A stretch of 64,000 nucleotides of DNA from the NCBI GenBank assembly GCA_963749445.1, contig CAVVMJ010000010.1, forward strand, positions 181,738 to 245,737. The letters are read 5' to 3'. The notes under the pieces were generated by a model that was not told the origin of the DNA, did not search any database, and worked only from the letters and a program-made list of their open reading frames with translations. Positions within the stretch are counted from its first letter, which is position 1, and each line of letters begins with the position of its first letter. Of the stretch, positions 1 to 64,000 are shown in pieces. The translations under genes were made by a program, and so were the position numbers. Source of the stretch: an uncultured bacterium. Its GTDB lineage: Bacteria > Patescibacteriota > Doudnabacteria > UBA920.

Positions 1-56
1 GTTGTCCTTCATGCTTCTCTTTGATTTGGCGATTTGGGCTTGTGTGGCCATTTTAT

Positions 57-130
57 TAGCTGTTAGCGTTTAGCTGTTAGCGTTTAGCCAACCAGTTTTG
101 CCTGGCTAAATGCTAAATGCTAAATGCTAC
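57..130. repeat. H1 spacer hairpin downstream of rplE
   Basis: TAGCTGTTAGCGTTTAGCTGTTAGCGTTTAGCC aaccagttttgcc TGGCTAAATGCTAAATGCTAAATGCTA. Confidence 0.8.
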
Positions 131-138
131 TTGCAGAA

Positions 139-705
139 TTATTTTTTAAAAGGAAAACCGAGTTCTTTAAGCAATTCCCTGGCGACCTCGTCCTTGCCTG
201 CGTTGGTAATGACGGAAACTTCCAGCCCGAAAATATTTTCCAGCGCGCCGGCGGACATTTCTGGAAACACCAAATGTTCGCGCACGCCCAAATGATAATT
301 GCCGCGGCCGTCAAAATTCGCCGTTACCCCTTGGAAATCGCGCACGCGGGGCAAAGCCACATTAACGAGTTTGTCCAAAAAACTGTACATCCTAAACCCC
401 CGCAAAGTTACCATCACCCCGACAATTTGGTTTTCCCTGACTTTAAATCCGGAAATGGACTTTCTGGCCTGTGTCTTAACCGGCGCCTGTCCGGTAATCT
501 TGGCCACGTCGGCAATAACGGCGTCCACTTTTTTCTTGTCTTCCTTAATTTTGCCCACGCCGCAGTTGACCACCACTTTGGTAATTTTCGGCACTGCCAA
601 AACATTGGCAAAACCAAACTTTTGCTTTAGCGACGGAATCACTTTTTTGATGTATTGTTCTTGGAGTCGTTCCATGTTAGTGGGTAGTAAGTAGTTAGTA
701 GGCAT
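139..705 (-). CDS. rplE: 50S ribosomal protein L5
   Basis: 188 aa ORF; strong resemblance to L5 throughout (KYQKEVIPAL-like N-terminus, VTLRG motif); position after rplX in spc operon order. Confidence 0.9.
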   Translation of the reverse strand: MPTNYLLPTNMERLQEQYIKKVIPSLKQKFGFANVLAVPKITKVVVNCGVGKIKEDKKKVDAVIADVAKITGQAPVKTQARKSISGFKVRENQIVGVMVTLRGFRMYSFLDKLVNVALPRVRDFQGVTANFDGRGNYHLGVREHLVFPEMSAGALENIFGLEVSVITNAGKDEVARELLKELGFPFKK

Positions 706-748
706 GTAGCCTGCGTGGCTACTTACTACTTACTACTGACTATTTGCT
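676..748. repeat. H3 spacer hairpin (TAGTAAG / TTAGTAG tandem arms) between rplE and rplX
   Basis: GTTAGTGGGTAGTAAGTAGTTAGTAGGCATGTAGCCTGCGTGGCTACTTACTACTTACTAC; related copies 2784..2864 and 6731..6806. Confidence 0.8.
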
Positions 749-750
749 AA

Positions 751-1068
751 TTAAACTGCTTTCCCGCTCTGCTTAGCCACTCTCTGCTTGTTGCCGTTTT
801 CCAAAAATTTAAAACCAATGCGCGAAGGATTGCCGGAATTGGGGTCAACCAGCATGACTTTGGAGACCGAAACCGGGGCGGCGAACACAATCTTTTTTCC
901 GCTTTCCCCGGCTTTCCGGCCGCGTTCAAATTTGGTATGCATGTTGACATTATCCACCACCACTTTACCGCGGGCTGGCAGCACGGTCAAAATTTTGCCG
1001 GTCTTGCCTTTGTCTTTGCCGGACAGCACTTTTACGGTATCGCCTTTTTTTATTCGTAGTTTGTTCAT
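751..1068 (-). CDS. rplX: 50S ribosomal protein L24
   Basis: 105 aa; MNKLRIKKGDTVKVLSGKDKGKTGKIL is the canonical L24 KOW N-terminus; between rplN and rplE. Confidence 0.9.
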   Translation of the reverse strand: MNKLRIKKGDTVKVLSGKDKGKTGKILTVLPARGKVVVDNVNMHTKFERGRKAGESGKKIVFAAPVSVSKVMLVDPNSGNPSRIGFKFLENGNKQRVAKQSGKAV

Positions 1069-1080
1069 ATAAATTTCCTT

Positions 1081-1170
1081 CGAACTTACGAACTTATCGA
1101 ACTACGAACTCAGGGTATTGCTGATGGTGGACTTACGGTTCGTAGTTCGTTTTGGTTCGTAAGTTCGTAG
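1081..1170. repeat. H2 spacer hairpin between rplX and rplN
   Basis: CGAACTTACGAACTTATCGAACTACGAAC...CGGTTCGTAGTTCGTTTTGGTTCGTAAGTTCGTAGG. Confidence 0.8.
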
Positions 1171-1180
1171 GACGCTCCTC

Positions 1181-1573
1181 TTAGATGACTTCTGGAGCGA
1201 GCGAAACTATCTTCTTAAATCCGTCCTCGTAATCGCCAATGGCCTTTTCGCGAATCTCTCTCGGGATGGGGCCAAAAATGCGGGTACCCTTTGGCTCGCC
1301 TGATTCCTTGTCCACCAGCACGCCGGCGTTTTCGTCAAACCGGATATAGGAGCCGTCTTTGCGGCGGATTTCCTTTCTTAAACGGACAATAACCGCATAA
1401 ACTTTGTCGCCCTTTTTGATGGAGGTATTGGGGGCAACCTGCTTAACCGAACCGGCAATAATATCACCCACTGTCGCAAAACGCCTGCTGTTCTTGCCGT
1501 TAACCGAAAAGACGTTGACGATTTTCGCGCCCGTGTTATCCGCTATTTTAATCCAGGAACGTACTTGTAGCAT
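1181..1573 (-). CDS. rplN: 50S ribosomal protein L14
   Basis: 130 aa; [17 protein letters not shown]...VKGD matches L14 (MIQ..T.L.VADNSGA) pattern. Confidence 0.9.
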
Positions 1574-1586
1574 TGTGTTGGCTTAT

Positions 1587-1670
1587 TAGTCGTTAGCGTT
1601 TAGCTTTTAGCAGTTAGCGTTTAGCCATTCAGTATTGCCTGGCTAAGTGCTAAATGCTAACGGCTAAGTG
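1587..1670. repeat. H1 spacer hairpin between rplN and rpsQ
   Basis: GTCGTTAGCGTTTAGCTTTTAGCAGTTAGCGTTTAGCC attcagtattgcc TGGCTAAGTGCTAAATGCTAACGGCTAAGTGCTA. Confidence 0.8.
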
Positions 1671-1675
1671 CTATT

Positions 1676-1921
1676 TTAAGCTTTAGAAATCACCTTGAAC
1701 CTCTTATCTTTAGATATCGGCCGGCAGGACTCAATTACAACCTTATCGCCGACGTGGTATTCGTTATTCTCACTGTGCGCCTTAAACTTTCTGGTAATCT
1801 TGTAAGATTTATGGTATTTCGGGTGGCGCTTCTTAGTGTCAACCTTAACCACCACGGTTTTTTGCATCTTATCCGATACCACGGTTCCAATAAGCTGTTG
1901 TTTTTTTGTAGTTGAATCCAT
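1676..1921 (-). CDS. rpsQ: 30S ribosomal protein S17
   Basis: 81 aa; GTVVSDKMQKTVVVKV...HKKY S17 signature; operon position between rpmC and rplN. Confidence 0.85.
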   Translation of the reverse strand: MDSTTKKQQLIGTVVSDKMQKTVVVKVDTKKRHPKYHKSYKITRKFKAHSENNEYHVGDKVVIESCRPISKDKRFKVISKA

Positions 1922-1986
1922 AATCCAATTGAGGATTACGGATTACGGATTACGGGTTAATCCGCAATGCGTAATTCGTAATTATA

Positions 1987-2175
1987 TTAAATCTTCTTAC
2001 TTTGTAAAAATGTCAGTATGCGTGCAATATCCTTCTTAACCGCGCCAATTTGGCGGTTGTTCTTTAACTGGTTCAGCCTGGCTTTAACCGAAAGCTCGTG
2101 CGCCTGCGCCCGCAATTCGCCCAACAGATGTTTGAGCTCAGCTTCGGTTTTGGTTGTAAGTTCTTTGTACTTCAT
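1987..2175 (-). CDS. rpmC: 50S ribosomal protein L29
   Basis: 62 aa helical protein, ELRAQ..EL...RLNQ pattern typical of L29; operon position. Confidence 0.8.
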   Translation of the reverse strand: MKYKELTTKTEAELKHLLGELRAQAHELSVKARLNQLKNNRQIGAVKKDIARILTFLQSKKI

Positions 2176-2187
2176 AGATTCTTCTTT

Positions 2188-2345
2188 ATTCCCCTCTCCA
2201 ATTTATGGAGAGGGTGCCCGACCGCTACTAGAACTTAAAAGGAAGCGGGAGGGCGGGAGAGATTAAGTCCTGGTTTTAACCTCTCTGTCCCGACTAAAGT
2301 CGGGACATCTCCCCATTAAATGGGGAGAATAATATTGTGCTTCGC
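2188..2345. repeat. R2 GC-rich hairpin repeat in rpmC-rplP spacer
   Basis: CCCCTCTCCAATTTATGGAGAGGGTG...GTCCCGACTAAAGTCGGGACATCTCCCCATTAAATGGGGAGAATAATATTGTGCTTCGCTCTATCCC. Confidence 0.8.
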
Positions 2346-2346
2346 T

Positions 2347-2763
2347 CTATCCCTGTTTTTCATTCACCAAAAATTTGCTCTTAACTGGCAGCTTATAGCT
2401 GGCCAACCGCATGGCTTCTTGCGCCTGCTCCCTAGTTACGCCGTCCATCTCAAACAAAATCTTGCCTTTTTTTACCACCGAAACAAAATGGTCCACCGCG
2501 CCTTTGCCGCCGCCCATCGGGGATTCATTGCCATGCACCGTGACCGGTTTGTCCGCGAACACGCGAATCCAAATTTTACCGCCGCGCTGGACATAGCGCG
2601 TCATGGCGCGCCGAGCCGCCTCAATCTGCCGTGCCGTCACCCAGGAACTTTCCAGAGCCTTTAAGGCAAACTGCCCAAACGCGATTTCCTGCCCGGCCGT
2701 GGCCTGCCCTTTGGTGGTTCCGCGATGGTGCTTGCGGTGTTTTAATTTCTTCGGTATAAACAT
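2347..2763 (-). CDS. rplP: 50S ribosomal protein L16
   Basis: 138 aa; [15 protein letters not shown]...[13 protein letters not shown] canonical L16. Confidence 0.9.
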
Positions 2764-2783
2764 ATGGTTGGTTATCTTACTTT

Positions 2784-2864
2784 CTTTACTAACTACTAAT
2801 CGGTACTAATATACTAATCTCTAAGGTCTTCATTAGTATATTCGTAAAAATTAGTAGTTAGTAA
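2784..2864. repeat. H3 spacer hairpin between rplP and rpsC
   Basis: CTTTACTAACTACTAAT...ATTAGTAGTTAGTAAAG. Confidence 0.75.
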
Positions 2865-2891
2865 AGACAGATTACTTAGCTCTTTCTTCGG

Positions 2892-3549
2892 CTAAAACCG
2901 GTTTCTTTCCCCCATCTTTCTTCTCCTCAAAACATCTCCCTTATAAATCCAAACCTTTATCCCGACCGTGCCGTAAGTGGTAAACGCCGTACTCCTGGCA
3001 AAGTCAATGTCGGCGCGCAGAGTATGCAAAGGGATTTTGCCGTTTGACAAATGCTCGGTACGCGCAATGTCCGCGCCGTTAAGCCGCCCGCCGATGGCCA
3101 CTTTGGCCCCTTTGGCTCCGGCCTGCATAATCTGCTCCAAAGACTGCTTCATCAGCCGGCGGAAAGCCACACGTTTTTCCAGCTGTTCGGCAATGCCGTT
3201 GGCAACCACCTGGGCCTGCAAATTTATGTCGCGCACTTCCTCAATGTTAACCTTTAATTCTTTTTTAATGCCGAGCTTGCTCTTAATCTTTTTTTTCAGC
3301 TCTTCAATTCCCGCGCCGCCCTTGCCGATAATCAAGTCCGGGTTTGGTGGTTTTGACAATGACGTTGATTGTCCCGTCGCCCATGCGCTCAATGTCAATG
3401 CGGACCAAGCCGGCTTTTTTTAGGTGCTTTTCCAGATACTCGCGGATCTGACGTCTTCCTGAAGCTGCTGTATATAATGCCCTTTGGAAAACCACCGGGA
3501 TTTCCAGGTATCGGTAATGTTCATGCGGAACGATGTGGGATTGATCTTA
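2892..3549 (-). CDS. rpsC: 30S ribosomal protein S3 (reading frame broken by two apparent frameshifts)
   Basis: N-terminus MGHKINPTSFRMNITDTWKSRWF (start 3549) is in one frame, KH-domain segment (ORF 3304..3495) in a second, C-terminal 168 aa (ORF 2892..3398) in a third; all three pieces match S3 in order. Confidence 0.8.
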
Positions 3550-3719
3550 TGGCCCATAATTTATAGATAGTTATTGGTTATAGGGTGTAGCGGCCGGTAC
3601 GGGGAAAGGTAATAGGGTATTGGTTTTGGCGGCCGGTGTAGTGGTAGGTTTTAAGGTCTCTGTTACCTAAAACCCATTCCTTACAACCACACCGGACGCC
3701 ACACCTTATACCTTACTAC

Positions 3720-4367
3720 TTATTTCTGTACTAGCCGCCACACCTTATACCTTATTACTGCTCTACTCCCCGGACTTTCTATTAAACAGTCTTCTCTTGT
3801 TCTGCATCCGGTTCTCTTTTCTCTGCTCGTCACTCCTGAACAGTTCGCGCTTTTTCGGGGCGTCCGATGTTTCCTTAATGTTGTGGCTTCCTTTTGGTCC
3901 ACGCTCATTTCCGCCGGCCGAAGGTCCCCCGAAGCTTTAGCGGAGGGGGGCTTCTCATCTTTCTTGAACAAAGCGAATCTACTCTTGGACTTAACGCCGG
4001 TCTTGCGCAGTTCCAAAACCAAATTCACGTGCGACAGTTTGCGGCGGATGACAAAAGCGCTGCCGCGGGCGCGGGGGAAATATCGCTTCAAAACTTTACC
4101 CATATCCGCGGTAATGCTTTTGATAAATAAGTGATCAATATCAAGAGAAAAATTATTTTTGGCGTTAGCCATGGCGGAACTTTAAAAGCTTAGCCACCAT
4201 GGGCGCGCCTTTTTTGTTGGATGCTGCAGCTGGACCATCGCCTCATTGGCATTCATGCCCTTAATGACATTCGTCACTAGCCGGATTTTGCTCGGTGCAA
4301 GATGAAGATCGCGGGCGGAGGCCGTAACGAACTTGTGATGATTCGGTTGTGGATATGCTTTGGGCAT
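3720..4367 (-). CDS. rplV: 50S ribosomal protein L22 (one apparent frameshift near 4175; C-terminal end uncertain)
   Basis: ORF 4182..4367 = L22 N-terminus (IRLVTNVIKGMNANEAMVQL), continues in ORF 3720..4172 (VLKRYFPRARGSAFVIRRKLSHVNLVL = L22 core); long tail after that may be artefactual. Confidence 0.65.
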
Positions 4368-4491
4368 TTTATAAATTATTTACTTACTGTAATTTCTAAT
4401 TGCCTAATAATTTCTAATACTTAATATCTATTTATAAACCATACTTTGACATTCGACATTTGATATTGGCATTGTTGAAATAAATTGAAAA

Positions 4492-4836
4492 TTAAAATTG
4501 GTTAATTATTTCTTCGGTCTCTTTCGCCGCCGCCAACTTCGCCTTCTCCGCTTCCGCGGCCGCCATTTCCTGTTCCTTGGCCATCTTGCCGCCGTGGCGG
4601 ATGAATTTGCGGGTCAAAGCGAATTCTCCCAATTTGTGTCCGACCATATTTTCCGTAACGAACACCGGCACATGCGCCCGGCCATTATGCACCAAAAAAG
4701 TAAATCCCACAAATTCCGGCGCAATGGAACAAGCCCGCGACCAGGTCTTAATCTGGTCCTTGCCGGCTTTCCCCGCCAAAACTTTCTTTAACACCCGCGG
4801 GTCTACGTATGGTCCTTTTTTGGATGATCTGGACAT
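4492..4836 (-). CDS. rpsS: 30S ribosomal protein S19 with Ala/Glu/Lys-rich C-terminal extension
   Basis: 114 aa; [19 protein letters not shown]...[23 protein letters not shown] canonical S19; extra ~25 aa tail. Confidence 0.9.
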
Positions 4837-4839
4837 AGG

Positions 4840-5730
4840 TTACTTAATAATTCGAAAACTTGAAAGAATTTTATTAAAAATTGAAGCATCGATATTGGTA
4901 AGATTAAACACATAAACTTTCCCATTCAAATCAGCCTCGTACATTTGGGTTTCAATCATGCCTAATCCAATAAAAGTTGTCCACTTAATAGAATTGATAG
5001 TCTGTGTTTTTAAACTGCCCGGCTGAATATCAGTTTTTGATCCGGCAACGTTGTAAAAACTCAATTCAGATGGCACTCCATCAGACATACAATTCTTATA
5101 CTGGTTCTCTGCCGTGCAATTTTTTGCATTTTCGTCTTGTTTTTGCTTGGTTGACGCTGAAACAAAAGTTAAGCCTTGACTATTAGATTCTACTATCCAA
5201 TCAGCAGGAATATTTACCTTAAAACCATATTGTGCACTAGAATAAGTTTTCCAATTTGCAGTCTGGCTATTGGCAAATTTTATTGGCAAACGAAATTCCT
5301 CAATATTTGACCCGTCCTTCTCTTCCTCGCTCTTAAAAACTAAAACACCGGTCTGTGTTGCCAAATGACTCATCATTTCCCTGTCGCCTACCGTAGCTTC
5401 AAAATAAGCCGGAAATTTCATCCAATCGCCCGTAATTTGCAAAGGCGCTATTTCGCTTACCGCTTTGTTGTTTGCGTCAAAAACTTGGACATTTCCAGCG
5501 ACGCCTTCAAACGCGCTCCACCCTTGGCCATCAAGATACCCTTTTACCGTAATTGGCAACTGAACTTCCTGATTCATTACCGGCTGTTCTACCACAATAC
5601 CTTTCATCTGCTGATTTTGCGCAAGCCCGCCTTGACTCGCCGAAGGCGAGACAGGTTGAACCTGCGCTGTCTGCTTGTTGCAGGCCGCGGCGAGAAGCAG
5701 AATTGGAATTGCGATGAAAAGCTTTTTCAT
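4840..5730 (-). CDS. lipoprotein of unknown function inserted between rplB and rpsS
   Basis: Start taken at MKKLFIAIPILLLAAAC (signal peptide + lipobox Cys); 5' part of the track ORF is translation of the R1 repeat; paralogous signal peptide to 11368..12303. Confidence 0.6.
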   Translation of the reverse strand: MKKLFIAIPILLLAAACNKQTAQVQPVSPSASQGGLAQNQQMKGIVVEQPVMNQEVQLPITVKGYLDGQGWSAFEGVAGNVQVFDANNKAVSEIAPLQITGDWMKFPAYFEATVGDREMMSHLATQTGVLVFKSEEEKDGSNIEEFRLPIKFANSQTANWKTYSSAQYGFKVNIPADWIVESNSQGLTFVSASTKQKQDENAKNCTAENQYKNCMSDGVPSELSFYNVAGSKTDIQPGSLKTQTINSIKWTTFIGLGMIETQMYEADLNGKVYVFNLTNIDASIFNKILSSFRIIK

Positions 5731-5739
5731 AATGTTTAT

Positions 5740-5872
5740 CTCCAACCACCTCCCCCGCCTGCGGCGGGTACTCCTCCTTAAAAAGGAGGAGAGCTCCGCG
5801 GTATTGCGGATAACTGCGGAGCTTCCCTCCTGCCAAGGAGGGATGTCCCGCAAAGCGGGACGGGGTGGTTGT
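5740..5872. repeat. R1 GC-rich modular hairpin repeat, A-spacer-B palindromic pair
   Basis: CTCCAACCACCTCCCCCGCCTGCGGCGGGTACTCCTCCTTAAAAAGGAGGAGAGCTCCGCGG ... GCGGAGCTTCCCTCCTGCCAAGGAGGGATGTCCCGCAAAGCGGGACGGGGTGGTTG; same modules as copies at 12315, 16248, 29219, 30712, 37884, 40021, 50671, 51806. Confidence 0.85.
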
Positions 5873-5886
5873 TAAATGTTAAATGT

Positions 5887-6728
5887 TTACTTCTGCCTGC
5901 GTTGGATAATCATCCGATTGGAATATTTTTTCTTCAATCTTGTCTTTACTCCCAAAGCGTGCTTTCCCCAGGGAGTCTTTGGATATTTCATACCAATCGG
6001 GTTGTGGCCTTCGCCGCCGCCGTGCGGGTGGTCTACCGGGTTCATAACTTTACCTCTTACGTCGGCCGCCAGCCCATATGCCGCATTCTTCCGGCCTTGC
6101 CAATCCTGACGTTCATCCAGTCCGCGTTCGCCAGCTGGCCGATGGACGCCAAAACCTGTCAGGCACGCTGCGGATTTCGCCGCTGGGCATTTTAAGCAAA
6201 GCGTAACCCGCTTCCACAGTCTGTAATATAGCATAATTGCCGGCGGAGCGGGCGATTTTGCCGCCCTGTCCCGGGAATCAATTCAATGTCGTGGATAAAG
6301 TGACCGACCGGAATATTTTTTACCATCAGCCGGTTGCCGGGATGGATGTCCGCGGCTCTCGCCGTACATAATTTTGTCGCCGACCTTAAGCCCCTCTGGC
6401 GTCAAAATAAAACGCTTGCTGCCGTCTTTATAAGAAACCAGCGAAATAAACGCCGTGCGCGTCGGATCGTATTCCATGGTCTAAGAATTTAGCCGGAATA
6501 TTTTTTTTGTCCAGCTCTGGAAAAATCCACAATCCTGGACTTTGCGGATAGCGCCGCCGCCCTGGTGCCGCACGGTAATTTTGCCGCTGTTGTTGCGGCC
6601 GGCCGGCTTTGGCTTTGCTGACAATTAGTCCTTTGGGCGTTTATGGCGTTTATCCAAAACCGAATAGTCGGTAACCTGAATGGATGCGTCTGCCCTGCTG
6701 ATGTTGGTTTGTAGAGTTTTACTGCCAT
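5887..6728 (-). CDS. rplB: 50S ribosomal protein L2 (reading frame broken by at least two apparent frameshifts)
   Basis: Three consecutive ORFs in different frames (6489..6728 [14 protein letters not shown]-terminus; 6283..6477 middle; 5887..6234 C-terminus with HPHGGGEG motif) together match L2 end to end. Confidence 0.8.
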
Positions 6729-6730
6729 AA

Positions 6731-6806
6731 ATTAGTTAGTAGTTGGTAGTGAGTAGGGGGTAGCCAGCAGCTGTTTGACTACTAACTACTTACTACCCAG
6801 TAAATG
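6731..6806. repeat. H3 spacer hairpin between rplB and rplW
   Basis: TAGTTAGTAGTTGGTAGTGAGTAGGGGGTAGCCAGCAGCTGTTTGACTACTAACTACTTACTAC. Confidence 0.75.
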
Positions 6807-7173
6807 CTAAATTGTCTCCGTTGCCCTCTATCTTCTGCCCTTTCTTTAAAGTGACAATGGCTTTTTTAAAACCGGAAGTATGGCCGGAAATCCGGCCGGC
6901 ATTGCGCGTCTTGCCTTTAGTGTTTAAAATATTAACAAAAATCACGTTAACTTTATAAAACCGTTCAACCGATTTCTTGATTTCCACTTTGTTGGCATGC
7001 TTTATAACGTTAAATACGTATTTGCCGCTTTCAGCCAGCTGGCCGGCTTTTTCGGAAATCCTGGGGCCCAGCAAAACCATGGGCATGCCGGAGGCAGCGG
7101 ATGATGCGGCAGCGGCCGATGAAGCCGCGGGCTTGGTTTCTTGCGTTTCTTCCTTTTTGCTGAATAATGCCAT
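6793..7173 (-). CDS. rplW: 50S ribosomal protein L23 with Ala/Ser-rich N-terminal extension
   Basis: 126 aa; C-terminal 95 aa match L23; operon position between rplD and rplB. Confidence 0.85.
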   Translation of the reverse strand: MALFSKKEETQETKPAASSAAAASSAASGMPMVLLGPRISEKAGQLAESGKYVFNVIKHANKVEIKKSVERFYKVNVIFVNILNTKGKTRNAGRISGHTSGFKKAIVTLKKGQKIEGNGDNLAFTG

Positions 7174-7248
7174 ATTATTTACAGATTTATGGGCGCACTG
7201 TAGGGGAAGATATTATCTTCCCTTTAAACGGGCGGATGATATCCGCCC

Positions 7249-7895
7249 CTACTTCTTATTAAGATATGTTTTCTCAATAACCGGTAAAGAATCTTTTAAT
7301 ACAATAATGCTGTCCGCCTTTAATACATCCACTATATTCAAACTGTTGGCCAAAACCGTAGTCAGACTCGGGATATTGCGGGAAGCGCGAAACAGCTTGT
7401 CGTCTTTCTTGGGCATCAAAAACATATTTTTCCTGCCCATATCCTTTACCGATTTTTGAAAGCCGGCCAAAATTTCGGCGAATTCCTTGGTCTTGGGTTT
7501 TTCCATGACAATTTGGTCCACGACGATAAACTGGTTATTCTTGGCTTTATCCGAAACGACATAAACAACGCTTTGGTTTTGGCCTTTTTGTTAATCTTTA
7601 ATTCCCAATTCTGGTTGGCGCGCGGGCCGAAAGTAATGCCGCCGTGGCGCCAAATCGGGCTGCGGGTGCTGCCCACGCGGGCGCGGCCCGTGCCTTTTTG
7701 CTTCCAGGGTTTTTTGCCGCCGCCGCTGACTTCGCCGCGGGTTTTGGTATTGCTGGTGCCTTGGCGGGAATTGGACTGGCTAATGCGCACGGCTTCGGCC
7801 AGCAAATGCTCAGAGGGTTTGACTTCAAAAATCTTGGGATTGAGTTCAATCTCTCCGATTTTTTCAGCTGTCTGGTTGTAAAGCGTTGTCTTCAT
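7249..7895 (-). CDS. rplD: 50S ribosomal protein L4 (one apparent frameshift near 7570)
   Basis: ORF 7446..7895 N-terminal L4 ([16 protein letters not shown]), ORF 7249..7521 C-terminal L4; junction in a T/G homopolymer-rich stretch. Confidence 0.8.
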
Positions 7896-7902
7896 GTATG
7901 AA

Positions 7903-7972
7903 AAGCTTTTAGCGATTAGCGATTAGCCAGCAAAACTGTATGGCTAAATGCTACTTGCTAAACGCTAAATGC
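7903..7972. repeat. H1 spacer hairpin between rplD and rplC
   Basis: GCTTTTAGCGATTAGCGATTAGCCAGCAAAACTGTATGGCTAAATGCTACTTGCTAAACGCTAAATGC. Confidence 0.8.
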
Positions 7973-7976
7973 TTGC

Positions 7977-8642
7977 TTACTTCTTCTTTTTCTCTTCCTT
8001 AACTTCCGTAATCTTAACAAGCGGTTTTACTACGCCCGTGGAAATAATCCTGACAAGTCCGTTGCGATACCCAGGCACCGCGCCCTTGACTGAAATCAGA
8101 TTTTTTTTGGCGTCAACTTCCACCACTTGTAAATTCTTAACAGTCACTTGTTGTACGCCCATATGTCCGGCCATCCTTAAACCTTTGCGGGTGTGCTGGG
8201 GAAAGCGCTGGCCAATGGAACCCACGCTGCGCGGTTTGTTATGGCCGTGGGTCATGGGAAAACCTTTAAAGCCGTGGCGTTTCATGGCTCCGGCAAAACC
8301 GCGGCCCTTGCCCACGCCAATGGCGTTAACCAGTTCGCCGGCCTGAAAACCGCTGACGTCAATCTTTTGGCCGCGCTGATAAGGCTTGGTGTCGCTGACC
8401 TTAAATTCTGATAAAACGGCAAAAGCACCCAAATCCTTCAAATGTCCCGCAATGGATTTTGATGCTTTTCTCTTTTTACCAATTCCGACTTGCACCGCGC
8501 TGTACTTATCTCTTCCTTCCACGGATTTAATCTGAGTAACTATCATCGGGTCTGCCTGGATTACGGTCACCGGCAAAACCGCCCCGCTCTGGGGATCAAA
8601 ATACTGCGTCATATTCAGTTTTCGTCCGATGAGGAAATTCAT
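7977..8642 (-). CDS. rplC: 50S ribosomal protein L3
   Basis: 221 aa; GRKLNMTQYFDPQSGAVLPVTVIQ and FKGFPMTHGHNKPRSVGSIG match L3. Confidence 0.9.
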   Translation of the reverse strand: MNFLIGRKLNMTQYFDPQSGAVLPVTVIQADPMIVTQIKSVEGRDKYSAVQVGIGKKRKASKSIAGHLKDLGAFAVLSEFKVSDTKPYQRGQKIDVSGFQAGELVNAIGVGKGRGFAGAMKRHGFKGFPMTHGHNKPRSVGSIGQRFPQHTRKGLRMAGHMGVQQVTVKNLQVVEVDAKKNLISVKGAVPGYRNGLVRIISTGVVKPLVKITEVKEEKKKK

Positions 8643-8879
8643 TTATCCGCCAAAATTTTTAATCAATTATTATAAATATTTTAACTGTCATCTGCTTATA
8701 TTTTTATACAACCCCCGTTTATTGTATAAAAATTTAGGCGGATGAATAAAAAAATGGCTAGATGGCAACCATCTACCCAAAAATATCTTTAGGAAATTTT
8801 CGAATAAATGGTTATCTGATAATCAAAGCTTGTTGGACTTTTAATTAACAGAACTCACTTATGCCGATATTTAATTTTC

Positions 8880-9203
8880 TTAACTCATTTTAATTTCTAC
8901 ATCCACCCCGGCCGGCAAATTCAAGTTAGTCAAAGAATCTATGGTTTTGGGCGTAGCGTCGGTAATATCAATTAACCTCTTATGGACCCGCATTTCAAAC
9001 TGTTCGCGGCTGTCTTTATGCACAAAAGTTGAGCGCAATACCGTGTATTTGCTCTTTTCCGTGGGCAGCGGGATGGGACCGCAAATGCTGGCGCCCGTGC
9101 GCTTAGCCGTGTCCACAATCTGCTTGGAACTTTGGTCTATGAGCTTGTGATCGTAAGCCCGGATTTTAATGCGAATTTTGGGCTTAGCCGCTTCCTTGTC
9201 CAT
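8880..9203 (-). CDS. rpsJ: 30S ribosomal protein S10
   Basis: 107 aa; [16 protein letters not shown]...THLRLIDI-like S10 pattern; first gene of S10 operon. Confidence 0.9.
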
Positions 9204-9304
9204 TTGTTAAAGATACCTTATTGCTAGCGCGTAGCGTGCCGATTTATCGGCGGTTAGTGATATTAAACTAGGCCTTTTGAAAAGCCTTTTCGTACTTGCA
9301 ATAG

Positions 9305-9331
9305 TTTATACTAGATGTTAAAAATTGTCAA
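9305..9331 (-). promoter_or_regulatory. candidate sigma70 promoter for S10 operon
   Basis: minus-strand TTGACA (9331..9326), 15-17 nt spacer, TATAAA/TAAACT about 110 nt upstream of rpsJ start; spacing slightly short. Confidence 0.35.
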
Positions 9332-9451
9332 GGAATTTAGAAATATTGACAAAATTAATCAAAAGTGCTGTAATAAAACATTAATTTCGTCAAGCTTTCT
9401 TCGCCCCTTGATTTCCGCTCACAAAACTTTGCGATTGGGAAAAAGATAAGA

Positions 9452-9483
9452 GTTGATAAAACGCGCGGCCGCGCGTTTTATCA
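9452..9483. terminator. bidirectional intrinsic terminator-like palindrome between tuf and rpsJ
   Basis: GTTGATAAAACGCGCGGCCGCGCGTTTTATCAAC: perfect GC stem flanked by A4/T4 runs; followed at 9497..9528 by R4 hairpin ATTTCTTAAACTCACGGCCGTGAGTTTAAGAAA. Confidence 0.55.
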
Positions 9484-9615
9484 ACAAACAGCACCATTTC
9501 TTAAACTCACGGCCGTGAGTTTAAGAAACCTGCGATCAAATGGAATGATGGCAAAATCCGCCAGGCTCATATCTCCCATATACTGGAGCATAAAAAATAC
9601 TAACTCTCTCGAACT

Positions 9616-9672
9616 GGATCCCGGATATTTTTTGCGGCTTATGATGTTCATCAGCGCAAAAAATCCGGGATG
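9616..9672. repeat. R3 hairpin repeat (GGATCCCGGATATTTTTTGCGGC...GCGCAAAAAATCCGGGATG)
   Basis: one of four copies (also 13307..13372, 58813..58870, 62041..62172); causes the spurious look-alike ORFs 9481..9720 and 58670..58903. Confidence 0.8.
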
Positions 9673-9823
9673 GACACATGTGTAGTTAGCCCGATTTTCT
9701 GGGCTGCCCAAATATCTCACAGCCGATAAATCGGCTAACTACGGGCTTAAATAGCCAAAAGGACTACCCTTTCAAGGATAGTCCTTTGTCTGTGTTAATC
9801 CGTTATCAATCCGTGTTTATCTT

Positions 9824-11015
<1,192 letters not shown>

Positions 11016-11367
11016 ACTTGTTTAAACCTTTCTTTTTCGGAGGATCGGATAAATCGGATAAATCGGAATTCTGATTTTTCCGACTTTCTGATATTCTGAT
11101 TTTTCCGAAATACTGCCCGAGATTCCCTAAGCGCTGATGCGTATCGATCCGCATAAGCGCCAAAGGGATCTCTTTTTTACGCCGAGGAGGCGTGATCCAG
11201 AGCAATAAATTAATTATTTTACCCGCCTAAACTTTGCCTTATTTATTAAAGATGGTTATTTGGATTATCCAATTGTAATTAAATTGGCCAATCCAAATTA
11301 CCATCGCAAAGTTTTGGCGGGTGAACTACAACTTATTTTAAAGATATTTCAAGGTTCTGTCAAACCG

Positions 11368-12303
11368 CTATAAGGCCCTTTCCAAAGTTAAGTTACAATG
11401 CTGGCTGACCCAAGACTGGTCAAATTCATCCAATTCCCGCCTCTGTCCGTTGAGAATGTAATACTGGCGGCTTTGGGGAGTGCCGGTTAGGGGAGGCATA
11501 TCGTTTTCTATCCACTGCTCGGGACAGACCTGGAGCTTGCCGGTTGCGGAAGGCGGGGAAGATGGCGCGGGAGCGGGAGCGGAAGTATATGAAAAGCCGT
11601 TCCTCAAAACATCAAGCTTATTCCACACATCGGCATGGTCAAATTCCGCCCTTGGTGGAGAAAAATTCCCCGCGTTGGCCCAGCGGGCGGTTTCGTCAAT
11701 TTCGTAACAAATTGTCCCGTAAAAAGCGCGGTTAAAATGGGTTTCGCTAAAATTGCCGGCTCCGGCGTCCGTGGCTACGGCCGTAATAAACACCACGCCA
11801 TTGCCCAAGGCAGCGCCTTTAACCTGGCCGCCGTTTAACTCCTGCGCGGTAAAGCTGCCGCAATCGCCAATGTTGGTTTTATCTTTTAAAACAGACACGG
11901 CAACGCCCGCTGACTCCAAATTCGTGTTTTGGTACGGCTGGCCGTTTAACACAAAACACACATCCGGCATTTCGCCGTACGGCACGCAGGCGGAAAAATT
12001 CACTCCCTTGGTATTATTCGCTTTAACTTTTGCCCCGGTAAAAAGATTAAAATAACTTAAATACAAAATCTTAAAATGTTCCGCGGCGTTATTGTAAACA
12101 TTCAAGGTCAGCGGCGGCGGCGGAACGGTTGTTTTTTGGGGAGTTGATGTTGCCGCTACCGGCGTAGACGTTGCCGGCTGGTTTTGGGCCGGTTGAATTG
12201 ATATATTTTGGCTCGCAGCCGGTACTGTCAAAACCGGCTGCGGCTTTTTAGAACAGGCGGCGGCCAAAAGTAAGATTGATGCGATGATAAAAATTTTCTT
12301 CAT
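11368..12303 (-). CDS. lipoprotein of unknown function (paralogous signal peptide to 4840..5730)
   Basis: Start at MKKIFIIASILLLAAACSKK; Thr/Pro-rich linker; R1 half-repeat immediately upstream of start codon. Confidence 0.55.
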   Translation of the reverse strand: MKKIFIIASILLLAAACSKKPQPVLTVPAASQNISIQPAQNQPATSTPVAATSTPQKTTVPPPPLTLNVYNNAAEHFKILYLSYFNLFTGAKVKANNTKGVNFSACVPYGEMPDVCFVLNGQPYQNTNLESAGVAVSVLKDKTNIGDCGSFTAQELNGGQVKGAALGNGVVFITAVATDAGAGNFSETHFNRAFYGTICYEIDETARWANAGNFSPPRAEFDHADVWNKLDVLRNGFSYTSAPAPAPSSPPSATGKLQVCPEQWIENDMPPLTGTPQSRQYYILNGQRRELDEFDQSWVSQHCNLTLERAL

Positions 12304-12314
12304 ATGGATTATGC

Positions 12315-12374
12315 GCGGAGCATCCTCCCCTGCCAAGGGGAGGTGTCCCGCGAAGCGGGACGGAGGGGTTGGAG
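12315..12374. repeat. R1 terminal inverted repeat (B orientation) abutting stop codon of DUF559 gene
   Basis: GCGGAGCATCCTCCCCTGCCAAGGGGAGGTGTCCCGCGAAGCGGGACGGAGGGGTTGGAG ends at 12374; gene stop begins at 12375. Confidence 0.85.
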
Positions 12375-12725
12375 TCAACCAAGATTTTTCTTAATCTCCT
12401 GTAACACTCCTTCTAAATTTTTTATGACATCCTTATTTTCAAATCTTATAACTTTTATATTCAGCCTTTGTAAATATTCGGTTCTATTTTCATCTTTGGC
12501 GTAACCTTGTTCGGAATCATGAGGACTGCCGTCAAGTTCAACGGCAAGCTTCTTATCGGCGCAATAAAAATCTACAATATACCTGCCAATACCGTGTTGC
12601 CGGCGAAATTTATGGCCCAATTGCTTATTTTTTAAATGATTCCAGAGCCTGGCTTCGGCTGGCGTTAAATGCTTTCTTAAGTCTTTTCTGTAATTTTTCA
12701 GACCGATGATGTTGTTTAACCTCAT
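12375..12725 (-). CDS. DUF559 domain protein (Vsr-like / PD-(D/E)xK endonuclease fold)
   Basis: 116 aa; LTPAEARLWNHLKNKQLGHKFRRQHGIGRYIVDFYC...ELDGSPHD motif set; about 65% identical to 29279..29635; framed exactly by R1 inverted repeats. Confidence 0.7.
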   Translation of the reverse strand: MRLNNIIGLKNYRKDLRKHLTPAEARLWNHLKNKQLGHKFRRQHGIGRYIVDFYCADKKLAVELDGSPHDSEQGYAKDENRTEYLQRLNIKVIRFENKDVIKNLEGVLQEIKKNLG

Positions 12726-12789
12726 ACTCCAACCCCCCTCCCGCCGCTTTGCGGCAGACTCCCCCTTAACAGGGGGAGATGCTCCGCGG
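12726..12789. repeat. R1 terminal inverted repeat (A orientation) abutting start codon of DUF559 gene
   Basis: CTCCAACCCCCCTCCCGCCGCTTTGCGGCAGACTCCCCCTTAACAGGGGGAGATGCTCCGCGG begins one base after the ATG (12725); its GGAG sits in Shine-Dalgarno position. Confidence 0.85.
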
Positions 12790-12842
12790 TTCTGCGTAAA
12801 ACCAGCGTACCTATCGGCGACAGATCAGCGGAAAACAGATTA

Positions 12843-13229
12843 TTATAAGTCATCTATCTCCACCTTGGGCCCCTCAAAATCAAAACTCGGGTCAATGACT
12901 TCGGCGCGCAAATCCTGGCGCGGGATCCGGTGGGCCGATTCGGTGATTGTCGGGCCGGTAATTTTAGGTTTGGGAATTTCCACAACCGCCGGCTTGTCGG
13001 TTTCCTGCAGCTGTGCTTTCAAAATTTCGCGATTGATTTTTTCCACATCCTCGGTTTGCTGTTTAACCTGCCTTTGGAGTTTGCCAAGCAACAGGCGCTG
13101 ATAATCTTCCACCGACATAATTACCAACTTAGCCTCCCCGCTCTCGTCCATCACAAAAAACTTGCCTCCATCGGCCTTAGCTAAATTGATGATATCGTTT
13201 AGTGATGTCATAAATCTCCCCTGTTCCAT
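12843..13229 (-). CDS. hypothetical protein with Phd/YefM-antitoxin-like N-terminal motif
   Basis: GEAKLVIMSVEDYQRLL resembles YefM GEACVLMSLEEYNSLEE; no obvious toxin partner; weak. Confidence 0.4.
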   Translation of the reverse strand: MEQGRFMTSLNDIINLAKADGGKFFVMDESGEAKLVIMSVEDYQRLLLGKLQRQVKQQTEDVEKINREILKAQLQETDKPAVVEIPKPKITGPTITESAHRIPRQDLRAEVIDPSFDFEGPKVEIDDL

Positions 13230-13306
13230 CCCAGCCGAGCATCATCGCAACACATGGGCGAGAGCCGGGATCCAGTTACCGGCTCAAATACTGTATACCG
13301 ATTCTG

Positions 13307-13372
13307 GGCCCCGGATATTTTTTGCGGCCTGCGATAACCATCAGCGCAAAAAATTCCGGGGTGGAAACTATT
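13307..13372. repeat. R3 hairpin repeat copy
   Basis: GGGCCCCGGATATTTTTTGCGGCCTGCGATAACCATCAGCGCAAAAAATTCCGGGGTGG. Confidence 0.75.
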
Positions 13373-14007
13373 TGTTATATTTAAGTATTCCAATTATACC
13401 CCTATTTTCCAGCCTTTACAACCTTCTCTCTCTTTGCTATTCTGACCTATCGCCACAAATGGATACGGACACAGAAGTCCAAAGCCCGACGAGAGAGGAG
13501 GGAAAACGATTTATCCTACGGGAACCAAGCTTCGGTTGAAAGTTAGTAGAGCCCACCCTCGCGGCAGAGCCTTACAATATCCAATCTCCGGGGTTGAGGC
13601 AATTAAAGCAACGGAGATAGTTACCGTTCAAACTGCATTTAAATCTCCGAAGGCCGGAGGATGGTGTTACACGTTCGAAGAACGGGGCCATGCACTGTCC
13701 TATTTTGCACGCGACTTTCAACCGGCTTTATTCTAGTCCGATCGCCGCACCGGACTGTTTGCAACCCTGTGCCGTTTCGCCGTTGCGCGGGACGACACTG
13801 GGCTCGTTTTTTTTTATTCCCCAAAAAGTATATACCTAAGTATATACTTCGGTATATACTAAACCGTTTTTTGCTTGTTGACATAACGCGTACGTACGCG
13901 CAAACGCAACAAGCATTTTTTTCAATAACGATAAGGGGCGGCCTTCGGCCGCCCTAAAATCCGTGATCCGTGTTAATCCGTAATCTATCCGTGTCAATCT
14001 TTTCCCC

Positions 14008-16131
14008 TCACATACCTTTTCTAACATTAATCCCCTGCCGGCTTTCAATAATCTTTTCCGCCACGTTCCTTGGCACTTCGGCGTAATGGTCAAATTCCAT
14101 TGTATAGCTGGCCTGGCCCTGCGTCATTGAACGGAGCGATGTGGCATAGCCGAACATTTCGCTGAGCGGCACCATCGCGTCAATAACTTTGAGGTGTAAT
14201 TTATCCGTCATCTCATTAATCTGCGCGCGCTTACTGTTCAAATCTCCGATGACATCGCCCATATTGGTTTCCGGCGTGGTCACTTCCACTTTCATAATCG
14301 GCTCCAAAATAACCGGATCGGCTTTTTTTACGGCATCCTGCAAACCCTTGGAAGCGGCAATTTTAAACGCCATTTCACTGGAGTCTACTTCGTGGTACGA
14401 ACCGTCAAACGCCGCGGCGCGGAAATCCACCAACGGATAGCCGGCAATTACGCCGTTGGCCGCCGACTCCTGAATGCCTTTGTCTATCGGCTTAATGTAT
14501 TCGCGCGGAATCACGCCGCCGACAATCTCGTCCACAAACTCGTAACCCTTGCCGCGCTCCAGCGGCTCCACGCGCAAATAGACGTGGCCGTATTGGCCGC
14601 GGCCTCCGGTCTGGCGGATGTATTTACTCTCGGCCTCGGCGATTTTTTTGATGGTTTCCTTGTACGCGACTTCCGGCTTGCCCACGTTGGCTTCCACTTT
14701 GAACTCGCGTTTCATTCTGTCCACAATGATTTCAAGATGTAACTCACCCATCCCGCCGATAATCGTCTGCTGGGTCTCTTCATTCGTGGATAATTTAAAA
14801 GTCGGGTCTTCCTCGGCCAATTTACCCAATGCGATGCCCATTTTTTCCTGGTCAGCCTTGGTCTTAGGCTCAATGGACATATGAATCACCGGCTCGGCAA
14901 ACTTGATGCGTTCCAGCTGGATGGGCTTATCCACGTCGCACAAAGTATCACCGGTAAAGGTTTCTTTTGGCCCGACAAGGGCGCAAATGTCGCCGGCAAA
15001 AACTTCCTTGACTTCTTCGCGGTCATCGGCCTTCATTCTTACAATGCGTCCCACGCGCTCTTTGTTTTCGGTTCTTGCGTTAAGCACATACGAGCCGGCT
15101 TCCAGAAACCCTGAGTACACGCGGAAAAAACACAAGCGCCCGACAAACGGGTCAGTGGCAATTTTAAAAGCCAAAGCCGCAAACGGCTCGCTGTCCAAAG
15201 GCTTTCGTTCTATGTCCGCGCCGGTCTTCAAGTCGTGCCCTTTGACCGGGCCGCGGTCCGTCGGGGAAGGTAAAAAATTGGTCACCGCGTCCAAAATCGT
15301 TTGCACAATAATTCCCCTGCCGTCGCCGCCCAAAACCGGAAAAAACTTACCGCTCTGCACGCTCTTTCTTATGGCCGTCAAAAATTCCCGCTCCGTCAGT
15401 TCGGCTCCGGTCAAATATTTTTCCATTATAACGTCGTCGCTTTCCACGACTTTCTCCAAAAGTTTGTGGCGCCACTCTTTGCATTTTTCCAGCATATCGG
15501 CCGGCACTTCGCCCACGGTAAACTCCTTGTCCGTGTAATCTTTGTAGGTGTAGGCCTTCATGTTTATCAAATCCACCACGCCGCAAATATCTTTTTCAAA
15601 ACCGATCGGCAATTGGATGGGCAGGGCGTCGGGCGACAATCTTTTGTGGATGGAGGTCAAAGATTTATAAAAGTCGCCGCCGGTTTGGTTGATTTTGTTG
15701 ATAAAGCACATCCGCGGCACGTGGTATTTGTCCGCCTGGCGCCAGACTGTTTCGGATTGCGGCTCCACGCCCATCTTCCCGTCAAACACGACAACTGCTC
15801 CATCAAGCACTCTTAAAGACCGCTCCACTTCCACGGTAAAATCCACGTGGCCCGGGGTATCAATAATATTGATCTTGTGTTTGACATCGCCCGCGAGCTT
15901 GACGAATTTCGGCGCCCAATAGCAAGTTACCGCGGCCGCGGTAATGGTAATGCCGCGCTCGCGCTCCTGCTCCATCCAGTCAGTCACGGTTTCGCCTTCG
16001 TGCACCGTGCCGATTTTATGGATCATTCCGGTATTATACAAAACGCCTTCGGTCACGGTCGTCTTGCCGGCGTCTATGTGCGCGATAATGCCGATGTTTC
16101 TTGTAAGTTCTATTGGATATTCACGAGCCAT
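14008..16131 (-). CDS. fusA: elongation factor G
   Basis: 707 aa; [21 protein letters not shown]-equivalent and all five EF-G domains present. Confidence 0.95.
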
Positions 16132-16247
16132 AAAAAATTAGTTTTTAGATATTAGTTGTTAGGTTTTAGGTTTTAGGTTTTACATTGTGCAGCGGAAAAG
16201 TATATACTTCGGTATATACAAAATTTTCAAAGTTCTTTTGCAAATCC

Positions 16248-16393
16248 GCGGAGCTTCCCCTCCTTCCCTCCTTGCTGAGGAGGGGTGGATCGCGTTAGCG
16301 AGACGGGGTGGTATTTATCCGCAAAGACTCCAACCACCTCCCCCCTCGACTTCGCTCGGGGTACTCCTCCTTAAAAAGGAGGAGAGGCTCCGC
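16248..16393. repeat. R1 repeat, B-spacer-A pair (gene-less derivative of the DUF559 element)
   Basis: GCGGAGCTTCCCCTCC...GGAGGGGTGGATCGCG...GACGGGGTGGTATTTATCCGCAAAGACTCCAACCACCTCCCCCC...TACTCCTCCTTAAAAAGGAGGAGAGGCTCCGC; between fusA and rpsG. Confidence 0.85.
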
Positions 16394-16438
16394 AGTTGTC
16401 CGTCTCAGTCCGTTCCCAGTCCGTAACAGTCCGCGTAC

Positions 16439-17053
16439 CTATCTCCGCCCAAACCTCGCAAAATGCGCAAACGCCTTATTGGCCTCTGCCATCCTGTGCA
16501 CGTCTTCTCTCTTCTTTATGGCTGCACCGGTGCGGTTGTAGGCGTCCATAATTTCTCCGGCCAATTTTTCCTTCATGGGCGCGCCTTTTTTGGCCCTGGC
16601 CGCGGCCAACAGCCAGCGGATGCCGAGCGTGGTCTTGCGCGGCTCCTGAACTTCCATCGGCACCTGATAGTTAGCCCCGCCGATTCTGCGGGATTTTAAC
16701 TCCATCATCGGGGCGACGTTTTTTAACGCGATATCAAATACCGCTCGGCCGTCCAACTTTTGCGGTGCCGCTGATTTTTGCGGAACTGCAGTATTCCCCT
16801 CCTTTTTAAGGAGGGGCGTCTGCGCAGCAGACGGGGTGGTTGGAGATTTGACTGAAACAGCAACCGGAGCCGCCACGGGCATCGCGGCCATTTTTTTCTC
16901 CACAATCTCCAAAGCGTCGTAAAAAATCCTGCGCGCCACGTTTTTCTTGCCGCGCTGCATCAAATAATTTATAAATTTGGCATACTTGACCGAGCCGAAT
17001 TTCGGGTCCGGCAAAGGCACGTGTTTGTCGTAGCTCCTTGATTTTCTGGGCAT
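16439..17053 (-). CDS. rpsG: 30S ribosomal protein S7 with about 46 aa in-frame insertion partly encoded by an R1 half-repeat
   Basis: 204 aa versus about 156 typical; N-terminal (PRKSRSYDKHVPLPDPKFGS) and C-terminal (KKREDVHRMAEANKAFAHF) S7 blocks flank AMPVAAPVAVSVKSPTTPSAAQTPLLKKEGNTAVPQKSAAPQKLDG. Confidence 0.9.
   Translation of the reverse strand: MPRKSRSYDKHVPLPDPKFGSVKYAKFINYLMQRGKKNVARRIFYDALEIVEKKMAAMPVAAPVAVSVKSPTTPSAAQTPLLKKEGNTAVPQKSAAPQKLDGRAVFDIALKNVAPMMELKSRRIGGANYQVPMEVQEPRKTTLGIRWLLAAARAKKGAPMKEKLAGEIMDAYNRTGAAIKKREDVHRMAEANKAFAHFARFGRR
16801..16864. repeat. R1 half-repeat (B) inside rpsG coding sequence, in frame
   Basis: GGAACTGCAGTATTCCCCTCCTTTTTAAGGAGGGGCGTCTGCGCAGCAGACGGGGTGGTTGGAG. 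Confidence 0.85.
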
Positions 17054-17055
17054 GG

Positions 17056-17130
17056 TTTTAGCTTTTAGCGATTAGCTTTTAGCGATTAGCCAGCCATGTC
17101 TGGCTAAATGCTAACTGCTAAATGCTAACT
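17056..17130. repeat. H1 spacer hairpin (TTAGCG/GCTAAA tandem-repeat arms)
   Basis: TTTTAGCTTTTAGCGATTAGCTTTTAGCGATTAGCCAGCCATGTCTGGCTAAATGCTAACTGCTAAATGCTAA; copies also at 57..130, 1587..1670, 7903..7972, 17553..17632. Confidence 0.8.
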
Positions 17131-17136
17131 TCTTGT

Positions 17137-17550
17137 TTACTTCTTCTTGGCTCCATACTTAGACCGAGAGCGTTTCCGACCGTCAACGCCTAATGTGTCC
17201 AATTTCCCTCTGATGATATGATAGCGCACGCCGGGCAAATCTTTTACCCTGCCGCCGCGGATCATCACCACACTGTGTTCCTGTAAGTTGTGGCCGATGC
17301 CCGGAATATAGGCAATCACTTCCATGCCGTTGGTGAGTTTGACTTTGGCGACTTTGCGCAAAGCCGAGTTCGGCTTTTTGGGCGTGGTGGTATAAACCTT
17401 AAGGCACACGCCACGCATAAACGGCGCGCCTTTGGCAATCCACAAGGTGCGGTTTTTGATTAAGTTGACGCGGCGCAACAAAGCCGGAGCCTTGCTTTTG
17501 GCCTGTAAACTGTGCCTGCCGTGCCTGACTAACTGGTTGATTGTGGGCAT
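17137..17550 (-). CDS. rpsL: 30S ribosomal protein S12
   Basis: 137 aa; [12 protein letters not shown]...[14 protein letters not shown]...[11 protein letters not shown] canonical S12. Confidence 0.9.
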
Positions 17551-17552
17551 TT

Positions 17553-17632
17553 CGTTAGCTTTTAGCGTTTAGCGATTAGCGATTAGCCAGCCATGTTTGG
17601 CTAAAAGCTAACTGCTAAATGCTAAATGCTTT
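17553..17632. repeat. H1 spacer hairpin upstream of rpsL
   Basis: TTCGTTAGCTTTTAGCGTTTAGCGATTAGCGATTAGCCAGCCATGTTTGGCTAAAAGCTAACTGCTAAATGCTAAATGC. Confidence 0.8.
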
Positions 17633-17862
17633 AACGGATTAAACTTGAATAAGCAATAAAAAAGCCGACAAAAGATGTCAGATCTTCTGCTTTCGCCTGC
17701 TTGGTACTCATCAGAAACCTATTGATGTCGGCCGGTGGCCTGCTTCCCAAAACCTGCGACTAAAAAATAGTGATTCGCCGCTCGCGCGGCGGGTTTCTTA
17801 TTCAATTAAAAGAATTATATACCAAGCTTGCAAAAAAGTCAACATTTAGATAATGTTATTTT

Positions 17863-18117
17863 ATGTCACAACAACAAGGTGGGCTTACTACGATCGGCGA
17901 GGTTAAACAATACTGGGTCAGTTTCGGCGCCGCAAGGGAGAAAGGCAGCTTTGACTCCGCGACAGCACAGAAGCTGGTCAGTATTTGGGTAGCAATCCGG
18001 CGAGAAGTGTTCAAGAGCACGGGAAAGGAGATTGATGATTTCTCCCGCCTGGACGAAACTCCTGCTTCGTCCGAGGTCGTAACCGAGCTTGTAAGATACC
18101 TCGACGAAGTCCAATAG
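17863..18117 (+). CDS. hypothetical small protein
   Basis: 84 aa hydrophilic ORF preceded by TTGCAA-17-TAATGT and followed by terminator 18173..18213; overlapping minus-strand ORF looks non-coding. Confidence 0.35.
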   Translation: MSQQQGGLTTIGEVKQYWVSFGAAREKGSFDSATAQKLVSIWVAIRREVFKSTGKEIDDFSRLDETPASSEVVTELVRYLDEVQ

Positions 18118-18172
18118 TCAAACCGCTCGCCGTGCCCATCTGCCAAAAGGATTGGGCAAACTGCAACCGCTC

Positions 18173-18213
18173 GCCGCGCCCTGAACGCATCACTGGGGCG
18201 CGGCATTTCTTTT
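18173..18213 (+). terminator. intrinsic terminator
   Basis: GCCGCGCC ctgaacgcatcact GGGCGCGGC ATTTCTTTT. Confidence 0.5.
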
Positions 18214-18353
18214 AGCAAATCCACGGAGTTTCTCCCCTCTTGACCCATTCGGCAAAGCTCAGGGTCACCCCGAGCTTATCGAGGTGGTGAGGGGAGATGC
18301 CGAAGTAGCAACGAGGCAGAGAGGTTGCATTCAAACCCGACACTCCTTTTTTA

Positions 18354-18737
18354 TCATCTCTGGCACCCCTCAATATTCTTATCCACGTCGTTATTCCAAA
18401 ACTGTAAAACTTTATACCCCTGTTCTTTGGCATAATCCCGTTTGGTCAAATCATAGTCAGAAACCTTTTGCTCGCTATGCTGTCCTCCGTCAAGTTCAAT
18501 CAGTAACATTTTTTCACGGCAGCTGAAATCAAAAATATATGAACCAACCTGCACCTGACGCTTAAATTTTAAATGATAAAACCGCCCGGCGCGCAGGCGG
18601 CTCCATAGCTTGGTTTCCCAAGGTGTTTGGTTTTTGCGGAGATTTTTTGAGTTTGTTAAAAAAGGTTCAGGGATTATGCGATTTTCCATATATTCTGCAA
18701 CCTCTCTGTCTAAAATTTTGGCCGATGATGAACCCAA
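18354..18737 (-). CDS. DUF559 domain protein (third, more divergent copy)
   Basis: 127 aa; HLKFKRQVQVGSYIFDFSC...ELDGGQH pattern parallels the other two; flanked only by R1 fragments (18751..18782 and 18252..18300). Confidence 0.65.
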   Translation of the reverse strand: MGSSSAKILDREVAEYMENRIIPEPFLTNSKNLRKNQTPWETKLWSRLRAGRFYHLKFKRQVQVGSYIFDFSCREKMLLIELDGGQHSEQKVSDYDLTKRDYAKEQGYKVLQFWNNDVDKNIEGCQR

Positions 18738-18822
18738 ACAAAATTTTAGACATCTCTCCTCAAAAGGAGAGAAGCTCCGCGGAAAACCCTTTCGTCATCC
18801 CAATCGGCGACCAATCACTGAT

Positions 18823-19431
18823 TTACATCAGCGGAATGTTAAAAATCCGGCTGAACAAATTTATCACCGGCAGTAAAATCAAATCCAAAATGCCCAAAGA
18901 TAAAAATACCAAAACTAAAACAAAGCCCCAGCGCTCGTAGGCAAACAGCCTGGGCCACCAGTCCTCCGGCAAAACCGAGGCCAAAATTTTGCTGCCGTCA
19001 AGCGGCGGAATGGGCACCAAATTAAAAGTCCCCAAAACCAGGTTAAGGACAATCGCTTCAATTAAAATCGGGTAAGCAATGCTATTGGCAAGGCCAAACT
19101 TGATAATCAAGGCGCAAACAATCGCCAAAACAAAGTTGGACAGCGGTCCGGCCAGGCTCACAAGAGCCATACCCAGGCGGCGCGGCCGCAGATTGCTAAA
19201 ATTCACGGGCACGGGCTTGGCCGCGCCAAAAATAATCGGCGAGCCAATGGCCAAAAGCAGCAGCGGCAACATAATGGAACCGAACGGGTCAATGTGCGGA
19301 ATCGGGTTTAAGGTGATCCGACCCATATCGCGCGCCGTACTGTCGCCTAATTTTTCCGCCATCAGACCGTGGCTGACCTCGTGCACAATAGCGGAAAACA
19401 GTACAATGATTAATATAACAATAATGTCCAT
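18823..19431 (-). CDS. site-2 protease family (peptidase M50) membrane metalloprotease
   Basis: HEVSHG (HExxH) in first TM helix and NLVPIPPLDG motif; multiple TM segments. Confidence 0.75.
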   Translation of the reverse strand: MDIIVILIIVLFSAIVHEVSHGLMAEKLGDSTARDMGRITLNPIPHIDPFGSIMLPLLLLAIGSPIIFGAAKPVPVNFSNLRPRRLGMALVSLAGPLSNFVLAIVCALIIKFGLANSIAYPILIEAIVLNLVLGTFNLVPIPPLDGSKILASVLPEDWWPRLFAYERWGFVLVLVFLSLGILDLILLPVINLFSRIFNIPLM

Positions 19432-19509
19432 ACTTGCTTATTTTATCATACTGTGTTAATCTATCAAAGACTGAAAAATCTTTCAATCTTTAAATCTTTC
19501 AATTATTCT

Positions 19510-19686
19510 ATGCCCAGAACCTGCGCCGTTTGCGGCAAAACCTATTCCCGGACCATCAAGCGTTCCCACTCCATGCGGGCGTCAATTCGCCGGCTGCTCC
19601 CGAATTTGCAATACTCCGTCTTTGATGGTAAACGCTTGAAAGCCTGTACGCGTTGCATTAAGACCAAAGCCAAGGTGGCAAAATAA
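19510..19686 (+). CDS. rpmB: 50S ribosomal protein L28
   Basis: MPRTCAVCGKTYSRTIKRSHSMRASIRRLLPNLQ matches L28; track ORF starts at an upstream Met, true start likely 19510. Confidence 0.75.
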   Translation: MPRTCAVCGKTYSRTIKRSHSMRASIRRLLPNLQYSVFDGKRLKACTRCIKTKAKVAK

Positions 19687-19736
19687 ATGCCGCGGATATC
19701 ACGCTGATAGCTACGGGGATTTATCGCTGATTTTAC

Positions 19737-19770
19737 AAAGACTGTCCCATACGGGGACAGTCTTTTTCTT
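19737..19770 (+). terminator. intrinsic terminator after rpmB
   Basis: AAAGACTGTCCCATACGGGGACAGTCTTTTTCTT. Confidence 0.6.
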
Positions 19771-19787
19771 CCTGATATAATAAACCT

Positions 19788-21080
19788 ATGAGAAAACTTA
19801 ACTCCAATATCCTACCCTGGATTTTGATAGCGCTGATTATAATTGGCGCGGGGATTTTTGCCGCCGTAAAAATCAAGCAAAATAAACCCGCTCCGGTAGC
19901 AAAGCCCAAGAACACTTACCTGGCCTTTACCGACGAAGTCTACGACACCGTCCAAAAAAATTATTGGGACAGCATTTCCAACCAACAACTTACCAAACTT
20001 TATCAGGATGCATCTGACAAACTCCTGGGCAAGCATGTAGCTTTACCGACTCCTGATAAGACCGGGCTGGAAACCATGATGACCCAAGCGATGGCCGGTT
20101 TTACCATCACACAAAAAAACCTCTATACTTCCCTCTTGTCCGCCAACGTCCTAAACAACCTGCCGCCGACCGGCCGCGGCGCGCTTTATACCCAAGCCTC
20201 CCAACAGGCGCTGATGTACGAACTTAACAACATTAACCCCAAACAAAACTTATACGCGGATTTGGGCGTGGCAAACAACGCCAGTCAGCAACAAATCCAA
20301 CAAAGTTATCAACAGCAGTCAACCGACTTAAGCAAACAAAACACGCCCGCGGCCAAACAAAAATTGGCCAAAATCAATAACGCCTACGCCACGCTGGCTA
20401 AACCCGCGAGCAAACAGCTATACGACGCGCAAGGCATCCAGGCCACCATTGTCAGCAAACAAATCCCGCCAAAAATTTTCTACCTGCATTTTGTCCGCTT
20501 TTCGCCGACGACCTCCATTAAAGAATTTACCGATGCGGTCAGCGGCATCAACGGCCAGCCCGATACATTGATTTTTGATTTACGCGGCAACATCGGCGGG
20601 TATTTGGATTTGATTCCCCAAATGCTTGGTTTCTTTGTGGGCCAAAACCAGGTCGCCTACCAATTTCTCCAGCAGGGCAATTACCAGTCATTTATGACTT
20701 CCGCGGATAAGTTGTCCGGCCTGTCGCGTTTTAAAAATATCGTGATATTAATTGACGGCCAGGACGAGTCTTCCACGGAACTGCTGGCCGGTGCGTTTAA
20801 AAAATTCAAAGTCGGGATTTTAGTCGGCAGTAAAACTTTCGGCTGGGGCACGGTGGAAAACGAACAGCCGTTCCCGATTGCGGACCAGTTTGATTTTAAC
20901 CAGGTTTATTCCGTGCACTTAGTCACCAATTTAACTGTAGTCCAAGGGCAGCAGCCGATCCAGGACCGCGGCGTTCTGCCGGATATTGATATTAGCGACA
21001 AAACCTGGCCGGCCAAACTCACCGCGGCAGTTGGCGATGCCGCGATAACGCAAGCGGTAAAAACCATCATCAGCCAATAG
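19788..21080 (+). CDS. S41 family C-terminal processing peptidase with N-terminal membrane anchor and Gln-rich linker
   Basis: IFDLRGNIGGYLD, VILIDGQDESSTELLAGAF, GSKTFGWG blocks typical of S41 (tail-specific protease) catalytic domain. Confidence 0.75.
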   Translation: MRKLNSNILPWILIALIIIGAGIFAAVKIKQNKPAPVAKPKNTYLAFTDEVYDTVQKNYWDSISNQQLTKLYQDASDKLLGKHVALPTPDKTGLETMMTQAMAGFTITQKNLYTSLLSANVLNNLPPTGRGALYTQASQQALMYELNNINPKQNLYADLGVANNASQQQIQQSYQQQSTDLSKQNTPAAKQKLAKINNAYATLAKPASKQLYDAQGIQATIVSKQIPPKIFYLHFVRFSPTTSIKEFTDAVSGINGQPDTLIFDLRGNIGGYLDLIPQMLGFFVGQNQVAYQFLQQGNYQSFMTSADKLSGLSRFKNIVILIDGQDESSTELLAGAFKKFKVGILVGSKTFGWGTVENEQPFPIADQFDFNQVYSVHLVTNLTVVQGQQPIQDRGVLPDIDISDKTWPAKLTAAVGDAAITQAVKTIISQ

Positions 21081-21288
21081 TTTGCTCCAAACTGCAAACG
21101 AAATTGCGAAGAGCCAGGGCTTTGGCTGGCGACGACTTTGTCCGATGAAGTCTTGGCGAAGTCGGAAGCAATTCCGTCTTTGTTGGGATTGCCGCGCCCC
21201 TCTCTGCATCGGGGCTCGCAATTCCCTGATTTTTTTTGGCCCACAATATAATAGGGGCTGTCCGGGTTCTAAGGGCAGCCCGATACAA

Positions 21289-21330
21289 CAAGGGGCATCC
21301 TTGCGCAGCGCAAGGATGCCCCTTGTTTTG
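21289..21330. terminator. bidirectional terminator between convergent S41 peptidase and DUF3048 genes
   Basis: CAAGGGGCATCCTTGCGCAGCGCAAGGATGCCCCTTG TTTTG. Confidence 0.65.
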
Positions 21331-21345
21331 ATATTCTACTTAAGA

Positions 21346-22410
21346 TCAATGCCAAACAACATCCTTCCCAACCGGCACAAGCTCCGCCCAAATCGGCCCG
21401 CGGTTAAAGTTGATTTCTTTACCGTCTTGATCATAATAGCGGGTACGGCCAGAAACCTTTTCCCACGTGCCGATGATAATCTTGCCGTCCTCAAACACAT
21501 CCGCCCTGCCTCCGACTTCTAAATCCAGGCCGATGGACAGCGGCGTGTCGCTTTTGACGGGATAAGTTTTCACGAACTGGACAACAATATTTTTGGCGCT
21601 AATTTGTTTGCCGGTGTCCAAATCTTTGTGCGGCTTGCCGGCCAAAAATCTTGAATAGGAATTATCCAAAATATTATATTTCCACTCCACGACGTAGTCG
21701 TGGGTGGAAAAACTGATGTTTATGTCCGCGGCCGTGGAACTGGCAAAAATTTTCCCTCCCTCCCCCTCCGGGGGAGGGATTGAGGAAGAGGGGCTGTCGT
21801 CTTTAAATCGCCACGGCTGATAAATCGTCGCGTCAGAGAAGAACTGACGGGCACCAATCAGCTTGTCCAATTTATCAATCGACGTGTAAACGTTATGCGG
21901 CATAGTGCGCCAAGTAACACGCTGGAAATACGGGTCGTTAAAAAATTGGTCAGCGTCGCTGATGTTTGGGTAATCGCCCGCTTTGATATTTGCCAAAGCA
22001 TCTGAGTTGCCGCCCACGTGCGCAAAAACCGCACCCCATTCGTCCGCAATTTCGGCAAAATACGTCCTCGCGCTTCGCACCGGCCCGATGTTTTTGGCCG
22101 CTTTACTTTGGTATAGCGCCAAAAACCGCGTAATGCCACCCTCGGTCGGGGCTTCGTAAACCACATCGGCGTCCAAAAGGCCCGACTGCGGCCTGGCGTA
22201 GGGGTAGTTTTCCACCATCACGCCAATGGGGCGCCGCCCTGCAATTTGTCCCTCAACTTTTTGCCCGTCCATAGCCAAAAACTCCTCGGGCCGCGCCGAA
22301 ATCTTTACAACCTGATTTTGCCGATCAATGCCAGCTTTATGCCCCCGATCCCAGAACCAAAAAATGATTGCGCAAAACAAAATTAGCGCAACCAAAATGC
22401 GTTTTTCCAT
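21346..22410 (-). CDS. DUF3048 domain protein (YerB-like), membrane anchored
   Basis: IGVMVENYPYARPQSGL...VVYEAPTEGGITRFLALY matches DUF3048; start taken at MEKRILVALILF; contains a small in-frame palindrome CCTCCCTCCCCCTCCGGGGGAGGGATTGAGG. Confidence 0.7.
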   Translation of the reverse strand: MEKRILVALILFCAIIFWFWDRGHKAGIDRQNQVVKISARPEEFLAMDGQKVEGQIAGRRPIGVMVENYPYARPQSGLLDADVVYEAPTEGGITRFLALYQSKAAKNIGPVRSARTYFAEIADEWGAVFAHVGGNSDALANIKAGDYPNISDADQFFNDPYFQRVTWRTMPHNVYTSIDKLDKLIGARQFFSDATIYQPWRFKDDSPSSSIPPPEGEGGKIFASSTAADINISFSTHDYVVEWKYNILDNSYSRFLAGKPHKDLDTGKQISAKNIVVQFVKTYPVKSDTPLSIGLDLEVGGRADVFEDGKIIIGTWEKVSGRTRYYDQDGKEINFNRGPIWAELVPVGKDVVWH

Positions 22411-22426
22411 AAAAGGTTCTTTATAT

Positions 22427-22612
22427 TTAGGCCTCGTGAGTGGGCTGCTCGGCGCCGGTATTGTTAGGATTAGCCAAAGCTTCGGCATGCTGCCCGTCAG
22501 TGCAATGACAAATGGCCATAGGCAATTCGTACTTAATGCAACCTTTCAGTTGGCAGGCCGCCGGCTCATCCGACACCCCATCGCACCCGCCGGTACAAAC
22601 ATAATGAGTCAT
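22427..22612 (-). CDS. small Cys-rich protein (possible metal-binding), unknown function
   Basis: MTHYVCTGGCDGVSDEPAACQLKGCIKYELPMAICHCTDGQH: six Cys in 40 aa; preceded by a tandem TTGACA-containing repeat array. Confidence 0.4.
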   Translation of the reverse strand: MTHYVCTGGCDGVSDEPAACQLKGCIKYELPMAICHCTDGQHAEALANPNNTGAEQPTHEA

Positions 22613-22700
22613 AAAAGTATTGACATGATTGACATGATTGAACAAAATTGACAAAATTGACAAAATTGCCAATCCTAAATCATGTCAATCATTTAAATCT
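22613..22700. promoter_or_regulatory. tandem direct-repeat array (3x AAAATTGAC, 2-3x ATTGACATG, 2x ATCTTTTAA) upstream of Cys-rich ORF
   Basis: TATTGACATGATTGACATGATTGAACAAAATTGACAAAATTGACAAAATTGCC...ATCATTTAAATCTTTTAAATCTTGCTC. Confidence 0.4.
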
Positions 22701-22721
22701 TTTAAATCTTGCTCAATTCGC

Positions 22722-23135
22722 CTACCTCCACGCTCCCAAAATCGCGCCCATGACCAGCATGGTCACGAGCATATTGCCGCAACTGATCCAAAACAGCGCC
22801 TGTTTGCCGCCCCAAAGGCTGTCGCTGAACTTAATCGGCAGCACAAAACCGAGCCATGCCAAAAAACCTAACTTCACGCCGCCCAGCCAGGTCATAACGC
22901 CGAGCCTGCTGATAAAAACCGCCACCACGGTCGCCATCACCAAGCCGCCGATGAAATGCCAAAAATATATGGCGCCGACGCTCCTTTTCATGCCTTCCAT
23001 TTTGGCTTTGTCGTTCGGATCCCAGCCCAAAGCGTGCATCCACTTTTGGCCGAACAGCGGCCCATACCAAAACGCGCCAATGAGCAAAGCCGCCAAGGAC
23101 GACACCAATATCGCCCACCAATTAACAGAGATCAT
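22722..23135 (-). CDS. DUF1761-like small integral membrane protein
   Basis: 137 aa, four predicted TM helices, WYGPLFG and WHFIGGLVMA-type conserved stretches. Confidence 0.6.
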   Translation of the reverse strand: MISVNWWAILVSSLAALLIGAFWYGPLFGQKWMHALGWDPNDKAKMEGMKRSVGAIYFWHFIGGLVMATVVAVFISRLGVMTWLGGVKLGFLAWLGFVLPIKFSDSLWGGKQALFWISCGNMLVTMLVMGAILGAWR

Positions 23136-23256
23136 TATTTCAATTCACCCCCTTTCACAAATGCGAAAATTACGTGCGAAACTACGAAATCACTTCGAAA
23201 ACTATTTCGTAATTTTTTCGCAGATTCGCATACTTTTCGCAGTTTCGTATTTTAAA

Positions 23257-25065
23257 TTAATGGCCGAAAAATCCTCTGGCTAAACTGTCCGGCAATAAAC
23301 AAAGGCTGATGTTTTTATCTTTGCAAAACTTTTTAATTTCAGGGTCGCGCACACTGCCGCTTGTGGCTATTATAGCACAAATCCCGGCTTTTGCCAAAAC
23401 TTCCACCCCGTCCACGAACGGGAAAAAACTGTCGCTGTAGGCCACCGCGCCTTTGGTTTGATGTCCCGCGTCCAGGGCCCGTTTGATGGCCAACTGGCAG
23501 CAGCCGACTCTGTCCTGCTGCCCCACACCGTTGCCGATTAACATCCCGTCTTTGACCAAAGTGACAGTGTTGCTGTTGCTGGTGGAACCGATTGCCCAGG
23601 CCAAAAGCATATCGGATTTTTGCTGATCGGATAATTTGCCGATAAACTCCGGCCGAGGGTTCCCCTCGGTTTCCGAACGGCTCCGGTCCGAGGGGAACCC
23701 TCGGGTCAAATCCAAAACAAAATCATAATTCGGCTGGGCCAAAAACCCGCCGCGCACATAACGGAACCGACGATGGCTATCCGGCGAGTTTTTTGACAGA
23801 TTCCCCAGCGCGGGGTTTACCAAAAACCGGCACTTGTCGCCTTTGCGTTTTAACATTCTGACCGCTCCTTCGGTAAAGGATGGAGCAATAATCCCATCAA
23901 GCAACCTCCGCGGCTTGCCCGCCGAAGCTTCAGCGAAGGTGGGAGCTTTCCCCTCCTTTTCAAGGAGGGGTCCGGCCGAAGGCCGGGGGGTGGTTGGAGC
24001 CATCCGATGTGTAAGCAATATTTCCGCCAATTTTTCGTCAACCAAAAAATTTACCATCACCAGCCCGCCAAAAATCGCGCGCAAATCCCCTTCCAGCATT
24101 TTTTGGATGGCCGATGACGGCGTATCGGAAACCGCCGCACCGCACGGGTTGCCGTGCTTTACCCCCAAAGCTATATTCATTATTCCCTTCCCCCTCTGGG
24201 GGAAGGTGGCCGTGAGGCGGCCGGATGAGGGTTTTATTACGGATTGCAACAAAGTGGGATTGCAGTCAAACCCTGCCGCAATGTGCGTTATGGTCTGCAG
24301 CAATCTGTCCACGTCCGCCCAGTTGTTGTAACTTACCGGCATGCCGGCCAATAATCGGAATTTCGATAGCGATAATTCATCACTATCTGAAATCGCATAC
24401 AATCCCGCCGGCGTCTGGCATGCATTCTCGCCATATTTACAAATTGCGGCGCGGTGACCAACCATTCCTTCGTATTCGCCCGCTCCGTGATAGCGCGCGG
24501 ACGACAAACAGTACTCCGCCACAATAAATTCCGCTTTAGCTGCAAGCTGGTCCAAAAATTTTTCTTTATCAGGCTTGCCGTTTTTTAACCAGCTGATGAC
24601 TGCCACCCTGTCGTCCGGATCACAAACGACGATTCTTCTTCCCTTGGCCGCGCTCCGGAGCATTGTCGGCCCGCCAATGTCAGTCTTTTCGATAACAGCT
24701 TCCCTGGCCTTTGCCGATCCGACTTCCGATTTTCCGATTTTTCCGATTTCTTCCGACAACGGATACAAATCCACGCACACCAAATCTATCCACGGGATTT
24801 TTAATCGATTTAATTCCTGCCGATCTTCATCGGTATCCCGCGCCAAAAGCCCGGCGTGGACTTCGCGCGACAACGTGACTACGCGATGACCCAAAATCGC
24901 CTTACCGCCGGCCAAAGAAGCCACATCAGTCACTTTAATTCCTGCGTCTGACAAAGCTTTGGCTGTCCCTCCGCTCGCCAAAATTTTAAATCCCAAATCC
25001 GCCAACTCTTTGGCAAATTCCACAATCCCGTCTTTATTATAAACCGAAATCAGTGCGGTTTTCAT
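23257..25065 (-). CDS. purH: bifunctional AICAR transformylase / IMP cyclohydrolase, with several in-frame repeat-encoded insertions
   Basis: 602 aa; N-terminal MGS-like domain (MKTALISVYNKDGIVEFAKELADLGFKILASGGTAKAL) and AICARFT domain; about 80 aa longer than typical because of insertions at 23653..23706, 23941..24000, 24170..24235, 24711..24760. Confidence 0.9.
   Translation of the reverse strand: MKTALISVYNKDGIVEFAKELADLGFKILASGGTAKALSDAGIKVTDVASLAGGKAILGHRVVTLSREVHAGLLARDTDEDRQELNRLKIPWIDLVCVDLYPLSEEIGKIGKSEVGSAKAREAVIEKTDIGGPTMLRSAAKGRRIVVCDPDDRVAVISWLKNGKPDKEKFLDQLAAKAEFIVAEYCLSSARYHGAGEYEGMVGHRAAICKYGENACQTPAGLYAISDSDELSLSKFRLLAGMPVSYNNWADVDRLLQTITHIAAGFDCNPTLLQSVIKPSSGRLTATFPQRGKGIMNIALGVKHGNPCGAAVSDTPSSAIQKMLEGDLRAIFGGLVMVNFLVDEKLAEILLTHRMAPTTPRPSAGPLLEKEGKAPTFAEASAGKPRRLLDGIIAPSFTEGAVRMLKRKGDKCRFLVNPALGNLSKNSPDSHRRFRYVRGGFLAQPNYDFVLDLTRGFPSDRSRSETEGNPRPEFIGKLSDQQKSDMLLAWAIGSTSNSNTVTLVKDGMLIGNGVGQQDRVGCCQLAIKRALDAGHQTKGAVAYSDSFFPFVDGVEVLAKAGICAIIATSGSVRDPEIKKFCKDKNISLCLLPDSLARGFFGH
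23941..24000. repeat. R1 half-repeat (B) in frame inside purH
   Basis: GGGAGCTTTCCCCTCCTTTTCAAGGAGGGGTCCGGCCGAAGGCCGGGGGGTGGTTGGAG encodes APTTPRPSAGPLLEKEGKAP. Confidence 0.8.
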
Positions 25066-25114
25066 AATTGGACAAATCCTATCATCCTACAGTGCATAGT
25101 AGGTTCTGACTATT

Positions 25115-25651
25115 TTAATTTTTCATTCCCTTCCATTCCCGGTCTAAAATCGACATATGCAAAACGTCGTAAAATCTTTTTTGGTACGCATTGTGTTCGC
25201 GCAATCGGCCTTCCAGCTTAAAACCCAGGCGCTTATAGACTTTAATCGCTCGCGGATTGTAAACCATTACATCCAATTCTATACGGTGCAATTTTAATTT
25301 CTTAAAGCCAAAATTGATCATGGTCTTGCCGGCGTCGGTGCCAAAGCCCTTATTCCAATATTTTTTGTCGCCGATGACAATTCCGAACACGGCGCGCCGG
25401 TTCGGCACATTTATATCCAAACTGACCGAGCCTATATGCCTACGCTCCAAAGTTTCTATGGTAAAATTTTTCTTTACTTTACTGTCTTTTTTATTCTGAC
25501 TAATCCACTTTCTCTCTTTGCTCAAAGTCAAACGCCGGTCGTGCGCCTGTAAAAATCGATGAACCTCTTTGTCATTCAACCACTTCACAAACCGCGGAGC
25601 GTCGCTCATTTTTATCGGCCGCAAAATGACTTTTTCACCTTTTAAAATCAT
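25115..25651 (-). CDS. GNAT family N-acetyltransferase (RimJ/RimL-like)
   Basis: 178 aa; acetyl-CoA binding region R..G.G...F-type motif, EGRLREHNAYQKRFYDVLHMSIL C-terminal block. Confidence 0.75.
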   Translation of the reverse strand: MILKGEKVILRPIKMSDAPRFVKWLNDKEVHRFLQAHDRRLTLSKERKWISQNKKDSKVKKNFTIETLERRHIGSVSLDINVPNRRAVFGIVIGDKKYWNKGFGTDAGKTMINFGFKKLKLHRIELDVMVYNPRAIKVYKRLGFKLEGRLREHNAYQKRFYDVLHMSILDREWKGMKN

Positions 25652-25725
25652 GGCTTTATTTTATTATAGCAAAAAATACCTTTTTAGGCATTTCCAATCC
25701 TCTGTTATCTTTTACTAAAAATCCT

Positions 25726-25763
25726 AGTGATTGCTTTTTTGACGGCCGTCAAAAAAGCAATCA
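25726..25763. terminator. perfect 16-bp palindrome, terminator-like, after maf
   Basis: AGTGATTGCTTTTTTGACGGCCGTCAAAAAAGCAATCACT. Confidence 0.5.
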
Positions 25764-25764
25764 C

Positions 25765-26337
25765 TCATTTGAATACGCCAAATTTTTTTAACATCTTTTG
25801 CAAAACATCCAGCGGCAAGCCCACCACCGCGCTGTAGTCGCCAATAATTTTTTTGATTAGCCCGGCTCCCCTGTCCTGCACGGCGTAAGCCCCGGCCCGG
25901 TCCATGGGCTCGCCCGTGGCAATGTAATTTTGGATTCCCTGACGGCTTAATTTGCGAAAATAAATTTTGCTTTTGACTACGCGAATCTGTTTTTTCTTAA
26001 TCGATGAATCAACCACCGCAACCGCGGTATAAATGTAATTTGAACGGCCGCTCAATTTCCGTAACATCAAAATAGCACCAGCTCCATCCTTAGGTTTGCC
26101 AAACACCTTTCCTTTATAAACGACAATCGTGTCCGCGCCAATCACAATCGCCTTAGGATATTTTTTTGCCACAGCTTCGGCTTTGCCCAAAGCCAAAAAT
26201 TTGACCAAAGCTTCCGGTTTTAAATGCTTATGGTGAATTTCCCGATAATTGCTCTCCGCCACCTTAAACGGCAGCCCCAAGTGCATCATCAAGGCTTTTC
26301 GGCGCGGCGAGGTGGAAGCTAGAATTATCGATCTCAT
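25765..26337 (-). CDS. maf: Maf-like nucleoside triphosphate pyrophosphatase
   Basis: 190 aa; ILASTSPRRKALM, GADTIV, RAGAYAVQ motifs of Maf/YhdE family. Confidence 0.85.
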   Translation of the reverse strand: MRSIILASTSPRRKALMMHLGLPFKVAESNYREIHHKHLKPEALVKFLALGKAEAVAKKYPKAIVIGADTIVVYKGKVFGKPKDGAGAILMLRKLSGRSNYIYTAVAVVDSSIKKKQIRVVKSKIYFRKLSRQGIQNYIATGEPMDRAGAYAVQDRGAGLIKKIIGDYSAVVGLPLDVLQKMLKKFGVFK

Positions 26338-26366
26338 AACGTCATTATAACATTTTCTCTAAATTT

Positions 26367-26394
26367 TTGACGGGAACGGAATTTATGCTATTAT
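26367..26394 (+). promoter_or_regulatory. candidate sigma70 promoter for membrane-protein gene
   Basis: TTGACG (26367..26372), 16 nt spacer, TATTAT (26389..26394); GGAAAGGA RBS before ATG at 26430. Confidence 0.45.
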
Positions 26395-26429
26395 TCCCAT
26401 ATCACATCATTCATTGGGAAAGGAAAAAT

Positions 26430-27116
26430 ATGACAAAATGGTTTGGGAAAAAAAGTTTGCTTTTTATCGGCATTTTCGCCGTACTGGGTTTTTTGGCCCT
26501 GCAGGTGCCGCTGACCCATTTGGTCGGCTCCAAAGCGACCTTTACGGTCTTTGATGCCTTTGGGCCCATTGCCACAGGTTTTATCGGCACCCTGCCGGGA
26601 ATTATTGCCGTGGCTTTAATGCAACTGCTGAATTTTTTGGTTCACGGTTCCAGAGTGCTTGATGCCGGCACCGTAATCCGCTTTTTCCCCATGCTGTTTG
26701 CCGCGTTCTATTTTGGCAAAAACACCAAACTCAATTTTATTATTCCGGCGCTGGCGATTATCATCTTTAACCTCAACCCCGTCGGCCGCTCGGCTTGGAT
26801 TTATTCCATGTTTTGGTTAATCCCAATAGTTTGCTACTTTTTCTACGAAAAATCTTTGCTGGCCAAGAGCCTGGGCGCGACCTTTACCGCGCACGCGGTC
26901 GGCGGCGCTATGTGGGTTTGGGCGTTCGGCCTTTCCAAGGCAATGTGGCTGGCTTTGATTCCGATTACGGCCATTGAACGCTCCGCATTTACCTTGGGCA
27001 TCGCCGCTACCTATCTGGTTACCAACAACGTCTTAAATTTTTTGGTGCAAAAGAAAATCGTCAAATGGGATTTTTTGGTCAACCAAAAGTATGCATTAAA
27101 ATGGAAAACCGCCTAA
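26430..27116 (+). CDS. polytopic membrane protein (possibly ECF-transporter S-component-like)
   Basis: about 228 aa from MTKWFGKK; 6 predicted TM helices; track ORF begins at an upstream TTG. Confidence 0.5.
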   Translation: MTKWFGKKSLLFIGIFAVLGFLALQVPLTHLVGSKATFTVFDAFGPIATGFIGTLPGIIAVALMQLLNFLVHGSRVLDAGTVIRFFPMLFAAFYFGKNTKLNFIIPALAIIIFNLNPVGRSAWIYSMFWLIPIVCYFFYEKSLLAKSLGATFTAHAVGGAMWVWAFGLSKAMWLALIPITAIERSAFTLGIAATYLVTNNVLNFLVQKKIVKWDFLVNQKYALKWKTA

Positions 27117-27124
27117 GCCGCTTA

Positions 27125-27159
27125 AACCCCGGAAAGTTCCGGGGTTTTAAATTTTTTTT
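27125..27159 (+). terminator. intrinsic terminator
   Basis: AACCCCGGAAAGTTCCGGGGTT TTAAATTTTTTTTG. Confidence 0.75.
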
Positions 27160-27212
27160 GATTGTTCTCGACAAGCTCAAACAATATTGTTAAAATATCG
27201 GTATCAATTTAT

Positions 27213-27286
27213 CGGGATGTAGTATAGTGGTAGTACGCATGCATGGGGTGCATGTAGTCCGAGTCCGATTCTCGGCATCCCGACCA
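27213..27286 (+). tRNA. tRNA-Pro (anticodon GGG)
   Basis: Hand-folded cloverleaf: acceptor CGGGATG/CATCCCG with C1:G72, discriminator A73, D-arm GTAT-AGTGGTA-GTAC, anticodon arm CATGC-ATGGGGT-GCATG, T-arm CCGAG-TCCGATT-CTCGG, encoded CCA. Confidence 0.85.
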
Positions 27287-27287
27287 G

Positions 27288-27470
27288 CCTTCGCCAAGAC
27301 TACGGCTAGCTTGTGCCAGCAGCAGGTTTGTCGAAGTTTGGATAGAATATAAAATCAAATTGTAGTGAAGGCTGCGCGCCGAAGTTAGACGAAGGCGGGC
27401 CAAGATGGTTTAAATTAGCCGCCATTCTGGCGGCTTTTGAATTTATCCGCCTTCGCCAAGGCTACGGCGG
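27288..27470. repeat. direct repeats CCTTCGCCAAG(A/G)CTACGGC flanking a 140-bp segment directly 3' of tRNA-Pro
   Basis: GCCTTCGCCAAGACTACGGCTAG at 27288 and GCCTTCGCCAAGGCTACGGCGGA at 27448; att-site-like. Confidence 0.5.
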
Positions 27471-28203
27471 ATTGTTCTCTATAAATAAATTAAATTTGTG
27501 AACAAAAACTGGTGCCCCGGGAACCACTCTACCGATCAATACGATCGGCGTTTAGTGGACCCGGGGCGCATTCAAAGCTATGCGGTAACTCTCGTACCGT
27601 TGGCGGCACGAGTGATATGCTTTACAAACCTCGCGGCCCCTTTACTCGGAAGGAAAGGCGGCTCGCAAGAATACCTTTGGTTGTAAAGGGAAATATATCG
27701 CCGCTCGAGATTATGGAAGATAGCCAGCTCTTCCTCGGTCGGAACGCGCTTGTAGCGCGCTATTCTTAATATCGTACCGACCATCTCTTGTTCCAGCGAC
27801 GTAACTTCCCGGTATTCAACCGGCGGATACCACACGGCGCGCATCGTTTCCTCCTTTCTGCACACCGAATTGCGATCAAACTTTAATTGCAATTCGCTAT
27901 ACAAAAAATAAATCCGCCTTTCGGGCGGGGTGGAAGTTTCCGATTTCTTGATATCTCTAAATTTCCAACCTGCCCTTTTTGCCAACATTAACAACAACCC
28001 CGACGACGAGGTTAAGGATGTTAATGATTTGGGTGGGTAAATAATTCATGGTTGTATTCTATATTGCAAAAAAAATAAACTGATAAAGTGAAATAAAAAT
28101 TTTAGAAATAGCGTGCCGAGGAACCACGCTGTACGAAAGACTTTGAAATAATCTTAGTCAGTATACAGCGGGCTCCCCGGCGGCTTGCGGGAGAAAAAGC
28201 GCA

Positions 28204-28521
28204 TCAGGCGTGAGCGGTAACGAACTGGGCCAAACGAACGGCTCGAGGGACGCCATGCCCTCGGATCTGTCCGGCTTGATGGTGCTTTTCCGACTTGATG
28301 CTATCCGCATATTTCCGGATCATCGTCCGGGTTACCGGTAAAGCTTTCAGCTTAAAACCGATCCTCCTATGAAGCTCTTGATGCACCTTGAACAAATGAT
28401 CGGAATGCGGATTGTGCATCTTGTGGCGCAGGTTCCGCCGTTCTACCAACAAACGGAACGCCTTTGCCGCCGGACTATCGTCCGGCTTCTCCTTATCAGG
28501 CCAAATATCCTGAATCTTCAT
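28204..28521 (-). CDS. hypothetical protein (in low-coding region after tRNA-Pro)
   Basis: basic His-rich 105 aa ORF from MKIQDIWPDKEK; no recognisable motifs. Confidence 0.3.
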   Translation of the reverse strand: MKIQDIWPDKEKPDDSPAAKAFRLLVERRNLRHKMHNPHSDHLFKVHQELHRRIGFKLKALPVTRTMIRKYADSIKSEKHHQAGQIRGHGVPRAVRLAQFVTAHA

Positions 28522-29218
28522 CGATTGCCCTCCTTGGCAACTGGATCCCTCTTCTGCATCAGCAAAAGAGGATACTACACCGCACAACGACGGCCTTAGA
28601 ATTGGACGGGTCAGGGCTTATCCCAATCTTTCCCATGCTCTCAACCGTACTTGGTCGTGAACTGAATCGGGACATGCCCTAATCAGACATTACATCCACG
28701 ATCGTTCCGCAATTGAGCACATTTGCCAACTTGGTAAGTCGGCGGGAAAAACTGAGCACCCCTTTTCTCGGAGAATGAGGTATTATTGCATCCGAGCCTT
28801 TGACCCGTAATCTTTTGAGCATTGCTGCTCAGAAAATTTTATCCAATTCTTTTAGATAAAAATTCCTAAGCACCATCCTCTGCCCAACAAAATACCTAGC
28901 CTTCTCGTTTTGGCTAGGTTGGTGTTTGTTCTAAATTCCGTTTAACTTTTTCCCCTTCAAACCCCACCTAGCCCGTCCCAAACATAGCCCTTAACAAAAA
29001 GGACCGGGCGGACGACAATGGTGGTGGAAAGGTTTTTATACATTCTTGTACTGGTTAACTGATACAAGTATACAACAAACTGGCAAATTGTCAATATATT
29101 TATAAATTTGGCTTAAATAAAAGACTAATTTTATATGATGGCGTAATACTTAATGAAAATTTATTGGTTATCCCCAATCACGAACAATATATTCGGCTAT
29201 CCTGTTATTCGGTTATAC

Positions 29219-29278
29219 GCGGAGCTTCCCCTCCTGCCAAGGAGGGGTGTCGCGCGAAGCGTGACGGGGTGGTTGGAG
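29219..29278. repeat. R1 terminal inverted repeat (B) abutting stop of DUF559 gene
   Basis: GCGGAGCTTCCCCTCCTGCCAAGGAGGGGTGTCGCGCGAAGCGTGACGGGGTGGTTGGAG. Confidence 0.85.
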
Positions 29279-29635
29279 TTATTGCAAATGTTTCCCGATT
29301 TCAGCCAACACCCCTTCTAAATTTTTAATTACATCGCCGTTTTGAAAACGGATAACCTTTATGCCTTTGCTCTCCAAATATCTTGCGCGTTCCTGGTCTT
29401 TTGTGTAGCCCTGTTCCGTATCGTGAGGCGAACCATCAAGTTCTATGGCTAATTGCCTGCTTGGGCAATAAAAGTCCAGGATATAATAACCAATGCCGTG
29501 CTGCCGCCTGAATTTTACTCCCAATTGGTTATTCTTGAGATGCACCCAAAGTCTGGCTTCTGCCGGGGTTAAATGCTTGCGTAGTTCTTTCCGGTTATTT
29601 TTTGAGCCTATTAGATTATTCAACCTATCAGTCAT
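29279..29635 (-). CDS. DUF559 domain protein (Vsr-like endonuclease fold), second intact copy
   Basis: 118 aa; LTPAEARLWVHLKNNQLGVKFRRQHGIGYYILDFYC...ELDGSPHD; framed exactly by R1 inverted repeats as at 12375..12725. Confidence 0.7.
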   Translation of the reverse strand: MTDRLNNLIGSKNNRKELRKHLTPAEARLWVHLKNNQLGVKFRRQHGIGYYILDFYCPSRQLAIELDGSPHDTEQGYTKDQERARYLESKGIKVIRFQNGDVIKNLEGVLAEIGKHLQ

Positions 29636-29698
29636 GCTCCAACCCCCTCCCCCGCCTTCGGCGGGTACTCCCCCTTGACAGGGGGAGAGGCTCCGCGG
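29636..29698. repeat. R1 terminal inverted repeat (A) abutting start of DUF559 gene
   Basis: GCTCCAACCCCCTCCCCCGCCTTCGGCGGGTACTCCCCCTTGACAGGGGGAGAGGCTCCGCGG. Confidence 0.85.
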
Positions 29699-30655
29699 TT
29701 AGACCGTCAAGTACCCCCCGCCCTCGGCTGAACGCTGTTCAGCCATTCGCTTAATAATGTCCTCCAGCTCCTCGTCGCTGAAAAAATCTATGGTGATTCT
29801 GCCGCCCTTGCCCTGGCGCTGGATTTTGACCTGCGTGCCGAGCTTGCCGCGCAGCTCGGTTTCAAAAGCCATCAGCTTTGGGTCAGGCGCCACGCCGTCC
29901 ATTTGCCTTTTTTGGGTGAGCTCGCGCACCTTTTGTTCCACCTGCCGCACGTTTAAATTCTGCTCCAGCACCAGTTTATACATCAACAATATTTTTTCCG
30001 GATCGTTCAGCCCGAGTAACGCACGCGCGTGGCCTTCCATAATTTTCCCTTCTATCACGCCGCGCTGGATTTCCGCCGGAAGATTTAAAAGCCGCACGGT
30101 GTTGGCCACGGCCGGCCGGCTCTTACCCACTTTTTTGGCCACCTGGTCCTGCGTCAAATTAAACGTCTTCATCAGCCGCTCAAACGCCTGCGCTTCTTCT
30201 ATGGGATTTAATTCCTTGCGTTGGATGTTCTCGATTAAAGCCACCTCCAGCTTGGTCTGGTCCACCATATCTTTTTTAATGATGGCCGGCGCGAATTTTA
30301 GCCCCGCCAACTGGCAGGCGCGGAAACGCCGCTCCCCCACCACCAACTCGTAACCGACCGGGGTTTTGGTCACCACCAAAGGCTGGATGACGCCGTGCTC
30401 CACAATGGAGTCGGCAAGTTCCTGCAAAGCTTTTGGCTCAAAACTTTTGCGCGGTTGGAACGGGTTGGGGGAAATCAGAGCCACCTCAATTTCCTCAATC
30501 TTGGCATCTTTGTAAGACAACGGCTCGGAAACCGGTGGAACAATCGGCGGCGCTTCATTTACAACGTTCGGCGCGCCTATTAAATGCGGCTCTGCCGCCG
30601 GCCCGATTTGCGGCTCGGTCGTAATGTTTAGTTGTGGGTTTAAATTATCTTCCAT
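29699..30655 (-). CDS. parB: ParB/Spo0J family partition protein with Pro-rich N-terminal extension
   Basis: LISPNPFQPRKSFEPKALQELADSIVEHGVIQPLVV (ParB box), HTH region, C-terminal dimerisation region. Confidence 0.8.
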   Translation of the reverse strand: MEDNLNPQLNITTEPQIGPAAEPHLIGAPNVVNEAPPIVPPVSEPLSYKDAKIEEIEVALISPNPFQPRKSFEPKALQELADSIVEHGVIQPLVVTKTPVGYELVVGERRFRACQLAGLKFAPAIIKKDMVDQTKLEVALIENIQRKELNPIEEAQAFERLMKTFNLTQDQVAKKVGKSRPAVANTVRLLNLPAEIQRGVIEGKIMEGHARALLGLNDPEKILLMYKLVLEQNLNVRQVEQKVRELTQKRQMDGVAPDPKLMAFETELRGKLGTQVKIQRQGKGGRITIDFFSDEELEDIIKRMAEQRSAEGGGYLTV

Positions 30656-30711
30656 GGATTATTTTTTAAGATTTACTATAGTGAATCTGCTTTTCAGATG
30701 CACGGATATCC

Positions 30712-30840
30712 GCGGAGCTCCCCTCCTAATATAGGAGGGGTGTCCTGCGAAGCGGGACGGGGTGGTATTATCTGTGCCGGTATTTTACCACCTCCCCGCC
30801 CTGCGGGCGGTACTCCTCCTTTTCAGGAGGAGAGTACTGC
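30712..30840. repeat. R1 repeat B-spacer-A pair (gene-less)
   Basis: GCGGAGCTCCCCTCCTAATATAGGAGGGGTGTCCTGCGAAGCGGGACGGGGTGGTATTATCTGTGCCGGTATTTTACCACCTCCCCGCCCTGCGGGCGGTACTCCTCCTTTTCAGGAGGAGAGTACTGCAG. Confidence 0.85.
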
Positions 30841-30886
30841 AGCCGATAAATCGGCACGCTACACTAAAGCGTATGCCCCGCACAAG

Positions 30887-30970
30887 TGGTGGCCGAGGAG
30901 GGAGTCGAACCCTCATGCCGTTAAGCGCGCGCTCTTGAGGCGCGTGTGTCTGCCATTTCACCACTCGGCC
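30887..30970 (-). tRNA. tRNA-Leu (anticodon CAA), class II with long variable arm
   Basis: Hand-folded: GGCCGAG acceptor, D-arm GTG-AAATGGCAGA-CAC, anticodon arm CGCGC-CTCAAGA-GCGCG, 11-nt variable arm, T-arm GAGGG-TTCGACT-CCCTC, CCA encoded. Confidence 0.85.
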
Positions 30971-31120
30971 CCCATTTGTGCGGGGTAAATCTGCCAACTT
31001 GCCCCGACCTTGCGTCGGGGTTTCATCACTCCGGCGTAAAACAAATGTATTTTGGCTTATTTGATTATAGCAAACAATAAAAAAGGCGTAAAGTTTCACG
31101 CCTTTATCCATCAAATCAAA

Positions 31121-31642
31121 TTATCTGATGATTATCGGTGCCAGCCATAAAATTATCGCCAAAGCTGAAGCCAACCCAACCAGCCATCCGGCCAAGACAT
31201 GGAGCACATAATGATAACCCAAAACTACCCTGGCCCAGCCGTTAATTAAAGTCATGGCCAATAAAATCAAACCCAAAACCGGAAAAAACCAATACACCAC
31301 CACGGCCACGGCCGCAAAACTGGCGGCATGGTCGGACGGGAAAGAATTGGCTTTGGTCGTGGGCTCGGAAAATAAAACCGAACGCTGCGGGACGAAATGT
31401 AGCCGCTGGTATGGCCGCGGTTTTCTATATGCTAGATAAACCAGCGGCGAAATAATCAGCCGCGCCAAAACAAAAGCGGCTAGGGCTAAAATCACCTGCC
31501 GCCATTGTCCGATAATTAACAAATAGAAACCGGCAGCAAATACCGCCAGCACGGAATAAATTCCCCAAAATCTCCAAAAATTCCTGTAAGCCTTGCTTGC
31601 GTTGAGGAGTTTTTGCTGGTTAAGATAAAATTGGTCGTCCAT
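31121..31642 (-). CDS. PAP2 superfamily phosphatase
   Basis: KANSFPSDHAA and GYHYVLHVLAG match PAP2 motifs 2 and 3; 4-5 TM helices. Confidence 0.75.
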   Translation of the reverse strand: MDDQFYLNQQKLLNASKAYRNFWRFWGIYSVLAVFAAGFYLLIIGQWRQVILALAAFVLARLIISPLVYLAYRKPRPYQRLHFVPQRSVLFSEPTTKANSFPSDHAASFAAVAVVVYWFFPVLGLILLAMTLINGWARVVLGYHYVLHVLAGWLVGLASALAIILWLAPIIIR

Positions 31643-32448
31643 TATTTACGGAATAAGAATACGGCAATCACTAAGGCCGCGGCCAGGATCCGGTACCAAA
31701 CAAAAATTTTATAATCGTGGCTTCCCAAATACTGCAGCATATATTTGATGGATAAAAACCCGAACAGCGCGGCCGTAATGAAACCGACGATGAGTTCTTG
31801 GCCGGTAACGCCGTCGTGAAAATGTTTTAAGCTCACCAGACCGGCGCCGAAAATTATCGGAATGGACATTAAAAAGCTAAAGCGCGCCGCGTCCTCGCGT
31901 TTAAAACCCAAACCTAAACCCGTGGCAATCGTGGAGCCTGAGCGCGACACGCCGGGAAAAATCGCCAAGGCCTGGCTGCAGCCGATAAGTAACGCGTCCA
32001 AACCGGTTATACGGTCCAAATTTTTCTTTTTTTTGCCCCACATATCCGCCACAAACAAAATTGCCGCAAAAGCGCTTAAGGTTGCAGCTATCAGCAAAGG
32101 GTCCCGAAAAGCGGCTTCTGCCTTGCTTTCCAGCAAGTAACCGATAATCGCGCCGGGAATGCTGGCAACGATAATCAGCCACGATAATTTCTGATAAATA
32201 TTCGCCGCGTCGCGCGTGCTGGATTTTAAGGAGTGGAAAAATCCGCGGATCAACAGCCAAACATCGTTTCTGAAATACGCGAGTACGGCCAACAGCGTGC
32301 CCCAATGCAGCGCCACATCAAAACCCAATCCCGGATCCGGCCATTTAAACAGCCACGGCACCAAAATTAAATGGGCCGATGAGGAAATCGGCAAAAACTC
32401 CCCGAGCCCCTGCACCAAACCCAACACAAAAGCGTGCAAAATATTCAT
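31642..32448 (-). CDS. uppP: undecaprenyl-diphosphate phosphatase
   Basis: 268 aa; GLGEFLPISSSAHL and PGVSRSGSTI motifs of BacA/UppP. Confidence 0.85.
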   Translation of the reverse strand: MNILHAFVLGLVQGLGEFLPISSSAHLILVPWLFKWPDPGLGFDVALHWGTLLAVLAYFRNDVWLLIRGFFHSLKSSTRDAANIYQKLSWLIIVASIPGAIIGYLLESKAEAAFRDPLLIAATLSAFAAILFVADMWGKKKKNLDRITGLDALLIGCSQALAIFPGVSRSGSTIATGLGLGFKREDAARFSFLMSIPIIFGAGLVSLKHFHDGVTGQELIVGFITAALFGFLSIKYMLQYLGSHDYKIFVWYRILAAALVIAVFLFRK

Positions 32449-32461
32449 AATGATAATTTAA

Positions 32462-33826
32462 TTACTCAATCCCGGGCACCGGGAAATCCTTGCATAATTC
32501 TTTAATTTCCCCGCAGATTTTTTTGAGGGTGGAATTTTTCCTTATCTCTTCTTTGAATTTCGCGATATATACGGCGCGGTCGGCTTTATTCTCCGGCAAC
32601 TTGTAGCTTTTGGCTTCCATTATCGCTTTGGCCACCCACTCCCCCACTTGTTCCATTTCTTTTTCCTTCATGCCGCGCGTGGTCAGGGCCGGCGTGCCCA
32701 TGCGGACGCCGCTTGGATAAAACGGGCTGCCCGGCTCGCCGGGAATAGTGTTTTTATTGGCGGTCATGCCCGCGGCTTCCAAAACCTCACTGCCGAAAAT
32801 CCCGCCGCCCGGGCCGAACACCGGCACCAAATCCAAAAGCAGCAAATGATTTTCCGTGCCGTTGCCTATTAGCTTAATCTCGTTGTGCATCAGACTCTTG
32901 GCCAAAGCTTTAGCGTTTTTGACAATCTGTTTGCCGTAAACTTTAAACTCGTCCGTAGCCGCTTCTTTTAAGGCAATGGCAATGGCGCCGGTTTGGTGGT
33001 CGTGCGGTCCACCCTGCAGGCCCGGGAAAACCGCTTTGTCCATCCGCTCGCCCAGCTCCGGATCTTTTTCCAAACCCTTTTTTGTCGCCATAATCATGCC
33101 GCCGCGCGGGCCGCGCAAAGTTTTGTGCGTGGTCGTGGTGATGATATGAGCAAAATTTGCCGGGCTTTTATGCGCGCCCGCGACAATTAATCCCGCCACG
33201 TGCGCGATGTCAGCCGCCAAAAAAGCGCCAACGCTGTCGGCAATTTCCGCAAACTGTTCGTATTCTATTTCATACATGTATGCCGTGGCACCACACCAAA
33301 TTAATTTCGGTTTGTGTTCTTCGGCCAATTTGCGGACTTCGTCAAAATCCACCCGGCCGTCAGGCTTGGTGTGGTAGCCGAAAGTTTTGTAAAAAATTCC
33401 CGTCGCGGAAACTTTCCAGCCGTGCGTCAAATGCCCGCCGTCGGTCAAATTTAATCCCAATACGACATCGCCGGGCTGGCAGGTCGCCATATAAACCGCC
33501 AAGTTGGCAGGGCTGCCCGAATACGGCTGGACATTGGCGTGCGGCACGCCAAAAAGCTTTTTAGCCCGCTCAATAGCCAGCTGTTCTATCTGGTCAATAA
33601 ATTCCTGCCCTCCATAATAGCGTTTTCTCGGGTAACCCTCGGAGTATTTGTTAGTCAGGATGGAACCCATACTTTCCATCACCGCGGGCGAAGTGTAATT
33701 TTCCGAAGGGATAAGCTCCAGCCCGTCTTTTTGACGCGATGATTCTTGCCCGATTAGCTTGTAAATTTCCAAGTCCTGGTTTTTGATGTGTTGATACTTC
33801 ATTGTAAAATAATTAATAGTTGGCAA
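32462..33826 (-). CDS. glyA: serine hydroxymethyltransferase
   Basis: 454 aa; LIPSENYTSPAVMESMGS, THKTLRGPRGG (PLP lysine) motifs; about 35 aa C-terminal extension. Confidence 0.9.
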   Translation of the reverse strand: MPTINYFTMKYQHIKNQDLEIYKLIGQESSRQKDGLELIPSENYTSPAVMESMGSILTNKYSEGYPRKRYYGGQEFIDQIEQLAIERAKKLFGVPHANVQPYSGSPANLAVYMATCQPGDVVLGLNLTDGGHLTHGWKVSATGIFYKTFGYHTKPDGRVDFDEVRKLAEEHKPKLIWCGATAYMYEIEYEQFAEIADSVGAFLAADIAHVAGLIVAGAHKSPANFAHIITTTTHKTLRGPRGGMIMATKKGLEKDPELGERMDKAVFPGLQGGPHDHQTGAIAIALKEAATDEFKVYGKQIVKNAKALAKSLMHNEIKLIGNGTENHLLLLDLVPVFGPGGGIFGSEVLEAAGMTANKNTIPGEPGSPFYPSGVRMGTPALTTRGMKEKEMEQVGEWVAKAIMEAKSYKLPENKADRAVYIAKFKEEIRKNSTLKKICGEIKELCKDFPVPGIE

Positions 33827-33933
33827 AAATTATCGAATTCATTTGTACTAGCGTACTAGTACGCTAGTACATTGATACCTACCAATTTATGATTTGATAT
33901 TTAATTTGTAGTTTGGATTTTTGCATAACAGTA

Positions 33934-34329
33934 TTACGATGTCCACATATAACATTTTTGCATTTCTCTAAACTTTGCTAAAAGAAGCTTGTATAATGAC
34001 TGATTTGAAAAATCCGGAACAGCTTCCTCATGGTCTACTCTCATCTCAATCACCGTAGCTATCGGACTTTCTCCTACCTCTTGTTCTAATAAATCGATCA
34101 TGGCCTCAACCACTTGTGAATGATTTGCCCGGGATAAAAATTCCCTAGCTTTATCTTGCAAGTGTCCAGGTAAAAACCTAGCGAGGAAATTAAAATCTTT
34201 AACCACTTTTTCATCAAACACTCCCTCTGTTTTTCCAAATTGATAATCCCTAAGTTCCTGTAATCTCTCTCTCTGAATTCCTGAGTCTGGATTGAATCTT
34301 TGCAAACTTCTGCGGTCTGGATCTGGCAT
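33934..34329 (-). CDS. hypothetical protein
   Basis: 131 aa acidic ORF, no recognised motifs. Confidence 0.4.
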   Translation of the reverse strand: MPDPDRRSLQRFNPDSGIQRERLQELRDYQFGKTEGVFDEKVVKDFNFLARFLPGHLQDKAREFLSRANHSQVVEAMIDLLEQEVGESPIATVIEMRVDHEEAVPDFSNQSLYKLLLAKFREMQKCYMWTS

Positions 34330-34341
34330 AAATCTTAAATC

Positions 34342-34899
34342 TTAATTTTTTGCATAAACGAATAATTTTCCCAACTGGGGACGGTCTTTATCGATAATTT
34401 GGACAGAAGACGGCGGCCAACTTGCGAAATGCGAGACGCCGGTGGTGGTGTTGGTAATTGCCAGGCTGCCGGGTTTTAGCTCCGAAAATAGCTTTTTCTC
34501 CAAGCGGGGCATCAGGGCTTTATCCAAAAACATAAACACCACGTCCGCTTTTGATATGTCAACGGCAAAAATGTCCTGCTTGATAAATATCGGATGGCCG
34601 GAATGAAACCGTGAGCGGATTCTTGCAAAATTCGTCCTAAACCAACTATCATCTATTCCGTAAACTTTTAAGCCGGGGCATTCCCGCGATATTGTAAAAA
34701 CAAAATTTCCCCTGGCACTGCCTAAATCATACAACACGCCATGCTCCAGATGATTTTGACGGATAATCGCGGCCACAACTTTAATGGCGGCATCGCTGGT
34801 AGTAAAATCCTCGCCTCCAAATATAGAGTCAATTACATAAAAAAACAAAACGCAGAGAATAACAGCTAAAAATCCCAAAATTACGGCAATAATCAACAT
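34342..34899 (-). CDS. membrane-anchored class I SAM-dependent methyltransferase-like protein
   Basis: VLYDLGSARGNF (motif I-like) and VYGIDDS; N-terminal TM helix. Confidence 0.5.
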   Translation of the reverse strand: MLIIAVILGFLAVILCVLFFYVIDSIFGGEDFTTSDAAIKVVAAIIRQNHLEHGVLYDLGSARGNFVFTISRECPGLKVYGIDDSWFRTNFARIRSRFHSGHPIFIKQDIFAVDISKADVVFMFLDKALMPRLEKKLFSELKPGSLAITNTTTGVSHFASWPPSSVQIIDKDRPQLGKLFVYAKN

Positions 34900-34904
34900 C
34901 TTTT

Positions 34905-34952
34905 AGTCCGCGTGAGATCCGCGTCGCAATCCGCGTGTATATCCGCGGCTTA
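34905..34952. repeat. 4 x 12-bp tandem array (A/G)TCCGCG(T)NNNN
   Basis: AGTCCGCGTGAG ATCCGCGTCGCA ATCCGCGTGTAT ATCCGCGGCTTA between methyltransferase and MFS genes. Confidence 0.6.
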
Positions 34953-36119
34953 TATATACATATACAGCAAACTATACACCCCTCCCAATATGAATAATAC
35001 CACAAAACTCCCCGTGAGGCTAAACAGCAGCGCGCCGAGCAGGCAGGCCATAAGTTTGCCGATTGACAATGACTGCTCAAAAAACACGGCGTAAGGCATC
35101 ACGTGGGTGGATTCCGCGCGCAAATAAGTCACGGTGGAAATGGGGATAAAATCCATTTCCTTGCTGGCGCGCGACAGCGTGTCCAAAGCGAACACGTTCC
35201 AAACGTTGGTGGCCATAAAGCGCGCAAACCACACCAGAGCGCTAAAAAACGCGCCGAGCTTAATTAAAATCCGTTTGGTGTACTGATCGGTAATTTTGCC
35301 TATAACCACGGCCAACGCGGCGGCAATCAGGCTGGCCACCGTGGCCAAAAGCCCCGTGGTCTGGTAATTTTTGACGATGATGTAAATAAAAATCGGCCAA
35401 ATGGTCAAAACCAAAAGCTCTTCGCCGAAACCCACGTAACCCAAAAACTTTTTGGGAAAAGTTTTATACAGCTGCCAGGTATCGCGGTAATGATAGGCTT
35501 TGGGCACGAACACCTCCATTTTGGTAAACAGCGGCATTACGGAAAAACAGTAAATCAGCGACGCCATCACAAAGGTCGCGACCATGCCAAAATGTTCGGC
35601 CAAAAATCCGCCCAAAAACGGACCCAAAACCTGGGTTACGCCGATTATGGCGTAGATGGCGCTAAACTCCCGCCCCACCTGACCCTGGTCGGCGTAGCGC
35701 GCCATAAGAGCGTGGAAGCCCGGCCAGTACAAAGCCTTTTGCAGGCCCAAAGCGATAGCCGCGAGAATAACCAATCCCGGGTTGTCGCGCGCGAGCAGCA
35801 ACAGCACCCAGTAAAAAACCTGAAACGGCACACTCATGGCAATGGCGTGCTTATAGCCGTAAACGCTGGCAAACCATCCGCCTAAAATTATGGTCGGGAT
35901 GTAGACCGCGTAAACTACCGCAAAAAACAGCAGGACCTGGGGCACGGTAAAACCCAGCACGCTGTACAAAAAAATCGGCTCAAACACCAGAGCGATTGAC
36001 AAAGCCAAATTGGCAATGGCCGAAGCCGCGAACAGTTCGCCGATTTCCTCGCGGACTTTTTTGGTGAAATACGATGGCAGATGATAGTTCAAAAGCATGT
36101 TTATTTTGATATTTGACAA
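34950..36119 (-). CDS. MFS transporter
   Basis: 389 aa, 12 predicted TM helices, G..LAEHFGM-type MFS loop motif. Confidence 0.7.
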   Translation of the reverse strand: MSNIKINMLLNYHLPSYFTKKVREEIGELFAASAIANLALSIALVFEPIFLYSVLGFTVPQVLLFFAVVYAVYIPTIILGGWFASVYGYKHAIAMSVPFQVFYWVLLLLARDNPGLVILAAIALGLQKALYWPGFHALMARYADQGQVGREFSAIYAIIGVTQVLGPFLGGFLAEHFGMVATFVMASLIYCFSVMPLFTKMEVFVPKAYHYRDTWQLYKTFPKKFLGYVGFGEELLVLTIWPIFIYIIVKNYQTTGLLATVASLIAAALAVVIGKITDQYTKRILIKLGAFFSALVWFARFMATNVWNVFALDTLSRASKEMDFIPISTVTYLRAESTHVMPYAVFFEQSLSIGKLMACLLGALLFSLTGSFVVLFILGGVYSLLYMYI

Positions 36120-36140
36120 AAAGCTAAAATAAGCGCAAGT

Positions 36141-36503
36141 TTGAGGTGGAAGGAGGGTCTTATGGCAGACTTGCCCGAAGATCCAGTTAGGGAATGCTAC
36201 CGCAGGTATAAAAACTTGCGGGATTCGCTCGACGCTAACGGTGGCGCAATTAGTGCTCTGGCCCTAGTGGGGATATCCGATTACAAAAAATTGATCGGCT
36301 TCCTTGCGGCTCCCGAAACTATCGTTCCGGCTTTAGAAAAAATCAAAGACCAGCTGCTTAATGCGAGAATCCGTTTTGACCCGAGAGTCCATCCCGTAAT
36401 CCAGATCCAGCGAGCAATCCTTTACCAGCTGGCAAAAGAAAACCGGAATCTCTTTAGGGTCGCCGAGGATATTGTCAGCTGGCGGGAAGAACGCCGGAAA
36501 TAG
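36141..36503 (+). CDS. hypothetical protein
   Basis: 120 aa ORF, only plus-strand gene in the region; no motifs. Confidence 0.4.
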   Translation: MRWKEGLMADLPEDPVRECYRRYKNLRDSLDANGGAISALALVGISDYKKLIGFLAAPETIVPALEKIKDQLLNARIRFDPRVHPVIQIQRAILYQLAKENRNLFRVAEDIVSWREERRK

Positions 36504-36532
36504 GTACGGGAAAACATCCCTGTACCTTTCTT

Positions 36533-39500
36533 TTAAACCACAAAATTTATTAAGCGGTCAGGCACAAAAATCACCCGCCTGATATTTTGGGTTCCGACGA
36601 TTGCCACAGCCTGCTGTTTAACTTGATTCTCATCGCTTCCCGGCGACACCGTAATGCGGCCTTTGACTTTGCCGTTGACCTGCACCACGATTTCAATTGT
36701 GGCGTCAACGATTTTTGCCGGGTCAAACGCCGGCCAGCTTTCCAGCTGGAGCGATTTTTTGCCTCCGATGATTGAATTTAGTTCTTCTGCCAGATGCGGC
36801 GCGAACGGATGTAACAATTTTAGAAAAATTTTAAAATCTTCCTTCGAAATATTTTGGCCAAAAGCTTGAATATTTTTTAAATTTAAATATTTTTCAAACT
36901 TTGGATCTTTTGATTTAATCATTTCTTCTCGGGTAATATAAATTTCGTTCATAAACACCATAAGACCGGATACGCAGGTGTTAAATCGAAAATTTTCTAT
37001 ATCCTCTTCGACTTTTTTTATAGTTTTATTCAAAGCTTTCTCAACTTGTCCGTCAGTAAAATTCATTACATCGTTATCTTCCATCGCCTTTAGACTTAAA
37101 CCGACCTGATATACCTTATCCAAAAATCTTTTGACCCCGACTACGCTTTTGTCGTTCCAGGCGATGGTGTCCTCGTGCGGACCCAAAAACAACTCAAACA
37201 TGCGCAACGTGTCCGCGCCGTGCGAGGCTACAATATCCTGCGGATTGACCACGTTGCCGCGGCTTTTGGACATTTTTTCGCCGTCCGCAGCCAAAATTAT
37301 GCCGTGAGGCACGCGTTTAACATACGGCTCCCTTGATGTAACCAATCCTTGATCAAACAAAAATAAATTCCAAAACCGGCTGTAAAGCAAATGCAAAGTC
37401 GTGTGCTCCATGCCGCCAAAATAAACGTCCACCGGCGTCCAGTATTTTTGTTTGCTGATGGACGCGAATTCTTTTTTGTCTTTTGGATCGATATACCTTA
37501 ACCAATACCAACTGCTACCTGCCCATTGCGGCATAGTGTTGGTTTCTCTTTTTGCCGGCGATTTGCAATTCGGACATTTTACATTAACCCAGTTTGATAT
37601 TGCGGCCAATGGCGATTCTCCTGTTCCTGTCGGCTGGTAATTTTTGACCGGCGGGAGTTTTACCGGCAAATCCTTTTCGGCTACCTCCACAATACCGCAT
37701 TTTGGGCAATGAATAATCGGAATCGGCTCGCCCCAGTAGCGCTGGCGGGAAAATACCCAATCACGGAGTTTATACTGGACAGTCGCTCTGCCGAATTTTG
37801 CTGCCATTTTGGGAATTGCATCTTCTGACTTCATTCCGGTAAATTCACCGGAATTAATCAAAGCACCATAATCCGCAACGGCTCCGACCACCTCCCCGCC
37901 TGACGGCGGTACTCCCCCTTGAAAAGGAGGAGAGCTCCGCGTGACATCCGAGAATAACTGCAGAGCTTCCCCTCGCTTCTTTAAGGAGGGGTGGACGCGA
38001 AGCGAACGGGGTGGTTGGAGACACAACTTGCTTAATTGGTAAACCGTATTTCTTCGCAAACTCAAAATCCCGCTCATCATGCGCCGGCACGGCCATAATC
38101 GCGCCGGTGCCATAACCCCAAAGCACGTAATCCGCCGCCCAAATCGGGATTTCTTCTTTTGTTGCAGGATTAATCGCCTTAATACCTTTTAACTCCACTC
38201 CGGTTTTTTCCTTACCTTCTGATGAACGATCCATTTCCGATTTTTTCTTTGCCTTTTCTACATATTCCTCAACTTCTTTGTAATTTGATCCGCCTTGGCG
38301 GATGAAATTTTCTGTCAACGGATGTTCCGGTGCCACCACCATATATGTCGCGCCGAAGATAGTGTCCGGCCGCGTGGTAAAAACTTTGATTAACGGCAAG
38401 ACGGCGGCCAAAACTTCCGGTTCTTGCTCGGCGCGAAAATGAACCAGTTGCCCTGCTTTTCTAGTGATAGGCGCGTTCAAAACTTCCGACAGTTGGGCAG
38501 CTTGATCGTCGGAAATTGCATCGTCGTTGGGATCATGTAAAATTGTAATTGAACCGGCTTTATTTTTAATCGCCGAAAAATCAAAACTCCATTTAAAATT
38601 TTTTTGAAAAGGCCTGGGTGGTCTTTAAAATTTGGGCTGACAAAACCGCCGACCAATACCAGTCCAGCGATTTTTGCCTGTAATTTTTCCAGAACTTTCA
38701 TCGCCACCACCGTTCCCAAACTATGGCCGACTAAAATTGTATTTTCGCCAAAACGGCAATTTTTCAAAACAAAATTAACCTGCGCTTCTTCACTGGGATT
38801 AGTCGGATTCGGCAAGGCCGGTATATCCACTTTCATACCTTTAAATTCCAATTGGCTTTTTAGCCAAGGATAGAATCTGGTTTCCGGCGTTTCATTCCAA
38901 CCGTGCAAAATTACGTAATTATGTTTTGCGTTTAGGGTAAAATTAATTTCCGCGCCCACAGACTTGCCAATCCAGTTTTCCTGTTGGAGCTTAACCGCTT
39001 CCGGCCACTCGGGCAGATGTTTTAATCCTTCCAAAAGTTTTTCCGCATACGCAGTAATTCTTAAATACCACTGGCGCAATTCTTTTTTTTCAACGACTGT
39101 GCCGCAGCGCTCGCATTTGCCGTCTATGACTTCTTCGTTAGCCAAACCGGTTTTGTCTTTCGGACACCAATTAATCAAACCTGTTGCCTCGTAGGCCAAT
39201 CCTTTTTTAAAGAATTGCAAAAACAGCCATTGTGTCCATTTATAATAATTCGGGTCTGTGGTATTTATTTCCCGCGACCAATCAAAACTTAAACCCCACG
39301 ACTGCATTTGTTTTTTGGCATTTTTGATATTTTTCGCCGTGGTTACCGCGGGCTGGACGCCTTTTTTATGGCATAATTTTCCGCCGGCAAACCAAACGCG
39401 TCCCAGCCGATGGGAAACATAACCTCATAGCCCCGCATACGATGATAACGAGCATAAACATCCGCGGCCACGTACGGCCGCAAATGCCCCATATGCAAAC

Positions 39501-39639
39501 CCTCGCCGCTGGGATATGGAAATTCCACTAAAACATATTTTTTCGGCTTTTTGGCAAAATCCGCGGCCTGAAAAATTTTCTTGGTTTGCCAAACCTTTTG
39601 CCACTTGGCCTCAATTTTTTTGTGATTATACTTTTCCAT
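36533..39639 (-). CDS. leuS: leucyl-tRNA synthetase with an embedded YdeN-type serine-hydrolase domain and an R1-repeat insertion; reading frame broken by about three apparent frameshifts
   Basis: ORFs 39343..39639 (HMGH), 38477..39307, 37854..38480 ([24 protein letters not shown] editing motifs) and 36533..38113 (KMSKS: EKMSKSRGN; anticodon-binding and C-terminal domains) are collinear with LeuS; junctions at A6 (39351), T7 (about 38605) runs and inside the R1 element. Confidence 0.85.
37884..38030. repeat. R1 repeat A-spacer-B pair inside leuS coding sequence
   Basis: CCGACCACCTCCCCGCCTGACGGCGGTACTCCCCCTTGAAAAGGAGGAGAGCTCCGCG...GAGCTTCCCCTCGCTTCTTTAAGGAGGGGTGGACGCGAAGCGAACGGGGTGGTTGGAG; encodes [20 protein letters not shown]... 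in the same relative frame as the TatD copy. Confidence 0.85.
38420..38932 (-). other. YdeN/RBBP9-type alpha/beta serine hydrolase domain embedded in LeuS between the WIGKS motif and the CP1 editing domain
   Basis: [24 protein letters not shown]...[18 protein letters not shown]...LVGGFVSP...[11 protein letters not shown]...QLVHF aligns along its length with B. subtilis YdeN (YIIHGY...WFPWLKKRL...YLVAHSLGCPA...ILVSGF...SKDDQIVPF...HGGHF): Ser-Asp-His triad conserved. Confidence 0.7.
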
Positions 39640-39649
39640 AATAACGCTG

Positions 39650-39683
39650 ATTTCTTAAACTCACGGCCGTGAATTTAAGAAAT
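39650..39683. repeat. R4 hairpin (second copy)
   Basis: ATTTCTTAAACTCACGGCCGTGAATTTAAGAAAT, near-identical to 9497..9528. Confidence 0.7.
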
Positions 39684-39691
39684 ATGCTTAA

Positions 39692-40666
39692 TCAGATGTT
39701 AAATAGTTTTTTTGCATTTTTGGTCGTCGATTCCGTAACTTCTTTAATTGACAAACCTTTTATCTCCGCAACCTTATCGGCCACAAACCTTACATAGCTC
39801 GGCTCGTTTCTTTTGCCTCGATGAGGCGCCGGCGATAAATACGGGCAATCGGTTTCCAGTAAAATTTTATCAAGCGGCGCGAGTTTTACCAACTTTTCCA
39901 TATTGCCGGTTTTGTCAAATGTGATTATTCCGTTAAAGCTGACATACGCGCCGCGGTCGAGGAATTTTTGGAGATATTCTGGACTTCCCGTGTAACTGTG
40001 CACCTCAAACCTCAAACCGGCTCCAACCCCCTCCCCGCCCTTCGGGCGGTACTCCCCCTTGTCAGGGGGAGAGGCTCCGCCTATATCCTCGGTCAACTGC
40101 GGAACTTCCCCTCCTGCCAAGGAGGGGTGTCCCGCGGAGCGGGACGGGGTGGTTGGAGTTTTTTCCTCATCAAGTATCTCCAGTAAATCATCATAAAGCG
40201 ACTCATCACCTTTTGCCGGGCGACTGTGGACTACTAAAACTTTATTTAATTCTTTTGCTAATTTCACTTGCTCCCGAAATGCAGCTTTTTGTTTATCTTT
40301 GACTTGCTGATGGTCGCCATCCGCAGGAAACCGATAATAATCCAGCCCGCACTCCCCTATCCCGACAACTTTCGGGTTTGTCGCTATACTTTGGTATAGC
40401 GCTTCGTCAAAATGCTCTTCGCGGGTAAGAAAATGCGTTTCTTCTTCATCAACGTATTGGGAATGGGTATGCTCGGGATGCAAACCGACAACCGCGTAAA
40501 TCCCCTCTTTAAATTGATTAGCCAATTCCACGGCCTCTCGTGACGTGTCTATTTGCGACCCGACGTTTATGACCCAAGTATCATTATCAAGCGCCCGCTG
40601 CAAAGCTTCTTTGGCATCGCCCTTAAACGCGCGAAAATTCACGTGAGCGTGGGTGTCAATCAACAT
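39692..40666 (-). CDS. tatD: TatD family hydrolase with about 50 aa in-frame insertion encoded by an R1 pair
   Basis: MLIDTHAHVNF, GIGECGLDYYR, VVHSR, ETDCPYL motifs; 324 aa versus about 260 typical. Confidence 0.85.
   Translation of the reverse strand: MLIDTHAHVNFRAFKGDAKEALQRALDNDTWVINVGSQIDTSREAVELANQFKEGIYAVVGLHPEHTHSQYVDEEETHFLTREEHFDEALYQSIATNPKVVGIGECGLDYYRFPADGDHQQVKDKQKAAFREQVKLAKELNKVLVVHSRPAKGDESLYDDLLEILDEEKTPTTPSRSAGHPSLAGGEVPQLTEDIGGASPPDKGEYRPKGGEGVGAGLRFEVHSYTGSPEYLQKFLDRGAYVSFNGIITFDKTGNMEKLVKLAPLDKILLETDCPYLSPAPHRGKRNEPSYVRFVADKVAEIKGLSIKEVTESTTKNAKKLFNI
40021..40158. repeat. R1 repeat A-spacer-B pair, in frame inside tatD
   Basis: CTCCAACCCCCTCCCCGCCCTTCGGGCGGTACTCCCCCTTGTCAGGGGGAGAGGCTCCGC ctatatcctcggtcaactgc GGAACTTCCCCTCCTGCCAAGGAGGGGTGTCCCGCGGAGCGGGACGGGGTGGTTGGAG; encodes KTPTTPSRSAGHPSLAGGEVPQLTEDIGGASPPDKGEYRPKGGEGVGAG. 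Confidence 0.9.
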
Positions 40667-40690
40667 GAATTATGAAGAAAGAATTATGAA

Positions 40691-42304
40691 TTATGAATCG
40701 ATGCGGGGAAATAACCGTGGGATATTTTCCAATTTCGGATCTTTCAAAACCTTATCCGCCTTCGCTAAAGCTTCGGCGGATGGCCCGCTATTTATTAAAT
40801 TAAGGTGGGCCAAAATCTTTTCGCTGGTTTGAGGAAGGAAGGGAATTAAATCGGTTGCGATTTTGTGCAGCTCCGACAGCAGATATTGTATATCTTTCAC
40901 TGCTTTTTCTTTGTCAGTTTTTATAACTTTAAAGGGCTCGCTTTTCTGGATAAATTCGTCACAGGCTTTTATTTTTTGCCAAATTTGGTCCAAGGCTTTT
41001 TGGAACTGATAGCTATCCATAAATAATTTTAACCCCTCTGCCTCGGATGCACTCGGCATCTCCCCATGAATTGGGGAGAATAATATTGAGTTGGCTCTAG
41101 CCATCTTTAAAATCCTGCTGGTCAAATTCCCCAAGCCGTTGGCCAAGCCGGCGTTATAGCTTTCCACGAACTTTTCCCAGGTATAGTCGCCGTCTTCAAA
41201 GGTGGAAATTTCGCGGAGCAAAAAATAACGCAAGGCGTCTATAGCCTGCTCGTTGGTAAGGCCTTTGGATTTTAATTTGTCGATAATTTGATATGGGTCG
41301 GCCACATTGCCCAAAGATTTGGACATTTTTTGCCCGCCGCTGTTAATGAAGCCGTGGATAATGATTTGCTTGGAATTCGGCAGGCCGGCGGACATTAGCA
41401 TCGCCTGCCACATTGCCGATTGCTGCCTGAGATTGTCCTTACCCGCGATTTGGATGGCATTCGGATGCTCGTGAGTTCCCCAGAAATCGGGGAATCGGAG
41501 GTCGGATGAATCGGAGGTCGGAGCAGTATCCGATTTTCCGATTTTCCGATTTTCCGATCTATCCGATTCAGGCCAGCCCAAAGTTGAAACGTAATTTATC
41601 AGCGCGTCAAACCAGACGTACATTACGTGATCTTCGTCCTCCGGCACGGGCACGCCCCAAGGCATTTTTGATTTTAATCGCGATATGGAAAAATCGTGCA
41701 GGCCGGATTTTACAAACTGCTTAATTTCATTAAAGCGGAAATCCGGCACCACAAACTCGGGATTTTTTTCGTAAAACTCCAAAAGCGGCTGTTGGTAGCG
41801 GGAAAACCGGAAAAAATAATTTTCTTCGTCAATCAGTTCAATTCGCAAATGCGGGTGGATTAGGCACTGGCCGTCTCCGTTCAAATCGCTTTCCGTTTTT
41901 TCCAGCTCGCAGCCCACGCAGTATTTAACTTTATAAATTTTCTTATAAATATCACTCTTGTTAAAACATCTTTTCCAAAACTCCCGGCTGGCGGCAATGT
42001 GGTGCTTGTCCGTAGTGCGGATAAAATGGATGCCCGATGAAATGCCCAAAGCCGGCATCAACTGCCTAAACTTATCCGCGTACTCATCAACATAACTCTG
42101 GATATCCTTGCCGGTACTTCGCGCCTTGGCATAAACTTTTTGCCCGTGTTCGTCCGTGCCGGTATTAAAAAACACGTCCTGCTTTAACACCTCCTTGTGG
42201 TAACGGGCAATGGCATCGGCCTGGACCATTTCCAAAGCAAACCCAAGGTGCGGGTCAGCATTCACATAAGGCAGGGTGGTGGTGATGTAAAATTTATCGG
42301 GCAT
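40691..42304 (-). CDS. metG: methionyl-tRNA synthetase with two in-frame repeat-encoded insertions
   Basis: 537 aa; PYVNADPHLGFA (HIGH-type), KMSKSLGN; insertions at 41031..41101 (R2 hairpin) and 41487..41570 (TTTTCCGAT micro-repeats). Confidence 0.9.
   Translation of the reverse strand: MPDKFYITTTLPYVNADPHLGFALEMVQADAIARYHKEVLKQDVFFNTGTDEHGQKVYAKARSTGKDIQSYVDEYADKFRQLMPALGISSGIHFIRTTDKHHIAASREFWKRCFNKSDIYKKIYKVKYCVGCELEKTESDLNGDGQCLIHPHLRIELIDEENYFFRFSRYQQPLLEFYEKNPEFVVPDFRFNEIKQFVKSGLHDFSISRLKSKMPWGVPVPEDEDHVMYVWFDALINYVSTLGWPESDRSENRKIGKSDTAPTSDSSDLRFPDFWGTHEHPNAIQIAGKDNLRQQSAMWQAMLMSAGLPNSKQIIIHGFINSGGQKMSKSLGNVADPYQIIDKLKSKGLTNEQAIDALRYFLLREISTFEDGDYTWEKFVESYNAGLANGLGNLTSRILKMARANSILFSPIHGEMPSASEAEGLKLFMDSYQFQKALDQIWQKIKACDEFIQKSEPFKVIKTDKEKAVKDIQYLLSELHKIATDLIPFLPQTSEKILAHLNLINSGPSAEALAKADKVLKDPKLENIPRLFPRIDS
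41031..41101. repeat. R2 hairpin repeat in frame inside metG
   Basis: CCCCTCTGCCTCGGATGCACTCGGCATCTCCCCATGAATTGGGGAGAATAATATTGAGTTGGCTCTAGCC; near-identical 3' part to intergenic copy 2293..2345. Confidence 0.8.
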
Positions 42305-42320
42305 AATAACTGCTTTTACT

Positions 42321-42414
42321 CCTACGAACTTACGAACGGAATCGAACTACGAACTCTTGGTGTTGCCTATATCAGTGCGCCCGTTCGTAGTTCGTAAATT
42401 TCGTAAGTTCGTAG
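42321..42414. repeat. H2 spacer hairpin (GTTCGTAA tandem-repeat arms), second copy
   Basis: CTACGAACTTACGAACGGAATCGAACTACGAAC...CGTTCGTAGTTCGTAAATTTCGTAAGTTCGTAGG; other copy 1081..1170 in rplX-rplN spacer. Confidence 0.8.
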
Positions 42415-42477
42415 GAATATATAAAAAGGCTATTTCTAGCCCTTTTATTATACAATTTATTAAGATTTTGGACAAAT

Positions 42478-42822
42478 CTATTCTCGAGGATTGGCTTTTT
42501 TAAATTCTTTAAAGAAGATTTCCTTCACAACCCGATTTTCGCCTTCTCCTCTTGCTACAGCAGCATATAAACCAAGGGGTTCGCCTTTTGGTGAAAAAAG
42601 TTTATTTGATGTGCCTATATAAACCCACCCTTCTTCCGTCCCTCCGCTTGGTAAAGGGACCACCACCGGTTCGTTAACCCTATAAAGATTGCTGTCGCGT
42701 TGCAAACCTAATTGTTCTGGTGTTTTAGGATGGGTTCTTCTTGTGGACTCGGTATCATGATCAAGTTTTCTTACATCGTCTCGATTGCCTTTATCCATAA
42801 TTACCCTTTCTCCCCCGGCCAC
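42478..42822 (-). CDS. hypothetical protein
   Basis: 114 aa ORF overlapping 3' end of transporter gene by 22 bp. Confidence 0.35.
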   Translation of the reverse strand: MAGGERVIMDKGNRDDVRKLDHDTESTRRTHPKTPEQLGLQRDSNLYRVNEPVVVPLPSGGTEEGWVYIGTSNKLFSPKGEPLGLYAAVARGEGENRVVKEIFFKEFKKANPRE

Positions 42823-43783
42823 AATTCCTTAACCGTTACGGTCAGCGCCGTGGCAATGGGGATGGAAATAATTAAGCCGACAATTCCGGCCAGCTCATAG
42901 CCTACCATTAAAGCCACTAAAGTTAAAAGCGGTGAAGTGTCCGTGGTCTTTTCCATAATTTTTGGCACCAAAACGTAGCCTTCCACCTCATGTACCAAAA
43001 GATAAAGGACGGCTACCCAAATAGCCAGGCTGGGATGCTGAATAAAGCCAATAAACATGGCGGGGATGGCCGAAATAAACGGGCCGATGTAAGGCACGAC
43101 TTCAAACAATCCCGAAAGCAAAGCCAAAACCAGTGCGTATTGGACGTGCAGCAGCAGCAAGCCGATGTAGGTAAACAAAAAAATGCCGAAACTGATAATA
43201 ATCTGCCCCAAAACCCAGCCGCCCATTTTTTTTTGGATTTTGACGATTAAATTAAAAGTAAAATCGTGGTGGCGGGCGGGCAGCAAGGATGCCACAAAAG
43301 TCTTCATGCCCTTTTCTTCGGCCACCAGGTAAACCGATATGATTACCACGGCAATGGCGTTAAGCGCGCCGTTAAATACGCCAAAAGTGCTTTGCACCAC
43401 GTTGCCGCCGTTAAAGCCGGAAACCAAACTTTGCAAAAAGCCCTGGACGTCCAAACCGCCGAACTGCGATTGCAGCGCCTGGCCGTATTGCGGCAAATTA
43501 GCCTGCAAAATTTTTATTTCCCGGATTACGGGCGGGATCATCAAATAAATGACCAGCGCGGCCAGGCCGATAAAAATTACGTAAACCGCAAACACGCTTA
43601 AAACCCGCGGCACTTTTTTTCGTGCAAGGCGTCCACCAAAGGCTCCATCGCCGAGGCTAAAATAAGGGAAATTAACAGCAGGAGAATAATGTCGCGGATC
43701 AGCCACAAAAAAACCAAAGCCAAAAACACAAACACGACCTGCAAAATAATTTTGGTGGACCGGTCCAAATCCTGATAGCGCAT
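42801..43783 (-). CDS. AI-2E family transporter (UPF0118), one apparent frameshift in a T7 run near 43610
   Basis: ORF 43598..43783 gives first TM helices, ORF 42801..43706 remainder; 8 TM helices, conserved GxxxxP and ALxVG-type regions. Confidence 0.7.
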
Positions 43784-43866
43784 AACGTGTGTAAATTATT
43801 ACGTAATCTATTACATATTTAATTACGTAACTCCTTTAAATTATAGCATAAAAAGCAAAAACCGGC

Positions 43867-44091
43867 CTACTGGGACCGGTTGATAGCATTTTGTTGTGAT
43901 AATATCTTTTTTGCTTCTTCAATCTCAACCGTTGTCTTCTTAATCCCCTCCAGGCAGTAAGCAATTATCTGTTCACGCAAAAAATCATTTAGCCCGTCAT
44001 TTTGTAAATCTCTGATTAAGATATTCTTAATTGTCTCATCAAGCGCCGATGACTTAATCAACGAAATTATTTTATTTACTGAATTATCCAT
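43867..44091 (-). CDS. hypothetical small protein
   Basis: 74 aa helical ORF. Confidence 0.35.
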   Translation of the reverse strand: MDNSVNKIISLIKSSALDETIKNILIRDLQNDGLNDFLREQIIAYCLEGIKKTTVEIEEAKKILSQQNAINRSQ

Positions 44092-44241
44092 AAAAAGTTA
44101 AAACCCAGTCGCGGCCGCGCGCATTAATTCAGAAAAACCGACGATGGCGATAGTACCTTTTACGATATTATCCCTTGCCTCTTCTACTCTATCTTTTTGC
44201 TCCACAGGAGCGGGTCCATATTCTGCCATATGGGTATCCTT

Positions 44242-45174
44242 TCAATTTTTATTTCTTAATTTTTTTAATATCTCAATATCTGCCTTTACCTTATCATGTT
44301 CTGTTTCAAATATCAATGGCATGTCAAGGCCAACAGCGCCGAAGGCATCATTATTTCTCTCCCCCTTCGGGGGAGATGTCGCGTTTGACGCGACGGAGAG
44401 GGTGCCAAAATAACGGATAAGCGCCCCAAAACCCTTTTCCCCGATTTTACCGTCGCCAATGTGCTCGTGACGGTCTTTTTTGCCGCCAAGGTCTATTTTG
44501 GAGTCGTTAATGTGGCTCATTTTTAGCCATTTGAGGCCAATGATTTTATCAAATTTTTTAAAAACCGATGACACCGCCGCGTCGTCGCGCAAATCATAAC
44601 CGCTGGCAAAAGCGTGCTGGGTATCAAAACAAATGCCGCCAAAAGTTTTAAATTTCACCAACGGTTTCATAAGTTCAGCCAACTGTTCAAACGTGCCGCC
44701 TAAAGTTTCCCCGGCTCCAGCCGCTATCTCGAGCAGAAACTGCGTGTCGCCCTGATATTTTTTTAGAACTTCTGATAAGCCTTCTTTAGCCTGCTTTAAA
44801 GCCTTCTCTTTTCCCAGATCCTTACCGCTGCCCAAATGCGTCATCACATATTTTGCGCCAAGTAAATTTGCGCGCTTTAATTCTTCCCCAACAACGGAAA
44901 TTGAGCCGTGATAAATTCTTGGCGCCTTTGAACCAAAATTGATGAAATAAGGGCAATGGACCACAAAAATATCTAGCTGATATTTTTGCATCTCATCTTT
45001 AAATCTTTCAATCATTAAATCATTCAATTCCGGAGCTTTCCCTCCCATCGGCGGCCGCGTGAAAATCTGGAAAGTTTCGCAGCCCAAAAGAGCCGCGTTT
45101 TTTGGCGCGTTAAAAACCCCTCCCGCGACGGAAACATGGCAGCCGATTAACAGTTTATTTATCATCGACCTCAT
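44242..45174 (-). CDS. nfo: endonuclease IV (AP endonuclease, TIM barrel) with a short in-frame palindrome-encoded insertion
   Basis: GCHVSVAGG, HxxYLINL-type and HDxxGxG metal-binding blocks; palindrome TCTCTCCCCCTTCGGGGGAGATGTCGCGTTTGACGCGACGGAGAGGG at 44353..44410 in frame. Confidence 0.8.
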   Translation of the reverse strand: MRSMINKLLIGCHVSVAGGVFNAPKNAALLGCETFQIFTRPPMGGKAPELNDLMIERFKDEMQKYQLDIFVVHCPYFINFGSKAPRIYHGSISVVGEELKRANLLGAKYVMTHLGSGKDLGKEKALKQAKEGLSEVLKKYQGDTQFLLEIAAGAGETLGGTFEQLAELMKPLVKFKTFGGICFDTQHAFASGYDLRDDAAVSSVFKKFDKIIGLKWLKMSHINDSKIDLGGKKDRHEHIGDGKIGEKGFGALIRYFGTLSVASNATSPPKGERNNDAFGAVGLDMPLIFETEHDKVKADIEILKKLRNKN

Positions 45175-45376
45175 TCCAATCTTTTACGGAAATCTCAGCT
45201 TGGCGCAGGATTTCCGACACTAAATATTTTGAAATGTCGCCCTTGTGCGGATTTGGGATACGAACTTTTAAAGCACCTTTGGCCATAAACAAATGACGGC
45301 CGCCGGAATACGGGCCGTCAAAACCAAATTGGCGAAATTTTAATATTAACTTCTTTAAGGAAATATTTTTAGGCAT
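45155..45376 (-). CDS. hicA: HicA/YcfA-like mRNA-interferase toxin
   Basis: 73 aa; KKLILKFRQFGFDGPYSGGRHLFMAKGALKVRIPNPHKGDISKYLVSEILRQAEI matches YcfA/HicA dsRBD-like fold pattern. Confidence 0.6.
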   Translation of the reverse strand: MPKNISLKKLILKFRQFGFDGPYSGGRHLFMAKGALKVRIPNPHKGDISKYLVSEILRQAEISVKDWNEVDDK

Positions 45377-45623
45377 ACTTAACCACAGCCAAATTTTTTA
45401 TTTTGGCGGCCTTGATTTTAAAACCGCTTATCGGCCTCCGGTCGCGCAACTGCAAAACCAGCCAGTCTTCCAGTACGTCCCGAAGCTCAATTCGGCAACC
45501 TTCCAATGTTCTTGCGTTTGCCCATACGCCCGGCAGTCCCGGAATCTCGCCAAAATACGACCCGCCTTTTAGGATCTTATACTTTGCAATTTTTAGCTTA
45601 TTCCTTATAAATTCCGTAAGCAT
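45369..45623 (-). CDS. hicB: HicB-like antitoxin (UPF0150 family)
   Basis: 84 aa; YFGEIPGLPGVWANARTLEGCRIELRDVLEDWL matches HicB N-terminal RNase-H-like fold signature; 8-bp overlap with hicA. Confidence 0.6.
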   Translation of the reverse strand: MLTEFIRNKLKIAKYKILKGGSYFGEIPGLPGVWANARTLEGCRIELRDVLEDWLVLQLRDRRPISGFKIKAAKIKNLAVVKYA

Positions 45624-45665
45624 ACTAATATTATATAATAACGTTTATATAAAAGCAATCTTTTC

Positions 45666-46950
45666 TTATTGCTTGATGTTTTCCACTTCCAATATCTTCT
45701 TGAATTGGGTGTCGATTTTGTAAGGGCCGATGACGGCTAGGGTCAGGTTTTTATTTTGGAAGAGGTCACGCGCGACTTTTTGGATGATGGGTGATGTGAC
45801 AGCGTCAATTCTTTTAAAAATTTCCTCCGGGGTTTCGATTTTTTTATAAAACGCGGCGCGTTCCAAAAACCAATCCAAGCCGGACCTGGTTGTCTTCCAA
45901 GGCTAAGACGGTTTTACCCTTAATGTATTCTTTAGCTTTTTGAATTTCTTTTTCGCCGACGGGCGCATCTTTTATCTTTTTTAATTCGCCGATAATAACC
46001 TAAGTCGCTTCGCTGATTTTATCCACCTGCACGCCCGCGCTAACCGTAAACGATCCTGTGTCCTGATAACTCCCCGGACTACAACGCACGTAATATCCCA
46101 AACCGCGTTTCTCCCGCACTTCAGTAAAAAGCCGGCTGGACATTCCCCCGCCGAGAATGGATGCCAAAACCGAAACCGCGGAGTTGCGGCTGTCGTTATA
46201 AGCAAACCCCTTAAAGCCCAACGCCAAGTGCGCTTGCTGGGTATCTTTGTATTCAATTTTTACGCGCTGATGGTTTTGTTTATCTTTTACTTTATTCCAA
46301 CCGTAAAAACGTTTTTTCGGATACGTCTGCCAATATTTTTTTATCAGCTGATCTAATTGCCGCGTATCATACTTCCCCGAAACTCCCAAAATCATATTTG
46401 AAGTTTGGTAATGGCGACCGATATAGTCTAAAAACATCGCGCGGTCAAATTTGGTAACGGTTTGTTTGGTGCCGGCAATGTCACGGCCCAAGGCATCGTT
46501 CGGCCACATTGTCCGCTCCAGAACATTGTCCACTTCCATCATGGGGGTGTCTTTATACATATTTATTTCTTCTACAATAACGCCCTTTTCTCGCTCCATT
46601 TCCGCTTTATCAAGCAGCGGATTTTGGATCATGTCCGTAAGAATTTCAAAAATCAGCGGCAGATGTTTGCTGGCCGCTTTAATATAAAACTGCGTGTACT
46701 CCTTGCCCGTGCTGGCGTTCATTTCCCCGCCAATGGCGTCCACGACCTCCGATATGGCCATGGCCGAAGGATATTTTTTACTGCCCTTGAACAAAAAATG
46801 CTCCAAAAAATGCGAAATGCCGTTTTCTTTTGGCGTCTCGCTCCGGCTACCCGTCTTCACAAAAAAATCCACCACTACGCTTTCAGCATCATGGCTGGGG
46901 ACTTCAATGACGGTTAAACCATTGGATAATGTTTTTTTGCTATACTTCAT
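45666..46950 (-). pseudogene. M16 (pitrilysin) family zinc peptidase disrupted by an in-frame TAG (46000) and a frameshift near 45880
   Basis: HFLEHFLFKGSKKYP (HxxEH zinc motif) in ORF 46000..46950; translation continues past TAG as VIIGELKKIKDAPVGEKEIQKAKEY... then shifts into ORF 45666..45878 (M16 C-terminal LTLAVIGP). Confidence 0.6.
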
Positions 46951-47297
46951 GCCGTTTCTAAAATTCTAGCGCCTGATTCTCAGGATCAATTCTCGAAATT
47001 AATGCTTTAAGATCAACTAGTAATTCCTCATATTCGTCCCAGCCAACTGGTTGCTTGCTTCTATATCTTGTCAAAGCTTGCAAGGTTCTTTGAGAGATAT
47101 TTGCCGCATCTACTTTTAACGCAGTGGGGTCATATTCTAGGCCCTAATGTCCTAAATCTTCCTGGGAATCGGCCTGAACTGATATCTTAGCTTCAAGTTT
47201 TGGAACAAGCTCGACCAAGGCCATGGCCAAAGCCCGAAGCCGGTCATACTCACTTTCTCCCATGGGTAGAAATTTGCTTTCTCTGCCTATCATAATT

Positions 47298-48428
47298 TTA
47301 CCCTCTAACAACATTAGCCAACAACGGGGTTGGTACAATGATGAATTTTTTGACTTTTCCTTTTTCCAAGTATACCAAATCCTCAATCCTAATGCCGCCG
47401 AGTTTGGGAATGTAGACGCCGGGTTCTATGGAAAAAACCATCCCGTCTTTTAATATGTCTTTTGATCCCGGTGATAAATTCGGCAGCTCGTGGATTTCCA
47501 GGCCCGTACCGTGACCGAGGCTGTGGATAAAATATTTATCGAGGTGTTTTTCTTTTAAAACATCCACGGATTTTTGATAGACATCTCCTGCAATAATCAT
47601 CGACGGCACGCCGCGGCGTGCCGCTACATTGGCTGCCTGTGTAGAGGCATGCCGCAGCATGCCTTTTTCGTCAATAAAATTAATAGACTCATTATACGCC
47701 TTCTCCACCTGATTATAAGCCATTTCCAGGCGCTTGGGAACTGTTTTCAAAAATACGGTACGGGTAAAATCACTGCAATAATTTTTGTATTTAAAGCCAA
47801 AATCCAAAATAATAGACTCCCCTGCCCGCAGAAGCTTATTCGACGGAACATGATGGGGAACGGCGGCATTTGCTCCGCTGGCCACAATCGGGGGAAAAGA
47901 AACGTCTTCGGCGCCTAATTTTATTCCTGATGATTTGATAAAATTCGCCAACTTAATTTCCGTCATTCCCGGTTTTTTTATTTCCCTGCGTACCTGCCCA
48001 AACACTTTTTCCACTATTTGCATCGACTTTTTTACCAATCCAATTTCTACGTTATCCTTAACCATCCTAAGACGGTCAACCGGATCGTGCTTGATGACAA
48101 CTTTAAGTTTCAGTTTGGGATTTTTATGCTTTATATATTTTACTTCCGCGTACGTAAATTCCCCAAACACTTCCAGGGTCTGATTTTTTGGCACATACAT
48201 TCCAACATTCTTAAAAAAATCAGAATGTACTCCTTCTATTTTCTCCAACCCATCCCCCAAAAACACCACGTCCGTCTTTGTCCGTTTCCTGTCCGCCGCA
48301 GTCGGTTTTACCAGCAAATACCCCGCCAAAAAAGAACGACCTGTCAAATACAACAGGTTTTCTTTTTTCTTTATAAGCAACGGATTACGCAGAGCCTCCG
48401 CTAATTTAATTAGGCGTTTTTTATTCAT
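47298..48428 (-). CDS. pepP: Xaa-Pro aminopeptidase (M24 family)
   Basis: 376 aa; HGTGLEIHE, GMVFSIEPG, IRIEDLV metal-binding blocks of M24B. Confidence 0.8.
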   Translation of the reverse strand: MNKKRLIKLAEALRNPLLIKKKENLLYLTGRSFLAGYLLVKPTAADRKRTKTDVVFLGDGLEKIEGVHSDFFKNVGMYVPKNQTLEVFGEFTYAEVKYIKHKNPKLKLKVVIKHDPVDRLRMVKDNVEIGLVKKSMQIVEKVFGQVRREIKKPGMTEIKLANFIKSSGIKLGAEDVSFPPIVASGANAAVPHHVPSNKLLRAGESIILDFGFKYKNYCSDFTRTVFLKTVPKRLEMAYNQVEKAYNESINFIDEKGMLRHASTQAANVAARRGVPSMIIAGDVYQKSVDVLKEKHLDKYFIHSLGHGTGLEIHELPNLSPGSKDILKDGMVFSIEPGVYIPKLGGIRIEDLVYLEKGKVKKFIIVPTPLLANVVRG

Positions 48429-48820
48429 TGCTTATTACCTGTTTTCTCTAAGCGATCCAAAAAAGCTTTGAACACCCGCAAGCTGCCTTCGATGGAATCA
48501 AGGTTGGATTTATCCTGTTCATTAAGTTTGTTTTGGCCGATGCTCACCTTCAGGTCTTCTATCACCCCTTCTAATTGTTTAACTAACGGAGTCATCGCAT
48601 TTTTCTTTTCTTCCGCGGCCAAATCGCCGGTTTGAAGTTTTTGTAGTTCAGGTAAAATATAATCACTTATTCTTTCAAAGGAACTCTCCAAAGCCCGAAC
48701 CAGTTCTCGGGAATAAGGTTTTTCTTGAGGTAACCCAATAGTTCTTCTGTCAGGACCGCGTCGAGATACAATATCCATTTTATAGTAATTTATTTGATAA
48801 ATAATTTTGCAATTCCTCAA
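48425..48820 (-). CDS. hypothetical protein
   Basis: 131 aa helical ORF overlapping glyS 3' end. Confidence 0.35.
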   Translation of the reverse strand: MRNCKIIYQINYYKMDIVSRRGPDRRTIGLPQEKPYSRELVRALESSFERISDYILPELQKLQTGDLAAEEKKNAMTPLVKQLEGVIEDLKVSIGQNKLNEQDKSNLDSIEGSLRVFKAFLDRLEKTGNKQ

Positions 48821-50177
48821 TCTTCACCCTCGCCTGCTCTTTGCTGTCGCGGTCGCGGACGGTGACATCGCCTTTCTCCAAAGAGTCAAAATCCACGGTA
48901 ATGCAAAACGGGGTGCCGATTTCGTCCTGGCTGTAATAACGTTTGCCCACGTTACCGCGGTCGTCCCAGGCAATGGGACCAAGTGCTAAGTTACTAGTGC
49001 TAAGTGCTAAGTAGATTTCCTTGGCTTTAGCTACCAATTCAGGCTTATTTTTTAGCAACGGAAAAACCGCAACTTTATACGGCGCAAGTTTGGGAGGCAA
49101 TGATAAATAAACGCGGTCAGCATCTTCGCGGTAAAATTCACACAATACCGCCAAAACGCTTCTATCCACGCCCCAAGTCGGCTCAATTACGTGAGGGAGA
49201 TATTTTTCGTTGGTCTGCGGGTCGGTGTAGCGTAAATCATGGCCCGATGCTTTTTGGTGCTGGGATAAATCGTAATCCGTGCGGTAAGCCAAGCCGTATA
49301 ACTCCGATTTTCCAAAAGGAAAATCATATTCAAAATCTATGGTGCGCTTGGAATAAAACGCGCGGTCGCTTTCCGGCACTTCCAATTCGTGAATGTGCGC
49401 GATGTCTATGCCAAGATCGTTTTGTATCCAATCCAGCATATCGCGCCGCCAGAGCTCAAAATATTCGTCCCAGTCCTCGTCGGTTTTAGGCGGCTCAATA
49501 AAATACTCAATTTCCATTTGCTCAAATTCGCGCGTGCGGAAAATAAAATTTCCGGGCGTAATTTCGTTGCGGAACGCCTTGCCGATTTGCGCGATGCCGA
49601 AAGGAATAGTCTTTCTGGCCGTATCCAAAACATTTTTAAAATCCACAAACATCGCCTGCGCGGTTTCAGGGCGGAAGTAGGCAACTGACTTTTCACCCTC
49701 AACAGGCCCTAAGTTAGTCTTTAACATCATATTAAATTGCCTAACAGGCATAAATACATGTTCTTTTTTTGTGACCGGACAGATTACAAATTCCCGATCT
49801 TCCTTTGAAGCGTTTTGAGGATCATGATAATGTTCAGCCATCATTCTTTGTTTAGCTTCTAACTGATGATCAACGCGAAATCGCTGATGACAATTTTCAC
49901 ACTCTATCAATGGGTCATTGAATTCTTTCAAGTGCCCGCTGGCTTCCCACACGCTCGGCTTCATTATCAAAGCTGCGTCTATGCCGACCATATCGTCGCG
50001 CTGCTGGACAAAGCGCTTCCACCACAACTGCTTGATGTTATTTTTCAGCTCCACCCCGACCGGCCCGTAATCAAAAGAATTGGCAAACCCGCCATAAATC
50101 TCGCTGCCGGGGAACACAAATCCCCGCCTTTTGCAAAGCGATACAATTTTTTCCATTAAGTCATTTTGTTCTGGCAT
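48780..50177 (-). CDS. glyQS: glycyl-tRNA synthetase (alpha2 type)
   Basis: 465 aa; class II motifs, FPGSEIYGGFANSFDYGP N-terminus typical of GlyRS; contains in-frame GTGCTAAGT x3 micro-repeat at 48979..49011. Confidence 0.9.
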   Translation of the reverse strand: MPEQNDLMEKIVSLCKRRGFVFPGSEIYGGFANSFDYGPVGVELKNNIKQLWWKRFVQQRDDMVGIDAALIMKPSVWEASGHLKEFNDPLIECENCHQRFRVDHQLEAKQRMMAEHYHDPQNASKEDREFVICPVTKKEHVFMPVRQFNMMLKTNLGPVEGEKSVAYFRPETAQAMFVDFKNVLDTARKTIPFGIAQIGKAFRNEITPGNFIFRTREFEQMEIEYFIEPPKTDEDWDEYFELWRRDMLDWIQNDLGIDIAHIHELEVPESDRAFYSKRTIDFEYDFPFGKSELYGLAYRTDYDLSQHQKASGHDLRYTDPQTNEKYLPHVIEPTWGVDRSVLAVLCEFYREDADRVYLSLPPKLAPYKVAVFPLLKNKPELVAKAKEIYLALSTSNLALGPIAWDDRGNVGKRYYSQDEIGTPFCITVDFDSLEKGDVTVRDRDSKEQARVKIEELQNYLSNKLL

Positions 50178-50181
50178 AAAT

Positions 50182-50379
50182 TTACTTTTTCTTCTGGAAT
50201 TGCCTTAAATCTTCAAGCAATCTAATGACGTACTCTACTCTATCTTTTTCTGCTTTTACGAGCTCTATTGCCTCAGCTGTATTTCCAATTTTGACACCCC
50301 TTGATTCCGCTAACTTTCTTGCATATTCTAAGGCATTAACTGCCTCCTCCGCCGGATTTCTTACATCTGGATTTGACAT
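50182..50379 (-). CDS. hypothetical small protein
   Basis: 65 aa ORF. Confidence 0.3.
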   Translation of the reverse strand: MSNPDVRNPAEEAVNALEYARKLAESRGVKIGNTAEAIELVKAEKDRVEYVIRLLEDLRQFQKKK

Positions 50380-50401
50380 ATATTTTTAATTAAATTCTTA
50401 T

Positions 50402-51793
50402 TTAATAATGCTCTTTATAATATTTTAGCATATCTTCAAAATAATCGTAAGTGATGGCGGTGCGGATTTTTTTCATTAGGTTTAGATAAAAACGCAGGTT
50501 GTGCATTGTGGCCAGGCGGGTGCCGAGCTGTTCACCGGTGGCAAATAAATGCCGCAGATAAGATTTGGTGTGGTTTAAACACAAGTAGCAATCGCAAGTG
50601 TTGTCTATGGGGGTAAAATCTTCTTTGTATTTTTCCAGGCGGATGTCGATGGTTTGGTAGCCTTCTACAACTCCAACCCCCTCCCCCCGCTTCGCGGGAT
50701 ACTCCCCCTTGTCACCCCTCGACTCCGCTCGGGGTGACCCTGAGCGGTAGCCGAATGAGTCAGGGGGAGAGGCTCCGCGTTTGTTCGAGGATATACGCGG
50801 AGCTTCCCCTCCGAGCTTGGGAGGGGTGGCCGCGCCAGCGGCCTGTTCGACTTCGCTCAAGGCCGCCCTGAGCCCAGCCGAATGGGCGGACGGGGTGGTT
50901 GGAGTCGGAATATTTTTTGCCGCGATATAAAGCCTTCCATGCCTCGCCTCCCTTGTCGGAATAACGCAATCAAAAGTATCGCAGCCGCGCGCCGTACCCT
51001 GGACAATATCGTAAGGCGTGCCTACGCCCAAAAGATGTTTGGGTTTTTGTTCCGGCAAATGCGCTATTGACCACTCCACGGCTTTCATCATTTCTTCAAA
51101 CGGCTCGTCAACCGTGGCTACGCCGCCGATGGCAAATCCTTCAAAACCAAAATTCGCCATCGCTTGGGCGGAAATTTTACGCAAGTCCTCAAAATTCGAA
51201 CCCTGAACTATACCCCAAAGTTTTTGTCCGGAGTTGATGGGGTCGCCGTGCTTCATAATATTTAAATGTTCGCGGATGGCGCGCTCGGCCCAGCGGTTGG
51301 TCAGCTCCGTGGAGATTTTACTTTTTTCATACTCAAACGGCACGCCGGAAAAATCATCCAAAATTAAAGCGATGTCGCTGCCCAGGTTGGCCTGGATTTG
51401 AATGGATTTTTCCGGCGATAAAATTTCCTGTTTGCCGTCCAAATCAAAATTAAACAGCACCCCGGCTTCCATTACCTTTTTAAATTTTGCCAGTGATTGC
51501 ACCTGAAATCCCCCGCTGTCAGTAAATATCGGCCCTTTCCAGTTCATAAATTGGTGCAAGCCGCCGGCTTTATAAATCAGTGCGTCGCCCGGACGTTGCC
51601 ACAAGTGGTAAGTATTAGCGAGTATCATTTCCGCGCCCCAAAATTTTAACTCCTCGCTCGTAACCGACTTAACCGTCCCCCTCGTCCCAATAGGCAAAAA
51701 CGCCGGCGTATGCACATCCCCGTGCGCGGTATGTATTATGCCGTTTCTTGCGGCTGATGAGGAATCTTTTTTTTGGATGTCGAAATAAGGCAT
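50402..51793 (-). CDS. tgt: queuine tRNA-ribosyltransferase with 78 aa in-frame insertion encoded by an extended R1 element
   Basis: 463 aa versus about 375 typical; FLPIGTRGTVK, DSGGFQ, DCVIPTR, CDCYLC zinc site all present; insertion NIPTPTTPSAHSAGLRAALSEVEQAAGAATPPKLGGEAPRISSNKRGASPPDSFGYRSGSPRAESRGDKGEYPAKRGEGVGVVEG. Confidence 0.9.
   Translation of the reverse strand: MPYFDIQKKDSSSAARNGIIHTAHGDVHTPAFLPIGTRGTVKSVTSEELKFWGAEMILANTYHLWQRPGDALIYKAGGLHQFMNWKGPIFTDSGGFQVQSLAKFKKVMEAGVLFNFDLDGKQEILSPEKSIQIQANLGSDIALILDDFSGVPFEYEKSKISTELTNRWAERAIREHLNIMKHGDPINSGQKLWGIVQGSNFEDLRKISAQAMANFGFEGFAIGGVATVDEPFEEMMKAVEWSIAHLPEQKPKHLLGVGTPYDIVQGTARGCDTFDCVIPTREARHGRLYIAAKNIPTPTTPSAHSAGLRAALSEVEQAAGAATPPKLGGEAPRISSNKRGASPPDSFGYRSGSPRAESRGDKGEYPAKRGEGVGVVEGYQTIDIRLEKYKEDFTPIDNTCDCYLCLNHTKSYLRHLFATGEQLGTRLATMHNLRFYLNLMKKIRTAITYDYFEDMLKYYKEHY
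50671..50904. repeat. R1 repeat, extended A-X-B form, in frame inside tgt
   Basis: CTCCAACCCCCTCCCCCCGCTTCGCGGGATACTCCCCCTTGTCACCCCTCGACTCCGCTCGGGGTGACCCTGAGCGG...GAGGCTCCGCG...GCGGAGCTTCCCCTCCGAGCTTGGGAGGGGTGGCCGCGCCAGCGGCC...GGACGGGGTGGTTGGAG. Confidence 0.9.
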
Positions 51794-51805
51794 AAAGAAA
51801 TTGAT

Positions 51806-51956
51806 GCGGAGCCTCCCCTCCTATTCCAAGAATTTCATTAGAACATAGGAGGGGTGGATCGCGAAGCGAGACGGGGTGGTATATAAATTGCCGATAACTA
51901 CCACCTCCCCCGCCTGCGGCGGGTACTCCTCCTATTCTAGGAGGAGAAGCTCCGCG
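51806..51956. repeat. R1 repeat B-spacer-A pair immediately upstream of tgt
   Basis: GCGGAGCCTCCCCTCCTATTCCAAGAATTTCATTAGAACATAGGAGGGGTGGATCGCGAAGCGAGACGGGGTGGTATATAAATTGCCGATAACTACCACCTCCCCCGCCTGCGGCGGGTACTCCTCCTATTCTAGGAGGAGAAGCTCCGCG. Confidence 0.85.
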
Positions 51957-51971
51957 ATTTTGCTCATTAAC

Positions 51972-52004
51972 TATACCAAAACAGCGCCCCGATGTCGAAG
52001 CGCT
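51972..52004 (-). terminator. intrinsic terminator after small ORF 52017..52199
   Basis: minus strand AGCGCTTCGACATCGGGGCGCT GTTTTGG. Confidence 0.5.
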
Positions 52005-52016
52005 ATTTATAAAAAA

Positions 52017-52199
52017 CTAATTTACATTATCTCGAACATCTTTCATTTTTTCCATAAACTCTTTCTTAGAGTTTGCCGTAATGAAAGTGCCGTCTGGAAG
52101 TTCCAACCTAAAAGCTGGCTTGTGAATATCTTTCATTTCCCGAGAAAAATCTCTAGGAGGGGTTTCGTTTGGCATAGGAGCCACTTCTGGTGTAGCCAT
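52017..52199 (-). CDS. hypothetical small protein, co-transcribed downstream of pnp
   Basis: 60 aa ORF 27 bp after pnp stop. Confidence 0.35.
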   Translation of the reverse strand: MATPEVAPMPNETPPRDFSREMKDIHKPAFRLELPDGTFITANSKKEFMEKMKDVRDNVN

Positions 52200-52225
52200 A
52201 AATTTATTTATTCGTTAATTATTTT

Positions 52226-54487
52226 TTATCTGTCAAAATTCCGTCTCGGGGGCCTGCCGCTCGAAGAGTCCGAGCCACGTCGAGGACCAAAGGATGGGCG
52301 CCGCGGGCCGCGGGGGCCGTCAAAACCGCGGTCGTTGGCGGAAGCCGCCAACTGTTCCGCTGTAGCGGCAGAGGCGAACGGTTTGTGGGTCAGATTGATC
52401 CGGCCCTGGTCGTCAATTTCGCTAACCTGCACTTTTAACGTATCCCCGACTTTGACCACGTCTTCCACTCGGCCTACGCGATAATTTGCCAATTGCGATA
52501 TATGCACCAAGCCTTCTTTGCCGGGCAAGACTTCCACAAACGCGCCAAAATCCATAAGGCGGGTAACCTTGCCTTCGTAAATTTCCCCGGCCTGGACTTC
52601 CTTAACAATATTCTGAATCCACTCCACGGCTTTTTTGGACATTTCCGCGTCCGTGGACGTAACCATCACCAGCCCGCTGTCTTCTATATCTATTTTCACG
52701 CCCGGACAATTGGCAATAATTTCGTTGATGATTTTGCCGCCGGCGCCAATGACTTCGCGGATCTTGTCGGGTTTAATCATGAATGATGTTATGCGAGGGG
52801 CGTAAGGAGACAAATCCGGCCGCGGCGCGGCAATGGCTTCCTTCATTTTGCTGATAATGTGAATGCGCGCGGGCTTGGCCTGCTCCAAAGCTTTGGCCAA
52901 AATATCCGCCGACAAACCCTTGAGCTTCATATCCAACTGAAGTGCCGTTACTCCCGTTTCCGAACCCGTAACTTTAAAATCCATATGCCCGTTAAAATCT
53001 TCTATGCCCGCGATGTCCGTGAGCACTTTGAATTTTTCCGGATGTTCTTCGTCCATTACCAAACCCATGGCGCAGCCGCCGATAATTTCTGTAATTGGCA
53101 CGCCGGCGTCCATTAAAGCCAAAGTGGAACCGCAGGTGCTGGCCATAGATGTAGAACCGTTAGACGACATAATCTCCGATACTAATCTCATCGTATATGG
53201 AAAAGTTTCCTGCGGCGGCAAAACGACTTCCACCGCGCGCTCGGCCAGCATACCGTGGCCGATTTCGCGGCGGCCCGGGCCGCGCAGCGGAGCGACTTCG
53301 CCAACAGAGTAACCCGGCATATTATAGTGGTGGATGTAACGCTTGGTGCGGCCTTCGGTGGGGTCTTCCATACCGTCCAAAGTCTGTTCGTCGCCTTTGC
53401 TGCCCAAAGTCACAACCGTTAAAGCCTGGGTTTCGCCGCGGGTAAACAAAGCACTGCCGTGCGTGCGGGGAAGGACGCCGACTTCGCAGGTAATCGGCCG
53501 GGTTTCGGTAAGCTTGCGCCCGTCCACGCGGCGTTCCTTTGTTAAAATCTGCTTTTGCTGATATTTCTTTAAAACTTTATCCACGGCCTTGGCCGCGTCT
53601 TTTTCCACGCTTACGCCTTCAATTTCCCCCAGCGCTGATTTAACGGCTGCCGTAATTTCTTCAGTCAGTTTTTTGATGTTATGCTCGCGCAGCTCTTTGC
53701 CCGTTACATAAATCGCGGCGTCCATTTTATCTTCGGTCAAAAGTTCATTAACTTTATCCATTACGGCCGGGTTGGGCAAAACCGTAATCGGCACTGATTT
53801 TTCTTTGCCGACCTGTTTGGCAAATTCCAACTGGCATTTTACCAGTTCGCCCAAAAACGGCTGCGCGAATTTGATGCCTTCCACAATTTCTTCTTCCGTA
53901 ACCAGCTTAGCGCCCATTTCCACCATTATAATATGTTCGCCCGTGCCGCAAACCACCAAATCCATTGTGGATGTTTCCTGCTGTTTGTGGGTTGGGTTGA
54001 TAATATATTTGCCGTCAACTTTGCCCACGCGAACGCCTGCCACGGGGCCGTCAAAAGGCACGTTAGAAATGGCCAAAGCCATTGAGCAGGCGTTAACCGC
54101 CAGCATATCCGGCTCGTTTTCGCCGTCAATGGACAAAACCATTGCCGTTACCTGCAAATCATTGCGCATGCCGTCCGGAAACAGCGGGCGCAGTGTCCGG
54201 TCAATAACGCGTCCTTTTAAAATCGCGTCGTCCGTTGCCCGGCCTTCGCGCTTAATCCAGCGACTGCCTTTGATTTTTCCGGCCGCGTAAAGCCGCTCTT
54301 CGTAATCCATCAAAAGCGGGAAGAAATCAATTCCTTCCCTGGCCTTGTCGCTCATTATCGTGGTGGCTAAAACCACCGTGTCGCCCACGCGCGCCAAAAC
54401 CGCGGCGCTGGCCTGCCCGGCTAATTTGCCGGTTTCAAAACTAAAATCGGCGTCACCGATTTTTACACTAATCTTTTTTGCTTCCAT
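52226..54487 (-). CDS. pnp: polyribonucleotide nucleotidyltransferase with Arg/Gly-rich C-terminal tail
   Basis: 753 aa; two RNase PH domains, KH (GPGGKIINEI-like) and S1 domains in order; tail GPRGPRRPSFGPRRGSDSSSGRPPRR. Confidence 0.95.
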   Translation of the reverse strand: MEAKKISVKIGDADFSFETGKLAGQASAAVLARVGDTVVLATTIMSDKAREGIDFFPLLMDYEERLYAAGKIKGSRWIKREGRATDDAILKGRVIDRTLRPLFPDGMRNDLQVTAMVLSIDGENEPDMLAVNACSMALAISNVPFDGPVAGVRVGKVDGKYIINPTHKQQETSTMDLVVCGTGEHIIMVEMGAKLVTEEEIVEGIKFAQPFLGELVKCQLEFAKQVGKEKSVPITVLPNPAVMDKVNELLTEDKMDAAIYVTGKELREHNIKKLTEEITAAVKSALGEIEGVSVEKDAAKAVDKVLKKYQQKQILTKERRVDGRKLTETRPITCEVGVLPRTHGSALFTRGETQALTVVTLGSKGDEQTLDGMEDPTEGRTKRYIHHYNMPGYSVGEVAPLRGPGRREIGHGMLAERAVEVVLPPQETFPYTMRLVSEIMSSNGSTSMASTCGSTLALMDAGVPITEIIGGCAMGLVMDEEHPEKFKVLTDIAGIEDFNGHMDFKVTGSETGVTALQLDMKLKGLSADILAKALEQAKPARIHIISKMKEAIAAPRPDLSPYAPRITSFMIKPDKIREVIGAGGKIINEIIANCPGVKIDIEDSGLVMVTSTDAEMSKKAVEWIQNIVKEVQAGEIYEGKVTRLMDFGAFVEVLPGKEGLVHISQLANYRVGRVEDVVKVGDTLKVQVSEIDDQGRINLTHKPFASAATAEQLAASANDRGFDGPRGPRRPSFGPRRGSDSSSGRPPRRNFDR

Positions 54488-54667
54488 TTTTTACCTTCGG
54501 GGTTATGCAGAGCATAGTTGCCTGATTTATCAGGCCTGATAAATCAAACGGCTACATCCAGCAACCTCTTTGCGTTTCGGAAGCTAGGCAAATGAACGAG
54601 ACTGATTAGAGTCTTCGTGATATCTGCCTACCTTCGGAAAGCTTAATTATTTTCAAACAACAAAATC

Positions 54668-55078
54668 CTAAACCGCTTTGTCCTTGCGCCTGGGCAGGCT
54701 GCCCAAAGTTTCTTCCTCAAAGTGCAGCAAGAACGGCTCCGGATCCGGCGTGCTGCCGAACAAAATGTGCTCCACGCTGTTGCGCTGGCCGCGGTTCTTG
54801 CTGGAGCCCACGCCTTTTTTTTGGAACCACTGCCGCCAGGCATTGCTAAAATCTTTGTAACCTTTGCTGCCTTCATCCCCGTATCTGGTGTAAATCACCC
54901 GGTACTTGACCGCGTCGCAAATATTAATGAATTCGCTTTTTTGTTCCAAAGTTAAAAATCCGTTCTTCTGCAACGCCTCTTTAAGCTTTTGGCTTTTGGG
55001 GTCAATGTAAATGGCCTGGCAAATTTCTATGCCCAGTTCAGTCCATTCTTTTTCAAATTGTTCAATGTCTGTATCCAT
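54668..55078 (-). CDS. hypothetical protein between rpsO and pnp
   Basis: 136 aa ORF; no motifs. Confidence 0.4.
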   Translation of the reverse strand: MDTDIEQFEKEWTELGIEICQAIYIDPKSQKLKEALQKNGFLTLEQKSEFINICDAVKYRVIYTRYGDEGSKGYKDFSNAWRQWFQKKGVGSSKNRGQRNSVEHILFGSTPDPEPFLLHFEEETLGSLPRRKDKAV

Positions 55079-55147
55079 ATTGGTATTATGTGGAAGCGAA
55101 GCTAAACGCGAATTAATTCTTACGCGAATTCGCGTCTGTTTTCGCTT

Positions 55148-55423
55148 CTATTGTACGGTAATTTTTAACTTGAGTTTGTCCGAAATTTTTTCAAACCGCT
55201 TTTGGTCTTCGTTCTTTAAATAACGCAGCAAACGGCGGCGGTTGCCGACCATCTTTAGCAAGCCGCGACGGGAATGGTTGTCTTTGCGATGAGTTTTAAG
55301 GTGCTCGCTGACCTGCTCAATTTCGCGGGTCAAAATGGCAATCTGCACTTCCGGACTGCCCGTGTCGTCCTTATGGATCTGGTATTTTCTGATAATGGCG
55401 TTCTTTTCTTTGGGGGTAAGCAT
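55148..55423 (-). CDS. rpsO: 30S ribosomal protein S15
   Basis: 91 aa; [48 protein letters not shown] canonical S15. Confidence 0.9.
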
Positions 55424-55675
55424 TGGTTCTTTCTGCCTGATGTAGTGCAGGCCATCGGCCTGCTTTCAGGGTCTGCACGTGATGAGTAGCAAAATATAAT
55501 TTAAAAATAGAATAATAGAAAATTTAAAGATTCCTTATCTTTTAATCTTTAAATTTTCAAATCTTTCTATTTTTTAAATTGCTTTTTAACTCATCCGTGG
55601 ATTAAAAATTGTACGCTAATTATACACTACCCAACCAAAACAAGCAAATTTGGCTTATTCAAGGCTGTTTTATTA

Positions 55676-55704
55676 TTGACAACTTTCCTATTTTGTGCTA
55701 TAAT
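55676..55704 (+). promoter_or_regulatory. consensus sigma70 promoter
   Basis: TTGACA (55676..55681), 17 nt spacer, TATAAT (55699..55704); followed by a 160-nt hairpin-rich leader and AGGAGG RBS. Confidence 0.6.
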
Positions 55705-55872
55705 ATAAAGATATAATTTCAAATTAATAACAGAGCTTGTTTGGCCGTTTTTTGGCTAAATTCGCTCTCCAGTTAGTTGGAAATCGATGCGCCGACATAC
55801 GAAACTTGAGTGTCGGCAAACATTCACGTTTTTCAAAAATATCCGTCCGGAAGACGGATCATAGGAGGTTCC

Positions 55873-56241
55873 GTGAACAAGTCTTTGATGTTGTTGATTC
55901 CAGTCAGTGTAATCGCACTTTTGATTGCGCTGGCTTTTAGCGGCGTCGATTTCTCGGCAGTGCGGGTCTATGCTGCTCTACGGCCAGACAATACTGCCAA
56001 GGTCACCCTTCCTGGCAAATCTGCAACAACAGCCGCGGTGCGGGTGATCGATGGCGAGAGGGTAAGGCTCGAAATCAGGCAAGACGCCTGCGTCGAGTCC
56101 TTCCTCTATACTGACCAAGGGGAAAAACGCATATTGTCCCATGAGGGCGGAGAATGCGCTCCCGAAAGGGTCCCGATGGCCCGCCTGACGGGCTACATCC
56201 ACAGAATCAAAGAGACCATCTTTAACTCCGACAAGAAGTAG
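55873..56241 (+). CDS. hypothetical membrane-anchored protein (GTG start after AGGAGG), GC-rich
   Basis: VNKSLMLLIPVSVIALLIALAFSG TM anchor; GC content clearly above neighbours; followed by perfect 17-bp-stem hairpin TAGTCCCAATTTTAACG acc GTTAAAATTGGGACTA at 56327..56362. Confidence 0.45.
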   Translation: MNKSLMLLIPVSVIALLIALAFSGVDFSAVRVYAALRPDNTAKVTLPGKSATTAAVRVIDGERVRLEIRQDACVESFLYTDQGEKRILSHEGGECAPERVPMARLTGYIHRIKETIFNSDKK

Positions 56242-56474
56242 CCGGAGTTTGAGGGCCTGGGGCGACGACTGAATGCGAAAGCAAACAGTTGACGCCCCCG
56301 GCCCTCTTCAATTTGCCTAAATTTTTTAGTCCCAATTTTAACGACCGTTAAAATTGGGACTATTTGGAAATTAAATATTGCAAAAAATTTTCCACCGCGC
56401 TGTAGCCAGTCAATTTCTCAAACGATTTCAGCCCGATCCAACGGCTGACTTTCAAAGACATAAATCTGACTTAT

Positions 56475-57473
56475 CTATTCCATAGCCCTTAAAACCTCGG
56501 TATACATATCTTCCACTATTTTCTCCTGCTTTTTTCCCGTGAGCACGTAATGGTCAAGGCCGGGGGCGGCATTGGTTTCTAGGATGCAATATTTTTTTGG
56601 TTTTTCTTTTATGTCGCCGTCAATCAGCAAATCCACGCCGCACAGCCTAAGACCCATATCCCTAGTCAAGTTAATGGCCAGCTTTTTAAATTCCGGGTGG
56701 ACGTATTTTGTCACGTCAACCGAATCCCCACCGGAAGAAAGGTTGGCGTTATCCAAAAGAAAGACGCGCTGGTTTTTTTTAAGCACGCTGCGCATATTCA
56801 AACCCTGGCGCTTAAGCTTTTGCGCAATCCGAAAATCTTTGGGCTTAATTCTGGTGTCGCGGCTGGATGCGATAAACTCGGCCTGTTTGAGCGCGAGCAG
56901 TTTCCGGATTGTGGATTTTCCGTCCCCGACAATGTTTAACGGGATTCTTTGGTAAGCGGAAATTACCCGGTTGTCCAAAACCACCACGCGGTAATCTTTT
57001 CCCTGCATGACTTTTTGCACCAGGGCGACTTTGTCGCGCTCAAAAATAAAACGCATCGCCTTGTAAAATTCGCGTTTGTTGTAAACTTTGGAAACTCCGG
57101 TCCCTTGGCTGCCACTGTTGGGCTTAATAATTACCGGGAATCCCAATTTGCGGGCATAACGGTAAGCGGCGTGGATATCCCTCCGGGAACCAATGGCTTT
57201 TGACCACCGGTTGGAAAAAAATGTTTTCCCCAAAATAACCGGATAGCCCATCATTTTCATAAAAAAATTGGCAAAATCCTTGTCTTTGGAAATTTCCGAC
57301 GCCCCCAAAGGGTTTAAGTCCAGGCTGGAATACCTAAAATAGCGTTTTTTGCCGTTTTTAAAAATTATTTGCCCAACAATGTTCCACTGCGGCTCAAGCA
57401 CCACCCTGGCCCCGACCCTGGGAGCGATTTTTTTTAAAATGCGCCCCAAAAGAGGGCTGATTTGTTTTTTCAT
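56475..57473 (-). CDS. ATP-grasp domain protein (RimK / cyanophycin-synthetase-like ligase)
   Basis: 332 aa; VIIKPNSGSQGTGVS (ATP-grasp B loop), DYRVVVLDNRVISAYQR, ILETNAAPGLD C-terminal motif. Confidence 0.7.
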   Translation of the reverse strand: MKKQISPLLGRILKKIAPRVGARVVLEPQWNIVGQIIFKNGKKRYFRYSSLDLNPLGASEISKDKDFANFFMKMMGYPVILGKTFFSNRWSKAIGSRRDIHAAYRYARKLGFPVIIKPNSGSQGTGVSKVYNKREFYKAMRFIFERDKVALVQKVMQGKDYRVVVLDNRVISAYQRIPLNIVGDGKSTIRKLLALKQAEFIASSRDTRIKPKDFRIAQKLKRQGLNMRSVLKKNQRVFLLDNANLSSGGDSVDVTKYVHPEFKKLAINLTRDMGLRLCGVDLLIDGDIKEKPKKYCILETNAAPGLDHYVLTGKKQEKIVEDMYTEVLRAME

Positions 57474-57699
57474 GATTTAATTCTACCATATTTAATCCGG
57501 CTTTAAAATCTGTGATGATATGATGTCGCATAACGTTGAGCAGAAAACAAAATTTTTACGTTGTCGCAATAACCACAGTGGATACTGTGGATAACCATCA
57601 GGTCGCATAATGTAATAATGTGCTACGCTAAAAGCGTCGCACATTATGCCAATATTGCGCAACATTTACAATATCGCGCAATATTGGCCTTAGGAACTT

Positions 57700-58749
57700 A
57701 TGGAAAACCAAACAAAAACCCCCACTCCCCTGCGCAGGTTTATTAATGACTTTTTGGAATACTGCGAAATCGCTAAAAACCAAAGCTTAAACACCGTAAA
57801 AGCTTACGACAGGTATTTAAAAAAATTCGCCGCGTTTACCGCGACTTTAGGCATCAACGATCCAAAAAGCATTACTTTACAGGCCGTAAACAAATACCGG
57901 CTTTATTTAAACCGGCTGGAAAACGACAAAGGCAACAGTCTAAAATTAATTACTCAAAACTACCATCTTATAGCGCTGCGGGCATTTTTAAAATATTTAA
58001 TGAAAAATGACGTGGAAACATTAAGCCCGGAAAAAATTGAACTGCCGAAAAATCCCCAAAGGCAGGTGGAATTTTTGGAGGGCGACGAGTTAAAAAGGCT
58101 GTTTGACGCCACCGCGCGGGAAAACCAAGAACTCCCCCGCCTTAGGGACACCGCCATTTTGCACACGCTTTTTTCCACGGGCTTGCGCGTGTCCGAGCTG
58201 GCAGGCCTGCGTCGCGACAGCATTAACTTGGAACGCCGGGAATTTACGGTCCGCGGCAAGGGCAGCAAGTTGCGCCTGGTATTTTTAAGCGACGAAGCCG
58301 CGGAGGACATAAAAAAATATCTGGCCAAAAGGCCGGACAACAGCAAGGCTTTGTTTGTGGGCCATTCCATAATCGGCAAGGCAAAAAATCTGCCGGAAAA
58401 AAAGAATGACGAAAAATCGGTTGCCGCCAGGCAAAAACGCATGGAAAAAGAAATCCAAAGCCAAAATGACAATAACGACAAAAATAACAATAACAAAATC
58501 CCCGGATTAACCCCGCGGCAAATCCAGCGCATTATAAAAAAATACTGCCGCCTGGCCGGAATCGTAAAAAAGGTCACGCCCCACACTTTAAGACACTCAT
58601 TTGCCACCGATCTTTTGCAAAACGGCGCGGACATCCGCTCTGTGCAAAGCATGCTTGGGCATTCTTCAATCACGACCACACAGATATATACCCACGTGAC
58701 CAATGAAGGGCTACGGGATATTCATAGGAAATTCCATAATAAAAAATAG
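57700..58749 (+). CDS. tyrosine site-specific recombinase (XerC/XerD-like) with Asn/Lys-rich low-complexity insert
   Basis: N-terminal SAM-like core-binding domain; catalytic R..HxxR..Y: TPHTLRHSFATDLLQNGADIRSVQSMLGHSSITTTQIYTHV; upstream operator-like inverted repeats (AATATTGCGC aacatttacaatatc GCGCAATATT at 57650..57690). Confidence 0.8.
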   Translation: MENQTKTPTPLRRFINDFLEYCEIAKNQSLNTVKAYDRYLKKFAAFTATLGINDPKSITLQAVNKYRLYLNRLENDKGNSLKLITQNYHLIALRAFLKYLMKNDVETLSPEKIELPKNPQRQVEFLEGDELKRLFDATARENQELPRLRDTAILHTLFSTGLRVSELAGLRRDSINLERREFTVRGKGSKLRLVFLSDEAAEDIKKYLAKRPDNSKALFVGHSIIGKAKNLPEKKNDEKSVAARQKRMEKEIQSQNDNNDKNNNNKIPGLTPRQIQRIIKKYCRLAGIVKKVTPHTLRHSFATDLLQNGADIRSVQSMLGHSSITTTQIYTHVTNEGLRDIHRKFHNKK

Positions 58750-58812
58750 TGTCCATCCCGGCCGAGCCCAAGCATACAGGGCGAGAGACGGGACCCGAAA
58801 AAAAGCTTATAC

Positions 58813-58870
58813 CTGGATCCCGGATATTTTTACGGCTGATAATATTCAGGAACGTAAAAATTCCGGGATG
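58813..58870. repeat. R3 hairpin repeat copy downstream of recombinase gene
   Basis: GGATCCCGGATATTTTTACGGCTGATAATATTCAGGAACGTAAAAATTCCGGGATG. Confidence 0.75.
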
Positions 58871-58994
58871 ACAACTGAATATACGTCTGTATAAAACTAC
58901 CACTTTAAAAGCCCGTCTGGTTTTCCAAACGGGCTTTTAAGTTTGTTGACTCTTACTCATCTGTTTCTTATTACTGATTAATTATTGCCGATTA

Positions 58995-59168
58995 TCAAAT
59001 ATACCACTTATTCAAGCTCTGGCTACGCATGGCCTCCTCCATATTGACCTGGTATTCGCCTTGCGTATCCTTGGAATATTCGGTCAGCGGCTGGTCGCAG
59101 TGCGGGCAAATTCCGGGTTTGTCGCGTGAAAACCCGCAATTGTCGCACAAATACATGTGAAAATCCTG
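58995..59168 (-). CDS. small zinc-ribbon protein
   Basis: MQDFHMYLCDNCGFSRDKPGICPHCDQPL: CxxC...CxxC; track ORF extended upstream through non-coding sequence. Confidence 0.4.
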   Translation of the reverse strand, partial: QDFHMYLCDNCGFSRDKPGICPHCDQPLTEYSKDTQGEYQVNMEEAMRSQSLNKWYI

Positions 59169-59395
59169 CATAAACTTCACCTCCCTTTCGTCTACAAATA
59201 TTAATGATATAGCAGACGATCCGCCGAAGCCTGGCGAAGGCGGACAACCATGGCTATTCGACATTGTAGCCACTTGATTGTTAAAGAACCATCTACTTTT
59301 GGTTTAATACTTTTGCGTGTGATTGTCAAGCAGTTGGATTGCTGATATTTTTATGTTAATATTGATTAAGAATATCAAGAATTAAAAAGACACTC

Positions 59396-60430
59396 ATGAA
59401 AGCTACAATTTTTTACGGGCCACGGGACATTCGCGTGGAGGAAGTTCCGGATCCAAAAATTCAAAATCCCGACGAAGCGATTGTGCGCGTAACCTACGCC
59501 TGCATTTGCGGAAGCGACCTGTGGCCGTACCGTGGTTTGGTTAAGCGGGAGGCGCCCAGCCGCATTGGCCATGAATTTATGGGCATTGTGGAAAAAGTCG
59601 GGGCGGATGTCAAAAACGTCCGCGCCGGAAATTTAGTCGTGGCGCCTTTTCTTGCCGCGGACGGAACCTGTCCGGAATGTTTGGCCGGGATGTCCAGCGC
59701 CTGCAGAAACCGCAAAAGCTGGGGCATAGGCGGCTACGACGGCTGCCAGGGCGAAAAAATCCGCGTGCCTTTGGCTGACGGCACTTTGTTTAAAATTCCC
59801 AAAGGCGTTCCGGAAACGCTGGTGCCGGCCTTGTTGCCTTTGTCCGATGTTCTGTGCACCGGCCATCACGCCGCAATTTCCGCGGGCGTGGGCCCGGGCA
59901 AAACCGTTGCCGTAATCGGCGACGGCGCGGTCGGTTTGTGCGCCGTCGCGGCCAGCAAACGGCTGGGAGCCAAACAAATTATTTTAATCAGCACGCACCA
60001 AGACCGCGCCAAAGTCGGCAAAAAATTCGGCGCCACGGACATTGTGGCCGAACGCGAAGAAGCGGCCGCGGCTGCCATAAAAAAAATGACAGGTGATTTA
60101 GGCGTGGACTGCGCTTTGGAATGCGTGGGCCTGCCCGCTTCCTGGAAAACCGCGTTTTTGGCAGTGAGGCGCGGCGGCAACATCGGTTTTGTGGGCGTGC
60201 CGGTGGGCGTGCCGGATCTTGCGGTCAGAAATTTATTGGACAGCAACATTGGCGTCAAAGGCGGCATCGCGCCGGCGGCCACTTACATTCCCCAACTGAT
60301 GCCAGATGTGCTTTCCGGCAAGCTGGATGTCTCCGCCATTTTCACCAAAACCGTGGCCTTAAAAGACATCGCTCAAGGCTACCGCGCCATGGACGAACGC
60401 AAAGACATTAAAGTGCTGGTTAAGCCGTAA
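59396..60430 (+). CDS. zinc-dependent alcohol dehydrogenase family (MDR) oxidoreductase, GC-rich
   Basis: 344 aa; catalytic Zn site C.CGSD...H, structural Zn CPEC..G...C, Rossmann GDGAVG; GC about 58 percent versus about 48 percent locally. Confidence 0.85.
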   Translation: MKATIFYGPRDIRVEEVPDPKIQNPDEAIVRVTYACICGSDLWPYRGLVKREAPSRIGHEFMGIVEKVGADVKNVRAGNLVVAPFLAADGTCPECLAGMSSACRNRKSWGIGGYDGCQGEKIRVPLADGTLFKIPKGVPETLVPALLPLSDVLCTGHHAAISAGVGPGKTVAVIGDGAVGLCAVAASKRLGAKQIILISTHQDRAKVGKKFGATDIVAEREEAAAAAIKKMTGDLGVDCALECVGLPASWKTAFLAVRRGGNIGFVGVPVGVPDLAVRNLLDSNIGVKGGIAPAATYIPQLMPDVLSGKLDVSAIFTKTVALKDIAQGYRAMDERKDIKVLVKP

Positions 60431-60446
60431 AAATTGTAAACCAATC

Positions 60447-60490
60447 GAAAACTGCTCCGGCATTATGCCGGAGCAGTTTTATAAAAAAAT
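60447..60490 (+). terminator. intrinsic terminator after ADH gene
   Basis: AAAACTGCTCCGGCATTATGCCGGAGCAGTTTT ATAAAAAAATT. Confidence 0.75.
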
Positions 60491-60532
60491 TCGCGTGGCT
60501 GCGCCATGTATCTGAGCGAAGCGAATGGTGCG

Positions 60533-60728
60533 TGGTGACCTCGGTTGGAATCGGACCAACATCAGCGCCTTATTATTAGAAAAGCGCTGCTCCCCGCCCG
60601 CCTGACTCGTCTGGTGATCTCGGTTGGAATCGAACCAACATCAGCGCCTTAGAAGAGCGCGGCTCTATCCATTGAGCTACGAGACCTCGTCAGGCGAGTC
60701 GGGCGGGTATCCATTGAGCTACGAGGCC
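60533..60728 (-). pseudogene. degenerate tRNA-Arg(TCT)-like gene split in its D-loop by an insertion carrying an intact tRNA-Arg(TCT)
   Basis: 5' part GGCCTCGTAGCTCAATGGATA (60728..60708) and 3' part GGGGAGCAGCGCTTTTCTAATAATAAGGCGCTGATGTTGGTCCGATTCCAACCGAGGTCACCA (60592..60533) would form acceptor, D, T and anticodon arms, with a 13-nt anticodon loop carrying an extra TAATAA. Confidence 0.45.
60612..60686 (-). tRNA. tRNA-Arg (anticodon TCT)
   Basis: Hand-folded: GGTCTCG acceptor, D-arm GCTC-AATGGAT-AGAGC, anticodon arm GCGCT-CTTCTAA-GGCGC, T-arm TTGGT-TCGATTC-CAACC, CCA encoded; flanked by inverted CCCGCCCG...CGGGCGGG. Confidence 0.85.
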
Positions 60729-60807
60729 ATTTATGAAAACAATTGACAATTAACGCATCATACAGCCGTTAATCGTTAACAGTAAATCGTTAATTGTAAT
60801 TTATTAA

Positions 60808-60883
60808 TGGTGATCCCGGCAGGAGTTGAACCTGCGACCTCAAGCTCCGCAAGCTTGCGCTCTATCCAGCTGAGCTACGGGAC
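60808..60883 (-). tRNA. tRNA-Arg (anticodon GCG as read from sequence)
   Basis: Hand-folded: GGTCCCG acceptor, D-arm GCTC-AGCTGGATA-GAGC, anticodon arm CAAGC-TTGCGGA-GCTTG, T-arm GCAGG-TTCAACT-CCTGC, discriminator A, CCA encoded. Confidence 0.8.
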
Positions 60884-60949
60884 CACGATTTGAAAAACCC
60901 GTCTAAAACTCTTTGATTTTACCATAAACCCTAAAAAAACTCAACCGGG

Positions 60950-60995
60950 AAAAAAATAAAAATCGCCCAAGGTTTGGGGCGATTTTTATTTTTTG
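60950..60995. terminator. bidirectional intrinsic terminator
   Basis: A-run, ATCGCCCAAGGTTTGGGGCGAT, T-run (TTTTTATTTTTT). Confidence 0.7.
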
Positions 60996-61002
60996 ATGGC
61001 AA

Positions 61003-61992
61003 TTATTTTATCTTCACCGTGGTCAAATAACGCCTGTTAATCCTGACCGCATAATAACCGATTACTATAATCACCAAACCGGCCAAAACCAAGGCCAGCG
61101 GCCAGCCGAGGCCGGAGGTAAAGTATTCGCCCGTCAATTTTAAAATGTAGGCAATTAAAAAGATGGTGCCAAACACCAAAAAAGATTTGCTCTTAATGTG
61201 GACGCTCAAAAAAATCACGCCAAAGACCAGCAGCGGGTAAACCAGTTCCCAAAAAGAATTCTGCGACGGTTGCCAGCCGCCCAATGCCAGAGTTGAAGAC
61301 AGGAAGAACAAACTGCCAAAACCGTAAAGCGCCCCGACCAGGGCTTTTTGCGAGCCTTGCGCCAAAAAATATCCGACCAACATATAAACCAAACCGATGA
61401 CCAAAAATTGGTACTCCCAAACTTTGGTCATATCGCTGTAGCTTAAGCTGCCCCCCACCAGCCAGCTGATTAAATAATGGAACAGGATTGTGCCAAAAGC
61501 GATGCTAAAAAAGAGCAGAATAATTTGCTGCTTGTAATACCAAAATACGCCAAAAAATACCGCGGTGAGCGCGGCGTAAATGCCGACCCACAGTACATCA
61601 ACCGACAAATCATAACCCGCTTCCTTAAAAGCCACGCCAACGCCCAAGGGCGCCAGCATGCCGAACAGCAAAAAGAACGCCTGTCCAACTTTACGCAAGT
61701 TTTCGTATTTATTCAGCAATGCCGCCACCACAAATGCGGCCAGGCAGCTGCCCAAGGTCACGAAAATCCGCAGAAAACTATTAAAGTTGTCCCAATTTTG
61801 GTAACACAGCACGCAAATGCCCAAAAACACAATGGCTCCGCCGATGTAATACAGAATTTCCGAGATGTTTAAATTTTTCTCGACGGGCGCAGACGCGGCG
61901 TGGCCCGAAAACGCGGCTAAAACTTCCGCCTGGCTCAGCTGTCCCGCGGCAGACATCTGGGAAATTTCCGATAACAATTGTTGTTTGTCCAT
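61003..61992 (-). CDS. polytopic membrane protein of unknown function
   Basis: 329 aa, about 9 predicted TM helices. Confidence 0.5.
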   Translation of the reverse strand: MDKQQLLSEISQMSAAGQLSQAEVLAAFSGHAASAPVEKNLNISEILYYIGGAIVFLGICVLCYQNWDNFNSFLRIFVTLGSCLAAFVVAALLNKYENLRKVGQAFFLLFGMLAPLGVGVAFKEAGYDLSVDVLWVGIYAALTAVFFGVFWYYKQQIILLFFSIAFGTILFHYLISWLVGGSLSYSDMTKVWEYQFLVIGLVYMLVGYFLAQGSQKALVGALYGFGSLFFLSSTLALGGWQPSQNSFWELVYPLLVFGVIFLSVHIKSKSFLVFGTIFLIAYILKLTGEYFTSGLGWPLALVLAGLVIIVIGYYAVRINRRYLTTVKIK

Positions 61993-62040
61993 AGTCGTAT
62001 TTTAAATGATAAATATTTGATTTTAATATAGATGCCATCC

Positions 62041-62172
62041 CGGAATTTTTCAAGCTTGAGGATGTTTTCAGTCTTGAAAAATATCCGGGATCCAGATTTT
62101 TGCTTCTACTGGATCCCGGATATTTTTTACGGCTGCTGATATCCCAACGCGTAAAAAATTCCGGGATGACAA
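62041..62172. repeat. R3 hairpin repeat, tandem pair
   Basis: CCGGAATTTTTCAAGCTTGAGGATGTTTTCAGTCTTGAAAAATATCCGGGATCCAGATTTTTGC...GGATCCCGGATATTTTTTACGGCTGCTGATATCCCAACGCGTAAAAAATTCCGGGATG. Confidence 0.75.
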
Positions 62173-62178
62173 AAAATT

Positions 62179-62703
62179 TTATTCAATCCAACCAAGAAAA
62201 CGAAAATTTGAGTAAGCGCTTCCGCTGAGCTTTAAGTTTAACTTTATCGCGCGGTTGTGGCCCTTAATGAACCAGCTGCTGTAATCTCCCCCGCCGCCGC
62301 CGAACAAAAAGTCGCCGCCGTTGCCGTTTCCCTGCGAAACGGTGTAGCCGTCGGACGACGTATTGGTTGGGTCCAAAGTATAGCTTTGCGCCTCGGCCAA
62401 AGTGGCTTCCCTGGCCTGATTGGCAGTAACATCATAAACAAAAAACTGCACTTGGCCGGTTTGCGACGTATTCGGATAATTATAATTTGCCGCTGGAGGG
62501 TTGTAAACCAAATGCCCGCCGCCAACCTGGTAGCCGCCGCTTCCGTAACCGTAATCGTAAACGTAAGTGCCGGTCATATACAAAAAATTGATTTTGGGTT
62601 TTTTGCCAATTCCGGGCAAATAAATCATGGCCGCCACGACCACTATCATAAGCACCGGCACGGCCAACGCGATATACAAAGGCAAGTTCTTTTTGTTGAG
62701 CAT
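62179..62703 (-). CDS. membrane-anchored Gly/Tyr-rich protein of unknown function
   Basis: N-terminal TM helix, then YDYGYGSGGYQVGGG and GNGNGGDFLFGGGGGDY low-complexity regions. Confidence 0.45.
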   Translation of the reverse strand: MLNKKNLPLYIALAVPVLMIVVVAAMIYLPGIGKKPKINFLYMTGTYVYDYGYGSGGYQVGGGHLVYNPPAANYNYPNTSQTGQVQFFVYDVTANQAREATLAEAQSYTLDPTNTSSDGYTVSQGNGNGGDFLFGGGGGDYSSWFIKGHNRAIKLNLKLSGSAYSNFRFLGWIE

Positions 62704-62850
62704 ATGTATGGGTTAAATTCTTCCCCCAAATTATAGCACTTTTCTGGCAAATAGGGTATGATACTAAAAGTTTCTACTAAATACGAAAAAATCGAAATGT
62801 GAAAACTGACAGCTTTAGTATTTAGTTCTTTTCGTATTTCGTAGAAGTTT

Positions 62851-63538
62851 ATGCAAGAAAGAGTCCAAAAATTCATCAGCAGCGCCGGGGTGGCCAGCCG
62901 CAGAAAGGCCGAAGAATTCATTAAATCCGGCCAAGTTTTGATTAATGGTAAAAAGGCCAAACTCGGGGACAAAATTGACCCTTTGACCGACGTGGTTAAA
63001 GTTTACGGCAAACTCATTAAGCCGGCCGAGAAAAAAATTTATTTGATAATAAACAAACCCAAAGGCATGGTAGTGAGCAAATCGGATCCGCGGCACAGAA
63101 AGACAGTATTTGATTTATTGCCCGATGATATTCGCGGCAAAGTCTGGAACGTGGGCCGTTTGGATTACGACACCGAAGGGCTTTTGATTATGACCAACGA
63201 CGGCGACCTGACCCAGGCCCTGGCGCACCCGAGTTTTGAGCACGACAAGGAATACGAGGTTGCCACGCAGGAAAATCCTGATGAGAGCCAGTTGGACAAA
63301 TTACGGGAAGGGCGTGGACATTGCCACGGGCACCACGTATCCGGCCAAAGTCAAAACCAAAGGCGGCAAAGTTTACATTATTATCCATGAGGGGAAAAAA
63401 CGCCAAATCCGCCGGATGTTTGAAGCCGTGGGCCTCACGGTTATCAACTTAAAACGCATCCGGATAAACAAGCTCCATCTGCCTGCCGATCTGCCACAGG
63501 GCCAGTATAGACAAATTTCCAAAGACGACATCTTATAA
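62851..63538 (+). CDS. RluB/RsuA-family pseudouridine synthase (one apparent frameshift near 63305)
   Basis: S4 domain (FISSAGVASRRKAEEFIKSGQVLINGKKAKLGDKI), catalytic GRLDYDTEGLLIMTNDG; C-terminal GKKRQIRRMF block is in ORF 63236..63538. Confidence 0.8.
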
Positions 63539-63542
63539 CTTG

Positions 63543-63576
63543 TCTAACATCATTTCCGGCCGGAAATGATGTTAGA
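63543..63576. terminator. perfect palindrome after rluB stop, terminator-like
   Basis: TCTAACATCATTTCCGGCCGGAAATGATGTTAGA; no U-tract. Confidence 0.3.
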
Positions 63577-64000
63577 CTAAAAATCCAAAAAACTGAACGC
63601 TTTATAACCATTTTGCGTGGCCGGGCAAAATCGCTAAAAAATAAAACCGCGATTGCGGTTTGGAAGTAATTTTTTTACGTTTTTGTATACATTTGTATAT
63701 AAAAACGTAATTTTTTTATTTTTCCCAGTCTCTGATTGATTAAAATTCCGCCGCGATGGCAGGCAACGATTGTGGTTTGGAAATAAATCTACATACAAAA
63801 ATGCCTGTTGCAAACACAACAAACATTTTTGTAATTATAATGCTACTTTAATATCTTCCGATATATGTTCTTCTAAAAACTCTCCGACGGTTGTGACAAC
63901 TTTTTTCTCATAGGTATAAGTTTTGGCATATTCCTGAATGTCAAACGGCCCTTTGTGTTTGTCCCAAAACTTTCCATTATCTTTTACATTTACCATGCGC

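Follow-up and report, generated by a model that had tools for sequence, protein, structure and literature searches.

A YdeN/RBBP9-type serine hydrolase inserted next to the editing domain of a Patescibacteria leucyl-tRNA synthetase

The window analyzed here, that is, the whole stretch of 64,000 nucleotides from an uncultured, ultra-small bacterium of the Patescibacteriota (Doudnabacteria, UBA920; contig CAVVMJ010000010.1 of assembly GCA_963749445.1, positions 181,738 to 245,737), carries on its minus strand the gene leuS for a bacterial-type leucyl-tRNA synthetase (LeuRS; 36533-39639), as delineated from open reading frames, three-frame translation, Pfam searches, and AF2 models. Once three frame breaks are mended, the encoded protein comprises about 1,035 residues and matches the Pfam families tRNA-synt_1, tRNA-synt_1g, and tRNA-synt_1_2. 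Its identity as LeuRS is evident from the HMGH and KMSKS motifs, the CP1 editing domain (PF13603), and the families PF00133, PF08264, and PF09334, which were found in the called product of the C-terminal open reading frame (P0270), as well as from the AF2 model of the corrected full-length protein (pLDDT 88.7, pTM 0.78), which superimposes on Thermus thermophilus LeuRS (2BTE) with a TM score of 0.80. The gene order M16 peptidase, AP-endonuclease, AI-2E transporter, MetRS, TatD, LeuS, and MFS is common to the window and two related contigs, L001 and L006.

From its N terminus, the protein (all parts on the minus strand) begins with the catalytic half that contains the HMGH motif and the ZN1 region (38933-39639, from the translation) and closes with a 14-residue segment (38933-38974). 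It is followed by an inserted domain of about 182 residues (38385-38932) that was assigned to the YdeN/RBBP9-type serine hydrolases (PF06821) by Pfam, a PDB profile match, and AF2/Foldseek; its position, which follows the first CP1 linker strand and precedes CP1, is referred to as site 1. Next comes CP1 itself (38016-38384; PF13603, E value 9e-56) with its TTRPDT motif and a second motif block of 17 residues, and directly after it a GC-rich palindromic repeat of about 150 nt (37871-38021) that is REP/MITE-like, belongs to the repeat families D1, D2, D12, D13, and D15, and has a GC content of 0.62 as compared to about 0.44 for the gene. The peptide encoded by this repeat element is also present after CP1 in the LeuRS of the window. 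The C-terminal half (36533-37876; open reading frames and translation) encompasses the ZN2 region, KMSKS, and the anticodon-binding and C-terminal domains, and a second insertion position in the ZN2 region, site 2, is empty in this copy.

Both borders of the insert are free of stop codons. Upstream, the 14-residue end of the N-terminal half runs in one frame into the first 12 residues of the hydrolase (38897-38932), and downstream, a second frame leads from FKWSFDF via HDPNDDAIS, QLVHF, and a 13-residue segment into VFTTRPDT (38361-38384). An initial annotation, made from the letters alone, had proposed a complete YdeN/RBBP9-type hydrolase in frame just upstream of CP1, and this is borne out by the junctions and by the Pfam and structural matches described below; all five sequence blocks that it quoted occur in the translation, and its location for the domain stands, whereas the boundary given at 38420 was set slightly too short, as the domain extends to about 38385. 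It also holds that LeuRS normally has no such domain, as none is present in any solved LeuRS structure. Compared with the canonical enzymes of T. thermophilus (2BTE) and Escherichia coli (4AQ7/4ARC), the architecture is the same (TM about 0.80; HIGH and KMSKS; CP1 with TTRPDT and HDERD at the bacterial position after ZN1), but the chain is longer by approximately 185 residues, placed after the first linker strand and ahead of CP1, and the query-normalized TM score is 0.71.

The corrected segment of 183 residues matches PF06821 (Ser_hydrolase; cut-off 22 bits) with a score of 47.1 bits and an E value of 3.3e-12 over positions 1-157 of the 172 profile positions, and a profile built from the domain and its relatives retrieved YdeN (1UXO; E value 3.8e-28) and RBBP9 (about 8e-19) from the PDB. 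The isolated domain was modeled by AF2 with pLDDT 96 and pTM 0.92, and Foldseek aligned this model to 1UXO (TM 0.89/0.87, rmsd 2.1 Å) and RBBP9 (TM 0.86), while the next-best folds did not exceed a TM score of 0.75. In the full-length model, the hydrolase part reaches scores of 87-95, and its regular beta-alpha-beta pattern is enclosed by strands 226-236 and 417-422. The domain thus shares with YdeN (1UXO) and RBBP9 (2QS9, 7OEX; PF06821/DUF1234) the minimal alpha/beta-hydrolase fold (TM 0.86-0.89) of about 180 residues, the HG oxyanion motif, the GHSxG elbow, and the aligned Asp and His, but YdeN and RBBP9 are free-standing proteins, whereas this domain sits inside another enzyme and is just 22-24 % identical to them. 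As had been suggested, the Ser-Asp-His triad is intact at the positions aligned to YdeN and RBBP9: the nucleophile is predicted to be the Ser of GHSLG (38720-38722; RBBP9 Ser75 and the YdeN nucleophile), the catalytic Asp the first D of NDD in HDPNDDAIS (38523-38525; RBBP9 D138), and the catalytic His that of QLVHF (38439-38441; RBBP9 H165, likewise aligned to YdeN).

As given, the sequence does not hold leuS as a single uninterrupted frame but contains three breaks, two of which, an A6 run in the LeuRS N-terminal half (about 39361-39367) and one inside the palindromic repeat (37871-38021), were absent from the initial annotation. The remaining break, which it had correctly located near 38605 at a T7 run, lies at 38599-38605 (A7 on the coding strand, with one A missing) and cuts the hydrolase in two within HMM positions of about 105-122; a single added A restores a continuous 15-residue stretch across it, and relatives carry RPFEKNFxWxFDF in one frame across this region. 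The two halves match the hydrolase HMM at positions 2-122 (E value 1.6e-52) and 105-181 (2.6e-24). At the third break, the repeat copy in leuS is 2 nt shorter than an in-frame copy in the TatD gene. Frame breaks were also found by tblastn against the syntenic contig L006 in the neighboring genes for the M16 peptidase (about 45878, T5) and the AI-2E transporter (about 43620, A7), which brings the total to five within 17 kb, four of them at homopolymers and two in neighboring genes. Because homopolymer frame breaks thus affect the neighbors as well, the breaks in leuS were judged to be assembly errors, and for the A7 run this is, from the sequence context, the most likely explanation. The sister contigs L001 and L002 are likewise rich in frame breaks. 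Both hydrolase halves still score strongly and an essential gene lies downstream, which further supports an artefactual origin of the breaks.

Two biological explanations for the interrupted frame were considered and rejected. Programmed -1 frameshifting, suggested by A_AAA_AAG at the first break and A7 at the second, was dismissed as the main explanation because the third break requires the opposite shift, homopolymer breaks occur in the neighboring genes, and intact relatives need no frameshift. Naturally split LeuRS occurs in Aquifex, and many open reading frames of 400-500 residues that cover only the C-terminal part of LeuRS were encountered among the relatives; however, one of these lies at a contig end (L007) and another belongs to a continuous open reading frame of about 1,100 residues with two NUDIX inserts (L008), so that a split gene was rejected, too.

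A search of 1.84 billion cluster representatives with the family HMM gave 6,012 matches, of which the best 150 proteins were classified. Among these 150, 44 copies of the domain, which come from 50 %-identity clusters, are embedded in LeuRS, 37 of them at site 1, where the hydrolase typically occupies LeuRS residues of about 240-490. The search of relatives that the initial annotation had proposed thus turned up dozens of intact Patescibacteria LeuRS clusters with the insert at exactly the junction seen in the window, for example, MBI4272991.1 from Candidatus Uhrbacteria, and NCBI, JGI, ENA, and Logan together provide dozens of independent assemblies with the identical junction. LeuRS with an inserted hydrolase is a real and recurrent architecture. 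A k-mer-based profile search returned mostly free-standing hydrolases. Two scans of GTDB genome contigs, with the window hydrolase and with a three-sequence alignment, respectively, yielded no confirmed relative, and a literature search for a hydrolase-in-LeuRS architecture found nothing relevant.

These observations bear on the concern that a separate hydrolase gene was misassembled onto leuS or that leuS is a decaying pseudogene. The three frame breaks within 3.1 kb would fit such a scenario, as would the fact that no second assembly of the exact sequence was found; exact look-up of the products of open reading frames from the window (P0001 and P0270) gave no record, either. However, the open frame is continuous across both junctions, the same junction exists in the independent assemblies, homopolymer breaks extend to the neighboring genes, and all LeuRS motifs as well as both hydrolase halves are undecayed. 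We therefore consider an artefact or pseudogene very improbable, and the hydrolase is most probably neither a separate gene nor a chimera.

Among the 44 LeuRS-embedded copies within the best 150 of the 6,012 matches, the predicted nucleophile Ser and the His are present in all, 39 retain the HG oxyanion motif, and the catalytic Asp column holds Asp in 29, Glu in eight, and a non-acidic residue in seven. With regard to a substitution of the triad in orthologues, which had been raised as a sign against a functional domain, Ser and His are thus kept throughout, while the Asp column is Asp or Glu in only 37 of the 44. The invariance of Ser and His argues that the hydrolase is not decaying junk, and the inserted domain is, judging by its sequence features, a complete and apparently active serine hydrolase. 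The embedded clade furthermore has motifs of its own that set it apart from YdeN and RBBP9 (LPNxxxPxxEEQV, FxWxFDFxKIK, and HFxxxxEPxxL), and no conserved acid aligns with Glu108, the ligand of the alpha-amine in RBBP9.

The domain is not confined to one position or one host. In five clusters it occupies LeuRS site 2 (P0129, P0256, P0189, P0233, and P0155), in two others it is located after CP1 (P0258) or before WIG (P0262), and among the matches listed it was also found in ValRS (one cluster, P0185) and in SecA (two clusters, P0178 and L003, the latter read with code 25), with LeuRS being overwhelmingly the most common host. Relatives exist as separate genes as well (P0004, 48 % identical), and further members of the family are fused to a methyltransferase, IMPase, NUDIX, or an S51 peptidase (P0254) and, in two clusters (P0008 and P0182), to the tRNA-binding-type domain PF01588. 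Conversely, the same LeuRS loops are occupied in other lineages by NUDIX, Ham1, and IS200 Y1_Tnp domains (Pfam), and one protein (P0127) shows a HAD-like motif, read by eye, at the same sites.

A comparison of close relatives is instructive in this respect. The syntenic orthologue P0129, which has the closest hydrolase relative, is 89 % identical to the window in the N body, 75 % in the C body, and 64 % in the hydrolase, yet its hydrolase resides at site 2 and that of the window at site 1; the window hydrolase clusters with site-2 copies (83 % bootstrap). The L001 protein is 84 % identical in the host body but only 42 % in the hydrolase, which clusters with P0200 and P0158 (99 % bootstrap) and has degraded motifs (HC for HG, GHSSG, and ATP for GGF). 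The underlying tree was calculated by neighbor-joining from 181 columns, and several of its deeper groupings are poorly supported. Taken together, these sequence comparisons indicate that the hydrolase switches site between syntenic orthologues and is exchanged among lineages, and that it diverges faster than its host (42-64 % vs 84-89 % identity).

Such mobility evokes a functionless, selfish or neutral insertion, that is, a surface-loop domain that persists only because precise deletions are rare, and the change of sites, the exchange among lineages, the rapid divergence, the seven copies with a non-acidic Asp column, and the degraded L001 copy would all be compatible with it. Like inteins and other selfish insertions, the hydrolase lies in frame in essential proteins (LeuRS, ValRS, and SecA), is distributed patchily, and occupies differing sites in close relatives. 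However, the invariant Ser and His and the largely retained HG motif, together with the very high confidence of the domain model, argue against a lack of function, and at the DNA level, no mobile-element signature was detected at the insert: its GC content is not anomalous, terminal repeats are absent, and the sole flanking repeat is a 7-nt chance match. Intein features are equally missing, as neither Hint nor homing-endonuclease matches were found in Pfam and the junctions (...FTLNAKH and ...PLIKVFTT) lack conserved splice-junction residues of the Cys/Ser...HN-Cys/Ser/Thr type; in contrast to inteins, the guest is a metabolic-type enzyme with conserved catalytic residues and without any sign of excision. 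The alternative of a selfish domain insertion, offered in the initial annotation, is hence matched by the observed site changes and exchange but not by the conserved catalytic residues and the unmarked junctions, and a functionless passenger appears improbable to us.

We instead lean, with some reservation, towards a guest hydrolase that is active, is tethered to LeuRS, and changes its place in the course of evolution, rather than a proofreading site fixed on the path of the tRNA. In this scenario, the window would encode one continuous Patescibacteria (CPR) LeuRS, in which a complete and presumably catalytically competent YdeN/RBBP9-family hydrolase is inserted in the beta-ribbon joining CP1 to the catalytic core. 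The hydrolase would belong to a CPR clade whose members are mostly guest domains within housekeeping proteins, but also free-standing, and which has probably been both relocated and exchanged repeatedly; it occurs in at least four LeuRS loops, in ValRS, and in SecA. The domain may fold and work as an autonomous enzyme on its LeuRS tether and hydrolyze small acyl compounds. If RBBP9 is taken as a guide, these could be simple esters or else ester and amide derivatives of individual hydrophobic amino acids whose amine is free. The contribution of LeuRS would be expression and a permissive surface loop but no defined geometry for handing over the tRNA. We infer the enzymatic activity, the substrate class, and the independence from the tRNA 3' end alike. 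Several observations sit uneasily with a mere guest: a purely passive passenger would account for the strong host bias towards LeuRS only if no other protein were as permissive; PF01588 is a fusion partner of the family in P0008 and P0182; site 1 and the post-CP1 site lie on either side of the mobile editing domain, where the tRNA 3' end is accommodated; and the chemistry of RBBP9 would suit an aminoacyl ester.

The same observations could be taken to suggest a third proofreading or deacylase site, in which the hydrolase on the CP1 hinge clears mischarged aminoacyl-tRNA(Leu) or released non-cognate aminoacyl-adenylate; conceivable variants include D-aminoacyl- or N-blocked aminoacyl-tRNA as substrate, action in cis or trans, and a supplement to CP1 where free-standing deacylases were lost. 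RBBP9 cleaves bonds to single Leu, Ile, Met, Phe, Tyr, or Trp residues with a free alpha-amine and traps them as single residues (PMC8866121); given this preference for individual hydrophobic residues whose amine is free, a role of the present domain in aminoacyl-ester hydrolysis is chemically plausible by analogy. The location on the CP1 linker, the almost exclusive use of class Ia editing synthetases as hosts (LeuRS far more than ValRS), the PF01588 fusions, and the Ser and His conserved in every embedded copy point in the same direction. However, the same clade is found in SecA and, within LeuRS, at no fewer than four positions that differ structurally. A fixed geometry relative to the tRNA 3' end is thus not conserved, and unrelated enzymes use the same loops. 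The CP1 editing motifs are moreover intact in nearly all listed hosts and in the window (TTRPDT and AVPAHDERD), which leaves no obvious editing gap to fill, and no conserved acid obviously corresponds to Glu108 of RBBP9. The PF01588 fusions are ambiguous as well, because CsaA, a secretion chaperone, has this fold, too. A comparison with the editing and trans-editing modules of aminoacyl-tRNA synthetases (CP1, INS/YbaK, AlaX, and DTD) is similarly two-sided: there, too, a hydrolase is attached to a synthetase, and the proposed aminoacyl-ester chemistry would be the same, but the fold is unrelated, the mechanism would be a covalent Ser-His-Asp one, the place within the host varies, and SecA serves as a host, too. 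No homology of the insert to these folds was found by Pfam, PDB profile, or Foldseek searches, which gave only alpha/beta-hydrolase families, and we know of no aminoacyl-tRNA synthetase editing module that is an alpha/beta hydrolase. On balance, a dedicated proofreading site seems rather unlikely. A broader proposal is just as doubtful in our opinion, namely that the CPR YdeN/RBBP9-type clade as such consists of aminoacyl-ester hydrolases for aminoacyl-tRNA or -adenylate and forms an unrecognized alpha/beta-hydrolase class of translational quality control that was built into LeuRS and ValRS, beside the editing domain, on repeated occasions, and that entire enzyme domains in these genomes are, more generally, relocatable cassettes hopping among the surface loops of essential proteins.

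Alternatively, the domain might serve in amino-acid supply, as an aminopeptidase similar to RBBP9 that removes hydrophobic residues including Leu from the N termini of scavenged peptides, with the fusion to LeuRS or ValRS delivering the free amino acid beside the synthetic site of an amino-acid-auxotrophic symbiont. This would agree with the aminopeptidase activity of RBBP9 towards hydrophobic N-terminal residues, with the S51 peptidase among the fusion partners, and with the affiliation of the host to the Patescibacteria, which are described as being without many biosynthetic pathways (PMC11665869). However, SecA as a host and the methyltransferase, IMPase, and NUDIX fusions fit poorly, and the residues of the RBBP9 substrate pocket lack clear conservation here. 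We give this idea little credence, and an active guest enzyme on a LeuRS tether remains the reading that we prefer.

Bacterial synthetases are usually viewed as architecturally conservative, and every editing module known to us derives from a few dedicated folds. With the LeuRS described here, an alpha/beta serine hydrolase whose catalytic residues are conserved joins this picture; it is placed on the CP1 hinge and recurs across Patescibacteria. If aminoacyl esters were its substrates, it would represent a new class of proofreading enzymes and provide a function for the bacterial YdeN-family proteins, which to our knowledge are still functional orphans. If not, it still documents a guest domain that shifts sites within one essential gene of syntenic orthologues. 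In either case, ValRS and SecA are documented as further hosts, along with LeuRS loops that accept NUDIX, Ham1, HAD-like, and transposase domains, which bears on the packaging of accessory enzymes in reduced genomes and on LeuRS loops that may tolerate engineering. Proteins of this architecture are annotated merely as 'leucine--tRNA ligase', as in the case of MBI4272991.1, and frame-broken long-read assemblies cut them into pieces.

In the window, the leucyl-tRNA synthetase gene leuS (39639 to 36533, minus strand), broken into four ORFs as given, encodes an additional hydrolase domain of approximately 182 aa (38385–38932) located between the first CP1 linker strand and the CP1 editing domain. 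Translation is stop-free from the N-terminal part of LeuRS into the start of the hydrolase in one frame, and from the end of the hydrolase into a canonical CP1 domain in another, so that both junctions represent open reading frame; the sole discontinuity within the insert is a shortfall of one base at an A7 run (plus-strand T7, 38599–38605). Upon frame correction, the insert matches Pfam PF06821 (Ser_hydrolase) above threshold, and a profile of the insert and its relatives identified the free-standing hydrolases YdeN from B. subtilis (PDB 1UXO, E 3.8e-28) and human RBBP9 (E approximately 8e-19) as the closest solved proteins. The AlphaFold2 model of the domain (pLDDT 96, pTM 0.92) could be superposed on both (TM 0.89 and 0.86, respectively), and in the alignment the RBBP9 triad S75/D138/H165 corresponds to the Ser of GHSLG, the first Asp of NDD, and the His of VHF. 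The initial annotation had described a YdeN/RBBP9-type hydrolase inside LeuS upstream of CP1, with a Ser-Asp-His triad and a T7-run frameshift near 38605, and is borne out in each of these respects. It had also suggested predicting the structure of the full protein: the corrected LeuRS minus a repeat-encoded peptide gave a model (pLDDT 88.7, pTM 0.78) that resembles T. thermophilus LeuRS (TM 0.80, target-normalised), and no solved LeuRS structure contains the extra hydrolase domain.

Three frame breaks interrupt leuS, namely at an A6 run (about 39361–39367), at the A7 run inside the hydrolase (38599–38605), and inside a GC-rich palindromic repeat (37871–38021). When the window was compared gene by gene with the syntenic contig L006 (tblastn), the orthologues of an M16 peptidase (T5 run, about 45878) and an AI-2E transporter (A7 run, about 43620) were likewise found to be broken, which indicates homopolymer indel errors throughout the assembly. 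Overall, 17 kb of the window contain five frame breaks, four of them at homopolymers. Because neighboring genes are also affected, protein motifs are undamaged on either side of every break, both hydrolase halves score against the hydrolase HMM (E 1.6e-52 and 2.6e-24), and the related contigs L001 and L002 from one ENA assembly are similarly rich in breaks, these are most likely homopolymer assembly errors. That the embedded domain itself is an artefact or belongs to a pseudogene appears highly improbable. The first leuS break falls on A_AAA_AAG, a classic dnaX-type −1 slippery heptamer, at which a −1 shift would yield conserved LeuRS sequence; since other breaks likewise fall at homopolymers, this was judged coincidental.

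The arrangement is not confined to the window. When 1.84 billion cluster representatives were searched with a profile, 6,012 family members were recovered, and among the best 150 proteins, 44 domain copies were classified by us as LeuRS-embedded. Thirty-seven of the 44 occupy the same position as in the window (site 1), where the hydrolase usually spans approximately residues 240–490. Pfam scans of representatives, together with inspection of their sequences, showed the order tRNA-synt_1, Ser_hydrolase, LeuRS editing domain, and Anticodon_1 in single intact polypeptides, and the junction in these always lies between the GAEIxF and xVFTTRPDT strands. The search for related LeuS with the insert, as proposed at the outset, was thus positive. 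One example is GenBank MBI4272991.1, labelled "leucine--tRNA ligase [Candidatus Uhrbacteria bacterium]", and the nearest named relatives of the window LeuRS are Patescibacteria (Doudnabacteria, Paceibacterota, Uhrbacteria, and others).

The hydrolase domain is not bound to one LeuRS site or one host protein. Members of the clade also reside in the ZN2 region of LeuRS, after RQRYWGxPIPxxxCxxC (site 2; P0129, P0003, P0256, P0189, P0233, P0155), directly after CP1 (P0258), ahead of the DWPE...NWIG segment (P0262), in ValRS (P0185), and in the scaffold/wing region of SecA (P0178, P0269, locus L003). The L003 SecA (481–3984 of JAWVHA010007857.1, GCA_040384245.1), with the hydrolase between scaffold and wing, reads in one frame only with in-frame TGA as Gly (GHSL*A, TNMA*RGTD, TMP*RRYSEGLHQ), including one codon in the GHSLG motif, and its organism is therefore of the code-25 (Gracilibacteria/Absconditabacteria) type. 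A free-standing relative (P0004, 48 % identical) is encoded as a separate gene in locus L009, and the wider family includes terminal fusions to methyltransferase, IMPase, peptidase S51, other alpha/beta hydrolases, NUDIX, and a PF01588 tRNA-binding-type domain. Furthermore, the same CPR LeuRS loops accommodate other in-frame enzyme domains (P0123, P0125, P0128, P0155, P0189, P0233, P0258, P0127, and L008 3075–6413). According to Pfam, these comprise NUDIX at site 1 and/or after CP1 (two copies in L008) as well as Ham1/ITPase-like and IS200-type Y1 transposase domains at site 1; in P0127, a HAD-like segment (DFDGVLGDT) within the second zinc knuckle was read by eye, without Pfam confirmation.

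The positional orthologue of the window leuS encodes P0129 (L006 8001–11051), and both loci share the order M16/AP endonuclease/AI-2E/MetRS/TatD/LeuS/(Sua5)/MFS. The catalytic bodies are 89 % (N-terminal) and 75 % (C-terminal) identical, and the P0129 hydrolase is the closest relative of the window domain (64 %), yet it sits at site 2, with site 1 empty. Since CP1 is only 45 % identical against this conserved body, the mosaic points to replacement or very rapid evolution of the CP1 region in one of the two lineages; its motif in P0129 reads TTWPHT in place of TTRPDT. A distance-based neighbour-joining tree of 162 domain copies (181 columns), poorly supported at several of its deeper nodes, joins the window copy to those at site 2 of P0129 and P0003 (83 % bootstrap) and, one step further, to the site-1 copy of P0145 (84 %). 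The further syntenic relative L001 is 84 % (body) and 80 % (CP1) identical to the window, whereas its site-1 hydrolase is only 42 % identical and groups with those of P0200 and P0158 (99 %), whose hosts are at most about 47 % identical to L001. Nearly all LeuRS-, ValRS-, and SecA-embedded copies, together with approximately ten short proteins, fall into one clade (87 %). Given these mismatches between host and hydrolase kinship, the guest has moved from one site to another within a single gene lineage and has also been exchanged among lineages. The DNA of the window insert shows neither compositional anomaly nor terminal repeats, and its origin looks like ancient recombinational shuffling rather than a recent mobile element. 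As for L002, a high-GC, Ser/Thr-kinase-like fragment (1–690; HRDIKPANLLLD) adjoins the abruptly starting C-terminal part of a LeuRS at lower GC (691–7195), and this contig is probably a chimera.

All 44 LeuRS-embedded copies, each representing its own 50 %-identity cluster, retain the catalytic Ser and His; 39 keep the HG oxyanion motif, and the acid column holds Asp in 29 and Glu in eight. The pattern indicates selection for catalysis and counts against a dead passenger; a functionless insert accordingly seems improbable. As the CP1 motifs TTRPDT and AVPAHDERD are intact in the window host and almost all site-1 hosts, the hydrolase does not substitute for a lost editing site. We somewhat favor the reading in which the guest is an active hydrolase that works autonomously while tethered to LeuRS. 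The proofreading role suggested by the initial annotation, in cis or trans, draws support from the overwhelming share of LeuRS among the hosts, from the PF01588 fusions in the wider family, and from RBBP9, which cleaves bonds to single Leu, Ile, Met, Phe, Tyr, or Trp residues bearing a free alpha-amine (PMC8866121), a chemistry that matches an aminoacyl ester. It is nevertheless rather doubtful: the variety of insertion sites and the occurrence in SecA speak against a mechanism that requires a constant position relative to the tRNA 3' end, and the RBBP9 amine ligand Glu108 aligns with no conserved acid in the guest clade. Amino-acid supply through aminopeptidase action of the active domain is less probable still.

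Synthetases with an appended hydrolytic domain are a known type, to which the window LeuRS belongs; the unusual aspect is the evolutionary behavior of the guest. Full-text literature searches turned up no synthetase described as containing a hydrolase of the YdeN/RBBP9 type and no account of inserts, NUDIX or other, in the LeuRS of CPR bacteria. In a 2026 domain-insertion survey (PMC13114784), the LeuRS editing domain figures solely as a module inserted into synthetases. Public databases already contain LeuRS proteins with the guest, under the plain annotation LeuRS.

GC-rich (~0.62) palindromic elements of ~150 nt (ACTCCAACCaCCTCCCC...GGGGTGGTTGGAGT) with internal hairpins are dispersed over the window (5739–5879, 12305–12379, 12727–12787, 16231–16393, 16768–16846, 23949–24000, 29209–29283, 29636–29696, 30702–30841, 37871–38021, 40020–40163, 50660–50906, and 51842–51972). 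Several lie inside ORFs and continue the reading frame, as seen in the TatD gene (...TPTTPSRSAGHPSLAGGEVPQL...SPPDKGEYRPKGGEGVGA...) and, behind CP1, in leuS, and similar peptides (SPPxxGG...GGV) occur in other CPR LeuRS/ValRS (P0129, P0214, P0185). They resemble the palindromic elements inserted in-frame in Rickettsia, and none have been described for Patescibacteria in the literature searched. Two further, mostly intergenic families, an AT-rich palindromic repeat (TTAGCGTTTAGC...GCTAAATGCTAAATGC) and a hairpin unit (CCCGGATATTTTTTGCGGC...GCGCAAAAAATCCGGG), occur at a first set of positions (42–151, 1593–1688, 7930–7988, 17044–17148, 17541–17645) and a second (9613–9676, 13303–13366, 58811–58874, 62033–62171) and may represent terminators or other REP-like elements.

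Follow-up and report, generated by a model that had tools for sequence, protein, structure and literature searches.

Within a 64-kb stretch of a Patescibacteria genome (the window, i.e. all of the DNA that was analysed), a segment of a TatD-family hydrolase gene proved to be one copy of a modular, near-palindromic repeat, which we regard as a coding repeat akin to the Rickettsia palindromic elements (RPE), structurally of a new type and provided with a candidate partner nuclease. We document here its anatomy, the covariation of its parts, the statistics of its frame and orientation, its insertions as compared with empty-site homologues, and its association with DUF559 genes. The explanation that we find reasonably probable is that of a non-autonomous MITE/RPE-like repeat built from two inverted ~ 60-nt modules of triplex type, whose reading frame in genes would arise from target preference, stop codons and peptide selection together, and whose partner would be a DUF559 protein.

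Anatomy and triplex-type architecture of the repeat

The TatD-borne element (40021..40158, minus strand) is a full copy of 138 nt, that is 46 codons, lying in frame and read in the TatD sense as R half, centre and L half. It is an imperfect palindrome with terminal inverted repeats CTCCAACCACC/GGTGGTTGGAG, and both of its ends are CTCCAACC when read 5'->3', each on its own strand. Despite this near-palindromy the two halves are distinguishable, each spanning ~ 60 nt and made of a terminus, a hairpin 1 and a hairpin 2. The R half (40098..40158, minus strand) carries the terminus CTCCAACCACCCCG, hairpin 1 GTCCCGC-TCC-GCGGGAC and hairpin 2 CCCCTCCT-TGGC-AGGAGGGG, followed by GTTCCGCA, whilst the L half (40021..40082, plus strand) carries the terminus CTCCAACCCCCTCCCC, its own hairpin 1 and hairpin 2 CTCCCCCT-TGTC-AGGGGGAG, followed by GGCTCCGC. 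Alignment of the halves further revealed that CCCCGTC precedes hairpin 1 in R halves.

At least 19 half copies are present in the window, and a degenerate pattern combining terminus and hairpin gave 8 matches there versus 0 in 100 shuffles, placing the repeat far above chance. The halves occur solo, as termini-out pairs (type A, the genic form), as termini-in pairs (type B) and around a DUF559 gene. Between genes, and recorded without strand, are a full type A copy (5740..5875) ending 9 nt ahead of the ATG of a minus-strand gene, and three type B pairs: one between rpsG and fusA (16240..16395), in which an R half, an AT-rich spacer and an L half are arranged with their termini facing each other, one upstream of parB (30709..30845) that is missing in relatives, and one between tgt and pnp (51803..51957). 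Among classical MITE features, terminal inverted repeats are present and insertion prefers WAA, but no target-site duplication was found in 56 aligned flanks. Integron attC sites were also considered, as the termini CTCCAAC/GTTGGAG resemble RYYYAAC/GTTRRRY; this candidate was dropped on account of the imperfect match, the branched element and the lack of any integrase seen.

A nearest-neighbour DNA fold of the TatD element gave a five-way junction (-46.9 kcal/mol, z = -5.9), in a model whose scope excludes triplexes. A mirror relation links the parts of each half: in the R half the terminus ACCACCCC mirrors the purine arm AGGAGGGG, and in the L half the purine arm AGGGGGAG goes with the terminus ACCCCCTC. 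Arm and terminus covary through at least five types (AGGAGGGG/ACCACCCC, AGGAGGAG/ACCACCTC, AGGGGGAG/ACCCCCTC, AGGGGAGG/ACCCCTCC and AGGGAAGG/ACCCTTCC), with a perfect arm-terminus match in 157/250 copies versus 16% in a control where termini were paired to a different arm. Loop 1 measures 4-6 nt, and loop 2 consists of a 13-19-nt hairpin plus linkers. The mirror relation and the covariation suggest that each half is a BoxC/PIT-like intrastrand-triplex motif, and we infer from sequence that the triplex may form in vivo. The module would then run from pyrimidine arm, loop and purine arm (hairpin 2) through a variable GC hairpin 1 to the terminal segment, whose complement, GGGGTGGT, would lie antiparallel to the purine arm AGGAGGGG as the third strand of a purine-motif triplex.

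A structure acting at the RNA level was dropped in favour of a DNA structure. The asymmetry between G-U and A-C pairs that would reveal a transcribed structured strand was sought among ~ 930 stem pairs and was absent (920 Watson-Crick, 7 G-T and 6 A-C), and purine-motif triplexes do not form in RNA (PMC4666352). An Rfam scan of the window and nine loci at gathering thresholds returned tRNAs only, and no RNA family for the element.

Host genes, reading frame and orientation of the genic copies

The TatD-family hydrolase gene (39692..40666, minus strand; Pfam TatD_DNase PF01026, E 1.5e-71) illustrates how a conserved protein accommodates the element. Positions 40021-40158 encode the peptide KTPTTPSRSAGHPSLAGGEVPQLTEDIGGASPPDKGEYRPKGGEGVGAG, a segment that is missing from the PDB homologue 2gzx_A; the site is likewise empty in close homologues of 278-283 aa (65-81% identity), and further homologues carry different, unrelated inserts at the identical loop. 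In an AlphaFold2 model, the insert (residues 170-215) has a pLDDT of ~ 31, the TIM barrel being otherwise confident. In the other hosts, all on the minus strand and with identities confirmed by Pfam, the element takes several forms. A solo R half (16786..16845) lies in the gene of ribosomal protein S7 (ORF 16439-17053, peptide SPTTPSAAQTPLLKKEGNTA), where the protein has an insertion of ~ 40 residues that solved S7 structures lack, and another (23944..23999) is read as APTTPRPSAGPLLEKEGKAP in PurH (ORF 23257-25065). Tgt (ORF 50402-51793) holds a full element of 234 nt (50671..50904), enlarged by a second small repeat nested in R hairpin 1 and in the L hairpin 2 loop, and reads TPTTPSAHSAG...GEYPAKRGEGVGV. 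Finally, the full element of LeuS (37882..38020, 139 nt) has both ends canonical relative to the flanks and a frame shift in its centre, so that its peptides fall in two different frames. In-frame insertions were found in these five genes and at ~ 20 more host sites, and about two thirds of the sampled Doudnabacteria insertions lie inside long ORFs.

That assembly chimeras or sequencing errors mimic in-frame repeats is extremely improbable. The three frameshifts of LeuS, of which one falls in a run of A7, do imply assembly errors or pseudogenes, and the contig ends of a Tannerellaceae MAG carry the repeat; but independent assemblies show insertions at the same sites that are in frame and differ in sequence, the TatD insertion being found at the same site in four MAGs and many database proteins from different studies.

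Conservation could also reflect a positive function, the copies serving the host as a recombination, replication or regulatory signal in DNA, or their peptide as a selected linker. Consistent with this, hairpin 1 varies between orthologous sites (host proteins 64-82% identical) by fully compensated changes (CCCGC/GCGGG, CTCGC/GCGAG, CCGCC/GGCGG), and stems are essentially never mismatched. However, perfect stems could also arise if copies had re-inserted recently or undergone gene conversion with one another, and the TatD site, empty in close homologues, filled by unrelated inserts in others and modelled with very low confidence, points to turnover at a permissive site and not to a required segment. 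We consider such host utility unlikely, and retain the non-autonomous repeat as the better account.

The reading frame of the genic copies was surveyed in a census of 30 blocks of 8 kb from six Doudnabacteria genomes and the window, chosen for having an intact terminus, in which only long ORFs counted as genes. The sequence-only reading had proposed that the element is translated in the same frame in TatD, LeuS, PurH, Tgt and S7, and its peptides and coordinates proved correct, all five genes reading NCT-CCA-ACC-ACC, i.e. (T/A/S)PTT. Its further claim that the CTCCAACC end is read as (T/S)PTTP is true, but holds in either orientation, both ends beginning TPTT. Overall, 24/26 copies and 19/21 independent host sites use this canonical frame (P = 8e-8 against 1/3), a share of ~ 90% observed across related genomes as well as in the window. 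The exceptions occur in real genes, at loci L012 and L015, whose hosts are a membrane protein and a Dus-like enzyme.

The same reading had offered stop codons as the cause, with copies entering in random frame and orientation and the sole stop-free combination surviving. Stops do contribute: among full-length copies, each of the two non-canonical frames is interrupted in 11/16, mostly by the GTT(A/G)AC centre and by the TGA/TAA that starts the hairpin 2 loop, and a filter based on the present-day stop status of each copy predicts 63% canonical. They are nevertheless not sufficient (P(>=19/21) = 3e-4). The R half of TatD is open in all six frames, the three forward frames of intergenic R halves are equally open (7/11 each), and, among intragenic R halves, one unused frame is free of stops in 17/25 and the other in 16/25. 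In addition, two real genes use another frame, and the orientation bias of intergenic copies (see below) is left unexplained by stops. We therefore judge a pure stop-codon filter to be quite unlikely, and keep it as one of several contributions within the preferred explanation.

A second contribution may come from the target. Of the coding occurrences of the AT-rich target WAA|CTCC, 37-52% place the insertion point behind codon position 1, a phase bias too weak to be the full cause by itself. Stop filter and target preference combined lead to an expectation of 66-74% canonical, so that the remaining excess is modest (P = 9e-4 to 0.014), with only P = 0.014 under the most generous target model (WAA|TTW plus present-day stops); selection at the peptide level is consequently no more than a candidate cause. 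The canonical frame is richer in P+G+S+T (0.57 vs 0.40-0.41) and poorer in hydrophobic residues (0.14 vs 0.21-0.24) than the other frames, and we attribute the leftover excess, conditionally, to selection on the encoded Pro/Thr/Ser/Gly-rich loop peptide. Hairpin 2 of intragenic copies is read in all three frames (roughly 16:8:2, as counted by eye from peptide lists), which might be unexpected under pure peptide selection.

Orientation was examined relative to the local coding strand. The proposal that the element is always inserted in one orientation relative to translation corresponds to a real bias (23/26 genic sites), with exceptions in real genes at loci L020, L035 and L051. Its corollary, a coupling of insertion to translation direction, did not hold, since intergenic halves display an equal bias (20/21), indicating that DNA-level processes, rather than translation, determine the polarity. 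Coupling to codon phase, or to host-gene transcription, could draw on the genic bias and on a consistent entry after codon base 1. Yet the AT-rich target yields phase 1 in at most 52% of cases, and we know of no DNA-level mechanism that senses codon phase. Furthermore, nearly all genes of a block lie on one strand in the sampled genomes and that strand tracks GC skew, so that replication-strand polarity explains the bias equally well. Two loci are telling in this respect: at L035, whose host gene runs against the surrounding genes, the element takes the orientation of the latter, and at the orthologous site L059 it stands in the opposite orientation. Any such coupling is, in our view, very unlikely.

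Under the preferred explanation, the repeat would insert at AT-rich WAA|CTCCAACC sites with a fixed strand polarity, independently of translation; a copy inside a gene would persist only if it sits in a permissive surface loop, is divisible by three in length and falls in a readable frame. Its DNA sequence would be pinned by the hairpins and the mirror terminus, and the peptide would follow from the choice of frame. Three causes would then contribute to the dominant frame, N|CT CCA ACC ACC ... GTT GGA G|NN: (a) a target preference for the position after codon base 1, (b) stops that close the alternative frames in part of the copies, and (c) selection in favour of the peptide that most resembles a linker, Pro/Thr/Ser/Gly-rich, hydrophobic-poor and modelled with very low confidence.

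DUF559 genes between inverted halves

Two units of the window consist of a DUF559 gene between inverted halves, both on the minus strand. The first (12312..12789; L half 12727-12789, DUF559 12375-12725, R half 12312-12374) occupies the same position as a unit in the Doudnabacteria locus L012. The second (29217..29698, 482 bp; L half 29637-29698, DUF559 29279-29635, R half 29216-29278) directly follows the parB stop, and four relatives with ParB 78-88% identical have an empty site there. A third, divergent DUF559 gene (18354-18689, within 18200..18810, minus strand) is flanked by a variant two-hairpin inverted repeat (order GAGAGGTTGCA, then the gene, then TGCAACCTCTC), in which the terminus is once more the mirror of the purine arm, here AGGAGAGA; besides the two flanking copies, no gene-less MITE copies of this variant were found in the window. 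In topology, the DUF559 unit is the opposite of the type A copies found in genes.

The flanked genes match Pfam DUF559 (PF04480; E 1e-32 to 1e-34, 112-117 bits vs a gathering cut-off of 20.6), REase_MTES_1575 and the NCBIfam 'DUF559 domain-containing protein'. Residues D52, E63, G66 and H69 are invariant in 7 sequences, forming a D...E-x-D-G..H pattern, and the family is predicted to be Vsr-like PD-(D/E)XK (PMC1189080). This association extends well beyond the window, where it concerns two copies and the variant, to Doudnabacteria, Gammaproteobacteria, Burkholderiales and Tannerellaceae loci. Among 80 metagenomic DUF559 loci picked by protein alone, the motif was found upstream in 45/78 and downstream in 32/66, with a density of 2.8/kb within 200 nt vs 0.24/kb beyond; the downstream copy begins at most ~ 10 nt from the DUF559 stop codon in 24/36. 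A generic perfect-triplex pattern adjoins 59/80 of these genes, and never did so in shuffles. In Escherichia coli, BoxC-like copies at and after the 3' end of ycjD (DUF559) are suggestive, for one locus.

These observations suggest that the ~ 115-aa DUF559 protein, a putative Vsr-like PD-(D/E)XK nuclease, would be the partner enzyme of the repeat in mobilisation, homing or maintenance. To our knowledge, DUF559 has no known function to date, no transposase consisting of a PD-(D/E)XK nuclease alone is known, and BoxC/PIT triplex repeats have neither a known origin nor a known partner enzyme. More tentatively, and as a possibility that we rate below even, DUF559 (YcjD-type) nucleases might be the missing partners of BoxC/PIT-type repeats at large. 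The ~ 480-bp IR-DUF559-IR units would then represent a widespread, undescribed class of compact selfish elements, whose gene-less derivatives spread in genomes and, in CPR, even into essential genes; the nuclease, and not RNA-level selection, would keep stems and mirror terminus perfect, for instance through structure- or mismatch-directed nicking and repair.

Implications and comparison with known systems

For 25 years, 'selfish DNA' inserted in frame in essential genes was known as a peculiarity of Rickettsia. It is now observed in the Candidate Phyla Radiation as well, and the element has a sequence that appears dictated by DNA structure (two hairpins and a mirror, triplex-type terminus), so that protein segments such as TPTTPSRFAGHPSL...GGEVVG would be by-products of a DNA fold. 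This provides a clean system for studying the tolerance of conserved enzymes and ribosomal proteins to foreign sequence, and the reasons for which one frame prevails. The tight cross-phylum linkage between DUF559 and triplex repeats, together with the empty site, makes the origins and functions of both experimentally testable, including with E. coli ycjD and BoxC. In annotation, the repeats make CPR gene models too long or split them, and assemblies can break at them.

A close parallel is offered by RPE (RPE-1 and relatives), palindromic repeats of 100-150 bp with terminal inverted repeats that are found in intergenic regions and in frame in conserved genes of Rickettsia, which has a small genome (Ogata et al. 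2000, reviewed in PMC2229807). Both repeats are palindromic with terminal inverted repeats, lie between genes as well as fused in frame in conserved genes, and are tolerated as extra peptide. The present element nevertheless differs by its CPR/Patescibacteria host and presumably unrelated sequence, by its modularity, the two triplex-type halves also occurring solo and oppositely paired, by its candidate partner gene DUF559, none being known for RPE, and by a frame usage that we measured and compared with the predictions of a stop filter and of a target model. Given its Patescibacteria host, we would say that it works like RPE, by analogy, and do not treat it as a member.

At the level of the halves, the likeness is with BoxC/PIT/TMECO, in which a pyrimidine arm is followed by a purine arm and by a third strand rich in G/T, as suits a class II purine-motif triplex (Hoyne et al. 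2000; Holder et al. 2015, PMC4666352). They share three blocks, G/C-richness, a presence in many phyla and a frequent pairing of two subtypes in inverted orientation, and the halves show the same triplet compatibility (G*G-C plus T*A-T or A*A-T). By contrast, loop 2 is here a 13-19-nt hairpin, whereas the ITxF definition of an intrastrand triplex allows loops of 1-6 nt (PMC4666352), and an ITxF search would therefore miss the element. TMECO has moreover been reported as always intergenic in E. coli, with no mobility-related genes nearby (PMC4666352), whereas our copies lie within protein-coding genes and the motif flanks DUF559 genes.

REP/REPIN-RAYT systems and the intragenic GTAG/CGTC REPs also consist of short palindromic units, with inverted doublets and some copies in ORFs that are translated (PMC3733652), and CGTC REPs are without a dedicated transposase (Di Nocera et al. 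2013, PMC3733652). The R half, with CCCCGTC, a hairpin and a CCA-like tail, bears a resemblance to CGTC REPs that is a likeness only, and the GTAG tetranucleotide next to the hairpin was absent from the alignment of halves. As in REPIN-RAYT, a small gene stands between inverted copies of a genome-dispersed repeat, but this gene would encode a Vsr-like PD-(D/E)XK nuclease instead of a Y1 (HUH) transposase.

A last parallel concerns the enzyme. Vsr-like (EDxHD) homing endonucleases, e.g. I-Bth0305I, are phage enzymes associated with introns or inteins and equipped with additional DNA-binding domains. The likeness lies in a Vsr-fold nuclease produced from a small selfish gene that sits in its own target; the difference is that DUF559 is here a minimal domain of ~ 115 aa, and a predicted nuclease by its fold.

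Architecture of the element and its copies in the window

The element within the TatD gene (40021-40158, 138 nt) is an imperfect palindrome whose two halves of ~60 nt, belonging to the distinguishable subtypes R and L, meet at GCTCCGCGG...CCGCGGAGC. From its terminus inwards, each half comprises CTCCAACC-ACC(CCG or TCCCC), a hairpin of variable sequence (hairpin 1, GC stem of 4-7 bp and loop of 3-4 nt), a second hairpin (hairpin 2, CCCCTCCT-loop-AGGAGGGG or CTCCTCCT-loop-AGGAGGAG) and (A)GCTCCGCGG. Halves occurred in four settings: solo, in termini-out pairs (type A), in termini-in pairs (type B) and flanking small genes. As single-stranded DNA, the TatD copy folded into a five-way junction (-46.9 kcal/mol, z = -5.9). 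Stems contained 920 Watson-Crick pairs against 7 G-T and 6 A-C pairs, with no strand asymmetry, and stem differences between orthologous insertions were fully compensated.

The terminus is not a free sequence, being a mirror image of the purine arm in hairpin 2 (G becomes C, A stays A or becomes T). In the purine motif, its complement (e.g. GGGGTGGT) would thus fit AGGAGGGG perfectly as an antiparallel third strand. Across subtypes, arms and termini covaried (AGGAGGAG/ACCACCTC, AGGGGGAG/ACCCCCTC, AGGGGAGG/ACCCCTCC and AGGGAAGG/ACCCTTCC), and by eye the arm AGGAGAGA also matched its own variant terminus (third strand AGAGAGGT). The match was perfect in 157 of 250 copies, against 16% with termini re-paired to a different arm. 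Judged from sequence, the halves have the architecture of the BoxC/PIT/TMECO intrastrand-triplex motifs, with a predicted triplex under which the DNA segment read as PTTP would be fixed by a DNA-structural constraint.

The window contained 8 matches to a degenerate pattern of one end, and 100 shuffled versions yielded none. The TatD host ORF (39692-40666, minus strand, 324 codons) matched Pfam TatD_DNase end to end. Pfam likewise confirmed the host genes S7 (16439-17053) and PurH (23257-25065), each with a solo half, and Tgt (50402-51793) and LeuS, each with a type A copy. The peptides quoted for these genes in the sequence-only reading were all present, that of TatD being encoded exactly by 40021-40158. 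Type B pairs with an AT-rich spacer lie at 16240-16395, 30709-30845 and 51803-51957. Another full type A copy, at 5740-5875, is intergenic. It ends in …GGTTGGAG (5733-5745) at a distance of 9 nt from the ATG of a gene on the minus strand, for which its GGAG could be a ribosome-binding site. The two halves of the LeuS copy (139 nt) fall in separate ORFs. This gene (36533-39639, minus strand) consists of four ORFs with three frame breaks (in an A7 run near 39355, near 38480 and inside the repeat), which we attribute to errors of sequencing or decay of the gene rather than to element biology. It also holds a Ser_hydrolase (PF06821) alpha/beta-hydrolase domain between its catalytic core and editing domain (ORF 38477-39307).

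The copies in TatD and S7 are insertions into permissive loops. Homologues of solved structure lack residues ~164-221 of the window TatD and ~59-99 of the window S7, and database TatD homologues of 65-81% identity (278-283 aa) show the empty site LEILD..xxx..LRFEVHS. The same loop (~40000-40180) holds the element or quite different inserts in other database proteins. AlphaFold2 predicted a confident TIM barrel for the window TatD; the insert, which follows helix 156-167 and precedes strand 220-223, had a pLDDT of about 31. In two homologues of the TatD protein alignment A2 (P0002 and P0038), the host LRFEVHS motif is duplicated around an extra insert.

Other repeats accompany the element. A second small repeat, …CTCGGGGTGACCCTGAGC-N4-GCCGAATGG…, is nested in the hairpin loops of the Tgt copy (50710-50765 and 50835-50890) and in the downstream repeat of the third, divergent DUF559 gene (18215-18290), forming repeats within repeats. 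A different coding family, CCCGCCGTCGCT…GGCGGGCAAGCCGCAG, translated for example as PAVAKALAGKPQ and TFAEASAGKPRR, lies directly next to R halves, at 23900-23943 in PurH and at two Doudnabacteria loci outside the window (L004, 6410-6480; L074, 1945-2010). Tandem 8-nt TTCCGATT repeats in the uninterrupted MetRS (41528-41568) and PurH (24724-24748) ORFs seem to be a further type of coding repeat. Finally, AT-richer palindromic repeats of at least three more families (TTAGC-type, GTTCGTAGTTCG-type and GGATCCCGGATATTTTTTGCGG-type) are scattered over the window, in a first group (42-151, 1593-1688, 7904-7988, 17044-17148, 17541-17645), a second (1075-1172, 42320-42417) and a third (9613-9676, 13303-13366, 58811-58874, 62033-62171).

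Reading frame and orientation in host genes

Halves were located with a profile derived from the copies in the window, hosts were defined as stop-free frames of at least 150 codons with at least 25 on each side, and orthologous sites, recognised by clustering of the host proteins, were counted once. In this census, a sample biased to intact termini rather than a genome-wide count and with genes inferred from ORF length, forward-read termini were translated as N|CT CCA ACC ACC, the canonical frame, in 24 of 26 copies and at 19 of 21 independent host sites (P = 8e-8 against one in three), bearing out the shared frame proposed from the window alone. With GTT GGA G|NN as the reading of the far end, the element interrupts a host codon between its first and second bases. 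The two exceptions, in real genes for a membrane protein and a Dus-like enzyme, are translated as SNHPV....

The sequence-only reading had offered stop codons in the other frames as one cause. Full-length copies do carry stops in each of the two other frames in 11 of 16 cases, contributed by the GTT(A/G)AC centre and by loops that begin with TGA/TAA. In the TatD R half, none of the six frames contains a stop, the three forward frames of intergenic R halves are equally open (7/11 each), and the unused frames of intragenic R halves remain open in 17/25 and 16/25. Stops alone are insufficient, since a filter using the present-day stop status of each site, a conservative and imperfect proxy for the state at insertion, predicts 63% canonical sites (P(>=19/21) = 3e-4). 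WAA is preferred immediately outside the terminus, with no target duplication in the flanks examined, and in long ORFs of these genomes 37% of WAA| and 52% of WAA|TTW positions fall after codon base 1. With stop filter and target preference together, the canonical expectation becomes 66-74% (P = 9e-4 to 0.014); the two explain much of the frame bias and leave a modest excess. The canonical frame has the highest Pro/Gly/Ser/Thr share (0.57 vs 0.40-0.41), the fewest hydrophobic residues (0.14 vs 0.21-0.24) and almost no net charge. By eye, most intragenic L halves read one 10-residue peptide, and many intergenic ones would, in the same register, give ...ALLLFKEEY.... We infer that the residual excess reflects selection for a benign, linker-like peptide.

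Orientation relative to translation, earlier described as fixed, was strongly biased (R forward and L reverse at 23 of 26 host-gene sites, P = 4e-5) but not invariable. Measured against the local coding strand, 20 of 21 intergenic halves followed this rule too, which rules out coupling of insertion to translation as the cause. Nearly all genes of a block lie on one strand in these genomes, and this strand tracks GC skew, so the bias may instead stem from insertion being polar with respect to the replication strand, a behaviour known from single-strand transposons. One locus outside the window is informative: in L035, the element is oriented according to the neighbouring genes, to which its host gene runs antiparallel, and at the orthologous site L059, it has the opposite orientation. 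The near-palindromic sequence means that a copy in reverse orientation still reads TPTTSP...GVVG.

DUF559 genes flanked by halves

Two genes of the window (12375-12725 and 29279-29635; 116-118 aa, Pfam DUF559) are flanked by halves in the order ...L half...GGTTGGAG-N-ATG ... stop-CTCCAACC...R half..., a termini-in topology, against the termini-out form inside genes. Around a third, divergent DUF559 gene (18354-18689) stands a variant of the repeat, whose own arm and terminus again match each other. The half-DUF559-half arrangement also occurs at Doudnabacteria, Gammaproteobacteria, Burkholderiales and Tannerellaceae loci.

Among 80 metagenomic DUF559 loci retrieved by protein alone, the profile placed the motif within 200 nt upstream of 45/78 genes and downstream of 32/66, with a density of 2.8/kb near the gene vs 0.24/kb further away. 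In 24 of 36 cases, no more than about 10 nt separated the stop codon from the start of the downstream copy. A generic perfect-triplex pattern adjoined 59/80 of the genes (5.0/kb vs 0.30/kb further away; none in shuffles). Some of these genes have three tandem half-motif copies instead of one (L107 ~50-200; L117 ~570-760).

Four relatives with ParB 78-88% identical lack both the 482-bp repeat-DUF559-repeat unit after parB and the upstream type B pair, and have the conserved downstream block directly after parB; the comparison gives an empty site for the whole unit. In E. coli ycjD, the DUF559 archetype, a BoxC-like copy overlaps the stop codon and another lies about 170 nt downstream (one locus). 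Directly upstream of ycjD (L174, K-12 NC_000913.3 1351041-1351830) stands a perfect 17-bp hairpin, TCACCTCATTCTGACAA…TTGTCAGAATGAGGTGA, whose 3' arm ends a few nucleotides short of the annotated start codon. YcjD has been predicted to be a PD-(D/E)XK nuclease of the Vsr-like type (PMC1189080), and the literature accessible to our search held no link of DUF559 or ycjD to repeats. The association suggests that the predicted DUF559 nuclease may move or maintain the repeats.

Distribution and relation to known repeat systems

The reference-genome scan with the pattern returned 93 blocks, about 30 of them from six Candidatus Doudnabacteria MAGs, and the closest relatives of the window TatD and ParB are Doudnabacteria and Patescibacteria proteins, which points to a Doudnabacteria-like CPR genome as the source of the window. 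The half motif (AACCACCCCG, hairpin, CACCCCTCCT, loop, AGGAGGGGA), matched by no Rfam family, is also present in Saccharibacteria, Burkholderiales, Gammaproteobacteria, Acidobacteriota, Planctomycetota and Verrucomicrobiota, and in many copies in a Tannerellaceae MAG. In this MAG (TD116_bin28), it sits right at the ends of many contigs (L038, L045, L080 and L082, positions ~30-100; L057, L066), which suggests a high-copy repeat breaking the assembly.

Functionally, the element represents a phenomenon like that of the Rickettsia palindromic elements (PMC2229807), and it resembles intragenic REPs (Di Nocera et al. 2013, PMC3733652). Structurally, its halves are a variant of BoxC/PIT/TMECO in which hairpin 1 replaces the short second loop of those motifs (PMC4666352); according to Holder et al. 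(PMC4666352), no mobility genes were found near TMECO. The layout of a gene flanked by its own repeat recalls REPIN-RAYT, although the enzyme class is different here.

Follow-up and report, generated by a model that had tools for sequence, protein, structure and literature searches.

The GC-rich hairpin sequence R2 is best explained, with a probability of roughly 0.7, as one subfamily of a single selfish DNA repeat with a hairpin structure, interspersed in the genomes of Doudnabacteria and of related CPR bacteria. Members of the repeat family share a common arm architecture with covarying stems, are spread over several genomes and are present or absent at orthologous sites. Within genes, their reading frames are compatible with translation, and the link of the family to DUF559 genes is both tight and subfamily-specific.

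In the window, the stretch of 64,000 nucleotides that was analysed, the 32-mer CATCTCCCCATKAAWTGGGGAGAATAATATTG was found twice, at 2306-2337 in the spacer between rpmC and rplP and at 41057-41088 in metG. The two occurrences differ at two loop bases only, whereas no such match was expected by chance (100 shuffles, up to three mismatches), which bears out the original prediction that both loci share an R2 core. Overall, the spacer and metG copies are similar along about 78 nt (2266-2345 versus 41027-41105). R2 is not confined to these two loci, a possibility the prediction had named as its refutation: we found eight further loci in another five CPR genomes, frequently at junctions within ribosomal operons, and the same metG site is occupied in six other lineages.

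The spacer (2176-2346) reaches from the rpmC start codon (2173-2175) to the rplP stop codon (2347-2349), and contains the hairpins CCCCTCTCC/GGAGAGGG (2191-2214), GTCCCGAC/GTCGGGAC (2287-2306) and TCTCCCCA/TGGGGAGA (2308-2328). The 160-bp composite that had been described here does exist and could be refined to a full element (2187-2346) with two terminal inverted arms, small and without an ORF. The left arm (2274-2346, minus strand; 60.4 bits) is composed of the mini-hairpin GCGAAGC (2339-2345), which adjoins the TAG stop codon of rplP, the hairpins HP1 (2308-2328) and HP2 (2287-2306), and the tail CAGAGAGGTTAAAA. The right arm (2187-2268, plus strand; 28 bits) contains HP1' (2191-2214), followed by a degenerate HP2'. 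It is inverted relative to the left arm, tail-to-tail, and a third hairpin, at about 2257-2286, forms between the two tails. In total, the spacer folds into five hairpins (-78.8 kcal/mol, z -6.5). The centre of such nuclease-free elements reads GGTTAAAA...TTAACC. On the transcribed strand, the hairpins are not followed by a run of T, and the elements sit inside operons and ORFs; intrinsic terminators, which are GC hairpins with a U-tract behind them, were ruled out. A known RNA family was ruled out as well, since Rfam returned only four tRNAs in the window at gathering score and the best spacer match (E-value 0.11) was far below it.

All arms follow a common plan of about 57-75 nt, in which a mini-hairpin with a GNA loop is followed by the pyrimidine/purine hairpin HP1, TG, the GC hairpin HP2 and a GAGRGGTT tail. 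GNA triloops are typical of stable DNA mini-hairpins. A covariance model seeded on four R2 arms, all from other genomes, also matched the nfo copy and every R1 arm, about 19 arms of the 64-kb window scoring E<0.01. The claim that several related hairpin families have colonised spacers and coding sequences holds as far as the two locations are concerned, but R1, R2 and the nfo copy are subfamilies of one superfamily and not separate families. In 50 arms, aligned by fitting to the model and picked by a model that rewards pairing, 98.5% of the stem positions were paired and 13 of the 15 pairs showed compensatory (two-sided) changes, in 124 cells; none of 500 shuffles nor the slid control came close to the observed values. 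A MAFFT alignment in which HP2 was misaligned was left out of the pair counts. G-T pairs made up only 1% of the stem cells, which points to a DNA-level palindrome. The tails GGTTGGAG/CTCCAACC recall the GTTRRRY/RYYYAAC sequences of integron attC sites. These were rejected because the agreement is incomplete (6 of 7) and because the copies are dispersed over housekeeping genes, with no cassette arrays and no integrase nearby.

Intergenic copies were found at 2176-2346, 30719-30838 and 51814-51952, and in-frame copies in metG, nfo, tatD, rpsG, purH and tgt. The palindrome in nfo, which had been predicted to be in frame, indeed is (44352-44407 within the ORF 44242-45174, minus strand). It belongs to a single arm (44338-44407, plus strand; 36 bits) consisting of the mini-hairpin GCCGAAGGC (44338-44346), HP1 TCTCCCCC/GGGGGAGA, HP2 GTCGCGT/ACGCGAC and the tail GGAGAGGGTG. 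This arm lies antisense to its gene, as do the in-frame R1-type arms in rpsG (S7; 16792-16845, plus strand; 204 aa versus a 148-position profile) and purH (23944-23999, plus strand). In tatD (39692-40666, minus strand), a head-to-head pair of R1-type arms (40021-40158) encodes TPTTPSRSAGHPSLAGGEV...GEGVGAG in frame, and tgt harbours an in-frame arm pair at 50664-50867 (463 aa versus a 357-position profile). Some of the encoded peptides recur, namely TTPSRSAGHPSL in tatD and in the nfo of genome L011, and SPTTPS..PLLKKEG in rpsG and purH. A further head-to-head pair is located at 5740-5874, and the intergenic pair at 30719-30838 is tail-to-tail with no gene between its arms, similar to the pairs at 51814-51952. 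The additional palindromes reported in purH (23653-23706 and 24170-24236) and the DUF3048 gene (21757-21800) could all be confirmed as in-frame palindromes, but only 24181-24236 (plus strand) weakly resembles the module, as an R2-like in-frame arm (14.5 bits, E 0.12) with the 5' flank CATTATTC and HP1 CCTTCCCCC/GGGGGAAGG. For the palindromes at 23653-23706 (purH) and 21757-21779 (DUF3048), no tie to the arm family was established.

As had been asked in view of the association of R1 with DUF559, we searched for a gene linked to R2, and this gene is again DUF559. In the window, a DUF559 endonuclease gene of subfamily 2 (18354-18689, minus strand; 111 aa) lies between R2-type arms. The upstream arm (18699-18772, minus strand; 22.9 bits) reads GCGGAGC-TTC-TCTCCT..AGGAGA-GATG, a long HP2 and CAGAGAGGTTGCAG, and the nuclease ATG starts 7 nt after it. 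The downstream arm (18259-18330, plus strand; 13.6 bits), ..GAGGGGAGATG-CCGAAGTAGCAACGAGG-CAGAGAGGTTGCA, has an expanded HP1 loop. R2-type arms also accompany DUF559 in related genomes (L005, L092, L093, L094, L096, L097, L098 and L101). Two DUF559 genes of subfamily 1, both on the minus strand, are each enclosed by R1-type arms on the plus strand and inverted arms on the minus strand: 12375-12725 by 12318-12374 and 12727-12784 (whole element 12318-12784), and 29279-29635 by 29222-29278 and 29637-29693 (29222-29693). Arms adjoin all 12 DUF559 genes examined, on both sides in 11 cases. The tail GGTTGGAG goes with DUF559 subfamily 1 and the tail CAGAGAGGTT with subfamily 2.

The DUF559 proteins within the elements are 111-118 aa long, and the flanked genes match only Pfam DUF559 (PF04480; E 1e-32 to 1e-34) and MTES_1575. 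DUF559 also matched PDB 3HRL (E 2.5e-18) and, more weakly, the homing endonuclease I-Bth0305I (3R3P; E 0.076, marginal) and the PADLOC homing-endonuclease model (E 9e-5). With a D..ELDG..H..K motif conserved in five of five aligned copies, DUF559 is predicted to be a Vsr-like PD-(D/E)xK endonuclease. It is a widespread domain for which, to our knowledge, no role has been described, and we know of no transposase or homing activity. We infer, at slightly less than even odds, that DUF559 is the enzyme spreading or maintaining the element.

The same arrangement could also arise if the arms were parts of a free-standing homing-endonuclease cassette, acting as translation-control hairpins and homology flanks and not being mobile alone. 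Nuclease-free pairs and single arms, those in metG and nfo included, would then be scars of a DUF559 gene that had invaded and was later deleted, after which the host gene was rejoined in frame. Consistent with such a cassette, each DUF559 ATG follows an arm tail at a distance of 6-13 nt, and the stop codon of the gene merges into the second arm. Moreover, one orthologous junction, at dnaX, holds arms with DUF559 in L005 and L101 and a single arm without a DUF559 gene in L001, and hairpins upstream of Vsr-like homing endonuclease genes are known to outlast the gene ('fractured genes' loci; PMC2677866). However, arms outnumber DUF559 genes in the window about 6 to 1, and invasion by a cassette would split essential genes that have a single domain, for example rpsG or metG. 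In addition, the in-gene pairs (tatD, tgt) are head-to-head, which is opposite to the tail-to-tail geometry of the DUF559-holding pairs that a deleted cassette would leave. We consider this explanation unlikely. Given the opposite pair geometries, the mobile unit of the selfish repeat could be a single arm or a pair.

Among the nine intergenic exact-pattern copies, four are located at ribosomal-operon junctions in one orientation, which could mean a host function. These junctions are L16/L29, L22/S3, L24/L5 and L6/L18, the left arm always being beside the upstream stop codon, and genome L002 contains at least ten arms within 8 kb of its ribosomal operon. Such a distribution, like the very stable fold and the strong covariation, would suit a host-functional element of polycistronic mRNAs, acting for example in transcript stabilisation or processing or in the translational coupling of ribosomal-protein operons, with only incidental copies in coding sequences. 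On the other hand, the elements occur in both orientations to transcription (reversed in L001 and L005, besides the antisense arms in nfo, rpsG and purH), inside coding sequences and around a nuclease gene. Base pairing also speaks against a function in RNA, with G-U pairs being rare and the loops being GNA triloops, as do the missing U-tract and Rfam match. Furthermore, orthologous sites are filled in some genomes and empty in others, and taken together we regard a host-functional element as quite improbable.

Filled and empty sites were compared in nfo and at the GlyRS/M24 junction. The window, L009, L092 and L093 share an occupied C-terminal site in nfo. In L011 this site is empty, and the nfo of L011 has a different insert at a position that is empty in the window. 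The GlyRS/M24 junction is likewise empty in L011, which has no DUF559 gene there, whereas in L094 and L096 the element with DUF559 is located exactly between stop codon and ATG. This variation, like that at the dnaX junction and in metG, supports the selfish repeat. At nfo and GlyRS/M24 we observed no clear target-site duplication, which old insertions may have lost, and no conserved target sequence, and in the sequences compared no transposition or homing event was directly seen. The repeat pattern had no match in a viral contig collection, leaving a phage origin unsupported.

In metG (40691-42304, minus strand), identified by Pfam as encoding MetRS (537 aa), a single R2 arm is located at 41027-41105 (minus strand; covariance model 53.9 bits, E about 1e-14). 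On the sense strand, its 5' part consists of a degenerate mini-hairpin and AATATTATTC (41080-41101), followed by HP1 with the sequence TCTCCCCA-ATTCA-TGGGGAGA (41059-41079), TG, the HP2 variant GCCGAGTGCATCCGAGGC (41040-57) and the tail CAGAGGGGTTAAAA (41027-41040). As predicted, the arm leaves the frame unbroken and encodes residues 402-424, RANSILFSPIHGEMPSASEAEGLK. At the same site the module was found in seven lineages, with compensated stems and the frame kept in all seven copies, in L010 by compensating indels (+1 then +2); the site is empty in L011, L012 and L013. The frames kept in seven orthologues, compensating indels included, rule out an intron, an intein and translational bypass. 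Frameshifts in other essential genes of the window (rpsC, rplV, rplB and leuS) resemble assembly indel errors, and the in-frame status of metG was therefore cross-checked in six independent assemblies. An exact-protein lookup of the MetRS from the window gave no match, and orthologues were used instead.

The encoded peptide varies among lineages (SPIHGE, LPWRGE, SPGVER, SSPGEEKR) while the nucleotide hairpins stay. In the AlphaFold2 model, MetRS residues 405-418 form a loop between the helices 376-404 and 419-430, with pLDDT values below 50 at residues 413-416 and a block average of 50 at 411-420. Two more lineage-specific, repeat-derived inserts in metG, at 41528-41568 (8-nt periodic) and about 40757-40813 (hairpin ATCCGCC...GGCGGAT), likewise have a low pLDDT. 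The inserted peptide is thus predicted to sit where the fold of the host protein tolerates it, and it probably has no function of its own. Relative to the native linker of 33 aa, the net lengthening is no more than about 7 aa, which indicates that the module replaced native sequence and is not explained by a simple insertion. That the segment is merely a native, lineage-specific linker, resembling the spacer by chance or through a one-off copy from metG, would fit this small gain and the variability of the linker between catalytic and anticodon-binding domains in all CPR MetRS, but is very improbable given a module with its parts in the same order at many unrelated loci in several genomes, also around DUF559, a chance expectation of 0, and hairpins conserved in nucleotides while the peptide changes. 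When 85 MetRS were ordered by neighbour-joining, R2 carriers were scattered among empty ones, a pattern that fits one old gain with many losses and repeated gains alike. The 11 nt upstream of HP1 in the window metG are those of the spacer copy, and its HP2 is that of the orthologue in L009, which is suggestive of partial conversion by a paralogous copy.

The selfish repeat has a complete form in which two inverted arms, tail to tail, surround a DUF559 gene of 111-118 aa, and in which an arm tail would serve as the ribosome-binding site of the enclosed gene. A nuclease-free form, such as the rplP-rpmC spacer copy, retains both arms but encloses just a short AT-rich centre, and the metG and nfo copies represent a single-arm form. 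In coding sequences, copies would persist only if the frame is kept, no stop codon is introduced and a tolerant surface loop is hit; the survivors would be translated as an extra peptide, like Rickettsia palindromic elements (RPEs). Long-term stem pairing is likely kept up by a DNA-level process, which could be gene conversion among the copies of a genome or hairpin-templated correction. The element may be mobile at present. More tentatively, and with the odds somewhat against it, the DUF559/Vsr-like nuclease and its cognate three-hairpin arms could form an unrecognised class of selfish elements that parallels REP-RAYT, is rife in CPR bacteria and colonises essential genes in frame, its hairpins being kept by nuclease-driven gene conversion.

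RPEs are interspersed palindromic repeats located between genes and in frame in housekeeping genes (PMC10969869). The elements described here are similarly short palindromic repeats that occupy intergenic DNA as well as the coding sequences of unrelated housekeeping genes, in which they are read in frame and translated as an extra peptide in tolerant protein regions, each orientation and frame yielding a recurrent peptide. In contrast to RPEs, which belong to Alphaproteobacteria and measure about 100-150 bp, the present repeats occur in CPR/Patescibacteria and are GC-rich, with arms of 57-75 nt and pairs of 130-170 nt; the likeness is one of description, of an analogue and not a member. Some copies also contain a candidate enzyme gene (DUF559), whereas we know of no enzyme gene tied to RPEs.

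With REP/BIME and RAYT (REPtrons), the elements share imperfect palindromes, present singly and as inverted pairs, inverted copies flanking a small nuclease-type gene, a repeat subtype that matches the enzyme subtype, and repeats that far outnumber the gene. The gene, however, is a DUF559/Vsr-like PD-(D/E)xK nuclease and not an HUH Y1 transposase (IS200/IS605-like) as RAYT. Unlike REPs, which are 20-40 nt palindromes with a 5' GTAG/GTGG tetranucleotide, a single hairpin and an extragenic location by definition, the arms have three hairpins, no conserved head of this kind in their alignment and frequent copies in coding sequences. Free-standing Vsr-like/PD-(D/E)xK homing endonuclease genes of the I-Bth0305I family resemble DUF559 in being small Vsr-fold genes inserted exactly at the boundary of two host genes and in the orientation of these, with a hairpin just before the start codon and a variable presence at orthologous junctions. 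Their hairpin can outlast the gene (PMC2677866), which is a precedent for the selfish repeat as well. Those genes, however, are mainly found in phages, introns and inteins, without a surrounding genome-wide multi-copy repeat, and the DUF559 similarity to them is weak (E 0.076). Bacterial MITEs (Correia, ERIC, QMITE) are comparable in being small, non-coding derivatives whose ends are inverted and whose transcripts fold stably; truncated MITE copies are REP-like and occasional in-frame fusions occur (PMC10969869). They differ in being AT-rich, and in our elements we found neither a clear target-site duplication nor a parent insertion sequence with a DDE transposase, DUF559 being the only gene between the ends. 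In the literature covered, which was incomplete and gives weak evidence of novelty, we came across neither a report of such elements from CPR bacteria nor one of DUF559 with repeats.

If our reading is correct, protein-invading palindromic DNA is not just a feature of Rickettsia, but is also found in CPR bacteria with their reduced genomes, making MetRS, S7, TGT, TatD, PurH and Nfo longer. DUF559 would gain a testable function as the nuclease partner of a hairpin repeat, and stems conserved within a translated loop would provide a natural system for coexisting DNA-level and protein-level constraints. The repeat would also explain low-complexity inserts common in CPR proteins, gene callers extending ORFs through arms and the fragmented assemblies of Doudnabacteria. 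Most DUF559 homologues were found on contigs of 0.5-3 kb.

The 32-mer CATCTCCCCATKAAWTGGGGAGAATAATATTG occurs in the window only at 2306-2337, in the rpmC-rplP spacer, and at 41057-41088, in metG, even when three mismatches are allowed, while chance would yield none. In metG it is stop-free, in agreement with the original observation of a hairpin repeat (R2) shared by this spacer and the metG reading frame; the palindromes noted in nfo, purH and the DUF3048 gene exist as well, and all are in frame. In a pairwise alignment, the similarity between spacer and metG reaches approximately 78 nt. The spacer comprises 171 nt between the rplP stop codon (2347-2349) and the rpmC start codon (2173-2175) and holds a full element: a left arm (2274-2346, minus strand) and a right arm (2187-2268), inverted relative to the left one, lie tail to tail with a short AT-rich centre between them. 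As RNA, this element folds into five consecutive hairpins (-78.8 kcal/mol, z -6.5). The metG and nfo copies consist of one arm each.

Read along the strand bearing TTCTCCCCA, an arm starts with a mini-hairpin (GCGAAGC in R2, GCGGAGC in R1, the repeat type originally associated with DUF559, and GCCGAAGGC in nfo), followed by AATATTATTC, a first main hairpin (HP1) with an 8-bp stem, pyrimidines on the 5′ side, purines on the 3′ side and a loop of 4-7 nt, the dinucleotide TG, a second main hairpin (HP2) with a GC stem of 5-8 bp and mostly GAA or GCA as loop, and the tail CAGAGRGGTT. In every aligned arm (A6), HP1 looks like an anti-Shine-Dalgarno sequence on its 5′ side (CCTCC, CCCCTCC) and like a Shine-Dalgarno sequence on its 3′ side (GGAGG, AGGAGGGG). 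In a related locus, L001, an R2 arm (2774-2950) carries approximately 90 nt of extra AT-rich sequence in the HP2 loop, enclosed by the stem GTCCAGCC...GGCTGGAC; a related HP2 is present in three identical arms at three junctions of L002.

A covariance model was trained on four R2 left arms, all from genomes other than that of the window. It scored the spacer arm at 60 bits, the metG arm at 54 bits, the nfo arm at 36 bits and every R1 arm in the window at 18-46 bits, with E-values that are rough. As an R2-only model from other genomes recognizes the nfo copy and every R1 arm, a single design underlies all three types. Of the several related hairpin families originally proposed, the relatedness thus holds for R1, R2 and nfo, which are not separate families. 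Pairing was evaluated on 50 model matches from the window and 18 loci. In these arms, 98.5% of the stem cells are paired and two-sided changes occur in 13 of the 15 pairs (124 cells), figures that are biased towards structure because the alignment was fitted to the model; none of 500 shuffles and no slid control approached the observed pairing. HP2 varies freely in sequence and yet remains paired, and the pattern used for the database search put no constraint on it. GNA triloops are a hallmark of DNA mini-hairpins with very high stability, for instance d(GCGAAGC). Because the arms have such triloops, because 97.5% of the stem cells are Watson-Crick and only 1% G-T, and because HP1 exchanges solely C-G for T-A and keeps its pyrimidine/purine polarity in every copy, the constraint on the arms points to the DNA level rather than to one transcript.

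The metG arm has a perfect HP1 and the HP2 variant GCCGAGTGCATCCGAGGC (z -2.0). It encodes residues 402-424 of the methionyl-tRNA synthetase (MetRS; ORF 40691-42304, minus strand), whose closest homologues belong to Candidatus Doudnabacteria and further Patescibacteria, and lies stop-free between the matches to the catalytic domain (ending at residue 398) and the anticodon domain (starting at residue 426). Elsewhere in the window, paired or repeated frameshifts in the essential genes rpsC (2880-3740), rplV (3700-4500), rplB (5850-7250) and leuS (36533-39307), where frame-hopping recovers the correct protein, look like indel errors of an error-prone assembly and not like biology, so reading-frame claims from one genome need cross-checks in other loci. 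The module is found at the identical metG codon position in the window and in six syntenic loci from independent assemblies (L092, L009, L010, L094, L093 and L016), with MetRS identities as low as approximately 63%; in L011, L012 and L013, the site is a native linker of 33 aa without the module. The 5′ and 3′ sides of HP1 read TCTCCCCA and TGGGGAGA in the window and L092, CCTCCCCA and TGGGGAGG in L009, CTCTCTCCA and TGGAGAGAG in L093, and TCTTCTCCT and AGGAGAAGA in L016; compensatory changes thus hold HP1 paired while the peptide differs (SPIHGE, LPWRGE, SPGVER, SSPGEEKR). In L010, HP1 contains one extra G and the frame is regained 10 nt downstream, which indicates, at the level of sequence comparison, that the segment is translated and under frame selection.

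Module-like peptides are present at this site in at least 13 of 120 homologues, scattered over the distance tree. Since the net gain is only approximately 7 aa relative to the 33-37-aa linker usual in CPR MetRS, the module took the place of native sequence. In an AlphaFold2 model (26-sequence alignment, mean pLDDT 79), residues 405-418 form a predicted loop between helices 376-404 and 419-430, with pLDDT below 50 at 413-416 and an average of 50 for block 411-420. The remaining low-confidence stretches are two other repeat-derived inserts, 249-269 and 511-527. At 41528-41568 (residues ~247-260, very low pLDDT), four units of the 8-nt periodic repeat TTTTCCGA are read in frame as SDRSENRKIGKSD, and other Doudnabacteria carry different repeat- or hairpin-like inserts at this site, e.g. 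SNQLISKSANQ and PLPLGEGRGEG. At ~40757-40813 (residues ~498-516), a 19-aa insert found in this genome only, HLNLINSGPSAEALAKADK, is encoded by the hairpin ATCCGCC-GAAGCTTTAGCGAA-GGCGGAT; a similar motif, CCGCCAAAGCTTTAGCGG, is contained in the metG module of L093.

Besides metG and nfo, in-frame arms were found in rpsG (16792-16845), purH (23944-23999 and, weakly, 24181-24236), tatD (40021-40158) and tgt (50664-50867). The C-terminal nfo site is occupied by differing HP1 and HP2 variants in the window, L009, L092 and L093 and is empty in L011. The metG, spacer and nfo copies of the window have the stem variant TCTCCCC in common, and in L009, metG and nfo share CCTCCCC as well as HP2 of the CCGAGTGCAYCCGAGG type. 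From these few sites, such sharing of stem variants within a genome suggests exchange among paralogous copies. In L011, nfo has a large insert close to the N-terminus that the window gene lacks, and tatD (11535-12620) has an insert in which a native stretch is duplicated on either side of extra sequence (LQFEVHSFT ... LRFEIHSFT), which may be a trace of an insertion or repair event.

The possibility that R2 has a partner gene, as R1 does, was borne out for DUF559, a small Vsr-like PD-(D/E)xK endonuclease domain. Of the three DUF559 genes in the window, two (12375-12725 and 29279-29635; 74% mutual identity) are framed by arms of the R1 type, with the tails GGTTGGAG/CTCCAACC directly against the stop and start codons. 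The third (18354-18689; approximately 40% identity to the other two) is flanked by arms of the R2 type, in which the tail CAGAGAGGTTGCAG precedes the ATG by 7 nt. Likewise, in L005, an exact-pattern R2 match, the nuclease gene occupies the element centre and ends in a TAA stop codon that overlaps with GGTTAA in the left arm. A profile search of the DNA of related loci added five genes, and four diverse homologues (52-73% identity) were chosen deliberately. Arms adjoin all 12 genes, on both sides in 11; the exception, in L061, has an upstream arm pair only, the next arm being approximately 150 nt downstream. At the GlyRS/M24 junction, which is empty in L011 (stop codon and ATG overlap), arms and DUF559 lie exactly between stop codon and ATG in L094 and L096. 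The dnaX junction holds arms and DUF559 in L005 and L101 and one arm in L001. DUF559 matched the structural-genomics entry 3HRL (E 2.5e-18). Its weak matches were to I-Bth0305I, a nuclease of a mobile intron (3R3P, E 0.076), to a homing-endonuclease model from PADLOC (E 9e-5) and, under the cut-off, to NCBIfam PRK09767. In the literature, hairpins upstream of free-standing Vsr-like homing endonuclease genes are described as remaining when the gene itself is gone (PMC2677866). A small ORF with a GIY-YIG domain, of homing-endonuclease type, lies between tatD and leuS in L092 (8158-8445).

In a database with one genome per species, the pattern ATTCTCCCCANNNNNTGGGGAGATG matched eight loci in five other CPR MAGs, all eight intergenic. 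Including the window, four of nine intergenic copies are at ribosomal-operon junctions (L16/L29, L22/S3, L24/L5 and L6/L18), and in three of these four the upstream stop codon TAG adjoins the mini-hairpin. The 8-kb operon locus L002 alone carries at least 10 arms. No copy of the pattern was found in the viral collection, and no Rfam family matched.

Across the 64-kb window and related loci totalling approximately 0.5 Mb, the observations are consistent with a selfish hairpin repeat that would exist in complete (nuclease-bearing), nuclease-free and single-arm forms, the coding copies being those let through by selection. A target duplication was sought and none was found. Pairs within genes are head-to-head, in contrast to the tail-to-tail pairs around the nuclease. 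The excess at ribosomal-operon junctions would also be compatible with a function of the arms in the host. Rickettsia palindromic elements are the closest analogue for the in-frame behaviour (PMC10969869), and REP-RAYT, a repeat with a Y1 transposase, for a gene between inverted repeats with cognate subtypes. The element belongs to neither: the likeness to the former is one of behaviour, and its enzyme, repeat head and intragenic habit depart from the REP/RAYT definition.

The window is gene-dense, with nearly all genes on the minus strand and a G+C content of 42-52%, and many repeat families are found throughout. A distinct hairpin family with 7-nt periodic units (TTAGCGn ... GCTAAAn; D5, D7, D8, D16) occurs as long inverted repeats at junctions between ribosomal genes (42-151, 1593-1688, 7904-7988, 17044-17148 and 17541-17645). 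A third family (D6), CCCGGATATTTTTTGCGGC...GCGCAAAAAATCCGGG, has four copies of approximately 64 nt (9613-9676, 13303-13366, 58811-58874 and 62108-62171). Between rpsS and rplB, within the ribosomal operon, lies a 337-aa ORF (4840-5853, minus strand) with weak Gmad2 and PsbP_2 matches and an arm pair (5740-5874) at its 5′ end. A tRNA gene (30890-30970, minus strand) is located approximately 50 nt from a tail-to-tail arm pair (30719-30838). Finally, LeuRS contains an embedded alpha/beta-hydrolase (Ser_hydrolase/Abhydrolase) domain in the window (38477-39307), L009 (12963-17048), L092 (8480-11557) and L094 (9107-12157); the L009 protein, 1361 aa in total, has an additional NUDIX domain.
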